Shown here: in pieces, positions 1 through 64,000 of the stretch
Layout: the number at the start of each line of letters is the position of its first letter
How positions within the stretch are numbered: the first letter of the stretch is position 1
Assembly (NCBI GenBank): GCA_964571765.1
Contig: CAZNDH010000001.1
Location: 30,773-94,772 of the forward strand
Origin: an uncultured Acidimicrobiaceae bacterium
GTDB taxonomy: Bacteria > Actinomycetota > Acidimicrobiia > Spongiisociales > ZC4RG35
Direction: 5' to 3'
Length of the DNA: 64,000 nt
Position numbers and translations under genes: made by a program
The notes under the pieces: model-generated
Told to the model about the DNA's origin: nothing
The model's input: only the letters and a program-made list of their open reading frames with translations
Databases searched by the model: none

Positions 1-228
1 GTCAGCGAAGGCGTACACCGGGGTCATCTTGGGGGCCATCAGATCGATACCGATGTGCCTCCTCGCCCCATGCCTCGGGGCGCCGTAGTCGTTGGAGAAG
101 GTGGTCACGTGTGGGTCCTGGGGGAAGTACACCGGGAACGTGGGCCCGCCGGCGTGGGCTGTCGTCGGCAACAGGGTCGTCACCGACAAAACGACTACGA
201 GCAAGACCGGGATGCGGGAAGACGGCAA
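1..228 (-). CDS. M23 family metallopeptidase, secreted (5' part; runs off the window start)
   Basis: Manual translation, absent from the ORF track: TTG at 228 after AGGAG; signal peptide ending AHA; FSNDYGAPRHGARRHIGIDLMAPKMTPVYAFAD carries the HxGxD M23 motif. Confidence 0.85.
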   Translation of the reverse strand, partial: MPSSRIPVLLVVVLSVTTLLPTTAHAGGPTFPVYFPQDPHVTTFSNDYGAPRHGARRHIGIDLMAPKMTPVYAFAD

Positions 229-333
229 GAAGACTCCTGGAAAGCTGGGGGGACAGGGGCAGCCGTAGAGCCCTGTGCTTTGGGCGCCGGCCAGGCTAGG
301 GGAGGCTGCCGGGAATGACCAAGCTGATCGAGC

Positions 334-795
334 TCAAATCGGCTCGGATGGCGGGGTCGGTCTGGAACGGACGGTGAACCGCAGTCGAGAAACCGGCTCG
401 CCTTCGACCGAGATCACGAAGGAGTATGGACCCTCCTTCTCGAAGACCAGGTTGTTGAAGGTGAAGGACCGGATCAAGCCGAAGTCGGTGGCATGGGGAG
501 GATGCTCGGTGGTGCCGGGGAGGCTGAGGTGGTGACTCAGGGGCCTGGGGAGGAGAGCGCCCCCGTCTTCATCCTGAAGCTCCACGGCGAGCCTGATCTG
601 GTCACCGGCCCAGGAGACCGGGACCCGAAGCCGCAGGCCGATCGCCAGACTGGGATGCCTTGCCGGGAACCGCGGCACCCAGAGGGTGTCCCAGCCCCCA
701 CCCAGGATGAACAGCTTGCCTCGCACCGCCTGGACCGCGTCGGCGAGCAGCGCCACCTCGACGCTGGGGCCCAGCGAGTCGGAAGGGCCGTCCAC
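334..795 (-). CDS. DUF6941-like hypothetical protein
   Basis: LLADAVQAVRGKLFILGGGWD N-terminus and FEKEGPYSFVISVEGE C-terminus typical of the family; TAGGCT 6 nt upstream of the GTG. Confidence 0.7.
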   Translation of the reverse strand: MDGPSDSLGPSVEVALLADAVQAVRGKLFILGGGWDTLWVPRFPARHPSLAIGLRLRVPVSWAGDQIRLAVELQDEDGGALLPRPLSHHLSLPGTTEHPPHATDFGLIRSFTFNNLVFEKEGPYSFVISVEGEPVSRLRFTVRSRPTPPSEPI

Positions 796-870
796 CGTGA
801 GAGCCTAACCCTTCGGATTCCGCACCCACCCCTGGATGGGATAACGTCGGTGGGCAAGGAGCTTCTCGCC

Positions 871-2196
871 ATGACCCACCCGCCGCAGATAGCAGCCCCC
901 ACGGGGAAGCTGGGAGTCCTCACCCCGGGGATGGGAGCAGTAGCCACCACCTTCATCGCCGGGGTCCTCGCCACCCGGAAGGGATTCGCCGAGCCGGTGG
1001 GATCGCTCACCCAGCTGGCCCACATCCGTCTGGGCAAGCGCACCGAGGGTCGCAATCCCCTGATAAAGGACTTCGTCCCCCTGGCCGGGCTCGATGACCT
1101 CGAGTTCGGAGGGTGGGACGCCTTCTCCGACGATGCCTACACCGCGGCGATGAAGGCCAGGGTCCTCGAGCCGAGACACATCGAGGCCATCGGTGACGAG
1201 CTGCGCTCCATCAGGCCGATGACCGCGGTGTTCTCCCCGCATTGGGTGAAGAACCTGCCCGACGTGGACCACGTCAAGGAGGGAAAGGGCACATTGATGG
1301 ACCGGGCAGAGGCCCTGATGGAGGATATCGACCGGTTCCGCACCGAGAAGCAGGTGGATCGCATGGTCGCGGTGTGGTGCGGGTCCACCGAGGCCTACGA
1401 GGACGCGTCCGACGTCCATCTCGACCTGGCTTCGTTCGAGCAAGGGCTCAAGGAGGATCACCCGGCGATCTCCCCATCCCAGGTTTACGCCTACGCCTGC
1501 CTCCGCATGGGGGTCCCATTCGCCAACGGGGCGCCCAACCTCTCCGTGGACATCCCCGCCATGGTGGAGCTGGCCGCCGGGGAGAGGGCTCCCATCGCCG
1601 GCAAGGACTTCAAGACCGGTCAGACCCTGATGAAGACCATGATCGCCCCCGGCCTCAAGTCGAGGATGCTGGGGATCAACGGTTGGTTCTCCACCAACAT
1701 CCTGGGCAATCGCGACGGAGAGGTGCTCGACGACCCCGACAGCTTCCGCTCCAAGGAGGTGACCAAGCTCGGAGTCCTCGAGACCATCCTCCAACCCGAT
1801 CTCTATCCCAGCCTCTATGGCGACATCTATCACAAGGTCCGGATCAACTACTACCCGCCCAAGGGGGACGACAAGGAGGGGTGGGACAACATCGACATCT
1901 TCGGCTGGTTGGGCTACCCGATGCAGATCAAAGTCGACTTCCTGTGCAAGGACTCCATCCTGGCCGCCCCCATCGTGCTCGACCTGGCGCTGTTCATGGA
2001 CCTGGCCGCCAGGGCGGGACGCGGCGGTATACAGGAATGGCTCTCCTTCTACTTCAAGAGCCCTCAGGCGGGCCCCGGCTTGCAGCCCGAGCACGACCTG
2101 TTCGTCCAGCTCTCGAAGCTGAACAACAACCTCCGCCACATGATGGGCGAGGAGTTGATCACCCACCTCGGCACCGAGTACTACGAGGAGGGTTGA
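871..2196 (+). CDS. ino1: myo-inositol-1-phosphate synthase
   Basis: GMGAVATT NAD motif, ANGAPN, GKDFKTGQT, NILGNRDG, DSILAAP; ATG at 871 after AAGGAG. Confidence 0.93.
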   Translation: MTHPPQIAAPTGKLGVLTPGMGAVATTFIAGVLATRKGFAEPVGSLTQLAHIRLGKRTEGRNPLIKDFVPLAGLDDLEFGGWDAFSDDAYTAAMKARVLEPRHIEAIGDELRSIRPMTAVFSPHWVKNLPDVDHVKEGKGTLMDRAEALMEDIDRFRTEKQVDRMVAVWCGSTEAYEDASDVHLDLASFEQGLKEDHPAISPSQVYAYACLRMGVPFANGAPNLSVDIPAMVELAAGERAPIAGKDFKTGQTLMKTMIAPGLKSRMLGINGWFSTNILGNRDGEVLDDPDSFRSKEVTKLGVLETILQPDLYPSLYGDIYHKVRINYYPPKGDDKEGWDNIDIFGWLGYPMQIKVDFLCKDSILAAPIVLDLALFMDLAARAGRGGIQEWLSFYFKSPQAGPGLQPEHDLFVQLSKLNNNLRHMMGEELITHLGTEYYEEG

Positions 2197-2205
2197 GCCC
2201 GGCCG

Positions 2206-2610
2206 ATGGAAGACCTGGTCGTCGGCGACCTCATCGTGGCCGGGTCGGACCTGGAAGAGAGGTTCGAGACCAGCGGCGGCCCTGGAGGACAGCACGCCAA
2301 CCGCTCGGCCACCGCGGTGGTCCTGCGCCTCGACCTCGCCGGTTCGTCGCTCCCCGACGAGGTCAAGCATCACCTGGTGTCTCGTCTCGGGTCGGTAGTC
2401 GAGACGAGGGCGTCGGAGTCGCGCTCCCAGGCGCGTAACCGGGAGGTGGCCCGGCAGCGGATGGCCCGGAAGGTCGCCGGTGCACTGGTGACTCGCAAGC
2501 GGCGACGCCGTACCAGGCCCACCCGAGCGGCGAAGGAACGGCGGCTGGCCTCAAAACGCGCCCGGAGCGAAATCAAGAAGAGCAGGCGGACCCCACTCGA
2601 CGAGCCTTGA
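2206..2610 (+). CDS. arfB: alternative ribosome rescue peptidyl-tRNA hydrolase
   Basis: SGGPGGQHAN GGQ motif, RSQARNR, basic C-terminal tail. Confidence 0.93.
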   Translation: MEDLVVGDLIVAGSDLEERFETSGGPGGQHANRSATAVVLRLDLAGSSLPDEVKHHLVSRLGSVVETRASESRSQARNREVARQRMARKVAGALVTRKRRRRTRPTRAAKERRLASKRARSEIKKSRRTPLDEP

Positions 2611-2698
2611 TCGCCAGGCCTCGAGCGGTGGGTCCCGGGTTCCGCGGCTGGTGCTACCCCCGGAACGCCGAGTACGGAGGGGCTCTAGTCTCGATCCG

Positions 2699-3343
2699 AT
2701 GTCGATGACCACCGAGCGCTGGAGCTTTCTCACTGCCTATGCCGGTGAGCTGTTCGGAGATCTCGATCCCCAGCTCGCCACTCTGATGGACCGTGCCGCC
2801 CGTGCCGGACTACCCCCGATCGCGGTCAGTCCCGACGTGGGGCGTCTGCTCAACATCCTCGCCTCTCTCACGCCGGGGAGGCTGGCAGTCGAGCTGGGGA
2901 CGCTGGCCGGCTACTCCGGGATGTGGATCGCCCGCGGTTTGGCCCCGGGAGGCCGCCTGATCACCGTGGAGTATGACGACCGTCATGCCGATTTCGCCGA
3001 GGGGGAATTCACCTCCGCCGGTCTCGCCGACAAAGTCGAAGTGGTCCGAGGGGCGGCGCTCGACGTCCTGCCCGGCCTGTCCGACCGTCTCGGCCAGGAG
3101 TCTGTCGACTTTGTCTTCCTCGACGCGGTCAAGAGCGAGTACCTCCGATATTTCGAGCTGCTCTCGCCGATGATCGCCCCCGGAGGCCTGCTGGTCGCCG
3201 ACAACGTGTACGGGACCGGAGAGGGATGGATCGACCAGGGCTACGGGACCGACGACTTCAACAGGGCGGTGGCGGCGGATCCCGGCTATGTCGCCACCGC
3301 CACTCCCATGAGGGAAGGGATCCTCATCGCCCGCAAGCTGTGA
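2699..3343 (+). CDS. class I SAM-dependent O-methyltransferase (caffeoyl-CoA OMT-like)
   Basis: ELGTLAGYS, VFLDAVK, LVADNV motifs. Confidence 0.88.
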   Translation: MSMTTERWSFLTAYAGELFGDLDPQLATLMDRAARAGLPPIAVSPDVGRLLNILASLTPGRLAVELGTLAGYSGMWIARGLAPGGRLITVEYDDRHADFAEGEFTSAGLADKVEVVRGAALDVLPGLSDRLGQESVDFVFLDAVKSEYLRYFELLSPMIAPGGLLVADNVYGTGEGWIDQGYGTDDFNRAVAADPGYVATATPMREGILIARKL

Positions 3344-3388
3344 CGGGTTGAGGGAGGCCCGCAGCGCCGGGTCTACCATGGGTCGCTC

Positions 3389-4852
3389 TTGAGCGCCACC
3401 GCCTCACCCCCCACGGTCGACTACGACCGCAAGTGGCTAGTCATGGTGGCCGTGGTGGCCGGTGTGCTGCTGGCCACCATCGACTCGTCGATCGTCAACG
3501 TGGCCTTCCCCACGCTGGTCGACAGCCTGAACACCTCGTTCAACGTCATCCAGTGGGTCTCCCTGGCATACCTGGTGACCACAGCCACCCTCACCTTGGG
3601 CATGAGCCGGCTCGGCGACCTGATGGGCAAGCGGACCCTGTATGCCATCGGCTTCGCCATCTTCACCGTGGCCTCGGCGTTGTGTGGCCTGGCCCCCACC
3701 GTGGGTTGGCTGATCGGCTTCCGGGTGCTCCAGGCACTGGGATCGGTGCTCATTCTCGCCCTGGGTGCCGCCATCCTGGTCGAGGCGTTCCCTCCCACCG
3801 AACGGGGAAAGGCTCTGGGCTGGGTGGGCTCGGCGGTGTCGATCGGGGTCATCATCGGCCCGGTCGTCGGGGGGCTGATCATCTCGGCCGCGGGGTGGAG
3901 GCCGATCTTCCTGGTCAACATCCCGGTGGGGATCGTCGGCACCCTCCTCGCCGTCCGCTACGTCCCCAAGACGCGGCCGGTCCCGGGTCAGAAGTTCGAC
4001 ATCCCCGGCACAATATTGATGAGCCTCACCCTGCTCAGCCTCTCGTTGGCGCTGACCCTCGGTCAGGACATGGGCTTTTCCTCAGTCCCGATCCTCGCAG
4101 CTTTCGCCGTCAGCGCGGTCAGCGCGATCGCCTTCGTCTTCGTCGAGCTGCGCACCCCTTCGCCCATGCTCCAGCTTCGACTGTTCCGCAACCCGATACT
4201 GACGGTGAGCGTGGTTTCCAGCTTCCTCGCCTTTGTCTGCCTGGCGGCGTCGTTCCTGTTGATGCCGTTCTACCTGCAGGGGGTCCTCGGCTTCCCCATC
4301 GGCTTCGTCGGGCTTCTCCTCGGGGCGGCTCCGCTCACCATGGGCCTGGTCTCGCCATTCTCGGGCAGCCTCTCCGACCGGGTGGGGATCCGGCGGCTCA
4401 CCCTCCTCGGCCTGGCTGTGGTGGGGATGTCTTTCCTGGTGTTCCTCAGCTTCGACACCGACACCGGTGCCGCCAAGTACCTCCTCTTCGCCCTGCCCCT
4501 GGGGTTGGGCCTGGGCCTGTTCCAGTCTCCCAACAACAGCGCCATCATGGGTTCGGTGCCGCCGGAGTACATGGGAGTCGGGGGCGGGATCATGACCCTG
4601 ACCCGTCTTCTCGGGGTGACCACCGGCGTCGCCGTCCTCGGCTCGGTGTGGGCCGCCGGGGTGGCCTCGGCCTCGGGAGGTTCGCTACCTCCGGGAGGTG
4701 CCAGTGCCGCCACCGCCGAGGCCCAGGTGGCCGGGATGCACACCACGATCACCGTGGCCGCAGTGATCATCGGCCTGACTCTGGTCATCGGGGCTTGGGG
4801 AATGCGCCAGGAAGGGCGTGCCCGAGGTTCAGCCGAGCCGATCCAGGGCTAG
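3389..4852 (+). CDS. DHA2 (EmrB/QacA) family MFS efflux transporter
   Basis: ~14 TM segments, IDSSIVNVAFP, WRPIFLVNIPVG, FQSPNNSAIMG. Confidence 0.9.
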   Translation: MSATASPPTVDYDRKWLVMVAVVAGVLLATIDSSIVNVAFPTLVDSLNTSFNVIQWVSLAYLVTTATLTLGMSRLGDLMGKRTLYAIGFAIFTVASALCGLAPTVGWLIGFRVLQALGSVLILALGAAILVEAFPPTERGKALGWVGSAVSIGVIIGPVVGGLIISAAGWRPIFLVNIPVGIVGTLLAVRYVPKTRPVPGQKFDIPGTILMSLTLLSLSLALTLGQDMGFSSVPILAAFAVSAVSAIAFVFVELRTPSPMLQLRLFRNPILTVSVVSSFLAFVCLAASFLLMPFYLQGVLGFPIGFVGLLLGAAPLTMGLVSPFSGSLSDRVGIRRLTLLGLAVVGMSFLVFLSFDTDTGAAKYLLFALPLGLGLGLFQSPNNSAIMGSVPPEYMGVGGGIMTLTRLLGVTTGVAVLGSVWAAGVASASGGSLPPGGASAATAEAQVAGMHTTITVAAVIIGLTLVIGAWGMRQEGRARGSAEPIQG

Positions 4853-6058
4853 CCGCACCGCGGCTGCCCGGTCTGGCTTGCCCGGGCCGACGACCGGGAT
4901 CACCGGAACGCGGAGCCACCCCCTGGGGACTTCGTGAGCCTGAAGCCGACCGCGGGCCCATTCAGCGAGGGCATCGGGGGAGGCGGCTCCGGTGTACAGA
5001 CACCACACCGCCATCCCCCAGTCGGGATCTGGGACGCCGACAACCATCACCTCCCCGGCCATGGGGTGATCGCGGATCACGGTCTCGACCCTGGCCGGAT
5101 CCACGTTCTCTCCCCCGGTGACGATGACCGCGTCGGCCCTTCCCACGACGAGGAGCGCACCCCCGGCGTCCAACTCACCGAGGTCGTTGGTCACAAGCCA
5201 TCGTCCGGGACGGTCCGGCTCATCCAGGTAGCCCGGAGAGACCTGGCCCCCGGCGACGGCGATGCGGCCATCGGGCTCGATCCGCAACTCGACCCCGGGG
5301 AGGGGATGCGCACGCCGACCGGGCCCGGCGTCTGGCCTGCGGGTGGCCACCTGGCCGAAGGTCTCGGTCATCCCATAGCTGGGCAGCGCCGGGATGTGCG
5401 CCTCCCAGGCACGGTCGATGAGCCCGTCGGGGATCGGCCCCCCTCCCACCACCACCCCCCGAAGTCCTTCAAACTGCCCCGGATGGGCCTCCAGGGTCTT
5501 CGACAGCATGGTGGCCACCATCGACACCATCGTCACCTCCCCTCCCATGAGTCGGGCAACCGTCTCCGGGTCGAATTCCCCGGTGAGGTAGACCGAGCCG
5601 CCGGTGAATGCCGAGCGGAGCAGGATCGAGATCCCGGCAACGTGATGCAACGGCAACGAGAGCAGCCAGATGTCGTCCGGGCCGTGCCCGAGATGTGACC
5701 TGGATGCCCGACATGCTGCCTCGATGTTCGACCTGGTCAGCCTTACTCCCCTTGGGGAGCCTCCGGTGCCCGAGGTGAAAACCGTCAGGAGCCAACGGCC
5801 CGATTGGCGAGCCCCCCAATCCTCACCTGATGCCTGGTATCTGATCCCTCGATCAGGGGGAAGCGCCACCACACCGGGTCCGGAAAGGCCGGCGAGAAGG
5901 TCGAAGACCGAACCGGGGGTCAGCGACGGCCGAACCACCATGGTCTCACCAACCACGCGCGCCTCCACCTCGGCGATGGTCTCGCCGTAGCTCCAAACCC
6001 GATCGGCGACAGTCAGGAATGGCGCCATGGGTGGGTGGCGATGCAACCATTCGAGCAT
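4829..6058 (-). CDS. menE: o-succinylbenzoate-CoA ligase (short form)
   Basis: FTSGTGG, YGMTET, GGENVDP AMP-binding motifs; divergent from menB. Confidence 0.8.
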   Translation of the reverse strand: MLEWLHRHPPMAPFLTVADRVWSYGETIAEVEARVVGETMVVRPSLTPGSVFDLLAGLSGPGVVALPPDRGIRYQASGEDWGARQSGRWLLTVFTSGTGGSPRGVRLTRSNIEAACRASRSHLGHGPDDIWLLSLPLHHVAGISILLRSAFTGGSVYLTGEFDPETVARLMGGEVTMVSMVATMLSKTLEAHPGQFEGLRGVVVGGGPIPDGLIDRAWEAHIPALPSYGMTETFGQVATRRPDAGPGRRAHPLPGVELRIEPDGRIAVAGGQVSPGYLDEPDRPGRWLVTNDLGELDAGGALLVVGRADAVIVTGGENVDPARVETVIRDHPMAGEVMVVGVPDPDWGMAVWCLYTGAASPDALAEWARGRLQAHEVPRGWLRVPVIPVVGPGKPDRAAAVRLALDRLG

Positions 6059-6090
6059 GGGCCCGATTGTGACCCTTATCCTGGCGGTTC

Positions 6091-6981
6091 GTGGTATCCG
6101 AGATCTTCGATGGTGAGGCCTGGGACCTGGTCCCCGACTTCGAGCTTACCGACATCACCTATCACCGCGCTCGTGACGCCGGGGTGGTGCGGGTGGCGTT
6201 CGACCGTCCAGAGGCGCGCAACGCCTTTCGCCCGCAGACCGTAGACGAGCTCTACGCAGTGCTCGACCACGCTCGGCAAACCACCGATGTCGGCTGTGTT
6301 CTCCTCACCGGCAACGGGCCCTCACCCAGGGACGGCGGCTGGGCGTTCTCCTCGGGGGGGGATCAGAGGATTAGGGGCAAGGACGGCTACAAGTACGCCG
6401 AAGGTGAGCAAGTCGATCCCGGACGGGTGGGTCGGCTCCACATCCTCGAAGTGCAGCGGCTGATCAGGTTCATGCCCAAGGTGGTCATCGCTGTGGTCCC
6501 TGGGTGGGCGGTGGGAGGGGGCCACAGCCTCCATGTGGTCTGCGACATGACGATCGCTTCGGAAGAGCACGCGGTGTTCAAGCAGACCGATGCCGATGTC
6601 GCCTCATACGACGCCGGTTACGGGTCGGCCTATCTGGCCAGGCAGGTAGGGCAGAAGAAGGCGCGGGAGGTGTTCTTTCTCGGTCGGGACTATTCAGCGA
6701 GGGAGGCCGAGGCGATGGGAATGGTGAACGCGGTAGTCGCCCACACCGAGCTGGAGCGCGTCGCACTCCAGTGGGGCAGGGAGGTGTGCGCCAAGAGCCC
6801 GATGGCGCAGCGGATGCTCAAGTTCGCCTTCAATATGATCGACGACGGGCTGGTCGGACAGCAGATCTTTGCCGGCGAGGCGACGCGACTGGGGTACATG
6901 ACAGACGAGGCCAGGGAAGGTCGCGACTCTTTCCTGGAGAAGCGCCCCCCCGACTTCTCCGACTTCCCCTGGCACTACTGA
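6091..6981 (+). CDS. menB: 1,4-dihydroxy-2-naphthoyl-CoA synthase
   Basis: RNAFRPQTVDEL, FSSGGDQ, GGGHSLHVVCD; actinobacterial type. Confidence 0.96.
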   Translation: MVSEIFDGEAWDLVPDFELTDITYHRARDAGVVRVAFDRPEARNAFRPQTVDELYAVLDHARQTTDVGCVLLTGNGPSPRDGGWAFSSGGDQRIRGKDGYKYAEGEQVDPGRVGRLHILEVQRLIRFMPKVVIAVVPGWAVGGGHSLHVVCDMTIASEEHAVFKQTDADVASYDAGYGSAYLARQVGQKKAREVFFLGRDYSAREAEAMGMVNAVVAHTELERVALQWGREVCAKSPMAQRMLKFAFNMIDDGLVGQQIFAGEATRLGYMTDEAREGRDSFLEKRPPDFSDFPWHY

Positions 6982-7048
6982 GGCAGAGCGCATCAAGGCG
7001 AGCTCTGGGAAGCTGCTGAGACGGAGGTGATCGGGGTGCCAGAGTTCG

Positions 7049-7954
7049 ATGACCACTGATTCCTCGGCCATCGGCCGGTTCCAGGCTTGGAAGACCGCGG
7101 CTCGAGTCCACACCCTGCCGGCGGCGGTGGTCCCCGTCGTGGTCGGCGGCGGACTGGCTCAGAGCGACGGGGTGTTTCGCCTGGACGCCTTCCTCTGGGC
7201 ACTCCTCGGCGCCCTGGCCATCCAGGTTGCGGCCAACTTTGCCAATGACGTCTCCGACGCCCGACGCGGAGCCGACACCCCGGACCGCCTCGGGCCGCCG
7301 CGAATGGTGGCCATGGGGGTGATTGCCCCAGGGACGATGTGGATGGCGGCCTGGGGTGCGGTCGCCGCCGCCGCCGTCGCCGGGGTGGCCCTCACCTTGA
7401 TCGCCGGACCACTGGTGTTGGTGATCGGAGCGGCCTCGGTGTTGGCCATGATCACCTACGTCGGAGGTCCTTTCCCCTACGGTTACCGCGGGCTCGGGGA
7501 GGTGTTCGTCTTCGTCTTCTTCGGTCTGGTGGCCACGGTGGGGTCGAGGTTCGTCCATGACGGCGCCGCCCCGCGGTCGGCATGGCTCCTGGCCATCCCC
7601 ATCGGCCTGCTCGCCAGCGCCATCCTGGTGGTCAACAACCTCAGGGACATCGACACGGATCGCACTGCGGGAAAGAAGACCCTGGCGGTGATCATCGGCG
7701 AGACTGCCACCCGCCGGCTCTTCTCGATCCTCGGCTACGGGTCGCTTGCCCTTGTCGCCCTGTTCGCCGTCGTCGGACTGACTCCGAGGGGGACCATGCT
7801 CGCCGTGCTGGTGATCGCCCAAGTCGCCATACCAGTGAGAATGGTCAGCCGGGGTGATCGGGGCGCCGACCTGGTGCGTGCCCTCGAGGCGACGGCCCGG
7901 GCCCATCTCTATGCCGGCCTCGCTATCGGCATCGGCGCGGCATTGCCCCTGTAG
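7049..7954 (+). CDS. menA: 1,4-dihydroxy-2-naphthoate polyprenyltransferase
   Basis: NFANDVSD, NNLRDIDTDRTAGKKTL; follows menB. Confidence 0.93.
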   Translation: MTTDSSAIGRFQAWKTAARVHTLPAAVVPVVVGGGLAQSDGVFRLDAFLWALLGALAIQVAANFANDVSDARRGADTPDRLGPPRMVAMGVIAPGTMWMAAWGAVAAAAVAGVALTLIAGPLVLVIGAASVLAMITYVGGPFPYGYRGLGEVFVFVFFGLVATVGSRFVHDGAAPRSAWLLAIPIGLLASAILVVNNLRDIDTDRTAGKKTLAVIIGETATRRLFSILGYGSLALVALFAVVGLTPRGTMLAVLVIAQVAIPVRMVSRGDRGADLVRALEATARAHLYAGLAIGIGAALPL

Positions 7955-7994
7955 CGCCCAGGAACCGCCCACCACGGTTACGGCGTCCAAACGA

Positions 7995-8822
7995 ATGATG
8001 CGAAGACTCACCTTCCTGACCGCCATCGCTCTGACCGTTTCAGCCTGCCTCGGCTCGGACTTCGCCGCCAGCGTCCAAGGCCAGTGGGTGCTCCAGTCGG
8101 GGGACCATTCCGGCCAGCCGATACCTACCCTCGACGGCAACCCGATAACCATGCGTCTCGACGGAAGCCAGATCAACGGGGTCGCCGCCTGCAACAGCTA
8201 CGGCGGCCGCTACCGGGTCGCATCCAACGGCAACTTCCAGCTTGTCGACGGGGTGGCAGTCACCGAGATGGCGTGCTCGCCTGCCGAGGTCATGGAGTCG
8301 GAGCGCCAGTATCTGGAGGCGCTGGCGCAGGTCAACCGGGTGGCGGTCGCCGACTCGGTGCTGACGCTGAGCGGAGACGTCTACACCCTGACCTTCGCCC
8401 TCGACCCCGAATCCCCACCTCCGGGAGGCCAGGGCCAGGGCTCCGATGATCCCGACGATCCGGTGTCGAGCACCTTGGAGTGGTTCGGTCCGGCAACCTT
8501 CGGCAGTTGGATACTCGAGTCGGGCACCATCGAAAACCAGCCGATCCCCATGTTCGACTCGCATCCGATCACCCTCGAGATCTCCGAGCAGGGGTTCGGG
8601 GGCAGGGTGTGCAACCAGTACGGGTTCGTCATGCCACTCCCTGAGGACGGGGGCTTTCCCGAGGTCTTCTCCACGATGATGTTGTGTATGCCAGAGGTCG
8701 TGATGGACTCCGAGGCGGCTTATCTCGACGCCCTACGCCGGTTCGAATCGGCGACGGTGATCGAGGGGCGTCTCGTCATCGAAGGCGACGGCGTCGAACT
8801 GGTCTACACCCCCGCAGGCTGA
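7995..8822 (+). CDS. lipoprotein with two META domains
   Basis: Lipobox TVSAC; repeated CNxY...TxMxC...MxSExxYLxAL units. Confidence 0.85.
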   Translation: MMRRLTFLTAIALTVSACLGSDFAASVQGQWVLQSGDHSGQPIPTLDGNPITMRLDGSQINGVAACNSYGGRYRVASNGNFQLVDGVAVTEMACSPAEVMESERQYLEALAQVNRVAVADSVLTLSGDVYTLTFALDPESPPPGGQGQGSDDPDDPVSSTLEWFGPATFGSWILESGTIENQPIPMFDSHPITLEISEQGFGGRVCNQYGFVMPLPEDGGFPEVFSTMMLCMPEVVMDSEAAYLDALRRFESATVIEGRLVIEGDGVELVYTPAG

Positions 8823-8861
8823 TCAGGGGAACCGAGCGCAGGGGGAAACCGTCCAAGAGTC

Positions 8862-9290
8862 ATGAGATCTGCGATATGGTCGATTGCCGTCCTCCTGGCC
8901 GCGGCAGCGTGCGGAGCCGACCCGGCTGGAGACAGCCCGACCACGATCACGGAGACGCCGACCACAGTGACCACCACTCCAGGCATCACCCAACCCGAGG
9001 ACCGGCTGGATCAGGCGGTCGCCGATCTGGCCGGCCGGCTACGCGTAGGCCCCGAGGAGATCGAGGTGATCCGGTTCGAAGAGATCACCTGGAGTGACGG
9101 CAGCCTGGGCTGCCCGCAGCCAGGGATGAGCTACACCCAGGCCCTGGTCGACGGGTATAGGGCGGTGCTGGGACACGACGACCGGGTCTATCTGTATCAC
9201 GGGGGCCCGAAGGATCCTTTGTTTCTCTGCGAGTCCGACGAAGACGACGGTGGCTACGACTTCGTCCCCCCACCCGGGATCGACGTGTAG
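8862..9290 (+). CDS. hypothetical lipoprotein
   Basis: Lipobox AAAC, Thr-rich linker, WSDGSLGCPQPGMSYTQALVDGY motif. Confidence 0.75.
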   Translation: MRSAIWSIAVLLAAAACGADPAGDSPTTITETPTTVTTTPGITQPEDRLDQAVADLAGRLRVGPEEIEVIRFEEITWSDGSLGCPQPGMSYTQALVDGYRAVLGHDDRVYLYHGGPKDPLFLCESDEDDGGYDFVPPPGIDV

Positions 9291-9298
9291 GAAGACGT

Positions 9299-9327
9299 GG
9301 AGAGGGCGCCCCTCGGGCGCCCTCTCC
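9299..9327. terminator. hairpin between convergent genes, probable bidirectional terminator
   Basis: GGAGAGGGCGCCC-CTC-GGGCGCCCTCTCC, perfect 13-bp stem. Confidence 0.75.
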
Positions 9328-9348
9328 GTCGTTTGCGGTACGGGGTAT

Positions 9349-12306
9349 CTAGTTGTCCACCCTGACCAGGGTCAGCCCGATCAGTCCGCTCCCGTCGTGG
9401 TGGGAAATCGCACCGAGAGACGTCGACCCTGCCAACGCGCTGTCCCAGGAGAACTCGATGGTTCCCTGGGCGCCGGCAGTTGCCGAGTCGGGTGCGCTCT
9501 CGATGACCAGGCTCCCCCCCGTGGTCAGGGGCACGTCCCACATGTGGAACTGATACCCGACGTTGCCGTCAGGCACGCTCCAGCCGTGGACGAACAAGGT
9601 GTAGGAGCCGTCGGCCGGCAGGCGGAGGTCCATGACTTCGGCGGTTGCCGGCGCCGTCGACGACGCCACCAGCTGGCCTCCACTACACAGGAACAGGTCG
9701 ATGTCGGTTGCCGCGGCCCCCGACACGTCCGATTGATCCATCGTGATCCGCAGATGCGCCGATCCGCTCAGGCTGAAGTCGTGGCCGACCTCACCAGACC
9801 CGGCAGGAGTGCCGCATCCCGAGAAGGTCTGGTCGGGGTCCTGATCGACATTCCCGCCTTCACCGCTGTCATCGGCGAGCCCGTGGGCCTGGGCGGTATA
9901 AGGGCCGGTGTAGCCGAACAGCACGTCGAAGCTCCCCGAGCCGCTCTCGCCACTGAAGGCCACCTCATCGGGTGAGCTCAGGGCCGAGCCCCGGACGGCG
10001 ATCGGGCTACGTACCGAATATCCGCCCACGTTCGAGTTCCAGGTCAGCGAGCCGAACCTCCACTCACCCACTGGGGCACCGGTGTTGGTGATGGTCACCT
10101 CATAGGTACGCGACTCACCCCGACTCAGGCTGAAGCTGGAGGGTGAGACCGACACCGAGTAGCCGGGAGGCGCCTCGATCACCGGGGTGTAGGTGCGGCT
10201 GCCACCCTCCCTGGCCACGCTGGTGACCGTCCGGGTCACCGTGATCTGGCCGGGGAGGTCGGACACCGCGATCGACGGGTAGTTGAGGTCGGTGGCCTTC
10301 ACCGGGAACCCTGCGGCCTCGACCGCGGCACAGGTCGCCGTGGGATTGGCGAACACCGCGGGGAAGGCGTCACAGAGGAATCCGAAGTAGTCGAAGAGAC
10401 CGGCGTCGTAGACCAGCCCCGGCTGGAAGGACGAGCCCCTCTGGTTCGGTCTGCCCGGTTGGACATGACCAGCTCCCTGGGCGAAGACACCGGCCGGGCT
10501 GACCCGGTCGTTGTCGACCACGTCCTGATGGGCGCTGGTCATCAACGCCGACCTTGCCGCAGCCGCGCTCCAACCAGGATTGGCCTGCTTGAGCAGGGCA
10601 AACAGACCGGCGACGTGCGGGCTCGACATCGAGGTCCCGGCGATGGCACCGAACAGCTCACCCTGGACGAAGCCGATGTCGTCGAACGGCGAGTACGCCG
10701 CCAGGATCTGTAGGCCAGGTGCGATCACATCGGGCTTGATCACGTCGGCGAACACGTTGGGACCACGCGAGGAGAACACCGTCATCGACGGTGCCGACTC
10801 CCAGGTGGTCTTGGTCGCGGTGTCGCGGATCTGGGCGGTGGCGTCTTCGCCTTCAGCGGCGATGTACGCCTTGATCGCCAGTCCAGGCGTGTTGTCGACA
10901 TGGACCGCCGGCACCCAATGGGTGTCGGTGAACAGGTTCCCCACGTCGTCGTTCTCATACATGATCATCCCGACGCCCCCGGCCTGGAGCACCGCCAGGC
11001 CCTTGGCGACACGGGCGATCACACCCCGCCGGCAGAGCACGATGGCTCCCTCGACCATGTCGGGGTCGAGTGCGCCCGGGTTGCACAGGTCGTCGCCGGC
11101 GTCGGCCGCGTCAACGAGAGGCGCCGGTCCGACTCCTTGAGTGACCGAAGCGCCCTCAAAGGTGGTGCCGTCGCCCAGCTCCACGGTGCCGGCAAAGAAC
11201 CTGGCCTGGGTGTTGGCGCCGACCGTGGTCAGCCAGGGGACCTTGCCCGGGTTGCGAATGGTCGCCGCTCCGGGCCCGCTGTTCCCCGCGGAGGTTGCCA
11301 CATGGACCCCGGCGTCGGCGGCGAACAGGAAGGCGATCTCGTCGGCGGTTATCAACGACGACCCACCCCCGATGGAGTAGTTGATCACATCGACACCATC
11401 GGCCACTGCCAGGTCGATGGCGGCGGCCAGGTCCGAACCGAACCCGCCGAGGTTGCCCAGACCCTTGTAGGCGATGATGTGAGCGTCGGGGGCTATGCCC
11501 GAGATGTTCCCCAAGTCGTTGCCGAGGATGCTTGCCGCCACGTCCCGGTTACCCGCCGCGGTCCCTGCGGTGTGGGTCCCGTGACCGGCATCGTCCCGCG
11601 CCGAGTCGAACTCGTCGGGAGCGGCCCCGATCAGGGCCCGGTAGGTGGGCATCACCTGACGTGCGCCGATCAACTTGTTGTTGCAGGTGAAGGGGGCATC
11701 GTCGGGGTTGTGGGCGGTGTTGCCGAACTCGCAGGGCAGGGGCCCGGTGGGTGGGGCGGGGAGCCCGTGGTCGGCGAAGCTGGGGTGCTCCGGCCAGATT
11801 CCGGTGTCGATGATCCCGACCACCACGCCCTTTCCGGTGACACCGCTTGTCGATGCTCCTGCCGGTCCGGTCAATCCGATGAACCCGGGGCTCGAGTCGG
11901 TCTGCGGCTGCTGGAGCTCGTCGGGGATCACATAGGACACGTCGGGATTTCCGGCCAGCTTGACCGCCTCGTCATAGGTGACCAACGCCGAGAACCCGTT
12001 GAGGGCATACACGTATTGGTTCACCTTCTTGGAGACGGCTACGCCGGAGTCGCGCATCACCTTGTCCTGATCGGCCCGCATCTGCTGTCCCCGGTTGCGG
12101 GCACGTGGGGTGTCGAGGTTCTCCCTACCCTCGGTCACCACCAGTGGGTCGGCCTTGAGCACCACGATGTAGCTGTCGTACTTGCCACGCTCCACCGTGC
12201 TGTCGGGGGTCGGTTCGGGAGCGTCGGCCGGAGCCGCTCCCGAGGGGATTGCTGTCACCAGCGCCAGTGCGAGCGCGGTGAACAGGACTACGAATCTACG
12301 TCTCAC
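9349..12306 (-). CDS. secreted S8 subtilase with I9 propeptide, PA domain and Fn3-like C-terminal domains
   Basis: IIDTGIWPEHPSF, GHGTHTAGTAAG, GTSMSSPHVAG triad; signal peptide; GAGGAGG upstream. Confidence 0.93.
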   Translation of the reverse strand: MRRRFVVLFTALALALVTAIPSGAAPADAPEPTPDSTVERGKYDSYIVVLKADPLVVTEGRENLDTPRARNRGQQMRADQDKVMRDSGVAVSKKVNQYVYALNGFSALVTYDEAVKLAGNPDVSYVIPDELQQPQTDSSPGFIGLTGPAGASTSGVTGKGVVVGIIDTGIWPEHPSFADHGLPAPPTGPLPCEFGNTAHNPDDAPFTCNNKLIGARQVMPTYRALIGAAPDEFDSARDDAGHGTHTAGTAAGNRDVAASILGNDLGNISGIAPDAHIIAYKGLGNLGGFGSDLAAAIDLAVADGVDVINYSIGGGSSLITADEIAFLFAADAGVHVATSAGNSGPGAATIRNPGKVPWLTTVGANTQARFFAGTVELGDGTTFEGASVTQGVGPAPLVDAADAGDDLCNPGALDPDMVEGAIVLCRRGVIARVAKGLAVLQAGGVGMIMYENDDVGNLFTDTHWVPAVHVDNTPGLAIKAYIAAEGEDATAQIRDTATKTTWESAPSMTVFSSRGPNVFADVIKPDVIAPGLQILAAYSPFDDIGFVQGELFGAIAGTSMSSPHVAGLFALLKQANPGWSAAAARSALMTSAHQDVVDNDRVSPAGVFAQGAGHVQPGRPNQRGSSFQPGLVYDAGLFDYFGFLCDAFPAVFANPTATCAAVEAAGFPVKATDLNYPSIAVSDLPGQITVTRTVTSVAREGGSRTYTPVIEAPPGYSVSVSPSSFSLSRGESRTYEVTITNTGAPVGEWRFGSLTWNSNVGGYSVRSPIAVRGSALSSPDEVAFSGESGSGSFDVLFGYTGPYTAQAHGLADDSGEGGNVDQDPDQTFSGCGTPAGSGEVGHDFSLSGSAHLRITMDQSDVSGAAATDIDLFLCSGGQLVASSTAPATAEVMDLRLPADGSYTLFVHGWSVPDGNVGYQFHMWDVPLTTGGSLVIESAPDSATAGAQGTIEFSWDSALAGSTSLGAISHHDGSGLIGLTLVRVDN

Positions 12307-12522
12307 AGATCCTCCTCGTGATTCGTCCTCTCTCTTCCCACCGCAGAATCCCGAGTGCCCGGGTCCGGCGGGGTCTCAGCGACCCTACCACCTAAAGTAG
12401 GATGACGTCACTGTGAGCGGTCACCACCTCCGCGGCTGCGGGTCTGTTACCCCTCCGGGGGACGTTTCAAACCTGACTACACCAGATGAGACCCTCCACT
12501 TGGAAGGTAACCTGCCCGACCT

Positions 12523-15162
12523 GTGCCCCACCTCTACCATTTCTCCGAAGCCGACGGCTCCGATCGGGTCCTGCTCGGCGGCAAAGGGGCCGGCCTTGCG
12601 GCGATGACCGCCCTCGGGCTGCCGGTTCCCCCAGGATTCATCATCACCACAGAAGTGTGTCGCACCGTGATGGAGACCGGCTCATTGCCCGACGGACTGT
12701 GGGAGGAGGTCGAAGAGGCGGTGCTCCGACTGGAGAAGGAGACCGGCCGGACCTTTGGCGCCGGCCCGGAGCCACTCCTCCTCTCGGTGCGCTCCGGCTC
12801 GAAGTTCTCCATGCCGGGGATGATGGACACCGTCCTCAATCTGGGGATCAATGATCAGCTGGTCGACGAGCTGATCGCGTGGTCGGGCGACCCCCACTTC
12901 GCCTGGGACGTCTACCGCAGGTTCGTCCAGATGTACGGAGACGTGGTGCTCGGCGTCGAAGAACACCGCTTCCAGGGGGTGCTCACCGAGCTCCGGGCGC
13001 GGCGGAGGGTGGGTGACGACTCCCGTCTCACCACAGAAGACCTGCGGCGTGCCACCATCGAGTTCAAGGCAATCGTCGAGGAGCACCGGCCCGGTCAGCT
13101 CCCCGAGGACCCCCAGGTCCAGCTTCGCTCCGCCGTCGAGTCGGTGTTCGCCTCCTGGGGGAACAAGCGAGCGGTCGAATACCGCCGCCTCAACGCCATC
13201 CCCGAGGACCTGGGCACCGCGGCCAACGTGCAGATGATGGTGTTCGGTGACCTGGGAGAGGACTCGGGCACCGGGGTCTGCTTCACCCGCGACCCGTCGA
13301 CCGGGTCGCGGCACTACTACGGCGATTACCTGCCACGGGCCCAAGGCGAGGACGTCGTCTCGGGAGCACGCAACGCGATGAACCTCGACCAGCTCGCCGG
13401 GCTCCATGGCGAGTGCCACCGCGAGCTGATCGAGCACATGGACGCCCTCGAAGCCCACTACCGGGACATGATGGACATCGAGTTCACCATCGAGAAGGGC
13501 AAGCTCTACATCCTCCAGGCCAGGGTGGGCAAGCGCACCGCCGAGGCCGCGGTGAGGATCGCGGTGGCCATGGCCGGGGAAGGCTCGATCACCCGGGAAG
13601 AGGCGCTGGTCAGGGTGGATCCGGCTGCTCTCGAACAGCTCCACCGGCCCCGGATCGCATCCAACACCTCGGCCACCCCGGTGGTTACCGGTGTCGCCGC
13701 ATCACCTGGTGCCGCCGCCGGGGTCGTGGTGTTCGACTCGGACGAGGCGGTGACCAGGGCCAAGGCCGGTGACGCGGTGATACTGGTCCGGCCGGAGACC
13801 ACACCCGACGACATCCACGGGATGGCCGCCTCATTGGGCATCCTCACCAGCCAGGGGGGCAAGACCTCACACGCCGCGGTTGTCGCCCGAGGGATGGGCA
13901 AGCCGGCGGTCACCGGAGCAGCCCGACTCCAGGTCGATCTGTCGGCGCGGGTCGCCACCGTGGCAGGAAGGGAAATCCACGCCGGGGAGCACATCACCAT
14001 CGACGGCACCACCGGGTCGGTGTACCTGGGGCCGGTGGACCTGGAGGCACCAGAACCCCTCCCCGAGTTGGGCAAGCTCCTCGCCTGGGCTGACGAGATC
14101 CGCAAGCTGGGGGTTCGGGCCAACGCCGACACCCCTGAAGACGCCGCTGAGGCCCGGGCACGGGGGGCCTCAGGGATCGGCCTCGCCCGTACCGAGCACA
14201 TGTTCATGGGTGAGCGGCTCAAGGTGGTGCAGCGGATCATCCTTGCTCAGACACCCAAAGACAGACAAGACGCCTTACGCGACCTGGAGACCCTGCAGGT
14301 GGGCGACTTCGAGGCGATCCTCGAGGCGATGGATGGCCTTCCCGTCGTGGTGCGGCTCCTCGATCCTCCCCTCCACGAGTTTCTCCCCTCGCGACTCGAA
14401 CTGGAGCAGGAAGCCCTACGCCGGGTCAGATCGGGACGTCCCATCGACGACCTGCGAGCGATGTCCGAGCAGGTGGCCTTCTGGGAGGAGGACAACCCGA
14501 TGTTGGGGTTGCGGGGGGTACGGCTCGGCCTGAAGCTCCCCGAGCTCTACCGGATGCAGGTCCGAGCCGCGGTCAACGCCATGTGCCGGCGTCTCGAGGC
14601 GGGTGGCGACCCCCATCTCGAGATCATGATCCCCCTGGTCTCAGCCGCCGAGGAGCTCCGCAGGATGAGAACCATGGTGGAGAAGGAAGTAGCCGAGGCG
14701 GAGAAGCGCACCGGTCTCACCTTGGAGGTCCCCCTCGGCACCATGATCGAGCTCCCCCGGGCGGCGTTGACCGCGGGCGAGATCGCCGCAGTAGCCGACT
14801 TCTTCTCCTTTGGTACCAACGACCTCACCCAGATGACCTACGGCCTGAGCCGCGACGATGCGGAAGGTCTCTTCCTTCGCGACTACCTCGAGGACCGGGT
14901 GCTCGATTCCGATCCCTTCCAGACCATCGACCGCGCTGGGGTGGGCCGGCTGATCAAGGTGGCCTGCCTGGAAGGCAGGGAGGCCAACCCCACACTCCAA
15001 CTCGGCCTGTGCGGTGAGCATGGAGGCGACCCCGACTCGATCTCCTTCGTCGCCCAGATCGGGCTCGACTACGTCTCGTGCAGCCCTCCCCGGGTGGAGG
15101 GGGCCCGGCTCGCCGCCGCCCAGGCCGAAATCACGTCGACGGAGACCGTGGACAGCAGGTAG
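12523..15162 (+). CDS. ppdK: pyruvate, phosphate dikinase
   Basis: LLGGKGA, SMPGMMDTVLNLG, GGKTSHAAVVARG, FSFGTNDLTQ. Confidence 0.96.
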   Translation: MPHLYHFSEADGSDRVLLGGKGAGLAAMTALGLPVPPGFIITTEVCRTVMETGSLPDGLWEEVEEAVLRLEKETGRTFGAGPEPLLLSVRSGSKFSMPGMMDTVLNLGINDQLVDELIAWSGDPHFAWDVYRRFVQMYGDVVLGVEEHRFQGVLTELRARRRVGDDSRLTTEDLRRATIEFKAIVEEHRPGQLPEDPQVQLRSAVESVFASWGNKRAVEYRRLNAIPEDLGTAANVQMMVFGDLGEDSGTGVCFTRDPSTGSRHYYGDYLPRAQGEDVVSGARNAMNLDQLAGLHGECHRELIEHMDALEAHYRDMMDIEFTIEKGKLYILQARVGKRTAEAAVRIAVAMAGEGSITREEALVRVDPAALEQLHRPRIASNTSATPVVTGVAASPGAAAGVVVFDSDEAVTRAKAGDAVILVRPETTPDDIHGMAASLGILTSQGGKTSHAAVVARGMGKPAVTGAARLQVDLSARVATVAGREIHAGEHITIDGTTGSVYLGPVDLEAPEPLPELGKLLAWADEIRKLGVRANADTPEDAAEARARGASGIGLARTEHMFMGERLKVVQRIILAQTPKDRQDALRDLETLQVGDFEAILEAMDGLPVVVRLLDPPLHEFLPSRLELEQEALRRVRSGRPIDDLRAMSEQVAFWEEDNPMLGLRGVRLGLKLPELYRMQVRAAVNAMCRRLEAGGDPHLEIMIPLVSAAEELRRMRTMVEKEVAEAEKRTGLTLEVPLGTMIELPRAALTAGEIAAVADFFSFGTNDLTQMTYGLSRDDAEGLFLRDYLEDRVLDSDPFQTIDRAGVGRLIKVACLEGREANPTLQLGLCGEHGGDPDSISFVAQIGLDYVSCSPPRVEGARLAAAQAEITSTETVDSR

Positions 15163-15238
15163 CACTCGGACATGTCCCCTACGGATTTCGGGGAAATCGC
15201 GCAGGCGAGGACAGACCAGATGGGCAGGGGGCACACCG

Positions 15239-16000
15239 TCAAAGGTCGGTTGTCGGGTCCCCCACTCGCCGGCCCGGCGGCCGCTTGTCCCCAGGTGCAC
15301 GGGATGACAGAGAGTCGACCTTGTCGATCAGGGCTTCGACCCCTTCACCGACGGTGGCGGTAGTTGAGATCACCTCCACCCCTCGCTCCCCGACGGCCTC
15401 GATCAGTGCCCGCCTCACCTCCCCCACGCCGGGGCGGTCGGCCTTGTTGACCACGACGATGTCGGCGATCTCCATCACCCCTGCCTTGTCCGCCTGGATG
15501 TGGTCGCCCCATCCCGGGGCCACCACCAGTACCACGGCGTCGGCCACCCCCATCACCTCCACCTCAGACTGGCCCACCCCCACCGTCTCCACCACGACGT
15601 GGTCGAACCCGCCCAGAGCCACCAGGCGCAGGGTGGCGCCGGCAGCCGCCGACAGCCCGCCGAGATGTCCCCGGGCGGCCATTGACCTCAAGTAGACCCC
15701 GGGGTCACCGGAATGATCCTGCATCCGGATCCGGTCACCGAGAAGGGCCCCCCCGGTGAGCGGGCTCGAAGGATCGACGGCAAGCACCGCTACCGTCTCG
15801 TCGCGTCCTCGCCATGCCCTGATCATCGCCGAGATCAGGGTGGACTTGCCCGCACCGGGTGGGCCGGTGATCCCCACCACCAACTGCTCCGGGGCGGGCA
15901 GATCGACGAACCGCGCCGGATCGGCCTCGACCTCGGATATGGCGACCGCCAGAGCCTTGCGGTCTCCACTTCGAACCTGCTCGATCAATGCCCGGTCCAT
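15239..16000 (-). CDS. meaB: MeaB/ArgK family GTPase (methylmalonyl-CoA mutase chaperone)
   Basis: GPPGAGKST, AVDPSSP, GALLGDRIRM, ETVGVGQSE, NKAD. Confidence 0.88.
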   Translation of the reverse strand: MDRALIEQVRSGDRKALAVAISEVEADPARFVDLPAPEQLVVGITGPPGAGKSTLISAMIRAWRGRDETVAVLAVDPSSPLTGGALLGDRIRMQDHSGDPGVYLRSMAARGHLGGLSAAAGATLRLVALGGFDHVVVETVGVGQSEVEVMGVADAVVLVVAPGWGDHIQADKAGVMEIADIVVVNKADRPGVGEVRRALIEAVGERGVEVISTTATVGEGVEALIDKVDSLSSRAPGDKRPPGRRVGDPTTDL

Positions 16001-16049
16001 GACGGCGAGACTAAGCCGCCGCAAACCGACTTCGGGGGAGGACCCTGGC

Positions 16050-16382
16050 TCAGAGGGTGGGAAGCCCGAGACCCGAGGTGGCGTCTTCCAGGGTGCCGGG
16101 GGCGTCGGCGCTGGCCACCACCTGTTCCACTCCGGGAACCCGGTCCTTGAGGATGCGCTCGATCCCGGCCTTGAGAGTCATCATCGACAGGGGACAACCG
16201 CCACAGGCACCAACCATCTCCAGGCTCACGGTGCCGTCCTCGACACCGAGAAGTACGATGTCACCCCCATCGGCCTGGACCGCGGGGCGGATGTAGTCGA
16301 GCGCCGCTTCGAGCGCGTCCAGGTCCACCTCCCCGTTCCCTGAGGTGGTGGTGGCGATCGAAACCGGTGTTGGCTGTGTCAT
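16050..16382 (-). CDS. NifU/NfuA-type Fe-S scaffold protein
   Basis: IRPAVQADGGD, GACGGCP, TLKAGIE. Confidence 0.88.
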   Translation of the reverse strand: MTQPTPVSIATTTSGNGEVDLDALEAALDYIRPAVQADGGDIVLLGVEDGTVSLEMVGACGGCPLSMMTLKAGIERILKDRVPGVEQVVASADAPGTLEDATSGLGLPTL

Positions 16383-16425
16383 CTTCTCGTGGTGCAACCC
16401 GGCAGCGGCGCCGGATGTTCCGATT

Positions 16426-17706
16426 CTAGGGTGTCTCAACCCGGGAGATCTCGGCCCCCAGTCGGGAGAGGCTGCCGGTGAAGTCCTCGTATCCCCGGTC
16501 GATGTGGGTGGCATCTCCCACCTCGGTGGTGCCCTCGGCGCGCAACCCGGCGAGCACCAGAGCGGCACCCGCCCTGATGTCGGGGGCGAGGACCGGACAC
16601 CCCGACAGATCGTCGACACCCCGGATGACCGCATGCTGGCCTTCCAAGCTGATGTCGGCGCCCATCCGGGCGAGCTCGCCGACATATCGGAACCGTGCGT
16701 CGTAGAGGTTCTCGGTGATCACCGACGTCCCGGTGGCCACGCTGAGTAGGGCGACCATTTGGGGGTGCATGTCGGTGTGGAATCCGGGATAGGGAAGGGT
16801 GACGAAGTCGACGGCGGCGGGACGCTCCGGGCCTCGGACACGCAGCCAGCCCTCCCCCCGCTCGATATCACATCCCGTGTCCTCCAGCTTGCGCAGTTCC
16901 ATGCGCAGGTGGGCCGGATGGCATCCGGTGACGGTGACGTCACCACCGGTGATCGCCGCAGCCACGGCGAAGGTGCCGGCCTCGAGGCGATCCGCTACCG
17001 CCTGGTGCTCGCTTGGTGCGAGCCCTTCGACCCCTTCGATGGTCACCAGGGAAGTGCCGCCGCCGCTGATCCGGGCCCCCATGGCGGTGAGCTGGAGGAT
17101 CAGATCCTCGATCTCTGGCTCGCGGGCGGCGTTGACGATGGTGGTCTCACCCTCGGCTAGGACCCCGGCGAACAGCATGTTCTCGGTAGCGCCCACCGAG
17201 GGGAAGGGAAGCTCCACCTCGGTGCCCTTCAGCCTTCCGTCGACCCTGCCTACCAGCTCGCCGTGGACCAGCTCGAAGTTGGCCCCCATTTGCTCGAGCC
17301 CTTCGAGATGCCACTCGATCGGTCTGGCGCCGAGGTCGTCACCGCCGGGAAGGGCCACCCGGGCCTCTCCGCACCGGGCCAGGAGCGGGCCGAGAACCAC
17401 TATCGAGGCCCTCATCTGACGGACCAGCTCGATAGGGGTCTCCGGGTTGAGAGTCTCGGGCACCACGGTCCACAGCTCGTGGTCGCCCTGCTCCACCTTG
17501 CAGCCGATGTGGGATAGGACCCGTGCCATCAGCTCGACGTCGAGGATCGCCGGGACGTTTCCCAACCGGTGCCTCCCGGGGGCAAGAAGCGCCGAGACCA
17601 TCTCTTTGAGAACCGCGTTCTTGGCTCCTCGGACGTTGACGGTCCCCGCCAGGGGCCGGCCGCCCTCGACGGTGATGGTCGGCATCCTGTCGAATGTAGT
17701 GGTCAT
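16426..17706 (-). CDS. murA: UDP-N-acetylglucosamine 1-carboxyvinyltransferase (start uncertain: 17706 or 17685)
   Basis: [35 protein letters not shown]. Confidence 0.95.
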
Positions 17707-17765
17707 CCCGGTGGGCACCCGGTTCGCCAGGCTCCTATCTCGGTGATGGCTACCCTGCCCGGGCC

Positions 17766-18206
17766 ATGAGAATCGCCGTGGGGTCGGATCACGCCGGGTA
17801 TGAGATGAAGGAGCAGCTCGCCTCCTGGCTGGCCGAGGCGGGTCATGCGGTGTACGACCTGGGAACCCACTCCTCCGACCCCGTGGACTATCCGGACTAC
17901 GCGGCGGCTGTGGCTCGCGCGGTTCTCGACGGCCGGGCCGACCGGGGGGTGATCGTCTGCGGCTCCGGGGCCGGGGCCTGCATCGCCGCCAACAAACTCA
18001 ACGGGATCCGGGCCGGCCTGGCTCACGACACCTATACCGCCCATCAGATGGTGGAGCACGACGACGCCAACGTCCTCTGCCTCGGCTCGCGAGTGATCGG
18101 TCGGGCGTTGGCCGAGGACCTGGTCAGGGTATTCATCGAGGCTCGCTTCAGCCGCGACGACCGGCACGTACGGCGTCTCGACAAGATCAAGGCCCTGGAG
18201 CAGTAG
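17766..18206 (+). CDS. rpiB: ribose 5-phosphate isomerase B
   Basis: GSDHAG, DYPD, CGSGAG, HDDANVL. Confidence 0.92.
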
Positions 18207-18215
18207 GGCCGCAGC

Positions 18216-18827
18216 TCAGCCGGGCACCTGGCCCTGTGCCAGCGCCACCAGGGCTTCCAGTCCGGCCACCCCGATCTCGCCTGACAACCTCCCCATGTTG
18301 CGGTTTTCCCCGTCGAGAACGATATAGCCGGGGGTCCCGGTCACCCCAAAGGCGCGGGCGATGTCACCCGCCTGGTTGTCCATCACCGTGGGCACCGTCC
18401 AGTTCTCCCGCTCCAACCATGCCTGCGGGGGAAACTCGGCCCGCCGGGCATCGGTGAAGATCGTCGCCGCATAGAGGTCGACACCTTCGGGGAGCCTGCC
18501 GCTGTTCAGCCAATTCTGGATCACGGGCACCTCCGCCTGGCAATGGGGGCACCAGTGGGCGAGAAACACCACCACCTTGGGGCGGCCATCGGCCGCGATG
18601 CTCACCGGGTTGCCGTCCCAGTCGGTCCCGGCGACTGTGGGGGCGGTCCAGCCAACCGCCGGGTCACCTCCTTGGTTGACCACAGGGAGAGGGTCGCCCG
18701 AGACGGTGACGTCACGGAACCCGATGGAGGGGTCGATGGGCTCCTCACCGGCGATGTACAGCGCCATCCACACGATGAGGCCGAGGGCGACGACACCCCC
18801 GCCGATCCAGAGAAAGGTCTTGTTCAT
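18216..18827 (-). CDS. membrane-anchored TlpA-like thiol-disulfide oxidoreductase
   Basis: AHWCPHC, N-terminal TM anchor, GTP cis-Pro loop; ATGA overlap with the DsbB gene. Confidence 0.85.
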   Translation of the reverse strand: MNKTFLWIGGGVVALGLIVWMALYIAGEEPIDPSIGFRDVTVSGDPLPVVNQGGDPAVGWTAPTVAGTDWDGNPVSIAADGRPKVVVFLAHWCPHCQAEVPVIQNWLNSGRLPEGVDLYAATIFTDARRAEFPPQAWLERENWTVPTVMDNQAGDIARAFGVTGTPGYIVLDGENRNMGRLSGEIGVAGLEALVALAQGQVPG

Positions 18828-19357
18828 GACTGCTTGGCTCTCACGTAGAACAGGAGTAGGACGGCGATAAGGGTAAACCCGGCACCGGCCATAAACGGGA
18901 TGCTGATGAACCCGAAGACCTCGACATACCGGGCACTGCACGGGTTGAGCGGGTCACAGGCCCCGCCTTCCAACGAGGGGAAGACCTGGATGGTGTAGTG
19001 CCAGATGGAGATGGCCAGCCCGATCAGGGCCATGGGGAGGGCGTAGAACTTGGCGGCCAGATCCTTGCGGATGGCACCGACCAGTAGCACCACCGACAGC
19101 GGGTACATGGCGATCCGCTGGAACCAGCACAACCGACAGGGGACGAAGTGGGCCACCTCGGAGTAGATCAACGATCCCACAGTGGCCACGATCGCCACCG
19201 ACCAGGCAAGCCACAGTGCCTTGTCTCCCCCAAGTACACCGGCTGCCTCCCTGCCCCGGACCAGACGGTAGATGACCAGGCCGAGCGCCAGCGTCAAGGC
19301 GAACAGCGAGAGCAGCGCAAGGAAGGTGTTGTACAGGCGGATGGTCTCCAGGGACAT
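18824..19357 (-). CDS. dsbB: disulfide bond formation protein B (BdbC type)
   Basis: PCRLCWFQRIAMYPL, second Cys pair CDPLNPC, GFISIPFM. Confidence 0.88.
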   Translation of the reverse strand: MSLETIRLYNTFLALLSLFALTLALGLVIYRLVRGREAAGVLGGDKALWLAWSVAIVATVGSLIYSEVAHFVPCRLCWFQRIAMYPLSVVLLVGAIRKDLAAKFYALPMALIGLAISIWHYTIQVFPSLEGGACDPLNPCSARYVEVFGFISIPFMAGAGFTLIAVLLLFYVRAKQS

Positions 19358-19593
19358 CTCAGTGGCGACCAGTTTGTGGCATCGGCCCCGCTTTCACAAA
19401 CCCCAAAGCCCGCTCACCTCGAAGGCATGGGGGTGCTCGATGGGCAGAGGGATCACCCTGGTGCTCGGGATGCTGGCGGGCACGCCGGTGGCGGGGAGGC
19501 TCGGGACAGTTTCGCGGGCGATCTTGTGCAAGACGTCAACTCTGGCTCGTTGTCCCTCACGATCCGCACCTGTGACCAGGGGGAAGGATCGGG

Positions 19594-19666
19594 CAGTCCC
19601 GACGGGATTCGAACCCGCGTTTCCGGCTTGAAAGGCCGGCGTCCTAGACCACTGGACGACGGGACC
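19594..19666 (-). tRNA. tRNA-Glu(TTC), CCA not encoded
   Basis: GGTCCCG/CGGGACT acceptor stem, CCGGC-CTTTCAA-GCCGG anticodon arm, GGTTCGAATCC T-loop; directly downstream of gltX. Confidence 0.96.
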
Positions 19667-19697
19667 GTGCCAGGGAAAGGTTACGGCCCGCGGGGCC

Positions 19698-21119
19698 TCA
19701 CCCCAACTCACGTCGGGCCCGACGGATCCGGTCCAAAGTACGTTCCCGGCCCAGGGCGGCGATCGACTCGAACAGGGGAGGGCTCACCGAGGACCCGGTG
19801 ACCGCCACCCGGAGCGGCTGGAACACCTTGGCTGCCCCCAGACCCAACTCCTCGGGGATCCGGCGCAGCTCCGACTCCACGGTGGCGGCGTCCCAGGGCT
19901 CCAAGGTCTCGAGTCGGGCCAGGCCGGCGTCGAGCACCTCGCCGACCCCTTCTCGGGTCATCACCTTCTCCCAAGAAGGCCCGTCGTATGAGGCGATGTC
20001 CTCGAAGAGGAAGCGCACCTGCTCACCGGCCTCGGGGAGGAGGTGGGTCCGTTCCTGTACCAAAGGAGCGACCATGCCGAATCGGGCCCACTCATCCTCG
20101 TCGAGGGACCGACCCAACGCCGTCTCGACATGGGGTCTGACCAACCCGACGAACCGGGGAGGATCCATCGCCCGGATGTACTCCCCGTTCATCCAGGCCA
20201 GCTTCTCGGGGTCGAATGCCGCCGGGTTCTTCGACACGTCGGCCAGGTCGAAGGCGCCAACCGCCTCTTCCTTGGTGAAGATCGTGGTCTCGGCGTCGAG
20301 AGACCAGCCGAGAATCGCCAGATAGTTGAACATCGCCTCGGGGAGGTAGCCGGCATCCCGGAACTCGGAGAGGGCGGTCGCCCCATGGCGCTTGGACAGT
20401 TTGCGGCCGTCGGTGCCGAAGAGCAGGGGGAGGTGAGCGTAGACCGGCTCCGCGACGCCCATCGCCCGAGTGAGGAGGATGTGCTTCGGGGTGGAGGGCA
20501 GGAGGTCCTCACCCCTGGCAACGTGGGTGATCTCGTAGTCGACGTCGTCCACCGTCGAGGCCAGGTGATAGGTGGGGCTGCCGTCGCTGCGGAGGATGAC
20601 GAAATCGTCGATGTCCTCGGGATCGAAGCTGACCCGGTCCCGGACCAGGTCGTCGAACACCACCGGGGCGTCCTGAGGCACCGAGAGCCGGATCGCCCCA
20701 TCGGCCCTCTCCACTTCGGGTCGCCGGATGTAGTGACCCGGATGGAGACCCTCGGCCTGGGCCCGGGAGCGCAGCTCATCGAGTTCCTCGGTGGCCCTGT
20801 CGTCAAAGTAGGCGGCGGCCGACTCGACCAGCCCGTGGGCCACCTCCCGATAGCGGTCATACCGGTTGGACTGGCGGTAACTGCCATGGGGGCCGCCCAC
20901 CCCTACACCCTCATCCCAGTCGAGTCCCAGCCACCGGATGGAGTCGAGGATCTCGGCTTCGAACGCTGCGGTGGAGCGCTCCCGGTCGGTGTCGTCGATG
21001 CGAACGATGAACACCCCGCCGTTGTGACGGGCGTACAGCCAGTTGAACAGGGCGGCCCGGGCGGTGCCGACATGGAGGGTTCCCGTCGGTGAGGGGGCCA
21101 TCCTCACCCGCACCGTCAT
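19698..21119 (-). CDS. gltX: glutamate--tRNA ligase
   Basis: [16 protein letters not shown]. Confidence 0.96.
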
Positions 21120-21877
21120 CCCGCCACCACCGGGTTGGCCAGGGTGCCGATCCCGTCGATCTCCACCTCCATCAGGTCGCCGGGCTCGACCGGGCCCACC
21201 CCCTCCGGGGTCCCGGTGAGGATGACGTCACCGGGAAGCAGGGTGGTGAAGGCGGTGACATACTCGATGATCTCGGCGACCCCGAACACCATGTCGGAGG
21301 TGAACCCGGCCTGACGTACTTCCCCGTTGACCCGGCAGATCACCGCCAGTCGCTCCAGGGGGTCGAGCTCGGTCTCGATCGCCGGGCCGAGAGGACAGAA
21401 GGTGTCGAATCCCTTGGCCCGGGCCCACTGGCCGTCCTTGCGTTGCAGGTCCCGGGCGGTGACGTCGTTGCCCGCGGTGTAGCCGAAGATGTACTGGGAG
21501 GCGTCCTCAGCCTTTATGTTCCGGGCGGGGCGGCTCATCACCACGGCCAACTCCGCCTCGTGGTGGACCAGGGTGGACAGGCGGGGAAAGACAACGTTGG
21601 CGTCGGGGCCCACCACCGAGGTCGCCGGCTTGATGAAGATCAGCGGCTCTTCGGGGACCTCGCCCCCCATCTCGCCGGCATGCTCCTCGTAGTTCCTCCC
21701 CACGCACATCACCTTGGTCGGTAACACCGGGGCCAATAGCTGGGCGCGGGGCCAGGGGACCACAGTCTCGGTGGGCTCCCAGGCAACGAACGGCGACCCG
21801 TTGTACACCAACACGCCCTCGGTGTCGGCCACTCCATAGACGATGTCGTCGCCGGCCTTTACACGAACGATCTTCAT
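21116..21877 (-). CDS. fumarylacetoacetate hydrolase family protein
   Basis: [27 protein letters not shown]; overlaps the gltX start. Confidence 0.92.
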
Positions 21878-21889
21878 AGGGGGCCGACG

Positions 21890-22390
21890 CTAACCGTGAA
21901 CGGCGGCGTGGGCCCTATCGGTGTGACGGAGCGCCCAGCGGATCCGATCGGGTTTCTCCACGAGGAGACTCCGGTCGACCTCGGCGACCGCAGTCTCGCC
22001 GGGCCGGGACTCGTGGGGCACCGCTGCCAGCCATTGTCGGCGCCGCTCGACCACCTCCGGTGGGATCTCCTCCCCGTAACCACAGAGCACCAACGCCACC
22101 TCGATGTCCTCGGGCACCGCTGCCCTCCCCAGGGCGGCTGCCCGGGCCATCACCAGACCGGTGACCACCCGGTCGAGACCGGGGTCGTCGGGCAGATCGA
22201 ACCTTCGGACCAGCTTGGTGGCCCAGCCGGGATCGGGACCGGTGACACCGAACGTCCCGCCCGCCGGAACGTCCGAGGGGCCTTGGGGGATTCCCGGCTT
22301 GGCCGAGCGCCAGCCTCTGGAGGACGGCGGCTCGAGGGAACGCCGCGGCAGGTCCGCCTCGGTCAGCTCCACATTGGGTTGCTGGCCCAT
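21890..22390 (-). CDS. conserved hypothetical protein
   Basis: Fills the gap between ilvE and the FAH gene in the same orientation; GPDPGWA and RAAALGRA segments. Confidence 0.65.
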   Translation of the reverse strand: MGQQPNVELTEADLPRRSLEPPSSRGWRSAKPGIPQGPSDVPAGGTFGVTGPDPGWATKLVRRFDLPDDPGLDRVVTGLVMARAAALGRAAVPEDIEVALVLCGYGEEIPPEVVERRRQWLAAVPHESRPGETAVAEVDRSLLVEKPDRIRWALRHTDRAHAAVHG

Positions 22391-22395
22391 GACCC

Positions 22396-23310
22396 CTAGA
22401 CGAACGAGAGCCAGTGGCGGTAGTCATCGAGCTTGCCGGCGACCGCCTCCCGAAACAGCTCCTGAACCTTGCGGGTGATAGGACCGGGAGTGCCGTCGCC
22501 CACTGGGCGGCGGTCGATCTCCCGCACCGGGGAGACCTCGGCCGCGGTTCCGGTGAGGAACACCTCGTCGGCGGCGTACAGGCTCCCTCGGACGAGATCG
22601 CCCTCCTTGACCTCGATCCCCTCGTCGCCGAGCAGCTCGATCACCGAGTTGCGGGTTATGCCCTCGAGGATCCCGCACGACACCGACGGGGTATGAACCG
22701 TGCCCCCGCTCACCAGGAACAGGTTCATCCCGCTTCCCTCAGACAGAGAGCCACTGTCGTTGAGGAGGATGGCCTCGTCGACCCCGGCGTCGAGGGCCTC
22801 GGCCTTGGCCAGCATCGAGTTGAGATAACCCCCCGAGCCCTTGGCGGTGGGGATCAACGATGTGTGCGAGATCCGCCGCCAGCTGGAGATGATGGTGGTG
22901 ATCCCCTTTTGGGCTGCCTCGTCACCGTGGTAGCTACCCAGGGGGAAGGCGGCCATCATCGTCTGCACCTCGTTGTCGAAGGGGTAGAGGCCGATGGTGC
23001 CCATCCCGTAGAAGACCTGAGGACGGATGTAGGCCGACTCCAGCCCGGTCACCCGGAGAAGCTCGAGGCAGGCTTGGGACATCTCGTCCGGGGTCCACTT
23101 CATCGGGATCCGGTAAGAGCGCGCCGAGATCTCGAGACGCACCATGTGCTCCCTCAGCCTGAATACCGCGGTGCCCTCGGGGGTCTGATAGGCGCGAATG
23201 CCCTCGAACACACCTGTGCCGTACTGAAGCCCGTGGCTGAGGAAATGCACGGTTCCCTGATCCCACGGGATCAGCTCACCGTCATTCCAGATGTGGGATG
23301 CGGTATCCAT
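22396..23310 (-). CDS. ilvE: branched-chain amino acid aminotransferase
   Basis: YGTGVFEGIRAY, EGSGMNLF, LEGITR, FLTGTAAEV. Confidence 0.93.
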   Translation of the reverse strand: MDTASHIWNDGELIPWDQGTVHFLSHGLQYGTGVFEGIRAYQTPEGTAVFRLREHMVRLEISARSYRIPMKWTPDEMSQACLELLRVTGLESAYIRPQVFYGMGTIGLYPFDNEVQTMMAAFPLGSYHGDEAAQKGITTIISSWRRISHTSLIPTAKGSGGYLNSMLAKAEALDAGVDEAILLNDSGSLSEGSGMNLFLVSGGTVHTPSVSCGILEGITRNSVIELLGDEGIEVKEGDLVRGSLYAADEVFLTGTAAEVSPVREIDRRPVGDGTPGPITRKVQELFREAVAGKLDDYRHWLSFV

Positions 23311-23366
23311 CCACAAAGGGTAAACGCGCCGAAGGGCGGGGGAAATCCGGTTCTACGCTGCTGAAC

Positions 23367-23828
23367 ATGCCACGCCTGGTCGCCTCCTTTCTCGGCGTCG
23401 GCCTCATCCTGGGGAGGCTCAGAGGAGCCGACTCGGGATCGGGCACACTGGCGGCCCTCGTCGCCGGGGCCCTGGCCTACGCCCTGGGGCTCACCGCCGG
23501 CTGGCAGGCGGTGGCGTTGGGGTGTGCCCTGCTCCTGGGCATCGGGTTGTGGGTCACCTCGGCGCTGGAGCCGGAGGTGGGCGACGCCGGGTGGATCGTC
23601 ATCGACGAAGCCGCCGGGGTCTTCCTCGCCCTGACCGCAGTGGTGGCGTGGCCGGCGGCGGTGGCGGCCTTCACCGTGTTCCGCCTGGCCGACATCTTCA
23701 AGAGAGCCTTCCCCGGAGTTGCCGCCGCCGATCGGGCTGGAGCCGCCTGGGGAATCATGGGCGACGACCTGGTCGCCGGCATGTACGGTTTGGCCACAGG
23801 ACATCTCATCCAGTGGTTGCTCAACTAG
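23367..23828 (+). CDS. pgpA: phosphatidylglycerophosphatase A family protein
   Basis: SGT, IVIDEAAG, FRLADIFK, GIMGDDLVAG. Confidence 0.85.
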   Translation: MPRLVASFLGVGLILGRLRGADSGSGTLAALVAGALAYALGLTAGWQAVALGCALLLGIGLWVTSALEPEVGDAGWIVIDEAAGVFLALTAVVAWPAAVAAFTVFRLADIFKRAFPGVAAADRAGAAWGIMGDDLVAGMYGLATGHLIQWLLN

Positions 23829-23837
23829 GAGGCACAC

Positions 23838-24278
23838 GTGACTTGGGACATGCACACGGTGGTTGTCGGGGTCGACGGATCGGAGGGAAGCACCCACGCC
23901 GCCGAGCGTGGGGTGGCCATCGCCCGCAAATGGGGCGCCAGGCTTCTCCTGGTGACCGTGGTCCGCACACCCGAGGGGTGGTGGGGAATCGGTGGGGCGC
24001 CTCCCACCCCCGAGGCCCTGTCGGTGGCCCTGATCGAGGGTCAGAAGCAGATCCTCGACGAGGTCGAGTCCCACCTCGACCTCGACGGGGTCGACTACGA
24101 GATGATTCAGGAACTGGGGGACCCGGCGTCCCGGCTCATCGTGGTCTGCGAGGAGAAGGCGGCCGACCTCCTGGTGATCGGCAGACGCGGCGCCGGGTTG
24201 GTAGAGCGGGTCGTCCTCGGCTCGGTGGCCGATCGTCTCTGCCATCACGCACCCTGCCCGGTGCTCCTGGTCCCCTGA
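23838..24278 (+). CDS. universal stress protein
   Basis: VVGVDGS, LVIGRRG, LGSVA, PCPVLLV. Confidence 0.92.
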   Translation: MTWDMHTVVVGVDGSEGSTHAAERGVAIARKWGARLLLVTVVRTPEGWWGIGGAPPTPEALSVALIEGQKQILDEVESHLDLDGVDYEMIQELGDPASRLIVVCEEKAADLLVIGRRGAGLVERVVLGSVADRLCHHAPCPVLLVP

Positions 24279-24298
24279 GCCTGGCTACTCCCCCACAT

Positions 24299-24877
24299 GT
24301 GAACAGACCGGTAGGTGTGCTCCCTGTGCGCTCGTTCCGCTTCGGAAAGCGCAGACTCTCCGGAGAACTGGAGGACCAGCATCGTTGGAGATTGGGTCGT
24401 GCCCTCGCCGAGCACGTCACCGGTGTCTGCCGACAAGCCGGAGTCTCTGTGTTGGTCGTCACCTCCGATCCGGAGGTGACCGGGTGGGCAGATGACATCG
24501 GCCTGGAGACGTTGGACGAGCCGGGCACGGGCCTCGACGGTGCAGCCGAGGCCGGGGTCGGAGTGGCTGCAAGCAGGGGTTCGCCCTGGGTGGTGCTCCA
24601 TGCCGACCTTCCCTTGTTCACCCCAGACGACCTCGGGTGTCTGCTTCTACCGATCCTCGCCGGACGAGACGTGATCGCACCCTCGGCCGACGGGGGCACC
24701 ACCGCCATATCCTCCACCCGGAGTCTCGACTTCAGATATGGACCGGGGAGCTTCCATCGCCATCTTCGGATGCTCGACGACCCGGTGGTGGTGGTCCGCA
24801 CCGGCCTCCTCCACGACCTGGATTCCCCTGCCGACCTGGACTCCGCCAAACACCATCCTGCCGGCGAGTGGATCTGA
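24299..24877 (+). CDS. cofC: 2-phospho-L-lactate/PEP guanylyltransferase (F420 biosynthesis)
   Basis: PVRSF..GKRRLS, HADLP, DGGT, YGPGSFHRH, DLDSPADL; GTG at 24299. Confidence 0.8.
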   Translation: MNRPVGVLPVRSFRFGKRRLSGELEDQHRWRLGRALAEHVTGVCRQAGVSVLVVTSDPEVTGWADDIGLETLDEPGTGLDGAAEAGVGVAASRGSPWVVLHADLPLFTPDDLGCLLLPILAGRDVIAPSADGGTTAISSTRSLDFRYGPGSFHRHLRMLDDPVVVVRTGLLHDLDSPADLDSAKHHPAGEWI

Positions 24878-24881
24878 GTCG

Positions 24882-26045
24882 GTGGATCGGGAGACGGTGC
24901 TCCGCTGGCTGGGCTCGGGACTGGCCGCCGTCGACCCGAGGAGCCTGACCGCCCGACATCTCGGCCCGACCTGCGAGGAAGCCTCGATCATCGCCATCGG
25001 CAAGGCAGCCGCAGCCATGTGCTGGGGGGCGGCCGATGTCCTGGGCGACATCACCGGGATCTGCGTCACCGACAACGCGGGACCGGTGCCTGACGGGGTC
25101 AGGCTCATGGTCGGGGACCATCCCGTCCCCGGCGCGGCCAGCTTCGCCGCGGGCCGGGTGGTGATGGAGGTCGCCGAGCGCCTGACCGGACGGTGTGTGG
25201 CGCTGATCTCTGGGGGAGGATCGGCTCTGTGCGAGCAGACGGTCCCAGGGGTGGACGAGGCCTATCTCGCCACCACCAACAGTGCTCTGCTGGCCGGTGG
25301 AGCTTCGATAGGGGAGATGAACCTGGTCCGGAGTCACCTCTCGGCGATCAAGGGAGGCGGCCTGGCCCGTGCCATCGGCCGGCCGGTCGAGACCTTGATC
25401 ATCTCGGACGTTGCCGGCCGGGGCCCTGAGGTTGTGGCCTCCGGCCCCACCCTCGACATCGGACATCACCCCGATCGGGTGCTCGAACTGCTGGAACGCC
25501 ATCGCGTCGAGGTACCCGACGGGGTGGCCGACGCGATACGCCGGCCGCGTCCCCCCACTCCGGCGGGAGAGGTGAAGGTGATCGGTGATGGGCACACTGC
25601 TGCCCGGGCCGTGGTGGATGCAGCCACCAGCGATGAGGTGCCGGCCACCCTGGACACACAATGGGTCGACGGGCCGGTGGCGGAGGTACTGGAACGGTTC
25701 CTGGCCGAGTCCGGTTCGGGGGTGACGATCGCCGCCGGTGAGCCCGAAGTCCCGGTGACCGGAGGCGGCAGCGGCGGGCGCAACACCCACACCGCCGTCC
25801 TCGCCGCGCTCCACCTCGATGGAACCAGGGATGTCTTCGCTGCCCTGGCAAGTGACGGAGTCGACGGGGCTTCGGGCTCGGCGGGAGCCATCGTCGACGG
25901 GACCACCCTGACATCAGGCGGAGACCCCCAAGCGGCCCTCGCCGAATCCGACTCGGCGGGGTATCTCGCTCCGACCGGGAGTCTGATCCCTCGGGACCCC
26001 ACCGGTACCAACGTCGGCGACCTGTGGCTGTTGTGGCGACGCTGA
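24882..26045 (+). CDS. glycerate 2-kinase (DUF4147/MOFRL)
   Basis: IGKAAAAM, HPVP, LISGGGSAL, IKGGGL, ASDGVDG, TGTNVGD. Confidence 0.88.
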   Translation: MDRETVLRWLGSGLAAVDPRSLTARHLGPTCEEASIIAIGKAAAAMCWGAADVLGDITGICVTDNAGPVPDGVRLMVGDHPVPGAASFAAGRVVMEVAERLTGRCVALISGGGSALCEQTVPGVDEAYLATTNSALLAGGASIGEMNLVRSHLSAIKGGGLARAIGRPVETLIISDVAGRGPEVVASGPTLDIGHHPDRVLELLERHRVEVPDGVADAIRRPRPPTPAGEVKVIGDGHTAARAVVDAATSDEVPATLDTQWVDGPVAEVLERFLAESGSGVTIAAGEPEVPVTGGGSGGRNTHTAVLAALHLDGTRDVFAALASDGVDGASGSAGAIVDGTTLTSGGDPQAALAESDSAGYLAPTGSLIPRDPTGTNVGDLWLLWRR

Positions 26046-26080
26046 CCAGGTAGATTGACCGGGTCTCGGCGAAAGGCGTT

Positions 26081-26785
26081 ATGACCAGGAACCTGGTGAT
26101 CACCGGCGGAACCGGCGGTTTGGGCACGGCTCTGGTTCGTCGTCTCTTCCACCAGGACTATCGGCTGGTGGTCACTTACCTGCTCCCCGCCGAGGCCCAG
26201 GAGTTCGAGAAGGAGTTCGAGGTCGACGACGATCGGGTGATCCTCACCCGGGTCGATGCCACCAACCCCGAGGCGGTCAACACCCTGTTCAAGGAGGTCT
26301 CCGATAGGTGGGGCGGGATCCACGGCCTGTGTGCCCTGGTCGGAGGATGGGCCGGGGGCCGGGACGTCGAAGAGACCGACGACGTCCGCTTCGAGCGGAT
26401 GCTCGACCTCAACCTGCGCTCGGCCTTCTATTCGGTACGGGCGGCGCTCCCCCACCTCAAGAAGGAGAGTTGGGGTCGGATCGTCCTGGTGGGAAGTCGG
26501 GCCGCGGTGGACAACCCGCCGAGCCAGGCCGCCTTCAACATCGCCAAGGCAGGCGTGGTCTCACTGGGTCAGACGGTGGCGCAGGAACTGGACGGAACCG
26601 GGGTCACCGCCAACGTGCTCATGCCCTCGGTGATCGACACCCCGGCCACTCGCCAGTCGCTTCCCTATGCCGACTACGTCGACTGGCCGACTCCCGACGA
26701 GATCGCTGCCGTCGCCGAGTTCCTCCTCGCCGAGTCTTCCGGAGTGATGAACGGGGCACTGGTCCCGGTCTACGGCCGGGCGTAG
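26081..26785 (+). CDS. SDR family oxidoreductase
   Basis: TGGTGGLG; catalytic YxxxK appears as FNIAK; PSVIDTP. Confidence 0.85.
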   Translation: MTRNLVITGGTGGLGTALVRRLFHQDYRLVVTYLLPAEAQEFEKEFEVDDDRVILTRVDATNPEAVNTLFKEVSDRWGGIHGLCALVGGWAGGRDVEETDDVRFERMLDLNLRSAFYSVRAALPHLKKESWGRIVLVGSRAAVDNPPSQAAFNIAKAGVVSLGQTVAQELDGTGVTANVLMPSVIDTPATRQSLPYADYVDWPTPDEIAAVAEFLLAESSGVMNGALVPVYGRA

Positions 26786-26840
26786 AGCTCCAACCATTCC
26801 CCGAGATGGTGGGCTGCTCCCACTCGATCCAGCCGGTGCC

Positions 26841-26951
26841 CTAGTCGATCATCAACGGGGCGCCGTCTGCCCGGTGGGTCACCACCTCGGGAGACACCCT
26901 GAGCACCGGGCGCCGCTCCGTTCCCTGGAGACGGGGGCGTCCTCCGCCCAT
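26841..26951 (-). CDS. candidate 36-aa small protein
   Basis: MGGGRPRLQGTERRPVLRVSPEVVTHRADGAPLMID with a strong SD (GGAGGAGGTGA) just upstream, after the rnhA stop. Confidence 0.35.
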   Translation of the reverse strand: MGGGRPRLQGTERRPVLRVSPEVVTHRADGAPLMID

Positions 26952-26970
26952 CTCATCACCTCCTCCGGGG

Positions 26971-27633
26971 TCACAGCACCTGTCGTCGGTAGGCGGTGGC
27001 CAGGGCGTCGGCGTACTCGTTCCAGCGGTAACCGGAGTGGGCCGGTATCCAGGTGACACGGGCCTTCGGTCGCTCCCGGGCGAGCCGGTAGGCCTCTTTG
27101 ACCAACTCCAGGTTGGCGATGGGGCCAGTCTTGCGCCTCCAGCCCCGCCGCTCCCATCCTGCGGCCCACTTGGTGAGGGTGTCCACCACAAGCCGGGAGT
27201 CGGTATAGACGTCGATGCTCTGGTCGGGCTGGACCATGCGGAGCCCGGAGATCATCGCGGTCAGCTCCATCCTGTTGTTGGTGGTGTCCGGGTCCGCCCC
27301 GCGATCCTCCCTGATGACTTCCCCATCCATCACCATCACCGCGCCCCAACCACCAGGCCCGGGATTGCCTTCCGAGGCGCCGTCGGTGAACACCCCGGTG
27401 TCGGGACCCTCGTCGAACCGATCGAGGACCTCGGCCAATGTGAGGTCGCGGTCTTTGCTGGCGGACCGGCCTCCTCCGCCCGGCCCGGCAGTTCCACCGG
27501 AGCGGGCCACATCACCGGTCGCTGCCTTGCCGTCGCGGCAGTTCAGACATTGTCGGGGAACCCATCCGGGGAAGCGCTCGAGCACCTCCTGGCGAAGGTC
27601 GAAGCTGCGCCCGCAGTTCTCACAGGTGAACAG
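26971..27633 (-). CDS. rnhA: ribonuclease HI with N-terminal zinc ribbon (start uncertain: CTG 27633 or ATG 27699)
   Basis: FTDGASEGNPGPGGWG, TTNNRMEL, YTDS, AHSG..WNEYAD; CENC/CLNC at the N-terminus. Confidence 0.88.
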   Translation of the reverse strand: MFTCENCGRSFDLRQEVLERFPGWVPRQCLNCRDGKAATGDVARSGGTAGPGGGGRSASKDRDLTLAEVLDRFDEGPDTGVFTDGASEGNPGPGGWGAVMVMDGEVIREDRGADPDTTNNRMELTAMISGLRMVQPDQSIDVYTDSRLVVDTLTKWAAGWERRGWRRKTGPIANLELVKEAYRLARERPKARVTWIPAHSGYRWNEYADALATAYRRQVL

Positions 27634-27634
27634 G

Positions 27635-28924
27635 TCACACCCCGGTGTCGGACGACTCGAGGTGCGAGGCCACCGCGAAATCGAGCAGCTCGGGCCCATG
27701 CTCGGTCATGGCGACATGGGTGATCGAGGTGTTGGCCGGGGTGTAAAGCGACTCGGAGTAGCTGTCGTCGGTGGCGGTGAGCGAGGAGATGTAGGAGCGG
27801 ATGGCACCACCGTGGGCCACCACCACCGTGGGCTCTCCTTCGGCAGGCTCGATGGCCTCGACAGCGGCTGCCACCCGGGCGGTCAGCTCACCCCAGGACT
27901 CGCCGGTGGTTCCCCTGCGCAGGTCGACCCCGTGGCGGTAGATGGCTTCCATCATCGACGGCCAGCGTTCGGCGATCTCCTCGGTGGTGAGACCCTCCCA
28001 CTCCCCCATGTTCATCTCCTTGAGCCCGTCGACGGGGACGATCCCGTCGAGGGCGATGGGCTCGGCGGTGGACATCGCCCGACGAAGCGGGGAGGAGTAC
28101 ACCGCGGCCGCCCGTCCGTACCACTCCCCCAGGGACTCCGCCTGGGCCCGTCCCACTTCGTCGAGGCCCCAGTCACCATGGCCCTGCCAGCGTCGCTCGG
28201 TGTTGGCCTTGGTCCGGCCGTGCCGGATGAGGGCGAGCACCGGGTTGCCCTCGAGCAGGTGATGCTCCACGCTCCGCGACCGGGGGCCGAGATGGCCGGT
28301 GTCGTTGAACGAGGCGAGGCGAGGCCGGCCGAACTGGAGGACGATCCTGGTCAGGGAGATGTTGTGGGCGATGGGATGCACCCTCCTTCCCTTGGCGGGG
28401 AGGAAGCGGTGGAGGAGCGACTGGATGAACCCTCCATGGGTGACCACGATGGCCCGTTGGTTGTCACTCAACCCGGCGAACACCCGGTCGAGGGCGGCGT
28501 AGGCGCGCCTTCCCACCTCCATGAGGCTCTCGCCGGTCACCCCCATGGGGACCGTCCAGTCTTCGAAAGAGGCGCGCAGCTGGTCGTAGCTCTCCAGCTC
28601 GACCTCCTCGAATGAACGGCCCTCCCAGTCGCCCACGTCCATCTCGATGAATTCGTCGTCGATCACCACCTCCTCGGACACCGCGTATGCAGTGCGCCGG
28701 GCCCTGGTGAGGGGGGAGCTGATCACCATGTCGAAGTCCCACTGGGACATCCGCTTGCCCAGGGCGTCCAGGCTGACCTCCCCGCCCTCGCTCAGAGGCC
28801 CGTCGGTTCGCCCGTGCCACAGCCCCTCGACGTTCCCCTGCGACTCGGCATGACGGATCAAGACGATCTCTTTCGTCGAGGCCGGCGGCGGATACGGCCC
28901 ACCGACGAACTGGTTACGCGACAT
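27635..28924 (-). CDS. histidine phosphatase family protein with two tandem domains
   Basis: Two RH motifs (IRHAES, IRHGRT), each followed by SSPL.RA, E...G.WEG and HGG. Confidence 0.9.
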   Translation of the reverse strand: MSRNQFVGGPYPPPASTKEIVLIRHAESQGNVEGLWHGRTDGPLSEGGEVSLDALGKRMSQWDFDMVISSPLTRARRTAYAVSEEVVIDDEFIEMDVGDWEGRSFEEVELESYDQLRASFEDWTVPMGVTGESLMEVGRRAYAALDRVFAGLSDNQRAIVVTHGGFIQSLLHRFLPAKGRRVHPIAHNISLTRIVLQFGRPRLASFNDTGHLGPRSRSVEHHLLEGNPVLALIRHGRTKANTERRWQGHGDWGLDEVGRAQAESLGEWYGRAAAVYSSPLRRAMSTAEPIALDGIVPVDGLKEMNMGEWEGLTTEEIAERWPSMMEAIYRHGVDLRRGTTGESWGELTARVAAAVEAIEPAEGEPTVVVAHGGAIRSYISSLTATDDSYSESLYTPANTSITHVAMTEHGPELLDFAVASHLESSDTGV

Positions 28925-28957
28925 GCCTGGGTGACTCTAGAAGGGGGGTTCCACCAA

Positions 28958-29081
28958 GCGAACCTCAGGTACGGGAACCCGGATATGGGCCATAACCTCT
29001 CAGCTTCGTCACCTGGCGGGGCGCGCCTGGCGAACTTGAGAGGATTTGACCCGGATATGGGTCTGGGTACCTGAGGTTCGC
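28958..29081. repeat. 124-bp palindromic MITE/REP-like element
   Basis: 15-bp perfect terminal inverted repeat GCGAACCTCAGGTAC, inner imperfect 16-bp stem, ACCCGGATATGGG at 28977 and 29049. Confidence 0.7.
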
Positions 29082-29088
29082 AAACCCC

Positions 29089-31143
29089 CTACGCGATGAA
29101 CGCCGAGGCGAAGATCAGCGAGACGATGGTCATCACCTTGATGACGATGTTCATCGCCGGACCAGAGGTGTCCTTGAAAGGGTCACCAACGGTGTCGCCG
29201 ATCACCGCCGCCTTGTGGGGGTCGCCACCCTTGCCTCCAAAGGCTCCGGCCTCGATGAACTTCTTGGCGTTGTCCCACATGCCGCCGGCATTGGCCATGA
29301 ATATGGCGAGGAGGAACCCGGTGATCAGCGCTCCACCGAGGAGACCACCGAGCATCTCGACATCGATGAACCCGACGATGAGGGGAAGGGCGATGGTGAT
29401 CGCCCCGGGGACGACCATCTCGCGTAGGGCTCCCCTGGTGGCGATGTCGACACATGTGGTGTAGTCCGGCTTGGCATCCGGATGACCTTCGCGCAGACCC
29501 GGGATGTCCCGGAACTGACGTCTCACCTCGTCGATCATCTTTGAGGCGGCCCTGCCCACTGCGTTCATGGTGAGGGCGGCGAAGAGGAAGGGGAACATGG
29601 CACCGAGGAAGAGCCCGATGGTCACCTCCGGTCGGGCGATGTCGATCCCGGTGAGCCCCACCGCCCGGGTGAACGCGCTGAACAGGGCGAGGGCGGTCAC
29701 CGCCGCCGAGGCGATGGCGAATCCCTTGGCGATGGCTGCTGTGGTGTTGCCCAGGGAGTCGAGAGCGTCGGTCGCTTGACGCACTTCCTTGGGGAGGTGG
29801 GCCATCTCGGCGATACCCCCGGCGTTGTCGGCGATCGGGCCGTAGGCATCCACCGATATGGTGATGCCCAGGGTGGCCAGCACACCGATGGCGGCGATGG
29901 CCACCCCGTAGATGCCTCCGCCGTCGCCCATGCCCCACTGCCCGGCGAAGTAGGCGGCACCAACGCCGGCGGCGACCGCGATCACCGAGAAAGCCGCCGA
30001 GCGCATCCCTTCGGCGATACCGGTGATGATCACCGTGGCCGGCCCGGTCTGGGCCTGGCGGGCCACCTCCTTGACCGTCTTGTAGTGGTCGGAGGTGAAC
30101 CATTCGGAGATCTTGCCCACGAACCAGCCGACGATGAGACCGGCGACCACCGCCAGCCAGATCCCCGCCCAGTTCTCCACCTTGTCGCCGAAGATCCAGT
30201 AGGCCAGGCCGGCGACGCCGATGGCGGTGACCACCATGGCGAAATTGGTCCCCCGGTGGAGGGCGGCGGCGAGATGGTCGGCGTCCTTGGCCCTGACCAG
30301 GAAAGACCCGACGATCGAGGCCAGCATGCCCAGGGCAGCCACAGCCAATGGGAAGATGATCGCCTCGGCGAGAAAGTCCCTGCCGACGAAGACCAGGGCA
30401 GAGTAGGCCACCGGCGCCACCAGGGAACCGACGTATGACTCGAAGAGGTCGGCGCCCATCCCGGCTACGTCGCCCACGTTGTCCCCGACGTTGTCGGCGA
30501 TCACCGCCGGGTTCCGGGGGTCGTCCTCGGGAATCCCGGCTTCTACCTTGCCCACCAGGTCGGCGCCTACGTCGGCCGCTTTGGTGTAGATCCCCCCACC
30601 GACACGGGCAAACAGGGCGATCGAGGAGCCACCGAGCCCGATGGCGGTGATGATGTCCACCCACCTCGCCTCACCGAGGAGGTTGTTGAACACCAAAAAG
30701 CCGATGGCGATCCCAATGAGCCCCAGCCCGGCCACGGTGAAACCCATGACCGCGCCGCCGCGGAAGGCCACCGGCAGGGCGGCAGGCACCCCGCCGGTGC
30801 GAGCCGCCTCGGTGGTGCGGGCGTTGGCCGCGGTGGCGATCCGCATCCCGATGAACCCGGCCAGTGCGGAGAGGACCGCTCCGAACACATAGGCCACCGC
30901 CCCCCAGGGGCGGCCCCACTCGAGGAGGGTGGCGATGAGGACGGCCATGACCACCACGAAGACCGCCACCCAGGTGTACTCCCTCTTGATGAAGGCCATG
31001 GCCCCGGCTCGGATCGCCGAGGACAGCTCGATCATCCTCTCGTTCCCCTGGGGCGTCGCCAGCACCCAGCGGGTGAAGTACACGGCGAGCACCAGCGCCA
31101 GGGCACCTGCGCCCAGGGCGATGTAAAGGACGGTATCGGTCAT
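29089..31143 (-). CDS. hppA: membrane-bound K+-dependent, probably Na+-translocating pyrophosphatase
   Basis: DVGADLVGKVE, DNVGDNVGD, GADLFESY, GNTTAA, GDTVGDPFKDTSGP. Confidence 0.95.
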   Translation of the reverse strand: MTDTVLYIALGAGALALVLAVYFTRWVLATPQGNERMIELSSAIRAGAMAFIKREYTWVAVFVVVMAVLIATLLEWGRPWGAVAYVFGAVLSALAGFIGMRIATAANARTTEAARTGGVPAALPVAFRGGAVMGFTVAGLGLIGIAIGFLVFNNLLGEARWVDIITAIGLGGSSIALFARVGGGIYTKAADVGADLVGKVEAGIPEDDPRNPAVIADNVGDNVGDVAGMGADLFESYVGSLVAPVAYSALVFVGRDFLAEAIIFPLAVAALGMLASIVGSFLVRAKDADHLAAALHRGTNFAMVVTAIGVAGLAYWIFGDKVENWAGIWLAVVAGLIVGWFVGKISEWFTSDHYKTVKEVARQAQTGPATVIITGIAEGMRSAAFSVIAVAAGVGAAYFAGQWGMGDGGGIYGVAIAAIGVLATLGITISVDAYGPIADNAGGIAEMAHLPKEVRQATDALDSLGNTTAAIAKGFAIASAAVTALALFSAFTRAVGLTGIDIARPEVTIGLFLGAMFPFLFAALTMNAVGRAASKMIDEVRRQFRDIPGLREGHPDAKPDYTTCVDIATRGALREMVVPGAITIALPLIVGFIDVEMLGGLLGGALITGFLLAIFMANAGGMWDNAKKFIEAGAFGGKGGDPHKAAVIGDTVGDPFKDTSGPAMNIVIKVMTIVSLIFASAFIA

Positions 31144-31256
31144 CGTGAGAGCTCCTCCAGCGAACGGCGGGTATGGCCGGTGAGGGAGTATAGGAGTCCC
31201 CTGTCTCCCTACCGGGAGCCGGTTTCGCAGGGTCTGGGCAGGGGTACTCGGTGGCC

Positions 31257-31790
31257 ATGAGCGACCAAAGCCCATCGCTCTCCACCAAGCCCCCGTGGCT
31301 CAGCGGCACCAATGGTTGGGAGAAGGGGATCCGCCTGGTCGCCTTCGCCCTCGTCGGTCTCCTCTTGGCCCTGGGTGCCACCGGCTTGCTCGGTGTCCGT
31401 ACCACCTCGGAACAGGCGATCGGCAACGAATTCGGGTTGACCGTGATCCATGCCTCAGTGACCCGCCCCGGGCTCGCCACCCCCTTCAGCATCCTGGTCA
31501 CCCGGTCCGACGCCACGCCCCTTCCCTCCCAAGTCACCATCCAGGTCGACTCGGCCTATCTGGCGATGTTCGACGACAACGGGATGGAGCCCCTGCCCGT
31601 CTCCTCTTTCAACGAGTCGAAGTCGACGTGGTGGACCTTCGAAGTGCCCGCGGGCCAGACCGAGCTTCGGGTGGATCTCGATGCCCGGATCGAACCCGCG
31701 GTCCAATGGGGCAGATCGGCAACCGTTGCGGTCTCCGTTGACGGCGTGACGAAAGTGGAGGCCGACTTCACCACCTGGGTGCTCCCGTGA
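31257..31790 (+). CDS. hypothetical membrane-anchored protein, partner of the DUF421 gene
   Basis: One TM segment (LVAFALVGLLLALGATGLLG) then a beta-rich domain; directly precedes DUF421. Confidence 0.65.
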   Translation: MSDQSPSLSTKPPWLSGTNGWEKGIRLVAFALVGLLLALGATGLLGVRTTSEQAIGNEFGLTVIHASVTRPGLATPFSILVTRSDATPLPSQVTIQVDSAYLAMFDDNGMEPLPVSSFNESKSTWWTFEVPAGQTELRVDLDARIEPAVQWGRSATVAVSVDGVTKVEADFTTWVLP

Positions 31791-31800
31791 GGCGGCTCTG

Positions 31801-32262
31801 ATGGAACTGGTGTTCCGCGCAACAGCCGTCTTCTGGCTTCTCTGGCTGGTGGTCAGGGGGACAGGCAAGCGGTCACTCGCCGAGCTCACCCCGCTCGACC
31901 TCATCCTGGTGGTCATCGTCGGCGATCTCGCCCAGCAGGGTGTCACACAGGAGGACATGTCGGTGACGGGCGCAATGGTCGCGGTGTCGGTATTCGTGGC
32001 CTGGACATTCCTCGCCGACACCATGGGGAAGAAGTGGCCACGGTCGGCCCGGATCCTCGCCGGAGAGCCGGTGATCGTGGTCCACCGGGGCGTCCCCTTG
32101 GAGGACCGAATGAACCGGGAGCGTGTCGACCTCGATGAGCTGAAGGAGGCCGCCCGGCTCCAGGGGATCTCGAATCTGGCCGACATCGAGTTCGCAGTCC
32201 TGGAGACCGACGGGGAGATATCCTTCGTCAGAGCCGATGACCGGCGTCGAGCAGCGGACTGA
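31801..32262 (+). CDS. DUF421 (YetF) family protein
   Basis: GKRSLAELTPLDL, AVLETDGEISFV. Confidence 0.88.
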   Translation: MELVFRATAVFWLLWLVVRGTGKRSLAELTPLDLILVVIVGDLAQQGVTQEDMSVTGAMVAVSVFVAWTFLADTMGKKWPRSARILAGEPVIVVHRGVPLEDRMNRERVDLDELKEAARLQGISNLADIEFAVLETDGEISFVRADDRRRAAD

Positions 32263-32271
32263 CCAGCAGCC

Positions 32272-33930
32272 ATGGCGACCGCCGAACCGTCCGTGGACAG
32301 ACGGGGTTTCGCCCGGCTCCTCTGGAAGCTGGCCGACCTCACCCGAGCCTCAGAGAGCAGGCGCTCGTTCCGGGCCAAGGCCTACCGAACTGCTGTGTGG
32401 TCGCTGGACTGGCTCGACGCCGGTCTCGACGTCAGCCGCGAGGAAGCCCTGCAGGTCCCGGGCATCGGCCCGGGCGTGGCCTCGCTCCTCGACGAGTACA
32501 GGTCCACTGGCTACCTGAGCCAGCTGGTCCCTCTGGAGGAGGCATACCCCGCTGACTCTGGGAAGCTCCGTCTCCTTCCCCGGATGACCCCGGCCAAGTT
32601 ACGAGACCTCCATGGCGAGCTCGGGGTGGATACCACCAAGGACCTCGGGGACGCCATCGAGTCGGGAGCAGCACTGACCATCCGCGGGCTCGGGGAGAGG
32701 ACTCTCGACTGGTGGTCGAGGATCATCGCCCTCCCCCCGTCGACAACCGCCGTTCCCGCACATCAGGGTTGGTCGGAAGCAACCAACCTCCTCGGCCATC
32801 TGACCGAGCACACCGGGGCCGATGGAGAGGTGGCCGGAGAGCTTCGCCGTGGCGAGGAGTGGGCGGAGGCAATCCATCTGGTCGTGGTCACCGAGGATCC
32901 AGCGGGGTTGGCCCGTTTCCTCGCCGACACCGCTTCCCTGGCCGACAGCCACCAGGACGAGGCTTGGAAGCACCGCGCCCTGACCCACTCGGGGTTGCCG
33001 GTGACAATCCAGGCCACTCCGGCAAGCTCGGCCGGCACCTCGCTGTTCATCGCCACCGGGCCTCGGTCTCACCTCGAGCTGGTGGCCCATCGCGGCTCCC
33101 ACCCGACCGAAAGGGAGCTCTACGCGGCATCAGGGATGGAGTGGGTGCCTCCGCCAGCCCGGGGGCTGGAGCCGGAACGGGCCCATGGTGTCGTGCGCTC
33201 GACACAGATCAGAGGTGACCTCCACCTCCACAGTGAGGCCTCCCCGGACGGCCGGATGACCCTGCGGTCCATCATCGAGCAGGCGGTGGCACGGAGGTAC
33301 CAGTACCTGCTGATCACCGACCACACCCAGGGCCTCCGTTTCGGCGGACTCGGAGGAGGCGGTCTGAGGGCGCAAAGGGAGGCAATACTCCGCTACCGGG
33401 AGGAGTACCCACAACTGAGGATCTTCCACGGTGCGGAGCTGAACATTGCCCCCGATGGCTCACTGGACCTCGACGACGAGGACTTGGCGGTCCTCGACTT
33501 TGCCGTGGCCGGGGCCCACTCTCACTTCGACCTCCCCGGTCAGGAACAGACCGAGCGACTGCTCGGGGCGATGCGACACCCGGTGGTGGCGGTCATTGCC
33601 CACCCATTTGGACGGAGAATCGGGCGCCGGCCCGCCATGGACCTCGACATGGACCGGGTCAGCAAAGTGGCCGCCGACCAGGGTGTGGCTCTGGAGACCA
33701 ATGGCCACCGGGATCGCCTCGACCTTCCCTCGGAATGGCTGGTCAGGGCAGCGGAGCACGGTGCCATGTTCGCCGCCAACAGCGATGCCCACCGTATCGC
33801 CGAAATGGACAACATCGACAACGCGGTGGCCAGCCTGCAGCGAGCCGGCATCGGCCCCGAGCGCGTGATCAACACATTCGGAGTCGAGAAGCTCTCCGAG
33901 TGGGCAATGCGCCGGAGATCAGGGACGTAG
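32272..33930 (+). CDS. PolX-like HhH/PHP protein with degenerate polymerase domain
   Basis: FRAKAY, PGIG HhH; PHP motifs GDLHLHS, ITDH, GAE, AHP, NSDAH; polymerase DxD replaced by AIH. Confidence 0.85.
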   Translation: MATAEPSVDRRGFARLLWKLADLTRASESRRSFRAKAYRTAVWSLDWLDAGLDVSREEALQVPGIGPGVASLLDEYRSTGYLSQLVPLEEAYPADSGKLRLLPRMTPAKLRDLHGELGVDTTKDLGDAIESGAALTIRGLGERTLDWWSRIIALPPSTTAVPAHQGWSEATNLLGHLTEHTGADGEVAGELRRGEEWAEAIHLVVVTEDPAGLARFLADTASLADSHQDEAWKHRALTHSGLPVTIQATPASSAGTSLFIATGPRSHLELVAHRGSHPTERELYAASGMEWVPPPARGLEPERAHGVVRSTQIRGDLHLHSEASPDGRMTLRSIIEQAVARRYQYLLITDHTQGLRFGGLGGGGLRAQREAILRYREEYPQLRIFHGAELNIAPDGSLDLDDEDLAVLDFAVAGAHSHFDLPGQEQTERLLGAMRHPVVAVIAHPFGRRIGRRPAMDLDMDRVSKVAADQGVALETNGHRDRLDLPSEWLVRAAEHGAMFAANSDAHRIAEMDNIDNAVASLQRAGIGPERVINTFGVEKLSEWAMRRRSGT

Positions 33931-34680
33931 TGACTCGACGAAGCTTGCCGGGTCGCCCCTAGCTCCGACCACCTCGACCAGGGCGGAGCCGACGACTATC
34001 CCGTCGACGTGGGCGGCAAGTGCCTCCACTTGCGACCGGGACCTGACCCCGAATCCGGCCATGAGCGGGCGAGAGGTCGACTCCCGGGCCTGGTCCAAGT
34101 AGTCGAGTAGCTCGTCGGGCAGGGCCAGGTCGCCTCCGGTGATCCCGGTGGTGGTCACCGCATAGAGGAACCCGCCGGTGGACCCACCCAGCGATGCCAT
34201 CCTCTCCGTAGGGGTGGCCGGTGAGACCAGACGAACCAGGTCGACTCGGGCCGGTGCCAGCACCTCCTCGAGCGGGCCACTCTCTTCGGGGGTGAGGTCG
34301 GGGACGATCAGCCCGGACACCCCGGCGCTGACAAGTCGCTCACCAAGACGGTCGAGGCCGTAGGCGAGGAAAGGGTTGTAATACCCCATGAGCAAATAGG
34401 GCGCCTCAAGGGAGTCGCCCACCCGGTCGAGCATGTCGAAGATCGACTCCAGGGTGATCCCTGTGCCCAGGGCGGAGAAGCCTGCCTCCTGGATGGTCCG
34501 CCCGTCGGCGATGGGATCGGTGAAAGGGACCCCGATCTCCACAACGTCGGCCACCGCGGCGACCCGGGCCAGGATGGTGGGAAACCCGTCCTCGGATGGG
34601 TAACCGGCCATCAGGTAGGCGCACACCGCCGGGCCATCGACCGAGCGGATCGCCTCCTCGATCGTCGCCTGCGAGCTCAT
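33919..34680 (-). CDS. trpA: tryptophan synthase alpha chain
   Basis: EIGVPFTDPIADG, MGYYNP, GFGV, VGSA. Confidence 0.95.
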   Translation of the reverse strand: MSSQATIEEAIRSVDGPAVCAYLMAGYPSEDGFPTILARVAAVADVVEIGVPFTDPIADGRTIQEAGFSALGTGITLESIFDMLDRVGDSLEAPYLLMGYYNPFLAYGLDRLGERLVSAGVSGLIVPDLTPEESGPLEEVLAPARVDLVRLVSPATPTERMASLGGSTGGFLYAVTTTGITGGDLALPDELLDYLDQARESTSRPLMAGFGVRSRSQVEALAAHVDGIVVGSALVEVVGARGDPASFVESLRP

Positions 34681-35879
34681 CCGGACCCCTCCTCGCCGAC
34701 GATCAGCCCCAAATCCTTGTCACCCCGGCCGGAGAGGCATATGAGGATCCTCGCCCCGGGATGCTCGGCCGCCCAGCGGCGAGCCCCGGCCAGGGCATGG
34801 GCCGACTCCAGGGCAGGGAGTATCCCCTCGAGCCGGGTGCACTCGTGGAGGGCCTCGAGCGCCTGGTCGTCATCGGCCTCGATGTAACCAGCCCGTCCCG
34901 TGTCGCGGAGCATGGCGTGCTCCGGGCCGACGCCCGGGTAGTCGAGTCCCGGGGCCACGGAGTGAGTGTCGGCCACCTGGCCGTCGCCGTCCTGAAGGAG
35001 CGGTGAGAACGCCCCGTGGAGGACACCGGGCACGCCCCGGCCCAAAGTGGCCGAATGGGAGGCCCCGCTTCCCCCGGCCTCGACCCCGAGCAGGGCCACC
35101 CCTGCATCGTGGACGAAGGGATGGAACATCCCGATGGCGTTCGAGCCACCCCCGACGCAGGCCACCACCACCCCGGGCAGCCCTCCGGTGGTTTCCTCGA
35201 ACTGGGCCTTGGCCTCGATGCCTATCACCGATTGGAAGGAGCGCACCATCCACGGATAAGGATGGGGACCAACCGCTGAGCCGAGCAGATAGTAGGTGCC
35301 GTCGGGGTCGGACACCCAGTCGCGCATCGCCTCGTTGATGGCCGCCCGAAGGGTCCGATCGGCCACGTCGACCTCGACCACCTCGGCACCGAGGAGCCTC
35401 ATCCGCTCCACGTTGGGCTTCTGGCGGACCACGTCGAGCGAGCCCATGTAGACCCGGCAGGGCAAGCCGACCCGAGCCGCCGCAGCCGCGGTGGCCACCC
35501 CGTGCTGACCCGCGCCCGTCTCGGCGATCACCCGGGATGCCCCCATCCGTCGGGCAAGGAGGGCCTGGCCGATTGCATTGTTGATCTTGTGGGCACCGGT
35601 GTGGCACAGGTCTTCACGCTTCAACCACACCTCGGCCGCCCACTCCCGGCCAAGACCGGGTGCAGCGGTGAGAGGGGTGGGTCGCCCCACGAAGTCGCGT
35701 AACTCGTCGCCGAGGGCAGCCCGGAACCGGGGGTCGGCGAAGGCTTCGAGCGTCGCCGCCTCGAGCCGCTCCAAGGCCGGGACCAGCGTTTCGGGCACAT
35801 ACCTACCCCCGTAGGCCCCGAAGCGGCCACCGACAGGTGGCGATCCTTCGAGAAATCCCTCGATGATGGTGGCGGTCAT
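34677..35879 (-). CDS. trpB: tryptophan synthase beta chain
   Basis: REDLCHTGAHKINN, ETGAGQHG, GLDYPGVGP, SGRGDKD. Confidence 0.96.
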   Translation of the reverse strand: MTATIIEGFLEGSPPVGGRFGAYGGRYVPETLVPALERLEAATLEAFADPRFRAALGDELRDFVGRPTPLTAAPGLGREWAAEVWLKREDLCHTGAHKINNAIGQALLARRMGASRVIAETGAGQHGVATAAAAARVGLPCRVYMGSLDVVRQKPNVERMRLLGAEVVEVDVADRTLRAAINEAMRDWVSDPDGTYYLLGSAVGPHPYPWMVRSFQSVIGIEAKAQFEETTGGLPGVVVACVGGGSNAIGMFHPFVHDAGVALLGVEAGGSGASHSATLGRGVPGVLHGAFSPLLQDGDGQVADTHSVAPGLDYPGVGPEHAMLRDTGRAGYIEADDDQALEALHECTRLEGILPALESAHALAGARRWAAEHPGARILICLSGRGDKDLGLIVGEEGSG

Positions 35880-36475
35880 CCCTGGCTCACCCTTTCCGCG
35901 GCACGCGCCGCCTCGACAAAGCGCCGGATCTTCTCAGGATCCTTGACACCGGGGAGCATCTCGACTCCGCTGCTGACATCGACCCCGAAGGGCCGTACCG
36001 CGGCGATCGCCCCGGCCACGTTGCCAGGGTCGAGACCACCGGCGAGAACCAGTCGGCGCTCCCGGGCAAGGCGGGCGGCCTCGCCCCAATCGGCGACCGC
36101 CCCGATACCGCTCACCGATCCCTCGTAGAGGATCATGCCCCCAAACATGGCGTCGGGAACCTGGTTGCCTTCCCTGAACACCGGTAGGAAGCCAACGCGT
36201 GGGGGAAGCTCGATCGGCGACCCGGCATCGGCCTGGACCATGTCGGGGGTGAAGACTTCGAGGACCCAATCGACATCGTCCTGGTGGGGGGTGAGGAACA
36301 CCGCAACCCGGATCACTTCCTCGGGGATGGCGGCGGAGATTCGCCGGGCCTCCTGGGGCGACACCCTTCGTGCCGAAGGGGCGAAGACCAGACCTATGGC
36401 ATCGGCTCCGGCCCGGGCGGCGGTGATCGCCGACTCCGGCTCGGTGATCCCGCATATCTTGACGAAGAGGCTCAC
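35876..36475 (-). CDS. trpF: phosphoribosylanthranilate isomerase
   Basis: VKICGIT, LAGGL, GVDVSSGVE. Confidence 0.93.
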   Translation of the reverse strand: MSLFVKICGITEPESAITAARAGADAIGLVFAPSARRVSPQEARRISAAIPEEVIRVAVFLTPHQDDVDWVLEVFTPDMVQADAGSPIELPPRVGFLPVFREGNQVPDAMFGGMILYEGSVSGIGAVADWGEAARLARERRLVLAGGLDPGNVAGAIAAVRPFGVDVSSGVEMLPGVKDPEKIRRFVEAARAAERVSQG

Positions 36476-37260
36476 CGTGCCCGGCTCCTAACCGCCTGGC
36501 GGCCGGCGGCGACCAGCCCGGCGACCAGCCTCGCCGGATCGTCGGTCGTGGAGAGCGAGGTGCCCACGAGCCCCATTCGGTAACCGAGGCCAGCCACCGC
36601 GGCCACGTCATCGGGGCCCTCGATGCCGCTCTCGGCAACGAGGACCAAGCCCGGAGGCACCAGGGGCGCCAGCCGCCGGAACCGGTCGAATTCGACCGAC
36701 AGGTCGGTGAGATCCCGGCAGTTGACCCCGAGGAGCACCGGGCGGTCGAGCACCGTCGAAGCCGTCTCGAGATCGGTTTGGTCGAACACCTCCACCAGGG
36801 GGAACATCCCCAGCTCCAGGGTGGCGTCGACCATCTCGACGAGAAGACTCCTACCGAGGATCCGGGTGATTATGAGGACGCCGGAGGCCCCATGCTCCCT
36901 GGCCTCGACGACCTGCTCCGGGGAAACCAGGAAGTCCTTACGCATCACAGGGATGTTCACCGCGGCGGCCACACCGGCCAGGTGGGTCAACGAGCCGTCG
37001 AAGACCTCGGGCTCGGTGAGCACCGAGATGGCGGCGGCCCCTCCCCTGGCAAACTCGATGGCCATGGCGACCACCCTGGCCAGGTCGTCGCCGGCGGGAG
37101 CGAGCCGGCCCGAAGCGGGGCCGCGCAGCTTGACCTCGGCGATCAGGTCGAAGCCGGCTGCGGAGAGCGCCAGCGGGATCACCGAGGGCATCGGCCGGGG
37201 TGGGACTGCGGTAACCCGGGCGCGGCTGGCTGCGGCCATGTCGGCGAGGAAGTCAGCCAA
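36472..37260 (-). CDS. trpC: indole-3-glycerol phosphate synthase
   Basis: IAEVK, ISVLTEP, RKDF, GVNCRDL, VAESGI; TTG start right after the trpD stop. Confidence 0.92.
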   Translation of the reverse strand: MADFLADMAAASRARVTAVPPRPMPSVIPLALSAAGFDLIAEVKLRGPASGRLAPAGDDLARVVAMAIEFARGGAAAISVLTEPEVFDGSLTHLAGVAAAVNIPVMRKDFLVSPEQVVEAREHGASGVLIITRILGRSLLVEMVDATLELGMFPLVEVFDQTDLETASTVLDRPVLLGVNCRDLTDLSVEFDRFRRLAPLVPPGLVLVAESGIEGPDDVAAVAGLGYRMGLVGTSLSTTDDPARLVAGLVAAGRQAVRSRAR

Positions 37261-37261
37261 C

Positions 37262-38281
37262 CTACGACCCCCCTTCCCCGCTGAAGGTGGCGATTCGCTC
37301 GAGCACCCCGCTCGCCCGCCCGTCGTCGATCGCCGCCGCCGCCTCGGCGATCCCCTCCCGGGGAGAATCGACCTTCCCCGAGACCCTGAGGGCCAGGGAG
37401 GCTCCGAGCACCAGGGCGTTGCGGTGGGCTCCCCGAGCGCCCTCCATGACCAGGCGCAACTCGGCGGCGTTGGCATCGGCATCCCCACCGGCCAGGTCTC
37501 CGGGCTGGCAGCGGGTCAGCCCCATGTCCAAGGGATCCTCGATCGACTCCCGGGTCGACCCGGGGGCCACCTCGATGAGGTGGTAGGGCCCGACCGGCGT
37601 GGGCTCGTCCCATCCGGGGGCGCCGTGGACCACGTAGGCCCGGTCCACATCCATGCCGGAGAGAGCCTCGGCGAGCCGACGGGCGCTCTCCAGACTGTTG
37701 GCTCCGATCACGGCGAACCCAGGCCCGGCAGGGTTGGCCAGGGGACCCACCAAGTTGAAGATGGTCCCTACCCCGAGAGCGCCCCGGACCGGGGCGATCG
37801 ACTTCATCGCCGGGTGGTAGTGGGGGGCGAAGAGGAAGGTGAAGCCGCTCGCCTCGAGCAGGGCCGCGGCTGCCTCACCAGCGAGGGGGATGCCCAGGCC
37901 CAGGGCGGCGAGCACGTCGGCGCTGCCGCTTCGGCTCGACACCGAGCGGTTGCCGTGCTTGACCACTGCCTGGCCCGCGGCCGCGGCGACCAAGGCGGCA
38001 CCTGTCGAGAGGTTGAGGCTCCCCGAGCGGTCCCCTCCGGTGCCGACGACGTCTACCGCCGAGGAGACATCACCTAGAGGGGGCCGCACCGCCCGGAGTC
38101 GGAGGGCGGTGGCAAAAGCCCGCAACTCGGTGGGGGTCTCACCCTTTGCCTTCAGCGCCACCAGCACCGCCCCAGCCATCACCGGGTCGGCCTGTGGATC
38201 GGTGAGATCCTCGAAGAGACCAGTGGCGGTCTCGTGGTCGAGGTGCTCCCCGGCCACCAGGAGTTCCAATACCTCCCTCAT
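37262..38281 (-). CDS. trpD: anthranilate phosphoribosyltransferase
   Basis: DVVGTGGD, KHGNRSVSSRSGSAD, FNLVGPLANP. Confidence 0.95.
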   Translation of the reverse strand: MREVLELLVAGEHLDHETATGLFEDLTDPQADPVMAGAVLVALKAKGETPTELRAFATALRLRAVRPPLGDVSSAVDVVGTGGDRSGSLNLSTGAALVAAAAGQAVVKHGNRSVSSRSGSADVLAALGLGIPLAGEAAAALLEASGFTFLFAPHYHPAMKSIAPVRGALGVGTIFNLVGPLANPAGPGFAVIGANSLESARRLAEALSGMDVDRAYVVHGAPGWDEPTPVGPYHLIEVAPGSTRESIEDPLDMGLTRCQPGDLAGGDADANAAELRLVMEGARGAHRNALVLGASLALRVSGKVDSPREGIAEAAAAIDDGRASGVLERIATFSGEGGS

Positions 38282-38886
38282 CGGGTGACCTCCCCCACTC
38301 TTGACCCGATCGGAGCCACCTCCATGGCCAGAAAGTTGTCGAGCAGACGACTGCCCTCGGGTGTGAGCACCGACTCCGGGTGGAACTGCACTCCCTCGAT
38401 GGGGAGCTCACGGTGGCGAACCCCCATCACCTCGCCGTCCCAAGTGGTGGCGGTCACCTCGAGTGTTTGGGGAAGCTGGTCCACCGCCAGTGAGTGGTAT
38501 CGCCCGGCGAGGAAGGGCTGGGGCATGCCCTGGTAAACACTCCGAGAGTCGTGGTGGACCTCGGACGCCTTGCCATGCATCAAGGACCGCGCCGACCCGA
38601 CAACACCACCGAACACCGCGGCGATGGCCTGGTGACCCAGGCACACACCGAGAATGGGGACCCGGCCCGCCGCCGCCGAGATGATCCCCATAGACGCTCC
38701 GGCGTGCTCCGGGCGCCCCGGACCGGGCGAGACCACCAGGTGGGTGGGCTCGAGCAGGTCGAGGTCGGCCACCTCGACCTGGTCGCTGTAGCGGACAGTG
38801 ACCTCGGCCCCCAGGGTGAGGAACGCCTGGACCAGGTTGTAGGTGAAGGAGTCGTAGTTGTCGACCATCAGAAGGTGGGCCCTCAC
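38278..38886 (-). CDS. trpG: anthranilate synthase component II
   Basis: DNYDSFTYNL, SPGPG, GVCLGHQ, QFHPES. Confidence 0.95.
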   Translation of the reverse strand: MRAHLLMVDNYDSFTYNLVQAFLTLGAEVTVRYSDQVEVADLDLLEPTHLVVSPGPGRPEHAGASMGIISAAAGRVPILGVCLGHQAIAAVFGGVVGSARSLMHGKASEVHHDSRSVYQGMPQPFLAGRYHSLAVDQLPQTLEVTATTWDGEVMGVRHRELPIEGVQFHPESVLTPEGSRLLDNFLAMEVAPIGSRVGEVTR

Positions 38887-40217
38887 AGTCCCTCCTCGGC
38901 CAGGACGAGGGCGGCGGCCATGGCGGCTCCCTTGGAGAGGACCTCGTGGTGCTCCCGCTCCGGGCTGGAGTCGGCCACGATGCCGGCGCCCGCCTGATAG
39001 GTGTAGCTGTCTCCCTCGAAGACGATGGTGCGGATGGTGATGGCATGGTCCATCGAGCCTTCACGCCCGAAGTACCCCACGGTGCCCGAGTAGAGACCCC
39101 GGGGAGCCGGCTCGAGCTGGTCGATGAGCTCGATGGCAGCCAGCTTGGGGGCGCCGACCACTGTGCCCGCAGGGAAGGTGGCGGCGAACAGGTCGAAGGC
39201 GTCGAGCCCGGGACGAATGTGGCCGTTGACCCCGCTCACCATGTGCATCACATGGCTGTATCGCTCGATGCTCCGATACGGGTCTACCTTGACCGAGCCG
39301 GCCACCGCTACCCGGCCCAGGTCGTTACGGGCCAGATCGACCAGCATGACGTGCTCGGCGGCCTCCTTGGGGTCGGCGAGCAGCTCCTCTTCCAGACGGT
39401 GATCCTCCTCGGTGTCGGCGCCCCGGGGCCGGGTGCCGGCGATCGGCCACAGTTGGGCTTCATCCCCGTTCAACCGGACCAGGGCCTCCGGCGAGGAACC
39501 GACCATTTGTTGCTCCCCGAAGTCGAGGAAGTACATGTACGGAGACGGATTGAGGAGGCGTAGGGCCCGGTACACCTGGAAGGGGTGGAGGTCGTGACGA
39601 CCGGAGAAGCCGATGGAGAGCACCAGCTGGTAGACGTCACCGGCGGCGATACTCCCCCGTGCCAGCTCCACCTTGGCAAGGAAGTCCGGCCGGCTGATGG
39701 TGGGCTGGGGAGGTTGATGGGATCCCGCTGCAGGCCCGGGGGGCAAAGGCCCGGCGAGGAGGGAGACCACCTCACCACGCAGTGCCGGTCGCGATCTCTC
39801 GTCACCATGGAGCAGGGCAATGCGTCTGGTGAGATGGTCGAACACCAGGACCGAACCGGCCGCCATGTAGGAGGCGACCGGCCGGTCCACCACACGGGGA
39901 GACGGGAGCCGATGGAATGAGCGCACCAGGTCGAACCCGGCCACACCCACCAGCCCACCGGAGAATCGCCCGGTTCCCAGGGACGGGTGAAGGGTCGGCA
40001 CCGCGACGAGCCCCTCGCGGAGTCGGGAAAGCACCGCCTCGGTGGGACCGGCCTCCAGGTCGAGGCGGGTCGTATCCCCAAAGCCGATGAACGAGTACCT
40101 CCCCAGGTTGCCTCCCTCCACCGACTCCAACAGGTACCGGGGACCGAGCGGGGCCAGCTTGAGGTAGGCCGACACCGGTGTATGCAGGTCGGCTGCTATG
40201 TCGAATGGTGGGTGCAT
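38883..40217 (-). CDS. trpE: anthranilate synthase component I
   Basis: TPVSAY, LLES, NPSPYM, EHVMLVDLARND, FPAGTVVGAPK. Confidence 0.94.
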   Translation of the reverse strand: MHPPFDIAADLHTPVSAYLKLAPLGPRYLLESVEGGNLGRYSFIGFGDTTRLDLEAGPTEAVLSRLREGLVAVPTLHPSLGTGRFSGGLVGVAGFDLVRSFHRLPSPRVVDRPVASYMAAGSVLVFDHLTRRIALLHGDERSRPALRGEVVSLLAGPLPPGPAAGSHQPPQPTISRPDFLAKVELARGSIAAGDVYQLVLSIGFSGRHDLHPFQVYRALRLLNPSPYMYFLDFGEQQMVGSSPEALVRLNGDEAQLWPIAGTRPRGADTEEDHRLEEELLADPKEAAEHVMLVDLARNDLGRVAVAGSVKVDPYRSIERYSHVMHMVSGVNGHIRPGLDAFDLFAATFPAGTVVGAPKLAAIELIDQLEPAPRGLYSGTVGYFGREGSMDHAITIRTIVFEGDSYTYQAGAGIVADSSPEREHHEVLSKGAAMAAALVLAEEGL

Positions 40218-40257
40218 CGCTCCCGTTCGGTCCGGGGATCGGGAGATGTGCCCTTCC

Positions 40258-40292
40258 AAGAAGAAACCCACCTCACGATCCGAGGTGGGCTT
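40258..40292 (-). terminator. trp attenuator terminator (3:4 hairpin)
   Basis: Minus strand AAGCCCACCTC-GGATCGT-GAGGTGGGTTT followed by CTTCTT. Confidence 0.85.
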
Positions 40293-40320
40293 GGTTCAGA
40301 CGAACTGCTGGGCACCACCT

Positions 40321-40368
40321 CTAGGAGGTGTGCCACCAGCCGGTTGCCAGGTGCAGACTCTGACTCAT
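40321..40368 (-). CDS. trpL: trp operon leader peptide MSQSLHLATGWWHTS
   Basis: Tandem TGG TGG, GWWxTS end like known TrpL peptides, overlaps attenuator segment 1. Confidence 0.9.
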   Translation of the reverse strand: MSQSLHLATGWWHTS

Positions 40369-40376
40369 TGCCGGGG

Positions 40377-40405
40377 AATGTAAGCCGACGGGGCGTGATC
40401 GTCAA
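40377..40405 (-). promoter_or_regulatory. sigma70-type promoter of trpL
   Basis: TTGACG-N17-TACATT, 8 nt before the trpL ATG. Confidence 0.75.
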
Positions 40406-40423
40406 GACCAACCATCAACTGTC

Positions 40424-40452
40424 TTGCCGGGTAGCTACCCGGTTGCTAGCTT
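40424..40452 (+). promoter_or_regulatory. sigma70-type promoter of hisL
   Basis: TTGCCG-N17-TAGCTT with extended TG; contains the 16-bp palindrome CCGGGTAGCTACCCGG. Confidence 0.65.
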
Positions 40453-40461
40453 GATCGCCCC

Positions 40462-40518
40462 ATGAACTGTTCGTTCGCCCATGCCGGCCACCATCACCAC
40501 CCGCTCCGGGTCGGTTGA
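40462..40518 (+). CDS. hisL: his operon leader peptide MNCSFAHAGHHHHPLRVG
   Basis: 5 His codons, 4 of them consecutive, upstream of a terminator and hisG. Confidence 0.88.
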   Translation: MNCSFAHAGHHHHPLRVG

Positions 40519-40580
40519 CAGTGCCCAGCTGAGCTAACGCACACTCCGTCAGCCGACCCAGGTGGTCGGCTTTCTCATTG
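40508..40580 (+). terminator. his attenuator (antiterminator and terminator)
   Basis: Terminator AGCCGACC-CAGGT-GGTCGGCT followed by TTCTCATT; competing 12-bp pairing GGGTCGGTTGAC (40508-40519) with GTCAGCCGACCC (40548-40559). Confidence 0.85.
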
Positions 40581-40620
40581 TTGGGGCCGCCCACCCCGGG
40601 TCCTGAGACCAAGGCCCACA

Positions 40621-41499
40621 ATGACATCACTCACCGAAAACACCGACATCCTCCACCTCGCGGTGCCCAAGGGCCGGATCGAGTCGGGAGTGGTCGACCT
40701 GCTCGCCGCGGCGGGCATACGGCTCCGCTCCGGTCCGCGCGGCTATCGGCCGATCAGCTCGGCCCCGGGTCTGGAAGTGAAGCTGCTCAAGCCCCAGAAC
40801 ATCGTGGAGATGCTCGCCGTCGGCTCCCGCGACGTCGGGTTCGCCGGAGCCGACTGGGTGGCGGAGAAGACGGCGGACGTGGTCGAACTGCTCGACACCG
40901 GTCTCGACCCGGTCCGGGTGGTGGCCGCCGCCCCAGAGGGCCTGCTCGACGGGGGGTCACTCCCCCCACGGCGGCTGGTGGTGGCCTCCGAGCTGGAGAG
41001 GCTGTCTCGATCGTGGGTATCCGACCGCGGGCTGGACGCCACCTTCGTCCGCAGCTACGGGGCCACCGAGGTCTTCCCTCCCGAGGACGCCGACATCATC
41101 GTCGACATCATGGATACCGGGGAGACCCTGTCGGCCAACGGCTTGGTAGTGGTCGATGAGCTGATGACCTCCTCCACCCGGCTGTACGCCAGCCGCAAGG
41201 CGATCGAAGACCCGAGGAAGAAGGCGGCGATCGACGGGCTCGCCCTGAGCCTCCGATCCGTGCTCGAGGCCCGAGGGAGGGCGATGGTCGAGCTCAATGT
41301 GTCCGCTGACGACCTCGAGGGCGTCATCGAGATCCTCCCCTCTATGCGGGAGCCTACGATCGCCACCCTCCACGGCGGCTCCGGCCTGGCCGTCAAGGCG
41401 GCGGTCCCCCGTGCCGAGCTGCCTTCGCTGATCCCCCGGCTGAAGGAGAGGGGCGCCACCGATATCGCCGTCTCACGCTTGGAGCAGATCGTCCCATGA
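40621..41499 (+). CDS. hisG: ATP phosphoribosyltransferase, long form
   Basis: LAVPKGR, GATE, DIIVD..DTGETL..NGL, C-terminal regulatory domain. Confidence 0.94.
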   Translation: MTSLTENTDILHLAVPKGRIESGVVDLLAAAGIRLRSGPRGYRPISSAPGLEVKLLKPQNIVEMLAVGSRDVGFAGADWVAEKTADVVELLDTGLDPVRVVAAAPEGLLDGGSLPPRRLVVASELERLSRSWVSDRGLDATFVRSYGATEVFPPEDADIIVDIMDTGETLSANGLVVVDELMTSSTRLYASRKAIEDPRKKAAIDGLALSLRSVLEARGRAMVELNVSADDLEGVIEILPSMREPTIATLHGGSGLAVKAAVPRAELPSLIPRLKERGATDIAVSRLEQIVP

Positions 41500-43169
41500 G
41501 CCGACCCGACACGTATCGGCCTCCGGTCTTCACCGCGCCCATCGACCTCGACCTGTCACGCAACGAAGGGAGGCCGGGGCCGGCGGCGCGATCCGCCCTG
41601 GCCGGGGACCTCGAGGGCAGAGTGGGTCGCTACCCGGACACCACCAAGCTGCGTGAGGGATTGGCGGCCCGCTTCAGCGTCGACGAAAGCCGGGTGCTTG
41701 TGACCGCCGGTGGTGACGACGCCCTCTTCCGCTGCTTCCTCTCCCGACGGGGCGGGGCGGTGGTATCCACCAGCCCCACCTTCGAGATGATCCCCCGCTA
41801 CGCCGCCCAAACCCGCATGACCCTCGGCGAGGTCGAGTGGTGGGAGGGCCAACTCCCGGTGGAGGACCTCATCGCCGCCGGTGGCCCCGACGACATGGTG
41901 GTGATCGTCTCGCCCAACAACCCGACTGGGGCGGTGATCACCTCCGACGACCTGGCCAGGCTCGCCAAGCGGTTCGCCCTGGTGGTGTGGGACGCCGCCT
42001 ACTCCGAGTTCGCCGACGAGGACCTGACGCCCGCCGCCCTGGACCTGGGCAACCTGGTCATGGTGCGAACCATGTCGAAGGCCTACGGCCTCGCCGGTCT
42101 CCGGGTGGGCTGCCTGGTGGGGAGCGCAGCGAACATCGAGGCGATCGGGTCGTACGGGAACCCCTATCCTCTTTCGGCGGTATCCGCGGAAGTGGCGAGG
42201 CGGGCCCTCGACGACCCCGGGCCGACGGCGCGGTTCGTCGACCGGGTCCGGGTCGAGCGCGCCGAGTTGACCGGTCTCCTCCCCGGGCTGGGTGCCCGTC
42301 CCCTTGCCTCCCAGGCCAACTTCGTGCTCGCTCGGTTCCCCGACGCCGACTGGGTCACCGCGGTGGCAGCCTCCTTGGGTGTCGGCCTTAGGACATTCCC
42401 GAGGAGGGCCGGCCTGGATGACTGTGTCCGTATCACCCTTCCGGGGGACGAGACCGACTTTCGCCGGCTGGTCACCACCCTGGCTGTAGCCACCCGGCCC
42501 GAGGCGGTCATCTTCGACCTCGACGGGGTCCTCGCCGACGTCTCCGGCTCCTATCGGGCAGCGATCATCGAGACCGCGGCCAGCTTCGGGGTCGAGGTCA
42601 CCCCGGCGATGATCGGCGAGGCCAAAGCGGAGGGGAACGCCAACGACGACTGGGACCTCACCCGCCGGCTGTGTCGGGCCGCCGGGGCCGACGTGCCTCT
42701 GCAGATGGTCAAGGACCGGTTCGAGCAGGTCTACCAGGGCAACGAATCGGCTCCGGGTCTCAAGGATCGCGAGCGACTCCTCGTCGACCGTAATCACCTG
42801 GCGGCTCTGGCGAGCCGCCTTCCCCTGGCTGTGGTGACCGGAAGGCCCCGCGCCGACGCCGACACCTTCCTCGATCGCTTCGGCCTGGACAACCTGCTCG
42901 GTGTGGTGATCACCCGGGAAGATGCTCCGATGAAGCCCGACCCGGGCCCGGTGACCACCGCGCTGGCCGCGCTCGGTGTCGATCGAGCGTGGATGCTTGG
43001 TGACACCCGTGACGACCTGGAGGCGGCCCGGGCCGCCGGTGTGGTGCCGATCGGGGTGATCGCCCCGGGGGACGATCCGGCTCAGGCCCGGGCCACCCTG
43101 GCGACGGCGGCTGCGGTGCTCGACAACGCCGGGGAGATCATGGAGGTGCTCGATGCCCAGGAAGTCTGA
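41496..43169 (+). CDS. hisC: histidinol-phosphate aminotransferase fused to a HAD phosphatase (putative histidinol-phosphatase)
   Basis: SPNNPTG, DAAY, RTMSKAYGLAGLRVG; then FDLDGVLADVS, VVTGRP, KPDP, LGDTRDD. Confidence 0.9.
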   Translation: MSRPDTYRPPVFTAPIDLDLSRNEGRPGPAARSALAGDLEGRVGRYPDTTKLREGLAARFSVDESRVLVTAGGDDALFRCFLSRRGGAVVSTSPTFEMIPRYAAQTRMTLGEVEWWEGQLPVEDLIAAGGPDDMVVIVSPNNPTGAVITSDDLARLAKRFALVVWDAAYSEFADEDLTPAALDLGNLVMVRTMSKAYGLAGLRVGCLVGSAANIEAIGSYGNPYPLSAVSAEVARRALDDPGPTARFVDRVRVERAELTGLLPGLGARPLASQANFVLARFPDADWVTAVAASLGVGLRTFPRRAGLDDCVRITLPGDETDFRRLVTTLAVATRPEAVIFDLDGVLADVSGSYRAAIIETAASFGVEVTPAMIGEAKAEGNANDDWDLTRRLCRAAGADVPLQMVKDRFEQVYQGNESAPGLKDRERLLVDRNHLAALASRLPLAVVTGRPRADADTFLDRFGLDNLLGVVITREDAPMKPDPGPVTTALAALGVDRAWMLGDTRDDLEAARAAGVVPIGVIAPGDDPAQARATLATAAAVLDNAGEIMEVLDAQEV

Positions 43170-43737
43170 GATCGCCCGGGAGACCGGCGAGACCAGCGTG
43201 GAGGTTGCCCTGGACCTCGATGGCGAGGGCAGGAGCGAAGTGGCCACCGGGATCGGATTCCTCGACCACATGATCTCCTCCCTAGCCCGCCACTCCCGAA
43301 TCGACATCAGGCTCATGGCTCAGGGAGACCTGGTGGTCGATGACCACCACACCGCCGAGGACTGTGCCATCACCCTGGGGCGTGCCCTCGACCAGGCGCT
43401 GGGCGATCGATCGGGGATCCACCGCTTCGGCTACGCCTACGCACCCCTCGACGAGGCAATGTGCCGAGCCGTGATCGACTTGTCGGGGCGCCCATGGCCC
43501 GAGATCCACATCGACTTTCGTCGAGAAACGGTAGGCGAGTTGGCCACCGAGAACCTGGTCCACTTTCTGCGCAGCCTCGCTGTCGAGGGCCGTCTGGCCC
43601 TCCATGTCGACCTGATCCGGGGAGACAACGACCACCATAAGGCAGAGGCCGCCTTCAAGGCAGTAGCCCAGGCGCTGCGTCAAGCCGTCGCCCTCGACGG
43701 TGACGGAATCCCCAGCACGAAGGGATCCCTGGGATGA
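43153..43737 (+). CDS. hisB: imidazoleglycerol-phosphate dehydratase
   Basis: RETGET, GFLDHM, DDHHTAED, NDHHKAEA. Confidence 0.95.
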   Translation: MPRKSEIARETGETSVEVALDLDGEGRSEVATGIGFLDHMISSLARHSRIDIRLMAQGDLVVDDHHTAEDCAITLGRALDQALGDRSGIHRFGYAYAPLDEAMCRAVIDLSGRPWPEIHIDFRRETVGELATENLVHFLRSLAVEGRLALHVDLIRGDNDHHKAEAAFKAVAQALRQAVALDGDGIPSTKGSLG

Positions 43738-44339
43738 GCTCTCCTCTCGCCCTGGTACCCACCGGCACAGCAAACACCGCGTCGGTGGTGGCCGCCTTCG
43801 GCCGGCTGGGTATCGACGCGGATGTGACCGGCGATCCCCAGATGATCGGGTCGGCGCAACGAGTGGTGCTCCCCGGTGTGGGCAGCTTCGGCGCCGCCGG
43901 TGACACCCTGGCCAAGGCGGGGCTGATCGCTGCATTGAGACAGAGGGTCGACGAGGGCCGGGCAACCCTGGCGGTCTGTGTGGGCATGCAGCTCCTCGCC
44001 GAGGAGAGCGAGGAGAGCCCCGGGGCCCCCGGCCTCGGGGTGGTCCCAGCCAGGATCACCAGGTTCTCCGGGCCGGTGAGGGTGCCTCAGCTGGGGTGGA
44101 ACCGGGTGCAGTCATCGCCGGCCTCCCGCCTTGTCCGCCCAGGTTGGGCTTACTTCGCCAACTCCTACCGGCTCGAGGAGCCACCCCCAGGCTGGGAGAG
44201 CGCGATCTGTGACCACGGGGGACCATTCGTCGCTGCCATGGAGCGGGGTGGAGTGCTCGCCTGCCAGTTCCATCCCGAGCTGTCGGGACAATGGGGACTC
44301 GACCTACTAGGTCGGTGGCTCGAGGGAGGTGGCTGGTGA
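43734..44339 (+). CDS. hisH: imidazole glycerol phosphate synthase, glutaminase subunit
   Basis: LPGVGSF, VCVGMQ, PQLGWN, QFHPE. Confidence 0.93.
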   Translation: MSSPLALVPTGTANTASVVAAFGRLGIDADVTGDPQMIGSAQRVVLPGVGSFGAAGDTLAKAGLIAALRQRVDEGRATLAVCVGMQLLAEESEESPGAPGLGVVPARITRFSGPVRVPQLGWNRVQSSPASRLVRPGWAYFANSYRLEEPPPGWESAICDHGGPFVAAMERGGVLACQFHPELSGQWGLDLLGRWLEGGGW

Positions 44340-45091
44340 GCCTGGCGGTCCGGGTGGTGCCCTGTCTCGACATCGACCGGGGAAGGGTGGTCAAGGGGGT
44401 CCGTTTCGCCGGGCTCCGCGACGCCGGCGACCCGGTGGCCTGCGCCACTGCCTACCAGGAGCAAGGAGCCGACGAGGTGGTCCTCCTCGACGTGTCGGCC
44501 ACTCCAGAAGCCCGGGACCACAATCTGGTAACGGTGGAGGAAGTGCGCCAGTCGCTGGCGATCCCGCTCACCGTGGGTGGAGGTGTTCGCTCGGTCGAAG
44601 ACGCTTCCCGCCTGCTCGAGGCCGGCGCCGACAAGGTCGGCGTCAACACCGCGGCGGTGGCCGATCCCGGGCTGATCACCGAGCTCGCCCTGATATTCGG
44701 CGCCCAGTGCACCGTCCTCGCCGTCGACGCTGCAGCCAGTGATGGAGGCTGGAAGGTGGTAGTGAGGAGCGGCTCGGTACACACCGGGCTCGACGTGGTC
44801 GACTGGTGCCGCCGGGGGGAGGCCCTGGGGGCAGGGGAGATCCTCCTCACCAGCTGGGACCGCGACGGGACAGGGGAGGGATACGACCTCTCTCTCCTCG
44901 AGAAGGTCTGTGGGGCTGTTGGCCTTCCGGTGATCGCCTCCGGTGGCGCCAGAGGCTGGCCTCACATGGTCGACGCGGTGGCCGCCGGGGCCTCGGCGGT
45001 CCTGGTTGCCTCGATCCTCCACGACGGGGAGACCACGGTCAGCGCCCTGAAAGAGGGTCTGGCCTCGGCTGGAGTGGCGGTCCGGCCATGA
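44336..45091 (+). CDS. hisF: imidazole glycerol phosphate synthase, cyclase subunit
   Basis: PCLD, VVKG, GAGEILLTSWDRDGT; GTGA overlap with hisH. Confidence 0.95.
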   Translation: MSLAVRVVPCLDIDRGRVVKGVRFAGLRDAGDPVACATAYQEQGADEVVLLDVSATPEARDHNLVTVEEVRQSLAIPLTVGGGVRSVEDASRLLEAGADKVGVNTAAVADPGLITELALIFGAQCTVLAVDAAASDGGWKVVVRSGSVHTGLDVVDWCRRGEALGAGEILLTSWDRDGTGEGYDLSLLEKVCGAVGLPVIASGGARGWPHMVDAVAAGASAVLVASILHDGETTVSALKEGLASAGVAVRP

Positions 45092-46350
45092 TCGTCCCCT
45101 CGATCGACATAGTCGCCGGCCAGGCTGTTCAGCTGGTGGGAGGGGAGGAGGAGGTGGTGGAGGCCGGTGATCCCCGGCCTCTGATGCAACGCTTCTCCCG
45201 GATGGGCGAGGTGGCCGTGGTGGACATCGACGCCGCCCGTGGCGAGGGGGACAACGGTGAAATGATCGCCGCGCTGTGCGCCATGGGGCGGGTCAGGGTG
45301 GGAGGCGGTGTGAGGAACCTGGACAAGGCACGATGGTGGCTCGACGCCGGCGCCGAGAAGGTGGTCATAGGCACTGCGGCCAGGGCGGGATTCCTCTCCG
45401 AGCTACCGCCGGAACGGGTGGTGGTCGCCCTCGATGCCCGTCGAGGTGAGGTGGTCACCCACGGATGGCGAACCTCGACCGGGTTCGGGCTCCTCGAGTC
45501 GATCACCGAGCTCCGTGGCTCGTGCGGAGGCTTCCTGGTGACTTTCGTGGAACGCGAAGGGCGGCTGGCGGGGACCGACATGGACATGGCGCGTCGAGTG
45601 GTCGAGGCGGCCGGGAAAGCCAGCGTCACCATCGCCGGGGGGGTGACCACCCCGGAAGAAGTCGCCGCCCTCGACGCCATCGGCGCCGATGCCCAGGTGG
45701 GGATGGCCCTCTATACCGGGGCCATGGAGCTGGTCGACGCCTTCGCTGCACCACTGCGCAGCGACCGTGGCGACGGGCTGTGGGCCACGGTGGTCACCGA
45801 CCGGTCGGGTAAGGCCCTGGGGCTCGCTTGGTCCGACCGGGAGAGCCTCGCCGAGGTGATCGACACCGGGCGGGGCGTCTACCACAGCAGGTCAAGGGGC
45901 CTCTGGGTCAAAGGCGAGACCTCGGGCAACACCCAGGACGTGGTGGCGGTGGACATCGATTGTGACCGTGACGCCATCCGGGTCACCGTCGACCAGCAGG
46001 GCCCCGGCTTCTGCCATCGGGGCACCCAGAGCTGCTGGGGTGAGGACCGAGGATTGACCCGGCTGGGCCGGCGTCTCGACGAGATCGTGGCAACGAGACC
46101 CGAGGGGTCCAACACCGCCCTACTGGCGTCCGATGCCGAGCTGCTCGGGGCCAAGCTGGTCGAGGAGGCGGGGGAGCTGGCCGCTGCCCACGACGCCAGG
46201 GAGGTCACCGAGGAGGCGGCCGACCTCCTCTACTTCCTGCTCACCCGTCTAGCAGTCGCCGGGGTCGGCCTGGAGCAGGTGGAGGCAGTGCTCGACGCTC
46301 GGGAGAAGCGGATCACCAGGAGACCGATGCAGACCAGGGGATCCCGGTGA
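45088..46350 (+). CDS. HisA-HisI-HisE fusion
   Basis: MIVPSID..GQAVQL, VGGGVR, VIGTAA (HisA); SRSR.LWVKGETSG, DCDRD, CH..TQSC (HisI); KLVEEAGE, EAADLLY (HisE). Confidence 0.88.
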   Translation: MIVPSIDIVAGQAVQLVGGEEEVVEAGDPRPLMQRFSRMGEVAVVDIDAARGEGDNGEMIAALCAMGRVRVGGGVRNLDKARWWLDAGAEKVVIGTAARAGFLSELPPERVVVALDARRGEVVTHGWRTSTGFGLLESITELRGSCGGFLVTFVEREGRLAGTDMDMARRVVEAAGKASVTIAGGVTTPEEVAALDAIGADAQVGMALYTGAMELVDAFAAPLRSDRGDGLWATVVTDRSGKALGLAWSDRESLAEVIDTGRGVYHSRSRGLWVKGETSGNTQDVVAVDIDCDRDAIRVTVDQQGPGFCHRGTQSCWGEDRGLTRLGRRLDEIVATRPEGSNTALLASDAELLGAKLVEEAGELAAAHDAREVTEEAADLLYFLLTRLAVAGVGLEQVEAVLDAREKRITRRPMQTRGSR

Positions 46351-47600
46351 GTCTGCTCAGGCGGGTGGGCCCGGGCGACCCGGTGCTCGAGGTGCGTCGC
46401 AGACCGGTTGAGCCGGACACCTTGGCCGCGGCTGCCTGCATCGTCGAGGAGGTGCGGGCCGGCGGTGAAGTGGCGCTCCGCAGCCTGGCCAGCCGACTCG
46501 ACGAGCTGGCCGACCATGATCCGCTGGTCATCGGGCGCGACGAGCTCGAGGATGCCTTCCACCGGCTCCCAAGGGGTCAGCGCGACCTTCTCGAGAGGGT
46601 GGCGGCCCGGATAGCCGCTTTCGCCCGTGCCCAACTCACCGGACTCTCCGACCTGGAGACCGAGGTGCCCGGGGGTCGGGCGGGGCACCGGTGGCTCCCG
46701 GTGTCGACGGTGGGCGCCTATGCCCCCGGTGGCCGCAATCCGCTCCCTTCGTCGGTGCTGATGACCGTGGTCCCGGCACGGGTCGCCGGTGTCGACGAGG
46801 TTTGGGTTTCCTCACCTCGTCCCACCCGGGTCAGCCTGGGAGCGGCGTGGGTCGCCGGCGCAGACGGCTTGCTCCCGGTGGGCGGGGCGCATGCCATAGC
46901 CTCTCTGGCCTTCGGAACGGTGACACCGGCGGTCGACCTGGTCGTCGGTCCGGGGAACCAATGGGTGACCGCGGCCAAGAAGCACCTGTTCGGGGAGGTC
47001 GGTATCGATGGGTTGGCCGGCCCCAGCGAGATCGCGGTGCTGGCCGATGGCGAGGCCGACCCCTCCCTGGTCGCCGCAGACCTTCTCGCTCAGGCGGAGC
47101 ACGATCCCGATGCGTTCCCCGTCCTGGTCACCGACAGCGCTCTCCTGGCGGATCAGGTCGAGGTGGAGCTCCGCCGGATGCTCGCCGACCTGCCCACCGC
47201 CAAGGTGGCCACCGCCGCTCTCAGCGGTGGGCTGTCGGTGGTGGTGGGTGACATCAGCGAGATGCTCTCGGTGGTGAACCGCCTCGCTCCCGAGCACGTC
47301 GCCCTCCACACATCCGACCCCGACGTCGTTCTCGAGGGAATCACCTCCTACGGCTCGGTCTTCCTCGGGCCGGGCAGCACCGAGGCCTTCGCCGACTACG
47401 GGGCGGGACCCAACCACGTCCTCCCCACCGGCGGCGGAGCCCGGTTCCAGTCGGGGTTATCGGTGCTCACCTTCCTCCGTTCCCCCACCTGGCTCCGCCT
47501 CGACCGGCCCACCGACCTGGTGGCCGACACCGCCCTGCTCGCCCGGCTCGAAGGGCTCGAAGCCCACGCCCGGGCCGCCGAGGCACGACTCGAGAGCTGA
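46347..47600 (+). CDS. hisD: histidinol dehydrogenase
   Basis: YAPGG, GPGN, AGPSE, QAEHD, APEH, DYGAGPNHVLPT. Confidence 0.95.
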   Translation: MSLLRRVGPGDPVLEVRRRPVEPDTLAAAACIVEEVRAGGEVALRSLASRLDELADHDPLVIGRDELEDAFHRLPRGQRDLLERVAARIAAFARAQLTGLSDLETEVPGGRAGHRWLPVSTVGAYAPGGRNPLPSSVLMTVVPARVAGVDEVWVSSPRPTRVSLGAAWVAGADGLLPVGGAHAIASLAFGTVTPAVDLVVGPGNQWVTAAKKHLFGEVGIDGLAGPSEIAVLADGEADPSLVAADLLAQAEHDPDAFPVLVTDSALLADQVEVELRRMLADLPTAKVATAALSGGLSVVVGDISEMLSVVNRLAPEHVALHTSDPDVVLEGITSYGSVFLGPGSTEAFADYGAGPNHVLPTGGGARFQSGLSVLTFLRSPTWLRLDRPTDLVADTALLARLEGLEAHARAAEARLES

Positions 47601-47669
47601 GCCCACCGACCCGAGTCCGGGGGGCTTTCGGCCCTACCCAGCGACAAGGTGGCGGTCGATGATGACCCC

Positions 47670-48170
47670 ATGAGAGTCCTTGTAGCAGCGGCGTCACGTC
47701 ACGGCGCCACCGAGGAGATCGCCCGACACATCGCCGACATCCTGGCCACCCGTGGTCTCGAGGTCACCGTTGCCCCTCCCCAGGAGGTGAGCGACCCCTG
47801 GCAGTACCAGGCGGTCGTGCTCGGCAGCGCCATCTATGCGGGTCACTGGCTCAACGAGTCGAAGCAGCTGGCCCAGCTCCTGATCGACCGCCCCGGCCCG
47901 GCGGTCTGGCTCTTCTCCAGCGGAGGCCTGGGTGACCCCCCGATGCCCGGCACCGACCCGGTGGAGGTACCCGACCTGATGCTGATGATGGCCGCTCGGG
48001 AACACCGCTTGTTCGCCGGCAAACTCGACCGGTCGCTGCTCAACCTGGGCGAACGGGCCATCGTCCGGATGGTGAAGGCACCCGACGGGGACTTCCGGTC
48101 CTGGGATGAGATCAGCGTTTGGGGCGAGGAGATCGCGCTCCAGCTGGAGATGGTGGCCGCCTCGACCTGA
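47670..48170 (+). CDS. flavodoxin-domain protein (HemG-like)
   Basis: ASRHGATEEIA, GSAIYAGHW, WLFSSG, GDFRSW. Confidence 0.85.
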   Translation: MRVLVAAASRHGATEEIARHIADILATRGLEVTVAPPQEVSDPWQYQAVVLGSAIYAGHWLNESKQLAQLLIDRPGPAVWLFSSGGLGDPPMPGTDPVEVPDLMLMMAAREHRLFAGKLDRSLLNLGERAIVRMVKAPDGDFRSWDEISVWGEEIALQLEMVAAST

Positions 48171-48428
48171 ATAACGCTCCTCGACCTCATCAGGTCGAAG
48201 ACCTCGGCCTCGATGTGAACCGGGCGCCGCTGGGCATCCCGGCTCCGAGAGACCAACCCGGCGTCCTCGAGCACCTCGAGGTGCTTGGAGACTGCCTGCA
48301 GCGACACCTGGTAGGGCTCGGCAAGCTCGCCAACGGTGTGATCGGCCTCGACGAGGCGGACGCATCATGTCTCGTCTGATCGGGTCGGCCAGTGCCGAGA
48401 ACACCTTTGACAACGGATCAGCTGACAT
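48171..48428 (-). pseudogene. ArsR/SmtB family regulator pseudogene
   Basis: MSADPLSKVFSALADPIRRD, frameshift near 48362, then VGELAEPYQVSLQAVSKHLEVLEDAGLV; second disruption near 48188; no intact 3' end. Confidence 0.8.
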
Positions 48429-48443
48429 CGGGTCGACCCCTTC

Positions 48444-48498
48444 TTCAACCACTTGGTTGGACTAGACCGCGGCGTTCTATTGTCAACTGAACGGTTGA
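48444..48498. promoter_or_regulatory. two TCAAC-N6-GTTG(A/G) palindromes, likely ArsR autoregulatory operators
   Basis: TTCAACCACTTGGTTGGA (48444-48461) and TCAACTGAACGGTTGA (48483-48498) upstream of the ArsR start. Confidence 0.65.
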
Positions 48499-48510
48499 AT
48501 AAGGGATAAT

Positions 48511-48540
48511 GAGAGGGAGGGGCGACCGCCCCTCCCTCTC
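48511..48540 (-). terminator. intrinsic terminator of the small secreted protein gene
   Basis: GAGAGGGAGGGGCG-AC-CGCCCCTCCCTCTC perfect inverted repeat, 18 nt after the stop. Confidence 0.75.
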
Positions 48541-48558
48541 CTCGCGCTCAGCAACCGG

Positions 48559-48894
48559 TCAGCCGCACCAGAAGGCGAGCACCTCACCGACCCCGGGCAC
48601 GATCACGGTCACCGCCGTGGTCGGGTCACCGTTGAACAACTCGGGGTTGCTCCGGTGCAGCGAGAGAACAGTGGGGAAGTCGAGTACCCCGACTCCCTTC
48701 ACATCGATCCCGCCCTTGGCCACTGCTGCCAACAAGCCCAGCGACTGCAGAGTAGAGATGCCCGCCTGCTGACAGGCGATCCCGGACGGTTTTCCCTCAC
48801 CTCCCGCTCCTTTGGGCGGGGTAGCCATTGCCGGGACGGCCATGGCCAGCACCAATGCCACCGCTGTAGCGACTGTGACGATCCTCTTCCTCAT
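48559..48894 (-). CDS. small secreted hypothetical protein (111 aa)
   Basis: AAGGAG RBS, Sec signal ending PAMA, own terminator. Confidence 0.75.
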   Translation of the reverse strand: MRKRIVTVATAVALVLAMAVPAMATPPKGAGGEGKPSGIACQQAGISTLQSLGLLAAVAKGGIDVKGVGVLDFPTVLSLHRSNPELFNGDPTTAVTVIVPGVGEVLAFWCG

Positions 48895-48961
48895 GACCCC
48901 AATCTCCTTTCGTCGGGTCGAGGAACATTCGGAACGAGGGCCGCCCCCGGATTGGATTACT

Positions 48962-49822
48962 TCAATCGAAGGTGTTGCAGCGGGACGGGTCGCCGGTGTC
49001 CCAACCTCGGGTGAACCACTCCACCCGTTGCTCCGAGGACCCATGGGTCCAGGTCTCCGGTCTGACCTGGCCCTGCACCCGCTCCTGGATCCGGTCGTCG
49101 CCGACAGCAGCGGCCGCGTCCATCGCCAGTTGGATCTCACCGGGAAGGAAGATACCGGCATCACGCAGTGTGTTGGCCCAGACCCCGGCAAAGCAGTCGG
49201 CTTGGAGCTCGAGGCGAATCGACAGATCATTGGCTTCGGCCTGGGAGGAAGCCTGTTGGGCACGTTGGACCTCCTCGAGGATCCCGAGACGCTTCTGGAC
49301 GTGGTGACCCACCTCGTGGGCGATCACATAGGCCTCGGCCACGTCTCCACCCTGGGCACCGAACCGGGAGACCAACTCGTCGAAGAAGGTCTCGTCGATG
49401 TAGATGGTCTCGTCGAGGGGGCAGTAGTGGGGGCCGACCCTGGAGTCGGCAGCCCCACAGGCCGAGGTGGCGCCGCCACGAAACAACACCAGCTTGGGCA
49501 GGACGTAGCTCATCCCCCACGATTGGAAGATCGCTTCCCAGGTGTCATCGGTGGAGCCGAGCACGGTGGAGACAAACACCTCGTAGTCGTCTTCACCACG
49601 GAATTCCTCGGGCTGGACGTTGGGCTGCTGTGGCGCCTCGGTCTGCTGGATCTGGTTCATCAGATCGTCGAGACCCGAGCCCCCGCCACCGAGGAAACTG
49701 ATGATCAGGAAGATGATCAGGCCGACACCGCCGAGCCCGCCCACGGCCATGCCAGCCGGGCGCCCCATACCCCGGCGATCTTCGACATTTCCCCGGCGAC
49801 TCAGCCGGTCCCATCGTGCCAT
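48962..49822 (-). CDS. neutral zinc metallopeptidase (YpfJ family)
   Basis: NVEDRRG, GPHYCPLD, AHEVGHHVQ, ELQADC, THGSSEQR. Confidence 0.92.
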   Translation of the reverse strand: MARWDRLSRRGNVEDRRGMGRPAGMAVGGLGGVGLIIFLIISFLGGGGSGLDDLMNQIQQTEAPQQPNVQPEEFRGEDDYEVFVSTVLGSTDDTWEAIFQSWGMSYVLPKLVLFRGGATSACGAADSRVGPHYCPLDETIYIDETFFDELVSRFGAQGGDVAEAYVIAHEVGHHVQKRLGILEEVQRAQQASSQAEANDLSIRLELQADCFAGVWANTLRDAGIFLPGEIQLAMDAAAAVGDDRIQERVQGQVRPETWTHGSSEQRVEWFTRGWDTGDPSRCNTFD

Positions 49823-50026
49823 GTTCTCCTCCAAGACCGGAAGCGTGGAGGCTACTCCCGACTGGAGAGCTATACCCCACTGAACGAGAAACGATGCCCC
49901 CGGTCCCCGGCACATCTCGCCGAGGCCGGTGAGCCCCGGTTGGCACTGGAGCCCGTGGGCCCAGGTCGCGAAAACTTTGGGCGTCCGCGGGTTCTCCCCC
50001 GCTACCTAATGGGGTATGTTTGGCTC

Positions 50027-50162
50027 TGAAGAGCCCGAGGAAGTGGGAACGGGTGCTGGGTGACTTCCCAGCTGAGACAGGGACTGTAGGAGTCCCCGGA
50101 CCGTTCAAACCTGAGACGGTTAACACCGGCGTAGGAATCCCCTTCGTTGGGCTCTTCATTTT
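50027..50162 (+). ncRNA. TPP riboswitch aptamer with extended P1
   Basis: GGGTGC-P3-GCTGAGA, extra stem, ACCTGA..CGGTTAACACCGGCGTAGGA; closed by TGAAGAGCCC/GGGCTCTTCA then TTTT. Confidence 0.82.
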
Positions 50163-50235
50163 CCCTCCCCTCAACCCGCTCCTCTGTCGACCAGGTGACT
50201 GGTGCCGCTCGGGTGATCCGGCGATACTCCCGGCG

Positions 50236-51477
50236 ATGGCCAACCAGGTGACCCGACGAGAGCCAAGGTCGGTGCAACGTAGGCTCACCGGTGTCCTCTT
50301 CGGGGGCGTGGCGCTGGGCTCGACCGCTTACATCGCCGCGGTCACCATCTCCACCCTGGCCATCGACGAGATCACCGGATCGGCAGCCCTCGCCGGAGTG
50401 CCCGGAGCGGCCGCGGTGGTGGGGACCGCCCTGGGGACCACTGCGCTAACCGTTAGCGTCGCCCGGAGAGGCCGTCGACCCGGCATGGTGGCCGGATACA
50501 CACTCGCCGCCCTAGGGGCGGTCACCTGCATCCTCGCGGTAACCGCATCATCCGTAGTCGGTCTCATCGGAGGCATGGCCCTCATCGGCCTGGGTAATGC
50601 CTCCACGCATTTGTCCCGGTATGCCGCGGCCGACATGTACCCCCCGGAGCGAAGGGGCGCCGCCCTGGGCATGGTGGTCTGGGCGGGCACTGTGGGCTCG
50701 GTGGCTGGTCCCGCTCTGCTCCAGCCTTCGGGTCGCCTCGCCGAGTCGTTGGGTCGATCCGAGCTGGTTGGGGCATACCTGGTAGCCCTGGTGTTCCTCC
50801 TCCTGGCCGGGCTCCTCTACTTCGGGGGCCTCCGCCCCGACCCGACTTCCCTGGCCCCGGAGCCGCCGTCCCGGGCCCGGGTGGCATGGCCGGCCCTGGC
50901 CGCCGCCTTTCGCCTCCCCCAGGTGCGGGTGGCACTCTCGGTGATGGTCGCCGGTCAGGTGGTGATGGTGATGATCATGACGGCGACCCCGCTCCACATC
51001 CGCCACCACGGCTCCGACCTGGGCATCGTCGGCCTGGTCATGAGCGCCCACACATTGGGCATGTTCGCCCTCTCCCCGGTCACCGGGCGTCTCGCCGACA
51101 CCTTCGGTCCAATGCGCGTGGCGACGGCGGGAATGGCCGTTCTCGCTGGGTCGGCGGTAGGGGCTGCCGTCGGGCCGATCCATTCCACCGCCGCCCTGGT
51201 CGGGCTGCTCTGGGCCCTCGGGGTCGGCTGGAACATGACCTTCGTGTCGGGAAGCTCGATGCTCTCCGCCGGGATCGACTCCGGAGTCCGCGCCCGCCTC
51301 CAGGGCTCGGTCGACTCCCTCACCTGGATCTCGGGAGCCCTGGCTGCCATCGGTTCCGGCCTCCTCTATCAGTCGCGCGACTACCGGGCCCTCGGCCTGA
51401 TCGGGGTGGCGCTTCTGGTGGCGCCGGTGGTGGTCGTCCTCCACAATCGCCGGCTTCTTGCTGCGGCTGAGACCTGA
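50236..51477 (+). CDS. MFS transporter
   Basis: ~12 TM segments, RRGRRPG, RYAAAD, MVMIMTATP, GRLADTFG. Confidence 0.88.
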   Translation: MANQVTRREPRSVQRRLTGVLFGGVALGSTAYIAAVTISTLAIDEITGSAALAGVPGAAAVVGTALGTTALTVSVARRGRRPGMVAGYTLAALGAVTCILAVTASSVVGLIGGMALIGLGNASTHLSRYAAADMYPPERRGAALGMVVWAGTVGSVAGPALLQPSGRLAESLGRSELVGAYLVALVFLLLAGLLYFGGLRPDPTSLAPEPPSRARVAWPALAAAFRLPQVRVALSVMVAGQVVMVMIMTATPLHIRHHGSDLGIVGLVMSAHTLGMFALSPVTGRLADTFGPMRVATAGMAVLAGSAVGAAVGPIHSTAALVGLLWALGVGWNMTFVSGSSMLSAGIDSGVRARLQGSVDSLTWISGALAAIGSGLLYQSRDYRALGLIGVALLVAPVVVVLHNRRLLAAAET

Positions 51478-51480
51478 ACT

Positions 51481-52536
51481 TCAACCCAAATGACGTCCGG
51501 CGGGCTCGACCCCGATCTCGGTGGCCTTCAAGCCCAGCCAGATCTCGCTGCCCGGCTCGACCCCTAGCTCCTCAGCAGCCGCCCTGGTTATTTCCACGGT
51601 AAGGGGGAGGGGGCGACCGGTCTGGAGCCGGAGTCGGTCGCCGATCGGCTCGAGACGCTCCACCAGCGTAACCCACTGATTGCGGGTGCTCCCCGAAGGG
51701 CGGTCGAGGTGCACCGAAGGTGCACTGGTGGGGATCGTGACCACTACCGGCCCCTCCAGGTCGCGGTCGGCGAGGTGGACCAAGTGGCCGTCGAGTTCGA
51801 CCCGGCCGCCGCCGGCGACGCCGGAGAACAGGTTGACCCCGGCGAGGGCGGCGGCGTAACCGGTCCGGGGCTTGAGCCTCAGGTCGTCGGGGGTGCCACT
51901 CTGGGTGATCCGCCCCTCCTCGAGCACATGGATGCGGTCGCCGAGGAGCAGCGTCTCCTGAGAGTCGTGGGTGACGAAGAGCACCGGGACCTCCCACCGG
52001 GCGACGATGTCCTTGACCAGGATGCGCAGCCGGTGGCGTACCGGGAGGTCGAGGGCGCTGAAGGGCTCGTCGAGGAGCAGCATCCGGGGATCACCGGCCA
52101 ACGCCCTGGCAAGGGCAACCCGCTGCATCTGGCCACCTGAAACCTGGCCAGGGCGGCGTTCCGCCAGATCCGCCGCTCCCACCTCGCCGAGCCAGCCGGC
52201 GGCCGTTTCCCTGCGGTGGGCACGCGAGCCCTCCCGGACTGCCAGCGCCACATTGTCGAGCATGGTGCGATGGGGTAACAGCAGGGAGTCCTGAAAGACC
52301 ACGCCGACCCACCGATCCTGGGGACTGACGTGGACACCCGCGGAGGTATCGACCAGGGTGACGCCGTCGATGGCCACCCGTCCGCGGTCGGGACGATCTA
52401 TACCCGAGATCATTCGGAGGGTCATGCTCTTGCCCGCCCCGGACGGGCCCACCAGCACTGTGATCCCCGAATCGCATACGAAGCGGGCGTCGAGCTCGAA
52501 CCCGCCCACCGAGTGGCCCAGCTCGACGGTGAGCAT
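51481..52536 (-). CDS. modC: molybdate ABC transporter ATP-binding protein with TOBE domain
   Basis: GPSGAGKS, SGGQMQR, LLLDEP, C-terminal TOBE ending KATE. Confidence 0.88.
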   Translation of the reverse strand: MLTVELGHSVGGFELDARFVCDSGITVLVGPSGAGKSMTLRMISGIDRPDRGRVAIDGVTLVDTSAGVHVSPQDRWVGVVFQDSLLLPHRTMLDNVALAVREGSRAHRRETAAGWLGEVGAADLAERRPGQVSGGQMQRVALARALAGDPRMLLLDEPFSALDLPVRHRLRILVKDIVARWEVPVLFVTHDSQETLLLGDRIHVLEEGRITQSGTPDDLRLKPRTGYAAALAGVNLFSGVAGGGRVELDGHLVHLADRDLEGPVVVTIPTSAPSVHLDRPSGSTRNQWVTLVERLEPIGDRLRLQTGRPLPLTVEITRAAAEELGVEPGSEIWLGLKATEIGVEPAGRHLG

Positions 52537-53189
52537 CAGGAGATCCGTTCCAGTCTTCGAACCACGAGGAGGATGGTCACCGCCACCACCACCAGGACCA
52601 GCGACAACCTCCCGGCGCGGTCGTAGTCGAAGGCTTGGACCGCGTCATACACCGCTACCGGCATGGTCTGGGTGCGGCCCGGAATGTTGCCGGCAACCAT
52701 CACCGTGGCCCCGAAGTCGCCCAACGCCCGAGCGAATGACAGGGCCACTCCGGCAAGCAGGCCCCTCCTCGCCAAGGGCAGGGTGATCTTGGCGGCCACC
52801 CGCCAGTCGGCGAGCCCCATCACCCTCCCCACGTCTTCGAACCGCCGGTCGACCGACTCGATGGCGGCCCGGGCGGCGCGCAGGCAGAAGGGGAAGGAGG
52901 CCACCGCCGCAGCCAGCACCGCTCCCTGCCAGGTGAACACAAGTGGTGCTCCGAACACCGACTCCCAGACCTGGCCGATCGGGCTCCTCCTCCCCACCAT
53001 GACCAGGAGGTAATAGCCGAGGACCGTAGGAGGCATCACGATTGGGACGGTGGCGATCGCCTCGAGGAGTCCGCGACCACGAAACCGCCTGCGCGCCAGC
53101 AGGTAGCCGAACCCGATTCCTCCGACGGCCACCAACAAAGTGGCGATGATGCTCACCCGGAGCGATAGCCAGAGCGGATCCCAGATCAT
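52536..53189 (-). CDS. modB: molybdate ABC transporter permease
   Basis: PPTVLGYYLL, FARALGDFGAT, GNIPGRTQTMP. Confidence 0.93.
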   Translation of the reverse strand: MIWDPLWLSLRVSIIATLLVAVGGIGFGYLLARRRFRGRGLLEAIATVPIVMPPTVLGYYLLVMVGRRSPIGQVWESVFGAPLVFTWQGAVLAAAVASFPFCLRAARAAIESVDRRFEDVGRVMGLADWRVAAKITLPLARRGLLAGVALSFARALGDFGATVMVAGNIPGRTQTMPVAVYDAVQAFDYDRAGRLSLVLVVVAVTILLVVRRLERIS

Positions 53190-53983
53190 CCGCCCACTTC
53201 CCCGGGGAGCACGAACCCATAGCGGTTCATCACCTCCCGTCCGCGAGGGCTGCCCACCAGCTCGACGAATTCGACCGCGGCTCCCACTCGGGCGGGGTCT
53301 TCGACGGTCACCACCAGTGCTTGCTCCAGGGGGTTGTGGAGCCCGTCGTCGATCAACTCCCAGGACCCCCGCTCGCCGGCGGCCATCGCCAGGGAGAGGG
53401 CGACAATGGCGACGTCGGCGTCACCGTTCTCCGCCAGCCGCTGGGTGTCGGAGATGTTCTCTCCGAAGACGAGCCTTGCTTCGAGCGTGTCCCAGTTCCC
53501 CGATTCGAGGAGGGCCTCCTTGGCAGCCAACCCGTAAGGCGCGTGCTGGGGATTGGCGATGGCCACGAACCTCACCCCCTGGTCGGAGCCAAGTGCATCG
53601 AGGTCAGTCCACCCATGCCAGAGATCGGTCCGGGCCCAGATGACGATCCGGCCATAGGCGTAGGTTGTCTTCGTCGATGGGTCACCCCGGCCCGAGGCAA
53701 GGACCCGATCGACGAAGTCGAGGTTGGCCGAGGCATAGACATCGACTGGTGCACCTTCGATGATTCGCTGAGCCAACTGGCCAGAAGACCCGAAGTCGAA
53801 GACGACCTCGTGGTCGGTCGTCTCGGTGAAAACCTCACCCAACTCTTCGAAGGCCGGGCGTAGATCGGAAGCGGCCGCCACCAGCAGGGCCTGATCGCCC
53901 ATCAACGGCCCGGAAGCAGGCTGAGAGTCCCGGCACCCGGCCAGGGCCAGACAAACCAGAAACACCACAGAGCCCGATCTCAC
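53186..53983 (-). CDS. modA: molybdate ABC transporter substrate-binding lipoprotein
   Basis: Lipobox LAGC, AAASDL, GSSGQL, APYG, GENI. Confidence 0.92.
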   Translation of the reverse strand: MRSGSVVFLVCLALAGCRDSQPASGPLMGDQALLVAAASDLRPAFEELGEVFTETTDHEVVFDFGSSGQLAQRIIEGAPVDVYASANLDFVDRVLASGRGDPSTKTTYAYGRIVIWARTDLWHGWTDLDALGSDQGVRFVAIANPQHAPYGLAAKEALLESGNWDTLEARLVFGENISDTQRLAENGDADVAIVALSLAMAAGERGSWELIDDGLHNPLEQALVVTVEDPARVGAAVEFVELVGSPRGREVMNRYGFVLPGEVGG

Positions 53984-54966
53984 CCCGTGCTGCTCCCCAG
54001 TTCTTCGAGGTGATACCCGCCGATCTGCTCCAGTCGCCGGCGGAACGCCTCGCCGGTGACCGCCGTCAACATCGCCTCGACACCACGCTCACCGAGCCAA
54101 CGATCATCGACCCAGAGTTCGACCCGATGATGTGCCAGTGGATGGAAGGCGACACCGAGGGCAGCCGACACCGGCTCGATGGTGAGTGCCGGAATGCCGG
54201 CACAGATCCCGTGACGCCCCGCAGATAGGTGTCCCCCCGCTCTCGGTCCAGGCACTTCGCCACCCACTGCCTCGAGGAACGACTGTTGAGCAGCTGCCGA
54301 AGGCTCCCGCTGCACCACCGGAATGCCTCCCGAGACGACCAGGTCCCACCACCCGGAAGTCATGCCGGGAGGCAGGGCCAGGCCGACGCTCCACCCCGTC
54401 AAGCCGAAACGGACGAGACCCGGCGGTGCATCTGGGACCTCCCCCTCGGGGGCGTGAACGACCGCAGCATGGGCCCTGCCTTGGGTCATCGCGTTCACTG
54501 CCGAGGCGGAGGAAGCGACCACGGCCATCGCCCCGATGCCCTCCTGGCGGAGCATCGACTCCAGGGTTTCCAGCCCGGGCTCACACCCCGCCACCACCAC
54601 GCTGGGTCGGCTGATTCCTGACCCGACCACCCGGCCGGACTCTATGGCCCCGTCGGCCGGGCCCCAACCCTCTCCACCGGTGAGGGGCGGCGACGTCACC
54701 ACCTGAACACCGATCATCCCGACCCGTACCGCCTCACCCTCGCCGGGAGGTCCACCGGTGAGCACGTCGACCGGCGAGGTATCCGAAGCGAAAAGTGACT
54801 CGGGGCTGACCCCGAGCGCCCGGGAGAGGGCCAGTGCGGCATCGACCCGGGGAAGGTGACGACCGCTTTCGACTGCACCCACCAACTGCCTACTGACCCC
54901 GGCCAACCCGGCCAGCTCCGCCTGGGTCAACCCGGCTTGCTCCCTAGCAGTCCTCAGTCGACTCAT
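53980..54966 (-). CDS. XRE-HTH regulator with PBP-like molybdate-binding domain
   Basis: GLTQAELAGLAGVSRQ HTH; AGCEP and QRE...A segments; first gene of the mod operon. Confidence 0.75.
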   Translation of the reverse strand: MSRLRTAREQAGLTQAELAGLAGVSRQLVGAVESGRHLPRVDAALALSRALGVSPESLFASDTSPVDVLTGGPPGEGEAVRVGMIGVQVVTSPPLTGGEGWGPADGAIESGRVVGSGISRPSVVVAGCEPGLETLESMLRQEGIGAMAVVASSASAVNAMTQGRAHAAVVHAPEGEVPDAPPGLVRFGLTGWSVGLALPPGMTSGWWDLVVSGGIPVVQREPSAAAQQSFLEAVGGEVPGPRAGGHLSAGRHGICAGIPALTIEPVSAALGVAFHPLAHHRVELWVDDRWLGERGVEAMLTAVTGEAFRRRLEQIGGYHLEELGSSTG

Positions 54967-55018
54967 GCCAGAAAACTAGCATCATCGCTTGAACTCTGGC
55001 CTCTTCACGGCGTCGGGC

Positions 55019-56164
55019 TCAGAGAGTGGTCGCTGACTCCTCTTGGGTGGGAGTCAGGCCCAGTTCCTGGGAGCGCTGTACCCATCGGGCGACGTCGCGG
55101 GGAGTGATGATCCCGAGAATCTGGCCGTCGTCGACCACCAACACCCGATCCTGGTCCTGCTCCCGAAGCCTCTCCATGACCCGGTTCATCGGTGTCGCCG
55201 GCTCAACGGTGCATGCGTCCTCGAGGTCGGTCATCGCGCTCCACACCTGACGGACTCCCCACTGGTCCTTGGGGATCTGGCGCACCGCCCTCAGTGTCAC
55301 CAACCCGGAACGGTCCTCTGAGACCACAGGGAAAGCCGAATGGTCGTAGCGGAGGAAATATTCGTCGACTGCCTGCTCAACGGTGGTATCGAAGGGGATG
55401 CTCACCAGCTCCGGTGTCATCAGATCGGCGGCGGTGACGTCCTCGAGAAAGGACCGGACCACCACGTCCTGGTCGGCGGCACTCGCCGCCTGGAGCAGGA
55501 ACCAACCAATGGCCGCCATCCATAGGCCACCCAGATCGCCCCGGAACACCGAAAATATCCCGATGGCAATGAGGAGCGAGGCGATCACCCGGCCGCCCCG
55601 GGCAGCCCCACGAGTCGCCGAGACGAGATTTCCTCTGACCTTCCACAGGATGGAGCGGAGCACCCGCCCCCCGTCCAGGGGGAATCCGGGCAACAGGTTG
55701 AACACGCCGAGGAGAAGGTTGAGCCACCCCAGGTAGCCGAGAGGGAACAGGACCAACGGGCTGAGCACACCTGATCCCAGTGTCACCACCAGCCAGAAGG
55801 CCGCGGCCAACAGCAAGCTGGTCAGCGGTCCCACCACTGCGATCAGGAACTCATCGCGGGGCTTGCTCGCCTCCATCTTCATCTTGCTCACTCCACCGAA
55901 GAGGAAGAGCGTGATCCCCTCGACCTCCACCCCGAGACGACGGGCCATAACCGAGTGGCTCAGCTCGTGGAGCAGCACCGACCCGAAGAACACCAGGGCG
56001 GTCGCCCCGGCCATCACGATGAGAACACCCTGGTCGAGATCCTCGAAACGCAAGGCAAACTGGAGGTAGAACGACCAGCTGAAGAGAAAGGCGATCACCA
56101 GCCAGGACGGGTCGATGCTGATCTCGATCCCAAAAACCCGGCCGATACGGAGACCTTTGATCAT
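55019..56164 (-). CDS. site-2 (M50) protease with CBS pair
   Basis: HELSH, FNLLPGFPLDGG, two CBS domains. Confidence 0.92.
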   Translation of the reverse strand: MIKGLRIGRVFGIEISIDPSWLVIAFLFSWSFYLQFALRFEDLDQGVLIVMAGATALVFFGSVLLHELSHSVMARRLGVEVEGITLFLFGGVSKMKMEASKPRDEFLIAVVGPLTSLLLAAAFWLVVTLGSGVLSPLVLFPLGYLGWLNLLLGVFNLLPGFPLDGGRVLRSILWKVRGNLVSATRGAARGGRVIASLLIAIGIFSVFRGDLGGLWMAAIGWFLLQAASAADQDVVVRSFLEDVTAADLMTPELVSIPFDTTVEQAVDEYFLRYDHSAFPVVSEDRSGLVTLRAVRQIPKDQWGVRQVWSAMTDLEDACTVEPATPMNRVMERLREQDQDRVLVVDDGQILGIITPRDVARWVQRSQELGLTPTQEESATTL

Positions 56165-56268
56165 GCGAAGGGACCCAGACGGCTCATTCGAGACGAATCT
56201 ATCGGCTGCCGTGGGGTAGGGGTGCGGCTTTGGCGCCGGAGCGGGTCGATCCTTAGCCTTGGCCGGAC

Positions 56269-57402
56269 ATGCGACTTGCCGTCCCAGCCGAGCCGAGGGG
56301 AGAGCGTCGCGTCGCGATCACCCCTCAAGTGGCATTGAGGCTCGTCGAGAGCCGCCACGTTCTCCGGGTGGAGACCGCCGCCGGGTCCGGAGCCGGGTTC
56401 AGTGACGAGCAGTACCGCGATGCCGGAGCCGATGTGACCCCCGACCCCTTTGCTGGGACCGAGGTCGTCCTGGTGGTCGGACCTCCCACCCTCGACCAGG
56501 TCGGTCAGGTGCCAGAAGAGGCCACTCTGATCGGCTTCCTCGACCCTTTTGGCAACCCCGACCTGATCCGACTGCTCACCGACCGGAGGATCACCTCGTT
56601 CGCCATGGAGGCCATCCCCCGTTCTACGGTGGCCCAGGGCATGGACGCCCTCTCCTCGCAGGCCACCGCCGCCGGCTATGCCGCGGTCCTGGCCGCGGCC
56701 GGCGCCTCCCCGAGGATCTTCCCCATGCTCACCACCGCGGCTGGAACCATCCCCCCGGCCAAGGTCCTCGTCCTCGGTGCAGGGGTCGCTGGCCTGCACG
56801 CCATCGCCAACTCCCGGCGTCTGGGAGCGGTGGTGTCCGCCTACGACATCCGGCCCGAAGTCAAGGAGCAGATCGAGAGCCTTGGCGCCCGGTTCATCCC
56901 GGCACCGGTCGACGAGTCGGCAGCCACCGCCTCAGGCTATGCCAAGGAAGTCTCCGACGAGACCCAAAGACGGCAGATGGACGCCCTGGCGCCCCATGTC
57001 GCCGCGGCAGACGTGGTGATAACCACCGCCCAGGTCCCGGGACAGCCCGCCCCTCTCCTCATCTCCCGGGAGATGGTCGAGGCGATGAGCCCCGGATCGG
57101 TGATCGTCGACGTGGCTGCACCCGGAGGAGGCAACTGCGAGATCACCGAGCCGGGACGGACGGTCACTCACAATGGGGTTACCGTCCTCGGCCCGCTCGA
57201 CCTCGCCGGGCGGGTGGCCGTTGACGCCAGCCACATGTATGCCCGAAACGTGGTCGCCTTCCTCGAGCGGTTGACCGACGAGGAAGCCAGGCTCGCCCCG
57301 GATTTCGACGACGAAGTCACCTCCGAGGCCTGCATCACCCGTGAGGGACGGGTGGTGCACCCGGTGGTCCGCCGACTCCACCACCTGGATGAGGAACCGT
57401 GA
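56269..57402 (+). CDS. pntA: NAD(P) transhydrogenase subunit alpha, part 1
   Basis: ERRVA, MDALSSQ, TAAGT, GAGVAG, GGNCE. Confidence 0.92.
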   Translation: MRLAVPAEPRGERRVAITPQVALRLVESRHVLRVETAAGSGAGFSDEQYRDAGADVTPDPFAGTEVVLVVGPPTLDQVGQVPEEATLIGFLDPFGNPDLIRLLTDRRITSFAMEAIPRSTVAQGMDALSSQATAAGYAAVLAAAGASPRIFPMLTTAAGTIPPAKVLVLGAGVAGLHAIANSRRLGAVVSAYDIRPEVKEQIESLGARFIPAPVDESAATASGYAKEVSDETQRRQMDALAPHVAAADVVITTAQVPGQPAPLLISREMVEAMSPGSVIVDVAAPGGGNCEITEPGRTVTHNGVTVLGPLDLAGRVAVDASHMYARNVVAFLERLTDEEARLAPDFDDEVTSEACITREGRVVHPVVRRLHHLDEEP

Positions 57403-57707
57403 GCCCGCTGATCGTGGGGGTCACCGTGTTCGTCCTCGCTGCCTTCGTCGGACTCGAGGTGATCTCCAAGGTGCCCCGGACCCTCCACACCCCGCTGATG
57501 TCGGGGGCCAACGCCATCTCCGGGATCACGGTCATTGGTGCGGTCACCGCAGCCGGCGTGGGAGCGACTCCCCTGGCCCAGGTCCTCGGGTTCCTCGCGG
57601 TGGTCACCGCCACCATCAACGTGGTCGGCGGGTTCCTGGTCACGGATCGGATGCTGGGCATGTTCCGCCGTCCCACTTCGAAGCGTGCAGAAGACGACGA
57701 GGCATGA
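57399..57707 (+). CDS. NAD(P) transhydrogenase subunit alpha, part 2
   Basis: LHTPLMSGANAISG, NVVGGFLVTDRMLGMF. Confidence 0.92.
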   Translation: MSPLIVGVTVFVLAAFVGLEVISKVPRTLHTPLMSGANAISGITVIGAVTAAGVGATPLAQVLGFLAVVTATINVVGGFLVTDRMLGMFRRPTSKRAEDDEA

Positions 57708-59071
57708 CCGAGATCCTCTACCTGGGTTGCGCGGTCGCCTTCATCGTCGGCCTCAAGCGACTCAGCGGCCCCCGCACCGCCCGATCGGGGAACATGATGG
57801 CCGCCACCGGAATGCTGGTGGCCATCGTGGTCACCCTGGTCGATCAGGAGATCGTCGACTGGAGGATCGTCCTCGGTGGCCTGGCCCTGGGAGCGGCCAT
57901 CGGCGCCTGGGCGGCTCTCAGGGTGCAGATGACCGCCATGCCTCAGATGGTCGCACTCCTCAACGGATTCGGTGGCATCGCCTCTGCTCTGGTCGCCGCC
58001 GAGGTTGTGGTGTCGACCGGACTGGTCACGGTGGCCACCGAGACAAGCGTGACCATTCTGGTTTCCACGTTGATCGGAGCGGTCACCTTCACCGGGAGCC
58101 TGGTGGCCTTCGCCAAGCTCCAGGGTCTGGTAGGAGGGAGCCCTTTCCTCTACCCCGGTCAGAGGGCGATCAACGCCCTTCTCGCCCTCACCGTGTTCGG
58201 ACTGGCGATCTGGGCGCTGGTGGCCGGGTCGACCTCCGGCTACTGGCTGATGGCGGCGGCGGCCCTGGTCGTCGGGATCCTCGGCGTTGTTCCCATCGGT
58301 GGTGCCGACATGCCGGTGGTGATCTCCTTGCTCAACTCGTTCTCCGGGCTGGCTGCATCGGCAGCGGGCTTCGTGATCTCCAACAACGCCCTGATCATCG
58401 GGGGCGCCCTGGTCGGGGCGGCCGGGCTGATCCTCACCATCCAGATGACCGAGGCCATGAACCGCTCGCTGGCCAACGTGCTCTTCGCCGGCTTCGGAGC
58501 AGTGGGCCCGGGTGGCCCGACAGCCGGACTCTCCGGCCGACCGGTCAATGACGCCGACGCCGACGACGTGGCGATCGCCCTGGGGTACGCCGATCGGGTG
58601 ATGATCGTCCCCGGGTACGGACTGGCGGTGGCCCAGGCCCAACATGCCGCCCGCGACCTGGCCACCGCTCTCGAGGAGCGGGGGGCCGTCGTGCACTTCG
58701 CCATCCACCCGGTGGCGGGGAGGATGCCTGGGCACATGAACGTGCTACTCGCCGAGGCCGACGTCCCCTATGAGCAGTTGCTCGATCTGGAACAGGCCGA
58801 CCCCCAGATGCCCCAGACCGACGCGGTGCTCATCCTCGGGGCCAACGACGTGGTCAACCCGTCGGCCCGTGACGACCCGGCATCGCCCATATACGGGATG
58901 CCGATCCTCAACGCCGACCGGGCCGGGCGGGTCATCGTGGTCAAGCGGAGCCTCTCCCCCGGCTTCGCCGGCATCGACAACCCCCTCTTCTACAACGACA
59001 ACACCCTGATGTTCTTTGCCGATGCCAAGGAGGCCTTGGAGCGGATCCTGATCGCTCTCCAGGAGATGTGA
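57704..59071 (+). CDS. pntB: NAD(P) transhydrogenase subunit beta
   Basis: MTAMPQMVA, IGGADMPVVIS, HPVAGRMPGHMNVLLAEA. Confidence 0.95.
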   Translation: MTEILYLGCAVAFIVGLKRLSGPRTARSGNMMAATGMLVAIVVTLVDQEIVDWRIVLGGLALGAAIGAWAALRVQMTAMPQMVALLNGFGGIASALVAAEVVVSTGLVTVATETSVTILVSTLIGAVTFTGSLVAFAKLQGLVGGSPFLYPGQRAINALLALTVFGLAIWALVAGSTSGYWLMAAAALVVGILGVVPIGGADMPVVISLLNSFSGLAASAAGFVISNNALIIGGALVGAAGLILTIQMTEAMNRSLANVLFAGFGAVGPGGPTAGLSGRPVNDADADDVAIALGYADRVMIVPGYGLAVAQAQHAARDLATALEERGAVVHFAIHPVAGRMPGHMNVLLAEADVPYEQLLDLEQADPQMPQTDAVLILGANDVVNPSARDDPASPIYGMPILNADRAGRVIVVKRSLSPGFAGIDNPLFYNDNTLMFFADAKEALERILIALQEM

Positions 59072-59073
59072 GG

Positions 59074-59730
59074 TCAGCCGATCGATCTGCGCCGCAGCAT
59101 CGCGTTGTTCTTCCAGTTGCCGGCGTTGTGCCATAGCCGCTTCCGATCGACCTTGACCAGCTCCTGGGTGGGTCGCTCGTCGGAGCCGAGTTGGGTGGCC
59201 AGCGCCTTGAGGGTGTGCCGCCACATCCAGTCCTCACCCTTTCCCATCCCGAAGACGAACCCGATATCCCAGATCGGGTCGCTTGCCCGGATCAGGAGCT
59301 GCACTTCGGCGATCGACCCGTTGTCGGTGGGTGCCGCCGAGAAGGTGATCCACCCGGCGAAGGGGTGGCCTTCCGGGGTCATGAAGCTGAATGAGGTGTC
59401 GTCGGCGTAGATCACCACCACCCCGGTCGAGAGCACCTGCATCGAGTCGATCGATCCGACCTCCCCCGGTTTGATCCCGGCGACGGGTGCGTTGAACTTG
59501 CTTATCGAGGGCCAGAAGTCGCCGTAGTTGGCCTTCCAGGTGGAGATCACCGCCGCCGGGTCGTGTCCGGGGATCCCGATGCGATATGTCTTCTGCCACA
59601 ACGCTCCGAAGCCCTGCTGGGGTCCGTTGAGCCTCCGTCCTTCCAGATGCCCCGCCGCCCCGGTTATGGCCTCGATGGGCTGAGCCCACGCCCTCCCATC
59701 GTCTTCGCTGTTGTTTTCGCCGTTCGACAT
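59074..59730 (-). CDS. hypothetical protein (possibly DUF1990/START-like fold)
   Basis: QGFGALWQKTY and FMTPEGHPFAGWITFSA; last gene of the STAS operon; fold assignment is a guess. Confidence 0.6.
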   Translation of the reverse strand: MSNGENNSEDDGRAWAQPIEAITGAAGHLEGRRLNGPQQGFGALWQKTYRIGIPGHDPAAVISTWKANYGDFWPSISKFNAPVAGIKPGEVGSIDSMQVLSTGVVVIYADDTSFSFMTPEGHPFAGWITFSAAPTDNGSIAEVQLLIRASDPIWDIGFVFGMGKGEDWMWRHTLKALATQLGSDERPTQELVKVDRKRLWHNAGNWKNNAMLRRRSIG

Positions 59731-59764
59731 GGCGTCATTGGACGACCCGGCCGCTACTGCAGCG

Positions 59765-60937
59765 TTACGCACCCGTTCCGGTATCGCCGGCCAGCCACAC
59801 CGTCACCGACTCGGGGGAGAACACTTCCGACACCATGGACTCGGCGCGGGCGGTCACCTCCTCCAGATCCAGAGACCCCCGCAACTCCTCGGCGACCCGG
59901 GCCACCACCACCGAGGCGTCATAACGCGACCTGAAAAACCTTCGGTCTACCACCCGCTGCACCCGCCGCACCAGAGGCAGGAAAGCCAACGCCACCACCA
60001 GGGTCGACACCGCCACCGGCAGATCACCCTCCACCGGGAACAGCTCGCGCAGACCGACCACCAGACCGGCGTAGGCCAACCCCAACACGCCCACAACCAA
60101 CAGGTAGGTCACGGTCCGGGACATCAGCCGGTCGATCTCGAACAGCCGGTATCGGAGCACCGCGGCCACTATCGAAAGAGGGATGATGCTGAAGGTGAGC
60201 AGGAAGAGGTTCTGCGCTACCGGCCGGTCGCCGAGCACATACCTCCCCACCGGGGTGAACGACAGGAGAACCAGACCGGCCACGATGCCCAGAGCCAGGG
60301 CCACCCATTTGATCTGCTGCCTCTCCACCACGGTGGCATGGCGAATACGCGCCACCACAGATGCAACGGCACCCACGATCCCCACTGCGAGCGTGGGATT
60401 GACGATCCACCATGTCGCCGATTCGTCGCCCAACACTTGCTCCCAAGGCAGGGTGAGGGTTTCGACGCTGGCCCCGATCAAGCCACCGACCATCCCCACT
60501 CCGGCGACGACTGCCACCCACCTCCACACCGGCGTGGGAGGTCGTCCGGTGGGGAACAGCAGAGGGAGGATCACCGCCAGCAGGAACAGCACCGGAACCC
60601 AGGCGAACCCGATCCACACCGCCACGAGCCGGCCCAATACACCGAGTTCGACACCCTCGACCTGGCGGGCATCGAGGACCAGGGCGATCCAGATGTTGCT
60701 CAGGCACAGACCGATTCCGAGCAGGACCCAGCCGACACGGTTGCCCGTCCGCCACACCACGAACCCTCCGGTCGCGGCAAACACCAAGCCGATCGCTGTA
60801 GACACCAGCACTTGCGACTGAACTGGCAGATCGGTCGTGGTGAGGAAACCGGAGAACGGCCAGATGGCGGCCACCAGCGAAGTCGCGCTGAGCGCCACAC
60901 CACCCGCAGAAGCCACCCGGGCTACTCGGCCAGCCAT
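59765..60937 (-). CDS. multi-pass membrane sensor-like protein, paralog A
   Basis: Many TM segments, GNRVGW, LLFPTG, RQQIKW, RYRLFEID, DRRFFRSRYDA. Confidence 0.8.
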   Translation of the reverse strand: MAGRVARVASAGGVALSATSLVAAIWPFSGFLTTTDLPVQSQVLVSTAIGLVFAATGGFVVWRTGNRVGWVLLGIGLCLSNIWIALVLDARQVEGVELGVLGRLVAVWIGFAWVPVLFLLAVILPLLFPTGRPPTPVWRWVAVVAGVGMVGGLIGASVETLTLPWEQVLGDESATWWIVNPTLAVGIVGAVASVVARIRHATVVERQQIKWVALALGIVAGLVLLSFTPVGRYVLGDRPVAQNLFLLTFSIIPLSIVAAVLRYRLFEIDRLMSRTVTYLLVVGVLGLAYAGLVVGLRELFPVEGDLPVAVSTLVVALAFLPLVRRVQRVVDRRFFRSRYDASVVVARVAEELRGSLDLEEVTARAESMVSEVFSPESVTVWLAGDTGTGA

Positions 60938-61313
60938 ACCGTCACCGACTCGGGGGAGAACACCTCGGACACCACCGTCTCGGCCCGGGCGGTCACATCC
61001 TCGAGATCCAACGAACCCCGCAACTCCTCGGCGACTCGGGCCACCACCACCGAGGCGTCATAACGCGACCTGAAAAACCTTCGGTCTACCACCCGCTGCA
61101 CCCGCCGCACCAGAGGCAGGAAAGCCAACGCCACCACCAGGGTCGACACCGCCACCGGCAGATCACCCTCCACCGGGAACAGCTCGCGCAGACCGACCAC
61201 CAGACCGGCGTAGGCCAACCCCAACACGCCCACAACCAACAGGTAGGTCACGGTCCGGGACATCAGCCGGTCGATCTCGAACAGCCGGTATCGGAGCACC
61301 GCGGCCACTATCG
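59801..61313. repeat. direct repeat of the 3' coding module of paralogs A and B (59801-60174 and 60940-61313)
   Basis: 59898-60174 is identical to 61037-61313 (277 bp, offset 1139); a diverged third copy lies at about 62107-62460. Confidence 0.92.
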
Positions 61314-62082
61314 CCGTCGGGAGAGCCCAGAAACCGGCTATTACAACTACTCCGAGGAGCGCGTCACTGACCGTCATCCCCACACCCGTCAGGGGAGAAG
61401 AGATGACCGCGAAGAGGGCGATCAGGAAGAGCGCTCCGGCGATGAAGACTTTTATCTGCGCCCGCTCAACTCCGGTCGACCGACGGAAGCGAGTCACGAG
61501 CACTACCACTCCGACCACTCCACCGACAACCACCACGGCGAACAGGGCACTGACAAGCCCGACGATCCAGACAGGCCCGACACCCAAGGGGTTGTCCCGT
61601 AGAGGGAGCCTGTCGATCCCAGCGCTGACATCGAGCGAGCCGGGGCGAATCAGAAGGAACAGCGGCATCACGATCAGCGTCATCACCGTCACCCACCTCA
61701 GGGTCAAGCGCGGCCAACCGGGAAGCGTCTCACCGGTGGGGAAGACATAGAGCAGTGCCACCATCCCCCAGAAGGTCACCACCACACTTGCCGACACCAG
61801 GAGTTCGAGATAGGGGCTCCACCAGGCATCGAACCAGGTCATCGCCATCCATCCGCCCAGAAACGAGAATCCCGCCGCGGCGCCGATCGCCAGGAGCACC
61901 CTCCCTACCCGATTCCCCGGGCGCTGAATGAGGATGAGGGAGGCGGCCAGGGGGAATGGCATCAAACCCAATGGCCACACCCAGTCATCGGGGTTGGTCG
62001 ACGCCGGGATGATCACCTCGAGGAGGATGGCCCCGGTGGCGACGGCGGCCCACCCGAGATGGAGGACCACACGACGGCTCAT
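60922..62082 (-). CDS. multi-pass membrane sensor-like protein, paralog B
   Basis: Same motif order as paralog A, divergent N-terminal two-thirds. Confidence 0.8.
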   Translation of the reverse strand: MSRRVVLHLGWAAVATGAILLEVIIPASTNPDDWVWPLGLMPFPLAASLILIQRPGNRVGRVLLAIGAAAGFSFLGGWMAMTWFDAWWSPYLELLVSASVVVTFWGMVALLYVFPTGETLPGWPRLTLRWVTVMTLIVMPLFLLIRPGSLDVSAGIDRLPLRDNPLGVGPVWIVGLVSALFAVVVVGGVVGVVVLVTRFRRSTGVERAQIKVFIAGALFLIALFAVISSPLTGVGMTVSDALLGVVVIAGFWALPTAIVAAVLRYRLFEIDRLMSRTVTYLLVVGVLGLAYAGLVVGLRELFPVEGDLPVAVSTLVVALAFLPLVRRVQRVVDRRFFRSRYDASVVVARVAEELRGSLDLEDVTARAETVVSEVFSPESVTVWLAE

Positions 62083-63281
62083 CGGCCGTGCTCGACGACC
62101 CAGATGGCCAGGGTCTCGGGGGAGAACACCTCGGACACCACCGTCTTGGCTCGGGCGGTCACCTCATCCAGATCCAACGAACCCCGCAACTCCTCGGCGA
62201 CCCTGGCCACCACCAAAGCCGCGTCATAACGCGACCTGAAGAACCGCCGGTCCACCACCCGCTGCACCCGGCGCACCAGTGGCAGGAAGGCCAGCGCCAC
62301 CACCAGGGTCGACACCGCCACCGGTAGATCCCCCTCCACCGGGAACAACTCACGCAGACCGACCACCAGACCGGCATAAGCCAACGCCAAGAGACCCATC
62401 ACCACCAGGTATGTCACCGTGCGGGAGACCAAACGGTCGATTTCGAACAGGCGGTAGCGCAGGACAGCGATTCCGATCGCCACCGGGATGACCCAGATGG
62501 AGAGGGCGAAGGCCAGATCGACCAGCGGGTCGAGTGCATCGCCTGACGCCGGGCCCATGGCGACCGCCGAGAAGGTGGCGACGAACAAGGCGACGGCGGA
62601 CAGCAACCACTTCAGCTGCTGGCGCTCGGCGGCGCCAGCCCGCCGGTATCGGACCGCCATCCCGACCACACCTGCGATGGCCAGGATGAGCAGGCCCGCG
62701 GTCCAGATGGCGTTGAAGACCACGCCGAAGAACCCCTCGGGTATGAACCCGATCGGGTTGGGCACGGTCCAGGACCCGTGCCCCAGCTCCCGGGCGAGGG
62801 CGCCGGTGACGAGGAGAAAGACGATCATCGAGAGCTCGAGCCGGACCAGCCAATTCCATCGATCGGACAAGAGCCGCCCCGTGGGGAAAACCAGTAAGAG
62901 GTGGAATAGGGGGAAGATGAGCCCCATCCAGCTGATGCTGGCTGCCCACAGCGTGAGGAGCACCAGGAACCCGACTTCAGGTGGTGGGCCGTCGCCGGCG
63001 CCGATGACCATGGCGAACAAGGGATCCAACACCGTGATGAGTGCCGGGAGGAAGAGCAGCCAGCCGATGACGTTGCGTGGTTGTCTGGAGACGATGATCG
63101 CCGCCACCAGGGCGAACGGCAAGGGGAGCAAAGCCCAGCTGCCCAGCGCCATGGCTTCGGCGACCGTGCGCGGCTGTGCCGGATCGACGATCCATTGGAA
63201 GATCACGCCAACGACCACCAGCCCTGCGGCCAGCCACACCAGTCGACCTGACAGGGGTGTTGGGTGACCTTTCCCCATCAT
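62079..63281 (-). CDS. multi-pass membrane sensor-like protein, paralog C
   Basis: PRNVIGW, LVFPTG, RQQLKW, RYRLFEID; stop overlaps the paralog B start (ATGA). Confidence 0.8.
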   Translation of the reverse strand: MMGKGHPTPLSGRLVWLAAGLVVVGVIFQWIVDPAQPRTVAEAMALGSWALLPLPFALVAAIIVSRQPRNVIGWLLFLPALITVLDPLFAMVIGAGDGPPPEVGFLVLLTLWAASISWMGLIFPLFHLLLVFPTGRLLSDRWNWLVRLELSMIVFLLVTGALARELGHGSWTVPNPIGFIPEGFFGVVFNAIWTAGLLILAIAGVVGMAVRYRRAGAAERQQLKWLLSAVALFVATFSAVAMGPASGDALDPLVDLAFALSIWVIPVAIGIAVLRYRLFEIDRLVSRTVTYLVVMGLLALAYAGLVVGLRELFPVEGDLPVAVSTLVVALAFLPLVRRVQRVVDRRFFRSRYDAALVVARVAEELRGSLDLDEVTARAKTVVSEVFSPETLAIWVVEHGR

Positions 63282-63361
63282 CGGATTCCCCCGGAGGCGG
63301 CACGGCCCCAAACGCGGATCCCTGCCTCACCAGTGGTAGGAAGAGGATCCAGCACCTCGGG

Positions 63362-63685
63362 TCACTCAGTGAGTGCCTGGGCGGCGTCGGCGTAGACGGG
63401 GATCGCTTCGTCGAGCCTGGTTAGCGAGAAGATCTCCCGGTAGTGGTCGTCGAGCCCGCATGCCACCAGCCGGACACCGGCGCGCTGGGCCCGGACCAGA
63501 GTGGTCACCAGCAGACCGATCCCGGTGCTGTTCATGTAGCCGAGTCTCGAGAAGTCGAGGACGACAGTCCCGTGGTCCTTCGCCGCCTCGAAGGCGGCCC
63601 CGAGGGCCTCCTCGGCGGCGGCGGTGAGGTCGCCCGACAGGGAGATGACTCCCCCATCGACTTCGGTGATCAGGTCTGTGCTCAT
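63362..63685 (-). CDS. STAS-domain anti-sigma factor antagonist
   Basis: LDFSRLGYMNSTGIGLLV, GLDDHYREIFSLTRLD. Confidence 0.9.
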   Translation of the reverse strand: MSTDLITEVDGGVISLSGDLTAAAEEALGAAFEAAKDHGTVVLDFSRLGYMNSTGIGLLVTTLVRAQRAGVRLVACGLDDHYREIFSLTRLDEAIPVYADAAQALTE

Positions 63686-64000
63686 TCCCTTCCTCCACTC
63701 GCTACGGCTAGAGCCGCTTCTTGATCGTCGGTGACGGCGATGAACTGGTCGAGATGGGTTATCTCGAACACATGCCGGTAGTGGTCGTCCAGCCCTATGG
63801 CGGCCACCGCCGTCCCCCCGCCGCCGGCCGCACTGACCAGGCGGACCAACAGCGCCAGACCGCTCGACGAGATGAACCCTGTCCCGGCGAAGTCGAGGAC
63901 CACCCCTTCAACGCCGGCCAGAGAGCCCTCGAGCTTGGAGAGGGGTGCATCGGCATCGCGGTCCAGGTCGCCCGCGAGACGAGCCAGCAGCACCGGGCCT
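63682..64000 (-). CDS. STAS-domain anti-sigma factor antagonist (5' end probably outside the window)
   Basis: LAGDLD, LDFAGTGFISSSGLALLV, IFE-like VFEITHLD. Confidence 0.85.
   Translation of the reverse strand, partial: GPVLLARLAGDLDRDADAPLSKLEGSLAGVEGVVLDFAGTGFISSSGLALLVRLVSAAGGGGTAVAAIGLDDHYRHVFEITHLDQFIAVTDDQEAALAVASGGRE

What the first reader, a model, noticed from the sequence alone, without database searches (positions are those of the whole stretch)
40258..40620. Twin back-to-back attenuators controlling divergent trp and his operons
Seen: within ~360 bp there are two terminators, two leader peptides whose ATGs are only 94 bp apart (40368 minus, 40462 plus), and two promoters whose -35 boxes are 18 bp apart. 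Both pathways consume PRPP. Inference: a single regulatory hub where divergent promoters may be coupled by polymerase competition or supercoiling while each operon is gated by its own charged tRNA. I do not know of this arrangement having been described.
Basis: partly seen in the sequence, partly recalled or inferred. Interest (0 to 1): 0.85.

Follow-up and report, generated by a model that had tools for sequence, protein, structure and literature searches.

The report
Back-to-back trp and his attenuators
Two textbook-style leader-peptide attenuators, one for tryptophan and one for histidine, sit back to back between divergent trp and his operons in a soil Acidimicrobiia genome; each is an old, conserved element, but their adjacency looks like a recent, incidental rearrangement.

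Summary
The 403-bp spacer (40218-40620) lies between a complete trpEGDCFBA operon (minus strand) and a complete his operon starting with hisG (plus strand). It holds a WW leader ORF, an HHHH leader ORF, two terminators with overlapping antiterminators, and two promoters whose -35 boxes are 18 bp apart. Each unit (promoter, near-leaderless leader ORF, attenuator) recurs upstream of the same type of hisG or trpE across the order. His-run leaders occur in 79 of 95 distinct upstream regions and Trp-run leaders in 20 of 22. Terminator helices are 93-98% paired, with some compensatory changes. The adjacency is real: independent contigs from two studies span it, and a sister species (G011) shares it. 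It is also rare. It occurs in 1 of 23 class-level genomes that carry both gene types and in 0 of 80 other hisG loci. In G011 the -35 boxes are 120 bp apart rather than 18. TrpE of this genus does not form one clade (AU p 0.003), which suggests operon movement. I read it as two independent classical attenuators juxtaposed by rearrangement. The "coupled hub" idea is untested and unsupported by conservation. No RNA data were available.

The parts
33919..40217 (-). trp operon trpE(38883-40217)-trpG-trpD-trpC-trpF-trpB-trpA(33919-34680)
   Evidence: NCBIfam hits (trpE_most 4.9e-128, below its curated cutoff; trpG_papA, trpD, TrpC, TrpF, trpB and trpA found). It is the only trpE-like match in G000.
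40258..40290 (-). trp terminator (segments 3:4): stem 40290-40281 / 40275-40266, loop GAUCG, U-tract UUCUUCUU 40265-40258
   Evidence: Fold gives -18.2 kcal/mol. It is in the MFE and centroid structures. 93.0% of 171 cells are paired in 19 relatives. It aligns to the terminator of Rfam Trp_leader (19.7 bits, below the gathering score of 41).
40307..40321 (-). trp segment 2 (GAGGUGGUGCCCAGC). Its GAGGUGG pairs with CCACCUC of segment 3 (antiterminator) or with segment 1.
   Evidence: The 2:3 fold gives -16.9 kcal/mol. 94.7% of 133 cells are paired, 2 pairs show compensatory change, and 0 of 500 shuffles reach the observed value.
40325..40340 (-). trp segment 1 (GCUGGUGGCACACCUC), containing the two Trp codons at 40338-40333
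   Evidence: The 1:2 fold gives -19.0 kcal/mol. This helix is only 66.0% paired across relatives, against 36-56% for slid controls.
40321..40368 (-). trp leader ORF MSQSLHLATGWWHTS*
   Evidence: WW or WWW leader ORFs occur upstream of 20 of 22 distinct trpE-type loci. There is no Shine-Dalgarno sequence, and the -10 box ends 8 nt before the ATG.
40377..40405 (-). trp promoter: -35 TTGACG (40405-40400), 17-nt spacer, -10 TACATT (40382-40377)
   Evidence: Promoter scan. TTGAC is present in 16 of 20 aligned trp-leader upstream regions, counted by eye from the print. The -35 box is conserved in G011.
40424..40452 (+). his promoter: -35 TTGCCG (40424-40429), 17-nt spacer, -10 TAGCTT (40447-40452)
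   Evidence: A TANNNT hexamer ends 9-10 nt before the leader ATG in 58 of 66 his-leader upstream regions, with a TTGCC-like -35 box. The -10 sequence TTGCTAGCTT is identical in G011. The consensus scan did not call it.
40427..40442 (.). perfect 16-bp palindrome CCGGGTAGCTACCCGG inside the his promoter spacer (function unknown)
   Evidence: Read. It is the only exact copy in G000 and is absent from G011.
40462..40518 (+). his leader ORF MNCSFAHAGHHHHPLRVG*, with the His run at 40489-40500
   Evidence: His-run leader ORFs occur in 79 of 95 distinct hisG-type upstream regions. Codon positions 1-2 (CA) of the run are invariant or nearly so, while the third positions vary.
40494..40503 (+). his segment 1 (last His codons plus the Pro codon), which pairs with segment B
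   Evidence: Fold gives -10.4 kcal/mol. For the family-type hairpin, 3 of 4 pairs are paired in at least 62 of 66 sequences.
40507..40519 (+). his segment B (CGGGUCGGUUGAC), the 5' arm of the antiterminator. It contains the leader stop codon UGA at 40516-40518.
   Evidence: The B:C fold gives -26.8 kcal/mol. The core 7 pairs are kept in nearly all of 66 relatives.
40548..40582 (+). his segment C (40548-40559) and terminator C:D: stem 40551-40558 / 40564-40571, then tail UUCUCAUUGUU
   Evidence: Terminator scan. Fold gives -14.3 kcal/mol. 98.1% of 594 cells are paired, with 3 pairs showing compensatory change.
40621..47600 (+). his operon: hisG (40621-41499, long form), hisC fused to a HAD hydrolase, hisB, hisH, hisF, hisA-hisIE fusion, hisD
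   Evidence: NCBIfam hits. It is the only hisG match in G000.

Best explanation
The spacer holds two independent classical ribosome-mediated transcription attenuators. Each is a self-contained unit of about 200 bp. A sigma-70-type promoter has its -10 box ending 8-9 nt before the leader ATG, so the leader mRNA is leaderless or nearly so. The leader ORF carries tandem regulatory codons: UGG UGG for trp, and CAC CAU CAC CAC for his. Three or four RNA segments can form either an intrinsic terminator or a mutually exclusive antiterminator.

When charged tRNA-Trp or tRNA-His is scarce, the ribosome stalls on the run. This keeps segment 1 from pairing with segment 2, so segment 2 pairs with the 5' arm of the terminator and RNA polymerase reads into trpE or hisG. 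When the amino acid is plentiful, the ribosome reaches the stop codon, which lies inside or directly at segment 2. The terminator then forms.

Shown here: the sequence elements, their energies, and their conservation in relatives. Inferred: translation of the leaders, the transcription starts, and the response to tRNA charging.

The two units are back to back because of a lineage-specific rearrangement in the common ancestor of G000 and G011. This was probably movement of a trp operon together with its own control region. I see no sign that the proximity itself is a selected regulatory device.
For: Gene content. Leader ORFs.

Alternative structures: for trp, 1:2 is -19.0, 2:3 is -16.9 and 3:4 is -18.2 kcal/mol. 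For his, 1:2 is -10.4, B:C is -26.8 and C:D is -14.3 kcal/mol. With a 28-nt ribosome mask, a stall with His codons 10-12 in the A site gives the antiterminator, while His13 or the stop codon gives the terminator.

Conservation of the leaders: 79 of 95 distinct hisG-type upstream regions have an ORF of 8-30 aa with at least 3 consecutive His. 20 of 22 trpE-type regions have at least 2 consecutive Trp.

Conservation of the helices: the his terminator is 98.1% paired with 3 compensatory pairs. The his antiterminator core is kept in 64-66 of 66 sequences for 6 pairs. The trp terminator is 93.0% paired. The trp antiterminator is 94.7% paired, with 2 compensatory pairs and 0 of 500 shuffles reaching it.

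Coding signature: His codon positions 1-2 are invariant or nearly so, and the third positions are free.

Promoters: a TANNNT hexamer ends 9-10 nt before the his leader ATG in 58 of 66 regions.

Adjacency is real: single contigs from runs X4 and X5 (two studies) cover 39600-41200 with 2 differences each, and G011 shares the adjacency.

Adjacency is rare and its spacing is not kept: 1 of 23 class-level genomes with both gene types, 0 of 80 further hisG loci, and a -35 gap of 120 bp in G011 against 18 bp here.

Operon movement: TrpE sequences of the genus fall in three places on the tree, and holding them together is rejected (p-AU 0.0034).

Established knowledge: trp attenuation by leader peptides has experimental support in Corynebacterium glutamicum and Streptomyces venezuelae (stated in PMC4833913, passages read).
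Against: There are no RNA or transcription-start data. No RNA run holding this DNA was listed.

For trp, an equilibrium fold with the ribosome mask still gives the terminator, so antitermination must be kinetic, as in the E. coli model. The trp 1:2 helix is only 66% paired across relatives.

The Rfam Trp_leader score is below its gathering score (19.7 against 41), and His_leader gave no match at E up to 10.

The his -10 and -35 boxes are weak matches to the E. coli consensus, and the scan did not call them.

The U-tracts are interrupted (UUUCUUCUU, UUUCUCAUUGUU).

The AU test group was the genus label, but I ran the test after seeing the tree.

The contigs may come from the same soil population as the MAG.
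Confidence: 0.85

Rival explanations
1. Coupled hub. Because the -35 boxes are only 18 bp apart, the two promoters influence each other, through negative supercoiling generated by divergent transcription or through competition for the shared upstream DNA. Basal expression of the two PRPP-consuming pathways would then be coordinated, with each attenuator adding amino-acid-specific gating.
For: The geometry is real: the -35 boxes are 18 bp apart, and the predicted starts are about 89 bp apart. The arrangement persists in two species. From recall, not from any call here: supercoiling coupling of close divergent promoters is documented for ilvY-ilvC in E. coli.
Against: Neither the spacing nor the intervening DNA is conserved between the only two genomes that share the arrangement (120 bp against 18 bp). 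The other 22 class-level genomes with both operon types, and 80 further hisG loci, keep the operons apart. The core promoter elements do not overlap.
Confidence: 0.1
2. The elements act mainly by another route than intrinsic termination. Possibilities are Rho-dependent termination, control of trpE or hisG translation, or leader RNAs or peptides acting in trans. Alternatively one of them is decaying and no longer regulates.
For: The U-tracts are imperfect. A population variant at 40326 changes the last trp leader codon and breaks one 1:2 pair. A trans-acting attenuator RNA is known in Sinorhizobium (PMC6614838, abstract seen in the listing).
Against: The G+C-rich stems followed by U-rich tails are conserved in 66 and 19 relatives, and the antiterminator arm overlaps the terminator arm. 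The terminators lie 40-50 nt upstream of the start codons and do not include them.
Confidence: 0.04
3. The adjacency is an assembly or binning artefact that joins two unrelated contigs.
For: The genome is a MAG of 79 contigs.
Against: Contigs assembled separately from runs of two studies span the whole junction. A different species, G011 (HisG 87% and TrpE 80% identical), has the same divergent pair on one contig. There is no compositional break.
Confidence: 0.01

Closest known systems
E. coli trp operon attenuator (trpL; Rfam Trp_leader RF00513)
   Same: A short leader has two adjacent Trp codons three codons before the stop. The peptide ends GWWHTS; my recall is that E. coli TrpL ends GWWRTS. 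There are four segments forming 1:2, 2:3 and 3:4 helices, followed by a U-tract and then trpE. The Rfam model aligns end to end.
   Different: The score of 19.7 bits is below the gathering score of 41, so it is not a member by Rfam's criterion. The leader has no Shine-Dalgarno sequence and starts 8 nt after the -10 box (near-leaderless). The host is an actinobacterium with 67% G+C.
Enterobacterial his operon attenuator (hisL; Rfam His_leader RF00514)
   Same: A His-run leader ORF lies upstream of hisG. The terminator and antiterminator are mutually exclusive. The logic depends on where the ribosome sits.
   Different: There is no Rfam match at E up to 10. It has 4 consecutive His codons (5 in all); my recall is that E. 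coli has 7. The architecture is simpler, with three helices, and the stop codon lies inside the 5' arm of the antiterminator. The leader ORF is near-leaderless.
Actinobacterial leader-peptide attenuators (Corynebacterium glutamicum trpE, leuA, ilvB, aroF; Streptomyces venezuelae trpEG)
   Same: Same phylum and same mechanism. Leader peptides upstream of amino-acid operons were detected by RNA-seq in C. glutamicum (PMC3890552, passages read).
   Different: The his operon of C. glutamicum is described as T-box controlled (PMC9413887, passages read). A 2005 survey saw no conserved RNA element upstream of actinobacterial his operons (PMC1262725, passage read). The His-leader type found here is common in one order of Acidimicrobiia. 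A 2015 conference paper on His leader peptides in Actinobacteria is cited in PMC4833913, but I could not read it.
Close divergent promoter pairs coupled by supercoiling (e.g. ilvY-ilvC of E. coli; recalled, not from any call)
   Same: The promoters are back to back, less than 100 bp apart.
   Different: No coupling has been shown here. Both sides here are attenuator-controlled biosynthetic operons, not a regulator-target pair.

Membership tests
Classical ribosome-mediated (leader-peptide) transcription attenuator | A short ORF with tandem codons for the amino acid made by the downstream operon | tested here: met
   WW upstream of trpE and HHHH upstream of hisG. This is conserved in 20 of 22 and 79 of 95 distinct related upstream regions.
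Classical ribosome-mediated (leader-peptide) transcription attenuator | An intrinsic terminator between the leader ORF and the first structural gene | tested here: met
   The terminators are 98.1% and 93.0% paired in relatives.
Classical ribosome-mediated (leader-peptide) transcription attenuator | An antiterminator that uses the 5' arm of the terminator and is mutually exclusive with it | tested here: met
Classical ribosome-mediated (leader-peptide) transcription attenuator | A ribosome stalled on the regulatory codons favours the antiterminator, and a ribosome at the stop codon favours the terminator | tested here: inconclusive
   In silico ribosome masks reproduce this for his. For trp the equilibrium fold keeps the terminator, so a kinetic argument is needed.
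Classical ribosome-mediated (leader-peptide) transcription attenuator | Read-through responds to charged tRNA in vivo or in vitro | not testable with these tools
   No RNA run was listed, and the organism is uncultured.
Rfam Trp_leader RF00513 | Covariance-model score at or above the gathering score (41 bits) | tested here: not met
   19.7 bits, E 0.71.
Rfam His_leader RF00514 | Covariance-model score at or above the gathering score | tested here: not met
   No match at E up to 10 in 39500-41500.
T-box leader | A match to the T-box covariance model | tested here: not met
   No T-box match among the 4 hits at E up to 10.

The most novel reading that the evidence does not exclude
In G000 the two promoters, with -35 boxes 18 bp apart and starts about 89 bp apart, are physically coupled through shared upstream DNA and transcription-generated supercoiling. 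Initiation of the two PRPP-consuming pathways would then be co-set, and two tRNA-specific attenuators would split the output. This would make a compact two-input control node carried on a 13.7-kb Trp+His prototrophy block, in a genus where most members lack these operons.
Probability: 0.1. Interest if true: 0.5.

Novelty: new member of a known kind. Interest (0 to 1): 0.3.

Why it matters
The mechanism is the textbook one, so the main value lies in annotation and evolution. First, leader-peptide attenuation of both his and trp operons, with near-leaderless leader ORFs, is widespread in one order of uncultured soil Acidimicrobiia. The literature I could read describes actinobacterial his control as T-box based or unknown. 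Second, it gives a clean natural example of two complete promoter-leader-attenuator modules moved as units and placed back to back. The pair G000 (18-bp gap) and G011 (120-bp gap) would be a ready-made test of whether close divergent promoters influence each other. Third, in this genus the two operons are accessory: hisG is found in 4 of 12 genomes and trpE in 5 of 12. That bears on amino-acid auxotrophy in streamlined soil actinobacteria.

Tried and rejected
The Rfam scan of 39500-41500 at E up to 10 gave only a sub-threshold Trp_leader hit. It gave no His_leader and no T-box hit, so I did not file either element under an Rfam family.

The consensus scan missed the minus-strand terminator and the his promoter. 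I relied on folds and on comparative alignments instead.

An RNA-level check failed. No RNA holder was listed for this stretch, so nothing can be said on expression or transcription starts.

Genomic-island idea: there is no tRNA next to the cluster (the only tRNA is at 19591-19667) and no clear G+C break. I dropped it.

Palindrome 40427-40442 as a repeated operator: the only exact copy in G000 is this one, plus 4 sites with 2 mismatches. I did not pursue it.

The G000-specific pairing of 40483-40492 with the 3' arm of the his terminator appears in the full-length MFE. It is not conserved in the family alignment, so I did not use it in the model.

I did not reconstruct the rearrangement path between G003 (operons 50 kb apart) and G000.

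Supplementary files of the papers were not consulted. The supplements of PMC9413887 and PMC1262725 could list further his or trp attenuators.

Rows dropped or filtered:
- Alignment A3 used 19 of the 20 trp leader regions. L015 (G003) was left out because its leader is of a different, longer type.
- Alignment A2 used the 66 distinct his regions whose hisG is at least 67% identical, out of the 79.
- The leader filter (at least 3 consecutive His, 8-30 aa) missed a real variant leader in G006 (HGHHYH) and a 34-aa WW leader in G001.
- In one search, 3 of the 80 loci had less than 700 bp upstream of hisG, so adjacency could not be assessed for them.

Unpublished genomes: G027 and G370 are flagged unpublished. 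G370 is one of the 23 genomes counted as having both gene types on different contigs. G027 adds one distant trpE match to the tally. No other claim rests on them.

Full report
**What is there.** The window comes from a 2.17-Mb, 79-contig MAG. Its closest hisG relatives are records titled Acidimicrobiia. Positions 40218-40620 form a 403-bp spacer between two divergent operons. On the minus strand lies a complete trp operon: trpE 38883-40217, then trpG, trpD, trpC, trpF, trpB and trpA down to 33919. On the plus strand lies a complete his operon: a long-form hisG at 40621-41499, a hisC-HAD fusion, hisB, hisH, hisF, a hisA-hisIE fusion, and hisD up to 47600. Each is the only copy in the genome.

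**Check of the observation.**
- The minus-strand ORF 40368..40321 reads MSQSLHLATGWWHTS*.
- The plus-strand ORF 40462..40518 reads MNCSFAHAGHHHHPLRVG*.
- The two ATGs are 94 bp apart.
- The his terminator (stem 40551-40571 plus a U-rich tail) was found by the scan.
- The trp terminator (stem 40290-40266, UUCUUCUU to 40258) was not flagged by that scan. It is in the MFE and centroid folds and folds at -18.2 kcal/mol on its own. It also aligns to the terminator of Rfam's Trp_leader model.
- The trp promoter TTGACG-17-TACATT (40405-40377) was the only promoter-like site in the region, against 0.0 expected from shuffles.
- The his promoter TTGCCG-17-TAGCTT (40424-40452) is too far from the E. coli consensus for the scan, but comparison with relatives supports it (see below).
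- The two -35 boxes are 18 bp apart.

**How each unit should work.**

In the trp leader RNA, segment 1 (40340-40325) includes the two UGG codons. It pairs with segment 2 (40321-40307) at -19.0 kcal/mol. The GAGGUGG of segment 2 can instead pair with CCACCUC of segment 3 at -16.9 kcal/mol. Segment 3 pairs with segment 4 as the terminator at -18.2 kcal/mol. The stop codon sits in the loop of the 1:2 hairpin, three codons after the Trp pair. My recall is that this is the layout of E. coli trpL.

In the his leader RNA, the last His codons plus the Pro codon (40494-40503) pair with segment B (40507-40519) at -10.4 kcal/mol. Segment B contains the stop codon. B pairs with C (40548-40559) as a 12-bp antiterminator at -26.8 kcal/mol. 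C pairs with D as the terminator at -14.3 kcal/mol.

I masked 28 nt to imitate a ribosome. A stall with His codons 10, 11 or 12 in the A site gives the antiterminator. A ribosome on His13 or on the stop codon gives the terminator. For trp the equilibrium fold keeps the terminator whatever the mask, so antitermination has to be kinetic: 2:3 forms before segment 4 is made. That is also the accepted view for E. coli. Translation of the leaders and the response to tRNA charging are inferred, not shown.

**Comparative support for each unit.** Searches of 151 genomes of the order show that this type of HisG (57-79% identical) occurs in 21 genomes. The other HisG matches are at most 36% identical. 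This type of TrpE (57-69% identical) occurs in 19 genomes, and the next best match is 50% identical. I added 80 loci from the public genome collection.

Among distinct upstream regions, 79 of 95 hisG-type regions carry an ORF of 8-30 aa with at least three consecutive His, typically M..FAHAHHHHHPSRVG. Among trpE-type regions, 20 of 22 carry an ORF with WW or WWW. Two of the apparent misses are variant leaders: HGHHYH in G006 and a 34-aa WW leader in G001.

In the alignment of 66 his leaders (A2):
- The CA of the His codons is invariant or nearly so, while the third positions vary. This is the signature of selection on the codons themselves.
- The terminator is paired in 98.1% of 594 cells, with compensatory changes at 3 pairs.
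- Six core antiterminator pairs are kept in 64-66 of 66 sequences.

In 19 trp leaders (A3):
- The terminator is 93.0% paired.
- The GAGGUGG:CCACCUC antiterminator is 94.7% paired, with 2 compensatory pairs, and no shuffle out of 500 reaches it.
- The 1:2 helix is weaker, at 66.0% paired against 36-56% for slid controls.

**Promoters and leaderless leaders.** I aligned the 45 nt before the leader ATGs. A TANNNT hexamer ends 9 or 10 nt before the his leader ATG in 58 of 66 sequences, preceded by a TTGCC-like -35 box. The trp leaders have TTGAC in 16 of 20 sequences (my count from the print) and a TA-rich hexamer 7-10 nt before the ATG. Neither leader has a Shine-Dalgarno sequence. The leader mRNAs should therefore begin at, or a few nt before, the ATG. 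This is usual for Actinobacteria. RNA-seq in C. glutamicum detected leader peptides for trpE, leuA, ilvB and aroF (PMC3890552, passages read).

**Is the adjacency real?** Yes. Logan contigs from run X4 (study P2) and run X5 (study P1) each cover 39600-41200 in one piece, with two differences each. Shorter contigs from X6 and X7 bridge the centre. These soils may hold the very population the MAG came from. A different species of the same genus, G011 (HisG 87% and TrpE 80% identical), has the same divergent pair with both leaders on one contig.

**Is the adjacency a conserved device?** No.
- Within the genus of 12 genomes, hisG is found in 4 and trpE in 5. Three have both, and in G003 the two lie 50 kb apart on one contig.
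- In a class-level sample of 401 genomes, 31 have this hisG type and 33 this trpE type. Of the 23 that have both, only G000 has them adjacent. In three others they share a contig at 12 kb, 82 kb and 747 kb apart. In the remaining 19 they are on different contigs. G370, one of the 23, is flagged unpublished.
- None of 80 further hisG loci with up to 4 kb of flank holds trpE. Three of these have too little upstream DNA to judge.
- Between G000 and G011 the leaders, the attenuators, the trp -35 box and the his -10 box align. The DNA between the promoters does not. In G011 the leader ATGs are 198 bp apart and the -35 boxes 120 bp apart, against 94 bp and 18 bp here.

**How the arrangement may have arisen.** On a TrpE tree, the five sequences of the genus fall in three places. 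G000 and G011 sit with sequences from other families. G001 and G003 form a deep separate pair. G009 sits with another genus. Forcing all five into one clade costs 46 log-likelihood units (p-AU 0.0034). The group was the genus label, but I tested it after seeing the tree. The leader types follow the tree: short WW leaders in G000 and G011, long RWWRRST... leaders in G001 and G003. HisG of the genus is unresolved. The simplest reading is that a trp operon with its own control region moved next to the his control region in the ancestor of G000 and G011. This is inference.

**Comparison with what is known.** The mechanism is that of the E. coli trp and his attenuators and of actinobacterial trp attenuators. 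By Rfam's criteria neither element is a member of Trp_leader (19.7 bits against a gathering score of 41) or His_leader (no match at E up to 10).

On the literature:
- For his operons in Actinobacteria, the papers I could read speak of T-boxes (PMC9413887, passages).
- A 2005 survey reported no conserved RNA element there (PMC1262725, passage).
- A 2015 conference paper on His leader peptides in Actinobacteria is cited in PMC4833913, but I could not read it.
- Full-text searches for divergent trp and his attenuators, for Acidimicrobiia plus attenuator, and for trpE/hisG/divergently/leader peptide found nothing relevant. Subscription journals and supplements were not searched.

**Verdict.** The interpretation as twin attenuators is right. 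The "hub" idea is unsupported. These are new members of a well-known kind, in a rare and apparently incidental back-to-back arrangement. Interest is modest at 0.3.

Noticed in passing
window 40427-40442: A perfect 16-bp palindrome, CCGGGTAGCTACCCGG, fills most of the spacer of the his promoter. It overlaps the last 3 nt of the -35 box. It is the only exact copy in the genome and is absent from G011. It could be an operator or a scar of the rearrangement.
   Followed up: partly
window 41496-43169 (+): The hisC-like aminotransferase (residues 17-329) is fused to a TIGR01548-family HAD hydrolase (residues 337-514). This is a candidate for the histidinol-phosphate phosphatase step, fused to hisC.
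   Followed up: no
window 44806-46350 (+): One open frame carries HisA (residues 96-314), HisI (311-413) and HisE (418-496), giving an apparent hisA-hisIE fusion. The listed GTG start overlaps hisF, so the true start is probably near 45088.
   Followed up: no
genus of G000 (G001-G011): hisG was found in only 4 of 12 genomes of the genus, and trpE in only 5 of 12. The genomes are 62-97% complete. Six genomes show neither gene. The operons look accessory in this genus, so many members may be His and/or Trp auxotrophs.
   Followed up: partly
order-level loci L021-L049; L138-L159: Two HisG types coexist in the order. One is 57-79% identical to the window's and carries a His leader. The other is at most 36% identical. 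Outside the class, the nearest relatives of the window's type are 62-68% identical. They come from MAGs labelled Planctomycetota, Myxococcota, Proteobacteria and others, and some of them have His-run leaders too.
   Followed up: partly
TrpE of G000, G001, G003, G009, G011: TrpE sequences of one genus fall in three separate places on the tree, and monophyly is rejected (p-AU 0.0034). This suggests lateral exchange of trp operons within the order.
   Followed up: yes
window 40326: A population variant A>G appears in contigs of runs X4 and X6. It changes the last trp leader codon from UCC (Ser) to CCC (Pro) and turns a U-A pair of the 1:2 helix into a C-A mismatch.
   Followed up: no
L008/L062 (G001), L015 (G003): The trp leaders of G001 and G003 are of a different, longer type (...RWWRRST... 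24-34 aa). Their downstream structure was not analysed.
   Followed up: no

Follow-up and report, generated by a model that had tools for sequence, protein, structure and literature searches.

A candidate histidine leader-peptide attenuator upstream of the his operon in Acidimicrobiia, with relatives in other phyla

In a 64,000-nucleotide stretch of DNA from an uncultured Acidimicrobiaceae bacterium (the window hereafter), a short histidine-rich upstream open reading frame (uORF) and a terminator-like hairpin lie immediately before hisG. We consider it highly probable, judging from sequence comparison, that this element is a classical ribosome-mediated transcription attenuator, which would sense charged tRNA-His and control a seven-gene his operon. 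The sequence elements, their conservation and their mutually exclusive pairings were observed directly, and from them we infer translation of the uORF, the site of transcription start and the response to histidine. The mechanism is a known one and not new. The comparisons below delineate a conserved RNA family outside Rfam, present in one order of the Acidimicrobiia and with clear relatives in other phyla.

The leader ORF, which resembles hisL, was read from the sequence at 40462-40518 on the plus strand. It comprises 18 codons from the ATG at 40462 to the TGA at 40516-40518 and encodes MNCSFAHAGHHHHPLRVG, so that the earlier note's description of a His-rich uORF directly upstream of hisG was borne out to the base. 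The ATG at 40462 is the sole possible start, since the frame is closed by a TAG four codons upstream and none of the codons between can serve as a start. Five of the 18 codons encode histidine, four of them consecutively; these four, CAC CAT CAC CAC at 40489-40500, are the putative regulatory codons, and the fifth is found at 40480-40482. Directly 3' of the leader ORF and its terminator comes hisG. Homologous uORFs with three to six consecutive His codons are present at all readable orthologous loci. Across 51 related leaders the His run is the invariant part of the peptide (most relatives carry five), its codons alternating between CAC and CAT; the RNA-constrained C-terminus is kept as well, and the N-terminal residues vary.

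Upstream of this ORF we identified a putative -35 box TTGCCG (40424-40429, plus strand) and a putative -10 box TAGCTT (40447-40452, plus strand) ending 9 nt before the leader ATG. Both were read from the sequence, and a strict consensus promoter scan of 39900-40900 did not pick up the TTGCCG box. Among the related leaders, 50 of 51 have a TANNNT hexamer 8-11 nt (mode 10) ahead of the leader's start codon, and 43 of 51 have a TTG-type box 16-18 nt upstream of the -10 box. A Shine-Dalgarno-like sequence precedes the leader ATG in three of the 51 leaders and is absent from the window's leader. Based on this promoter geometry and the absent Shine-Dalgarno sequence, the mRNA probably starts 0-4 nt before the leader ATG, which would make the leader ORF leaderless or nearly so.

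Downstream of the ORF, an intrinsic terminator is predicted at 40551-40582 on the plus strand. Its stem (40551-40558 with 40564-40571) has 8 bp, of which 6 are G-C, closes a loop of 5 nt (CAGGT) and is followed by the U-rich tail TTCTCATTGT; stem and tail together lie 40 nt before hisG. A terminator scan of 39900-40900 returned this one site only (40551-40571), shuffled sequences averaging 0.5 such sites. In the 51 relatives 99.5% of the cells in this stem are paired, with two compensatory pairs. No plus-strand gene upstream of the leader would need a terminator, the neighbouring trpE being divergent.

Whether this hairpin terminates transcription by itself bears on an alternative, to which we give a small chance: that the uORF and hairpins respond to histidine through Rho-dependent polarity, mRNA stability or hisG translation. 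The window's U-tail is indeed interrupted (UUUCUCAUUGUU), and the fold pairs the tail region with the start region of hisG (CAUUG with CAAUG), a complementarity that recurs in the same-genus locus L002. Against this stand the hairpin and T-rich tail themselves, which are kept in 51 of 51 leaders and called terminator-like by an independent scan. The hairpin moreover lies at least 40 nt before the hisG ribosome-binding region, and by eye the tail-to-start pairing is absent in more distant relatives. Intrinsic termination at this hairpin remains our preferred reading.

The left arm of the terminator has a second potential partner. GGGTCGGTTGAC (40508-40519) is complementary to GTCAGCCGACCC (40548-40559) over 12 bp, 11 of them Watson-Crick and one G-U, and this pairing is part of the minimum free energy (MFE) fold. 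The earlier note had proposed precisely such a 12-bp duplex between the end of the uORF and the terminator arm, which is upheld here, including in the relatives: the eight-pair core of this antiterminator is 93.6% paired across the 51 leaders, against 12-49% when the partner is slid. The core is nearly invariant and its covariation weak, and 28 of 500 shuffles reach its percentage paired.

The antiterminator has a competitor of its own. RNAalifold on 11 orthologous leaders gave two hairpins, one formed by the His codons and the Pro codon with GGGUCGGYUGAUGGUG, the other being the terminator. In the window itself, the corresponding 5' part pairs 40483-40503 with 40507-40529 at -22.5 kcal/mol. 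Taken together with the pair counts on the 51 sequences, the consensus and the window fold define segment 1 (40488-40502, plus strand) as the His codons and Pro codon pairing with segment 2. Segment 2 (40508-40524, plus strand) consists of the last three codons, the stop codon and 6 nt beyond; its core, 40508-40519, pairs with segment 3, and the whole of it pairs with segment 1. Segment 3 (40548-40559, plus strand) is at once the right arm of the antiterminator and the left arm of the terminator, as the folds indicate and as a central base covarying with both partners supports. Since the His codons also pair with segment 2 in a conserved hairpin, the simple three-segment switch suggested in the earlier note gives way to a classical four-segment attenuator (1:2, 2:3, 3:4) as the model that the folds describe.

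We examined the conservation of these pairings in a test alignment of 51 sequences, from which L042 (partial) and L048, L062 and L071 (duplicates) were left out. The 1:2 plus 3:4 structure is 95.8% paired, with eight pairs changing on both sides (33 cells), figures that are inflated because the alignment was fitted to this structure. None of 500 shuffles matched the structure on any of five measures, and slid controls gave 18-45%. The wobble base of a His codon covaries with a base beyond the stop codon (U-A in 17, C-G in 16 and U-G in 14 leaders). At the central base of segments 2, 3 and 4, the 51 leaders read U/A/U in 43, U/G/U in three, C/A/U in three, U/G/C in one and C/G/C in one. Among leaders from other phyla, the central base is C/G/C in four of the ten that fit the pattern, and the terminator is in another register in eight of 18. 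Such joint variation of one base with each of its two competing partners is expected of an attenuator.

One further pairing is peculiar to the window. The codons before the His run (40483-40492, GCCGGCCACC) show a 10-bp complementarity to the right arm of the terminator (40561-40570, GGTGGTCGGC), which occurs in one of the 51 leaders, namely the window's. It nests around the antiterminator, so that the MFE of the window's free RNA at equilibrium is antiterminated. We regard this pairing as chance or fine-tuning.

To follow the competition during transcription, we folded each of the 51 leaders as an RNA ending with segment 3, the stage of decision, and blocked the bases from -15 to +13 around the A-site codon. 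With the ribosome placed at the stop codon, the antiterminator core formed in none of the 51 leaders. It formed in 48 when the ribosome occupied the run's first His codon and in 50 when it occupied the middle one. On the last His codon, the ribosome would itself cover the first bases of segment 2, and here the antiterminator formed in three of 51 with the +13 footprint and in 33 of 51 with a +11 footprint. For RNA of the same length bearing no ribosome, the 1:2 hairpin was in the MFE fold of 20 of 51 leaders and the antiterminator in that of four. In these models, therefore, a ribosome at the stop codon blocks the antiterminator, whereas one at the first or middle His codons permits it.

Folding of the full leader gave a different picture. 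Free of ribosomes, it contained the terminator in the MFE fold in 50 of 51 leaders, the window being the sole exception. With segment 4 present at equilibrium and the ribosome at the first, middle or last His codon, the antiterminator was in the MFE fold of 16, five and none of the 51 leaders, respectively. Equilibrium folding was thus rejected as a test of the switch, for it did not reproduce antitermination once segment 4 was present. Because such folds seldom yield the antiterminator, the switch would have to be kinetic, like that of the textbook attenuator.

Together, these features suggest the following course of events. Transcription would start on the leader ATG or only a few bases from it, and a ribosome would translate the 18-codon leader while RNA polymerase proceeds. 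When histidine is plentiful, the ribosome would reach the UGA inside segment 2 and cover that segment; segments 3 and 4 would then pair, and the hairpin with its U-tail would halt transcription near 40575-40582, some 40 nt short of hisG. Under scarcity of His-tRNA, the ribosome would stall on the early or middle His codons, covering segment 1 and leaving segment 2 free to capture the nascent segment 3; no terminator would form, and the polymerase would read into hisG. In the case of no ribosome, segments 1 and 2 would pair and the terminator would form.

Relief of termination could also be brought about in trans, by uncharged tRNA-His acting in a T-box-like manner, by a small molecule binding a riboswitch or by a histidine-binding protein, in which case the His codons would be incidental. 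The phylum offers a precedent for leader-peptide-free RNA control of his genes, since those of Corynebacterium are under T-box control according to the portion of PMC9413887 available. We nevertheless judge such a trans-acting factor highly unlikely here. Neither a T-box nor any other Rfam family matched the element, at E up to 10 in 39800-41000 or at the gathering score in the window. The element measures only about 120 nt, most of which is ORF and terminator. In addition, the 51 sequences and the leaders of other phyla retain the frame, its start, the position of its stop and the run of His codons, and an untranslated element would not need such conservation. The leader-peptide attenuator that we favour is likewise distinct from the family already catalogued for this function: Rfam His_leader (RF00514) gave no match at E up to 10 in 39800-41000 or at the gathering score in the window, nor did any of 18 related loci (16 belonging to other phyla) match it at E up to 1. 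The earlier note had named a match to a known family, together with a host outside the Actinobacteria, as an outcome that would refute its reading.

Taken singly, the window sequence is suggestive, and only that, because the fold z-score of its leader by itself is weak (-1.79) and because runs of four CAY codons occur elsewhere in long frames. The corresponding pattern, CAYCAYCAYCAY, has six occurrences in the window against 0.15 expected. The remaining runs (12639, 22889, 27328 and 50959/50962) were rejected as leaders: all lie inside long open frames, that at 22889 within ORFs of at least 300 codons. What decides that the element is more than chance is, on sequence comparison, its conservation at 55 of 55 orthologous loci, described in the following.

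In 61 related genomes, 12 carry a hisG 62-100% identical to the window's, the rest having either a hisG of only about 30% identity or no hisG. The same kind of leader, for example MNQSFAHAIHHHHPSRVG, MSRRFAEFHHHHHPDRVG or MYSSNCHLHHHHAQEGWLEV, is found at all 11 readable loci of the close type, the twelfth (L007) being cut at a contig end. Seventeen loci of the 30% hisG type were compared, with L022 left out; a loose pattern flagged three small ORFs there (54, 51 and 8 codons), none with the leader architecture. One of the 30%-type loci, L028, has an 8-codon ORF, MSHHGHHK, about 264-291 nt upstream of hisG, which may be chance.

A scan of named genomes added 80 loci, 44 of which have a HisG 65-79% identical to the window's. 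The titles of these 44 name Acidimicrobiia, Acidimicrobiaceae, Actinomycetota or Actinomycetes in 35 cases, Acidobacteriota in eight and Armatimonadetes in one, consistent with the actinobacterial host that the earlier note had guessed from the letters. The His uORF is present in 43 of the 44, and the remaining locus is cut inside the uORF. A covariance model, R1, built from the first 11 orthologous leaders scores 69-117 bits at 55 of 55 loci with the close hisG type (62-87% identical), the training set included. Leader, terminator and competing pairings thus recur in all 55 of these relatives, which are mostly titled Acidimicrobiia. Scanning the regions upstream of hisG in Acidimicrobiia, as the earlier note had recommended, hence finds the leader at every close-type locus.

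Nine records titled Acidobacteriota or Armatimonadetes (L035, L036, L039, L041, L044, L046, L050, L056 and L069) carry an Acidimicrobiia-type HisG (71-78% identical) together with the leader. Six of the nine are represented in the HisG tree described below (L035, L036, L039, L041, L069 and one clade-mate set), and all of these fall inside the Acidimicrobiia clade. The titles may be mislabels, or the loci may be recent transfers.

The range of the element within the class and the phylum is narrow. When 151 genomes sampled evenly from the class were searched, R1 was positive in 12, with one match per genome, and all 12 belong to the window's own order (12 of 37 genomes). The 114 sampled genomes of other orders yielded no element with R1, and the eight sampled genomes with the 30% hisG type yielded no R1 match. 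The window's own genome has one strong R1 match. A possible second copy there (L112, E 0.048) was rejected as a leader, since it lacks a His uORF and sits at a gene junction. Across 151 genomes of the phylum, strong R1 matches were obtained only in the window's genome (G000) and a family member (G036). Eleven further phylum genomes gave weak matches of 22-32 bits at 12 places; the four best of these were examined and rejected, being plain terminators at gene ends with no His uORF.

The histidine pathway itself is patchy in the window's lineage. Within the family, hisD is present in 29 of 41 genomes and absent in 12, a count that includes the unpublished G196, and eight of 11 same-genus genomes (81-97% complete) gave no hisG match with the window's query. 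The remaining genomes have either the leader-controlled operon or the other hisG type, about 30% identical, beside hisD and with no leader.

Other phyla account for the remaining 36 of the 80 named loci, whose HisG is 62-68% identical to the window's. At least 20 of the 36 have a His-rich uORF, an R1 match or both upstream of hisG, R1 giving 15 matches at E up to 0.001 and four weaker ones; L102 was counted by its uORF only, and L104 and L093 have interspersed His codons. These leader peptides end in AG or VG directly before the stop codon. Their segment 2 is GGCCGGGUGAUGG, in which UGAUGG is complementary to the His codons, and their terminator reads GCCGGCC / GGCCGGC. A TTG box precedes the ATG by 36-39 nt in 18 of 18 leaders from other phyla. 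The same design, in which the -35 box precedes the ATG by 36-39 nt, the last residue of the peptide is G, UGAUGG is complementary to the His codons and the terminator reads GCCGRCC / GGYCGGC, is seen in Acidimicrobiia, Planctomycetota, Myxococcota, Acidobacteriota, Methylomirabilota, Krumholzibacteriota and others.

To place these loci relative to one another, we used a HisG tree obtained by a quick LG+G4 search on 85 rows; L007, which is truncated, was omitted, as were 15 type-A loci that nearly duplicate others and nine of the 18 with the 30% hisG. Of the 40 Acidimicrobiia-type rows, 39 form one clade (support 91) nested among other phyla. Its sister is a Planctomycetaceae row whose leader is of the Acidimicrobiia-like version (96*). 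One row, L012, is placed outside the clade on a long branch, and the 30% hisG type sits on a very long one. The earlier note's idea of putative donor groups finds support in this sense: several other phyla have a related leader and hisG type, and it is among these that the Acidimicrobiia copies branch as a single clade. The tree is compatible with a single acquisition of operon and leader in the order. A bolder reading, which we offer tentatively and regard as somewhat less probable than its opposite, is that attenuator and operon constitute one portable unit, a horizontally transferred pathway carrying its own host-independent sensor, acquired once in the window's order, where it would now alternate with another hisG type that lacks regulation and with genomes that have lost the pathway entirely. 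Such a unit, we propose, could dispense with a host-specific Shine-Dalgarno sequence, as translation of its uORF would begin right at the 5' end of the mRNA.

Behind the leader, seven genes from hisG to hisD (40621-47600) lie on one strand, overlapping or abutting. The first, hisG (40621-41499, plus strand), encodes a long-form ATP phosphoribosyltransferase with a C-terminal regulatory domain (Pfam HisG and HisG_C; NCBIfam TIGR00070 and TIGR03455). Domain matches identify the others, all on the plus strand, as hisC fused to an HAD phosphatase (41496-43169), hisB (43153-43737), hisH (43734-44339), hisF (44291-45091), hisA fused to hisIE (about 45088-46350) and hisD (46347-47600). The operon encodes the whole histidine pathway, and the HAD-family phosphatase fused to hisC is possibly a histidinol-phosphate phosphatase. 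In the loci from other phyla hisC also comes next after hisG, and in many of those phyla the alignment extends into the HAD domain, which indicates that the hisC-HAD fusion is common to them as well.

Upstream of the his leader, on the opposite strand, lies trpE-trpG-trpD. The same intergenic region holds what appears to be a second, divergent attenuator (40258-40405, minus strand) just before trpE. Its promoter reads TTGACG-17-TACATT (40405-40377, minus strand), followed 8 nt later by the leader ORF MSQSLHLATGWWHTS (40368-40321, minus strand), which ends at a stop codon, and by a terminator with a stem at 40289-40267 and a U-tail on the minus strand. Rfam Trp_leader was hit here below threshold only (19.7 bits, E 0.42), and the same-genus locus L002 has a comparable leader with a WW pair. 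The ATGs of the trp and his leaders stand back to back, 93 nt apart. The longest trpE ORF (38883-40271, minus strand) would begin at a GTG at 40271 and overlap the trp terminator; a likelier start is the ATG at 40217, which GGGAG precedes by six bases. The whole-window Rfam scan additionally returned a TPP riboswitch at 50039-50154 on the plus strand (59.9 bits, above gathering) and a tRNA gene at 19594-19666 on the minus strand.

The presence of two divergent promoters in this intergenic region would also suit a hairpin acting as a constitutive insulator or terminator between them, with the ORF untranslated or encoding a functional His-rich peptide; peptides of this kind are generally known to bind metals. 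The probability of this explanation is very low in our estimation. Outside the His run, the conserved residues (RVG and the stop) are those encoded by the bases that pair with the terminator arm, and the N-terminus drifts. The element always lies directly upstream of hisG and occurs once per genome, and were the terminator constitutive, histidine synthesis as a whole would be switched off. Conditional termination governed by translation of the His codons is the reading that we retain.

Histidine attenuation is a founding example of RNA-based gene control, documented almost only in gamma-proteobacteria, with candidates in some Firmicutes. The published record for Actinobacteria reads differently. 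Actinobacteria studied in 2005 had no conserved RNA structure upstream of their histidine operons, going by the section of PMC1262725 available, and his attenuators are assigned to Proteobacteria (RF00514) and T-boxes to Firmicutes and Actinobacteria in the portion of PMC9413887 at hand. In PMC4833913, gamma-proteobacteria, some Firmicutes and Lactococcus lysQ are the only cases given of His-dependent attenuators. Our literature search found no report of a his attenuator in Actinobacteria, and a 2015 conference paper on His-containing leader peptides in Actinobacteria (ref 18 in PMC4833913) may report something similar. The earlier note's statement that actinobacterial attenuators are described mainly for trp, leu/ilv and cys agrees with the literature, within the available parts of PMC9413887 and PMC1262725. 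The search likewise found nothing combining 'histidine', 'leader peptide' and 'Acidimicrobiia', and nothing on such leaders in Planctomycetes or Myxococcota.

Against this background, the element represents a structurally supported His attenuator family in an actinobacterial class where the literature, as far as the accessible text goes, reports T-boxes or no RNA control for his genes, with related versions in at least six other phyla, none of them covered by Rfam. Beyond the textbook lie its probable leaderless start, its spread across phyla with a compact operon and its divergent pairing with a trp attenuator. The alignment could seed a new RNA family and improve the annotation of small genes and regulatory sites in many uncultured soil and water bacteria, and the leader would lend itself naturally to testing how leader-peptide attenuation works when the mRNA is leaderless.

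Among known systems, the E. coli trp leader (trpL, RF00513) shares with the his element the 1:2, 2:3 and 3:4 pairings and the regulatory codons in segment 1. Its layout is that of the textbook four-segment attenuator, with the stop codon close to or in segment 2. The window's his leader differs from trpL in sensing another amino acid and in its sequence. The enterobacterial his leader (hisL, RF00514) has a more elaborate hairpin set and seven consecutive His codons. Unlike it, the window's leader has no RF00514 match and no Shine-Dalgarno sequence, its promoter abuts the ATG, and its host belongs to the Actinomycetota. Common to both are a short ORF with consecutive His codons upstream of hisG and a terminator competing with an antiterminator, the position of the ribosome deciding between them, as hisL is described in the available text of PMC9413887.

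A further comparison is with candidate his attenuators proposed by comparative genomics in three groups of Firmicutes, the Bacillus cereus group, Peptostreptococcaceae and Erysipelotrichales (PMC9413887, accessible part). By their description there, they resemble the window's leader in having three to five consecutive His codons, a terminator and an antiterminator, and no RF00514 match. They belong to another phylum and to another operon context, which in bacilli is that of hisZ or hisS. PMC2965389 separately reports a His leader ahead of paralogues of hisS and hisZ in bacilli. Within the window's own phylum, actinobacterial trp, leu/ilv and cys attenuators follow the same principle, although none of them senses histidine, and poly-Cys leaderless uORFs of mycobacteria start at the mRNA 5' end (10.1101/834739 and PMC1262725, portions available). 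For histidine itself, Corynebacterium glutamicum has a His-specific T-box upstream of his genes, according to the same part of PMC9413887. That T-box binds uncharged tRNA directly and has no leader peptide, unlike the element described here; what the two would share is control of his genes at the RNA level in Actinomycetota through sensing of tRNA-His charging.

Follow-up and report, generated by a model that had tools for sequence, protein, structure and literature searches.

By definition a riboswitch is a leader acting in cis, and for a new class the downstream gene is the usual clue to the ligand. What a thiamine pyrophosphate (TPP) aptamer does when its neighbour is not a recognizable thiamine gene is the question raised by a locus of an uncultured Acidimicrobiaceae bacterium, from which we analysed a window of 64,000 nucleotides (the whole stretch of DNA considered here). 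In this window, a TPP aptamer is locked in a long closing helix, followed directly by a T-run and then, on the same strand, by a gene for a transporter of the MFS type. A preliminary description, made from the letters of the DNA, proposed that P1 is itself the terminator controlling a new thiamine-related MFS, or that the element is an independent TPP-binding RNA of ~135 nt, or that the aptamer has a variant ligand. The comparative data favour the second of these proposals, with TPP binding itself as a prediction: the locus probably gives rise to a free-standing RNA of ~135 nt, built on a TPP aptamer, in which the closing helix doubles as the terminator.

A canonical TPP aptamer at the locus

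The RF00059 model matched the plus strand at 50039-50154 over its full length (model positions 1-105; 59.9 bits against a cut-off of 54.3; E 3.1e-09), bearing out the TPP core motifs recognized beforehand, and this was the single TPP match in the whole assembly (2.17 Mb, 90% complete). Aligned to the RF00059 consensus, this THI-box aptamer comprises P1-P5, CUGAGA in J3/2 and the pyrophosphate-sensor arm ACCUGA...GCGUAGG, motifs which we take to have the ligand-contact roles seen in published TPP riboswitch structures, together with an additional P3a hairpin presenting AGGAG in its loop. The atypical J4/5, described as TGAGA in place of TGATC, is indeed present as the CCUGAGACGG variant in P4/J4-5. 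The same variant (CCUGAGACGG / 'TGAGA') was found in two conventional TPP riboswitches of congeners, located upstream of thiamine ABC binding-protein genes. Since the core motifs are canonical and 'TGAGA' is shared with these ordinary thiamine-transporter riboswitches, we rejected the variant-ligand proposal for the window's copy; diverged copies of other genera may have a variant ligand.

A closing helix bounded by promoter-like and terminator-like signals

In the minimum free energy fold, the aptamer is enclosed by an extended P1 in which 50027-50048 pair with 50138-50158 through 19 pairs, interrupted by a single G-G mismatch and a bulged U, close to the ~20 bp initially suggested, and TTTT (50159-50162) lies immediately 3' of this helix as had been indicated. 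The region 50022-50170 folds with a z-score of -3.59 (none of 200 shuffles was as stable), and the helix contributes ~-28 kcal/mol, the full element reaching -66.1 kcal/mol against -38.4 kcal/mol without the 3' strand. This 3' strand would serve as terminator stem too, the UUUU being the predicted 3' end of the RNA, and closing helix plus UUUU would thus make up an intrinsic terminator in fused form. A generic terminator scan of 49600-50500 detected one unrelated small hairpin (49997-50014) and nothing else, but such a scan is blind to a fused terminator because it requires a loop of 3-8 nt, and the loop is here the whole aptamer. Given the shortness of the U-run (four U, then CCC), termination could be partial. 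Beyond it lies a pyrimidine-rich, G-poor tract (CCCUCCCCUC..., 50163-50192; pyrimidines make up 25 of the first 30 nt past the helix, and G two), which could act as a rut-like or anti-SD-like tail upon read-through. We treated this tract as a local feature and discarded it as a general trait, only 23 of 55 related elements reaching 70% pyrimidine.

Upstream, the -10-like hexamer TATGTT (50015-50020, plus strand) stands where it had been placed, at the base of the stem, with 6 nt between its end and the first helix base; this spacing puts the predicted transcription start at the helix base (~50027/50028). Its -35 region, TTCTCC, is weak, and a generic sigma-70 promoter scan of 49600-50500 returned no promoter. 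Truncated and constrained folds of 10 elements, in which an antiterminator was sought, yielded no conserved alternative pairing: without the 3' strand, all that formed were minor local hairpins within the 5' strand, not conserved among the elements (4-10 kcal/mol; ~4 in the window's element). Together with the start predicted at the helix base, this agrees with the earlier remark that no separate expression platform is visible. An ORF does run through the element, but it is not conserved.

Conservation of the whole unit within one family

A covariance model search revealed the same layout of promoter, long closing helix, aptamer and T-run in 55 examined elements, which come from 48 genomes and 17 genera within a single family of Acidimicrobiia. 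Most genomes carry one to a few copies, and some have 2-4. Among the 55 distinct homologues, in an alignment fitted to the covariance model's own structure, 95.9% of the cells are paired and 35 of 39 pairs changed on both sides; none of 500 shuffles matched the covariation values, and shifting the partner by one column lowered pairing to 46-48%. The alignment (A3) includes one reverse-strand row (L163, 29.5 bits), which adds slight noise. Covariation of the extended P1, the check proposed at the outset, is particularly clear in the lower helix, where 10 of 11 pairs are compensatory and 99.0% of the cells are paired: its sequence varies among genera while complementarity is kept.

The flanking signals follow the helix. 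TANNNT occurs at -13/-14 from the first paired base in 35 of the 55 elements, the offset of TATGTT in the window, and the 8 nt after the helix contain at least four T in 44 elements and at least three in 51. Motifs noted upstream are AGGGACyTTyGGCCCTAGAC and TTTCGCG..TTCGC. AGGAG is found in the P3a region of 40 homologues, though the P3a hairpin is otherwise variable. The RF00059 cut-off is reached by only 14 of the 55 long-helix elements, the window's copy included, and some copies may therefore no longer bind TPP. Matches of an exact-pattern search in six further genomes (G109, G168, G288, G402, G107 and G202) were non-TPP chance matches and were dropped.

Neighbouring genes and a possible transporter switch

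The window's element lies between a divergent upstream gene for a putative neutral zinc metallopeptidase (48962-49915, minus strand; PF04228, E 1e-97) and the MFS transporter gene (50236-51477, plus strand; 413 aa; PF07690 (MFS_1), E 4.8e-27). The latter starts at the ATG at 50236, a position supported by homologues that align from residues 1-14 onward, on the same strand as the element and 73 nt after the T-run. Seven nucleotides before this ATG, as the preliminary description had already pointed out, stands the -10-like GATACT (50223-50228, plus strand), which would act as a leaderless-type promoter and is kept in in-genus orthologues. NCBIfam gave weak generic MFS matches only, with no thiamine-related name, and we likewise found no thiamine gene within ~5 kb of the element, which at this locus is not the cis leader of an identified thiamine biosynthesis or transport gene.

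The most serious rival to the free-standing RNA, which we nevertheless consider rather unlikely, is a compact TPP OFF-switch with P1 as its terminator. TPP would let the helix close and the polymerase stop, whereas misfolding or delayed closure in its absence would allow read-through, yielding here an MFS mRNA with a leader that spans the gene's own promoter and elsewhere sense genes or antisense transcripts to convergent genes; in the window's genome, the MFS would be an importer of thiamine or of a precursor. The conserved, terminator-shaped helix and T-run and the co-oriented MFS are consistent with this scheme. So is the gene content of the assembled part of the genome, where thiamine pyrophosphokinase is present and no ThiC, ThiE or thiamine ABC binding protein (ThiB-type) was found: a thiamine importer is therefore expected, and a transporter beside the genome's only TPP aptamer is a candidate for it.

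The distribution of the MFS gene argues against such a link. Rfam scanning, confined to the 20 nearest of 67 MFS homologue loci, gave no RF00059 match, and a regular expression for the TPP core motifs, which as a control recovered the window's own aptamer and most of the fetched TPP loci, had no match within 500 nt upstream of the gene at any of the 64 loci (of 67) having upstream DNA. Where the upstream DNA of in-genus orthologues was readable, it contained no TPP element, and a promoter of the gene's own lay near the start codon; in five such orthologues (L101-L105), CGATACT precedes the ATG or GTG by 6-7 nt. Across the wider set, CGATACT occurs in 7 of 64 loci, and many others have different -10-like hexamers adjoining the start. 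When the window's zinc peptidase and an ABC ATPase were compared by tblastn with seven in-genus MFS loci, a single partial match was obtained (L105), too little to show the element as an insertion into a conserved neighbourhood. The start-proximal promoter is thus kept where the aptamer is not, and the MFS is probably an adjoining gene and not the RNA's target, a dedicated switch for it being less likely.

The relatives extend this picture. Past the 55 elements, the first ORF is co-oriented in 33 cases and convergent in 21 (21 of 54), and a contig end leaves one element with none; these ORF calls are heuristic (GC-frame filter), with 25 same-strand and 13 convergent ORFs supported by Pfam and 16 of the 54 without Pfam support, one of these unscanned. 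No thiamine gene was identified directly downstream of any of the 55 elements (33 same-strand ORFs, 25 of them Pfam-supported). Same-strand neighbours identified by Pfam include MFS, aminotransferase V, S9 peptidase, sigma-70, GreA, Usp, DEAD helicase and MBL-fold genes. The follow-up on downstream gene identity led to unrelated and often convergent genes. At the window's locus the same-strand gene is the MFS with its own promoter; class-wide, the element is conserved independently of adjoining genes, in many contexts over the 48 genomes and 17 genera. Since the unit recurs beside unrelated genes in dozens of related bacteria, it probably serves something other than switching a thiamine gene.

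Certain contexts fit read-through control better. Several lineages have a gene that carries a Shine-Dalgarno sequence and begins 14-60 nt past the T-run: an MBL-fold gene (four genomes, all of one genus), GreA (three) or Usp (one). Of the 13 Pfam-backed convergent neighbours, 5 are membrane transporters. Antisense control gated by a riboswitch has been described before, for the SAM-I element of C. acetobutylicum (PMC2258182). Against the OFF-switch, no thiamine-related gene marks the 33 same-strand loci, and the energetics leave it little room: with a helix adding ~28 kcal/mol and no conserved competitor, ligand dependence would have to be purely kinetic. The initial proposal of P1 as a terminator for a new thiamine-related MFS hence survives in its first half, the helix-plus-T-run terminator, and loses its second, the link to the MFS.

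Diverged copies and the possibility of a lost ligand

A second rival starts from the copies that score poorly against Rfam. The element could be a structural RNA descended from a riboswitch: sensing of the ligand would be secondary or have been lost, and the fold, with its long helix and AGGAG loop, would be a scaffold for protein or RNA binding. We judge this improbable as an account of the window's copy. It would explain that most long-helix elements fall below the RF00059 cut-off, that the elements of one genus carry AUAAGA, CUAAGA or GGGAGA for CUGAGA and/or a UUCG-type loop for L5, and that other copies are devoid of the CCUGA/UAGG part of P4 (residues whose roles we presume from TPP riboswitch crystal structures), while all such diverged copies retain helix, promoter and T-run. 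The retention of AGGAG within an otherwise variable hairpin and the presence of 2-4 copies in some genomes point in the same direction. On the other hand, the window's copy is above the cut-off with all core motifs intact, as are 13 others in score, and low Rfam scores may equally reflect lineage-specific functional substitutions.

The weakest alternative, a relic orphaned by rearrangement or a mobile cassette bounded by the helix inverted repeat and deprived of current function, is very improbable: the position of the element does differ among congeners, a genus-mate (G001) has a copy with a degraded 5' half (41 bits) and certain copies adjoin tRNA, integrase or toxin-antitoxin genes, but neither target-site duplications nor a transposase came to light, copy number is mostly one to a few per genome, and across 17 genera the promoter keeps its offset, the helix its complementarity (with compensatory changes) and the unit its T-run, which indicates purifying selection on the whole unit rather than decay.

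Discussion

The reading that best accommodates these observations is the free-standing RNA gene. As modelled, the locus has the composition of a stand-alone sRNA gene, its own promoter and a Rho-independent terminator bounding a non-coding unit within 50-300 nt. Transcription would start from the TATGTT promoter at the base of the 19-pair helix, the helix would enclose an intact TPP aptamer, and its 3' strand would form with the U-run an intrinsic terminator, releasing an RNA of ~132-136 nt from ~50027 to ~50162. The helix is expected to form with or without ligand; because it is so stable and meets no competing antiterminator, termination is probably constitutive and the aptamer would be held ligand-ready. 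On this view the RNA would bind TPP and exert its effect elsewhere than on the gene beside it, as a regulator responsive to TPP or as a binding partner of a protein or RNA, with a trans action possibly mediated by the conserved AGGAG loop of P3a, and the adjoining MFS would be transcribed from its own promoter at the start codon.

At the scale of the lineage, we tentatively propose, at somewhat less than even confidence, that one Acidimicrobiia family (with a few sister-family cases) has turned the TPP aptamer into free-standing sRNA genes, often multicopy, each with its own conserved and possibly regulated promoter and helix-terminator. Vitamin B1 status would be sensed by such RNAs, whose targets would lie outside thiamine metabolism and be reached in trans, for example by the AGGAG loop; some copies would have drifted to another ligand or to none. 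A literature search, whose coverage did not extend to subscription journals, returned no paper on free-standing TPP aptamer RNAs or on similar riboswitches of Acidimicrobiia.

A TPP aptamer conserved as its own gene, in at least 55 examples from 17 genera with no tie to a thiamine gene, breaks the cis-leader rule, and if the free-standing family is real, no earlier riboswitch class is known to occur chiefly in the form of an independent RNA gene. Should the RNA bind TPP and work in trans, it would offer a route from metabolite sensing to global regulation that dispenses with an expression platform. The element is also a natural example of an aptamer held folded by a long helix, useful for riboswitch folding studies and sensor design, and its diverged copies constitute a natural series on the re-use of an aptamer after ligand loss. 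In practice, automatic annotation would call all such loci 'TPP riboswitch', and thiamine roles could be misassigned to neighbours such as the MFS.

Comparison with known systems

The window's element shares its aptamer fold and core motifs with conventional TPP riboswitches (RF00059). Conventional copies of the same genus have a short P1 and a platform sequestering the Shine-Dalgarno sequence, 10-37 nt before a thiamine transporter (ABC binding-protein) gene, whereas the window's element has a 19-pair helix running from the predicted +1 to the T-run and lacks a platform; directly downstream of it, and of the 54 relatives examined, no thiamine gene was identified. As both types coexist in one genus, the long-helix class is a separate kind.

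The HMP-PP riboswitch (thiS motif) is a tiny hairpin whose aptamer overlaps the terminator stem and which acts as a cis switch before thiamine genes. It resembles the window's element in combining ligand fold and intrinsic terminator in one helix with no separate platform, and differs from it in that the latter is a full three-way-junction TPP aptamer with no thiamine-gene link.

Riboswitch transcripts acting as small RNAs are represented by SreA/SreB (SAM, Listeria), Rli55/EutX (AdoCbl), a SAM-I sRNA and the Vc2 RNA; most of these systems are still part of a leader ahead of their cognate gene, or their partner is known. The SAM-I sRNA is reported from Desulfovibrio vulgaris (10.1101/803072), and the Vc2 c-di-GMP riboswitch is reported at the 3' end of an sRNA (10.1101/617340). 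These systems have in common with the window's element a metabolite aptamer carried by a discrete small RNA (here a predicted one) whose role is not, or not solely, control of the next gene in cis; in the window, by contrast with these systems, aptamer and closing helix make up the entire predicted RNA, and the ligand class is TPP.

Results

A TPP aptamer enclosed in a long closing helix

The Rfam search of the whole 64-kb window returned only two matches, one of them a full-length match to the TPP riboswitch family RF00059 at 50039-50154 (+), scoring 59.9 bits (gathering score 54.3; E 3.1e-09), which bears out the TPP aptamer proposed in the preliminary description. It was also the only TPP match of the assembly, a 2.17-Mb MAG of 79 contigs that is 90% complete. 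In the minimum-energy fold, the aptamer is closed by a helix (50027-50048 / 50138-50158) of 19 pairs, with one G-G mismatch and one bulged U, followed directly by a T-run (TTTT, 50159-50162, +), in agreement with the ~20-bp extended P1 and TTTT first described. Folding of 50022-50170 gives -68.9 kcal/mol (z = -3.59), a stability matched by none of 200 shuffled sequences. The reported -10-like hexamer TATGTT (50015-50020, +) ends 6 nt short of the helix. A small hairpin, CCCCGCUACCUAAUGGGG, terminator-like according to the terminator scan, occupies 49997-50014 directly 5' of this hexamer and overlaps the expected -35 position.

The element is flanked by a divergent Zn-metallopeptidase gene upstream and an MFS_1 transporter ORF (50236-51477, +) downstream, and no thiamine gene occurs within ~5 kb, in line with the earlier remark that none is nearby. 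All features listed in the preliminary description are thus present, since the Rfam, fold, sequence and ORF results recover each of them. Elsewhere in the window, a 514-aa ORF (44806-46350, +) combines His_biosynth (HisA/HisF-type), PRA-CH and PRA-PH domains in an unusual triple histidine-pathway fusion, followed by histidinol dehydrogenase (46347-47600). Convergent with the MFS gene, a molybdate- or sulfate-type uptake operon (51481-54966, -; ABC ATPase with TOBE domain, permease and SBP_bac_11 binding protein) adjoins an HTH plus PBP-like regulator.

The downstream transporter and its relatives

The -10-like GATACT attributed to the MFS gene itself is located at 50223-50228 (+), 7 nt before its ATG at 50236. 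Among 11 other genomes of the genus, eight contained an MFS match at E <= 1e-30, seven being orthologues (61-79% identity) and the eighth (G002, 31% identity) probably a paralogue. Of the six orthologues with readable upstream DNA, five (L101-L105) carry CGATACT 6-7 nt before their ATG/GTG, matching the window (50220-50238), and no Shine-Dalgarno sequence precedes the start in the window or in these five; more distant homologues display other -10-like hexamers at the start codon (CAAACT, TACACT, TATCAT). CGATACT looks like a conserved leaderless-mRNA promoter. No TPP element was found upstream of the six in-genus orthologues with readable upstream DNA. Similarly, among 67 MFS relatives from Acidimicrobiia MAGs (61-69% identity) and Chloroflexota MAGs, a motif regex validated on the window's own aptamer detected no TPP core motif within 500 nt upstream in the 64 loci with upstream DNA, and the closest 20 of the 67 loci gave no Rfam match. 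The origin of these relatives assigns the window to the class Acidimicrobiia. Because its relatives lack a TPP element and its orthologues keep CGATACT, this transporter appears to have its own leaderless-type promoter and to belong to a family that is not TPP-regulated.

Two kinds of TPP elements in the genus

TPP matches from 60 relatives, fetched with their flanks, formed two groups. In the conventional kind (L110-L113, L115-L117), a short P1 leads into ...GCUCCCG..AAGGAG..AUG, in which GCUCCCG / AAGGAG form an SD-sequestering platform, and the riboswitch lies 10-37 nt before a lipoprotein-type ORF of ~345 aa; the three ORFs tested (L110, L115, L116) were all TIGR01254 thiamine ABC substrate-binding proteins. 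No such unit of riboswitch and binding-protein gene was found in the window's genome. The long-helix kind, which resembles the window's element and was found in G005, G007, G008 and, degraded, in G001, has a helix GAAGA(G/A)CCCGA...UCGGG(C/U)UCUUC around the aptamer, a T-run after it and a -10-like hexamer at a fixed distance before it, and is followed by varying genes (S9 peptidase, class-V aminotransferase or convergent MFS). The 'TGAGA' variant, initially considered a possible mark of a variant-ligand aptamer, is not a sign of a different ligand, because the window's CCUGAGACGG also occurs in two conventional copies (G002, G005).

Distribution of the long-helix elements

After removal of chance non-TPP pattern matches, an exact-pattern search recovered TPP-bearing matches in 16 of 201 family genomes, three more in the 401 genomes of the order, and none in 277 genomes of other families. 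A covariance model built from 15 sequences and run on 151 family genomes produced 55 full-length matches, spanning model 1-137 and scoring at least 64.7 bits, among the matches listed, and a further 64 weaker matches beyond those listed; conventional riboswitches match this model only locally (positions ~20-110). Of 151 genomes sampled across the class, 7 gave a match at E <= 1e-14, all within the window's order (five in its family and one in each of two sister families), and the 114 genomes of more distant families had none. These search tallies (60 relatives, 201 family, 401 order, 151 covariance) include the unpublished G039, G050, G177 and G179, on which none of the conclusions depends. 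The set examined below comprises 55 elements from 48 genomes and 17 genera, two genomes flagged unpublished being left out; seven genomes contribute two copies each, and some have up to four matches among those listed.

Conserved anatomy and divergent copies

In the model-guided alignment of these elements (55 distinct rows), pairing extends to 95.9% of cells and both partners vary at 35 of 39 pairs, and in the lower closing helix 99.0% of cells are paired with compensatory changes at 10 of 11 pairs, supporting the extended P1 by covariation, these pairing values being favoured by the fit of the alignment to the model structure. None of 500 shuffles reached any pairing measure, sliding the 3' partner by one column lowered pairing to 46-48%, and the raw sequences contain plainly different yet complementary helices between genera. 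The closing stem has a median of 18 pairs (range 11-19), with at least four T in the following 8 nt in 44 of 55 elements and at least three in 51. In 35 elements a strict TANNNT stands at -13/-14 relative to the first paired base, most others having near-variants (e.g. CATGGT, CAAGGT). Selection thus acts on the helix, the promoter offset and the T-run in 17 genera, which contradicts the view of the element as a relic or mobile cassette.

Group-specific conserved motifs were also observed ~20-50 nt upstream of the -10: an imperfect palindrome, AGGGACyTTyGGCCCTAGAC, overlapping the -35 (e.g. L161-L163, L170, L171) and, in other genera, TTTCGCG and TTCGC separated by ~10 nt, which reads as a direct repeat (L174, L176-L178, L181-L190, L213). 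Both look like regulator binding sites, and the window's own copy matches them weakly. Within the aptamer, AGGAG recurs in the otherwise variable P3a region of 40 of 55 elements; the P3a loop (window ~50078-50097) keeps a Shine-Dalgarno-like (A/G)UAGGAG that is not kept in the conventional riboswitches of the same genus.

Only 14 of the 55 elements reach the RF00059 cut-off. In one genus, seven copies (L181, L186, L189, L190, L198, L201, L202) have AUAAGA, CUAAGA or GGGAGA instead of CUGAGA and/or a UUCG-type tetraloop instead of L5, while promoter, helix and T-run are kept; these copies probably no longer bind TPP. Some further copies lack part of P4, and L198 and L201 have a second, canonical terminator hairpin ~10 nt beyond.

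Gene neighbourhoods

Neighbouring ORFs were called with a GC-frame filter and named with Pfam. In 33 cases the first downstream ORF shares the strand of the element, in 21 it is convergent, and in one the contig ends before any ORF; the first upstream ORF is on the same strand in 27 and divergent in 28. In a cis-acting riboswitch class, almost every downstream gene would be expected to lie on the strand of the riboswitch, and the functions of these genes to be coherent. Pfam-supported genes comprised 25 on the same strand (MFS, aminotransferase V, S9 peptidase, sigma-70 (2), GreA (3), Usp, HAD/trehalose phosphatase, guanylate cyclase, HD-GerE, DEAD helicase, MBL-fold (4), PadR, MS channel, ABC binding protein, hydrolase, M15 peptidase, octopine-DH-like, DUF302, MiaB-like protein) and 13 convergent (MFS, P-type ATPases (2), amino-acid permease, Na/Ca exchanger, PEPCK, glyoxalase, DHO-dh-like, M50 peptidase, GFO/IDH, TetR, DM13, CsbD). 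Downstream gene identity thus differs between relatives, with no thiamine gene among these 38 neighbours; at one element (G218), an unnamed ORF separates the RNA from a convergent NMT1/THI5-like gene ~500 nt away.

A divergent tRNA gene is located 130-200 nt upstream of L194, L197 and L199 (second copies in three genomes of one genus) and of L170, one of these loci having a phage-type integrase and another an AbiEii-like gene, and VapBC pairs flank L198, L201 and L189. Such surroundings could hint at hot spots for rearrangement.

Discussion

Among the three readings initially offered, an independent TPP-aptamer RNA is the best supported. The element is a member of the TPP aptamer family that lacks the features by which a cis-regulatory thiamine leader is defined. 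Transcription is predicted to start at the base of the closing helix, so nothing upstream could compete with it. Folding of 10 elements without their 3' strand yielded only small, non-conserved 5'-strand hairpins of 4-10 kcal/mol (~4 kcal/mol in the window's element), and the absence of a conserved competing hairpin agrees with the lack of a separate expression platform noted earlier. Since these hairpins are small and non-conserved and the window's helix adds ~28 kcal/mol (-66.1 vs -38.4), helix and U-run would form a largely constitutive intrinsic terminator. The helix would also keep the aptamer folded, giving an RNA of ~132-136 nt.

The alternative of P1 as the terminator of a kinetic OFF-switch, with TPP-dependent read-through into the neighbours, seems unlikely, and its extension to the MFS gene finds no echo in a transporter family that appears not to be TPP-regulated. 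It draws on thiamine supply: neither ThiC, ThiE nor a thiamine ABC binding protein scored above cut-off in the 90%-complete assembly, and thiamine pyrophosphokinase is present (L211, C3:85551-85826), so thiamine import is needed. The organism looks like a thiamine auxotroph without an importer found in this genome, and the MFS is an obvious candidate, though 10% of the genome is missing. An SD-led gene right after the T-run in some relatives would also fit read-through. The diverged copies, more than the window's copy, suit the reading of a scaffold RNA whose ligand sensing has been lost.

Returning to the independent RNA, our working hypothesis is an RNA that responds to TPP and acts in trans, its conserved AGGAG loop being a candidate contact surface. 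Neither free-standing TPP aptamer RNAs nor Acidimicrobiia riboswitches of this kind were the subject of any paper found in our literature search, which covered sources outside subscription journals. SreA, Rli55 and EutX provide precedents for aptamers inside sRNAs. The element, whose RNA and binding are predicted here, should be of high interest to riboswitch specialists. Passages of a riboswitch mechanism survey (PMC2258182) describe aptamer-embedded RBS, dual platforms and an antisense case, and mention neither P1 as terminator nor a stand-alone class. Aptamers inside sRNAs are also described in two other reports (10.1101/617340, 10.1101/803072).
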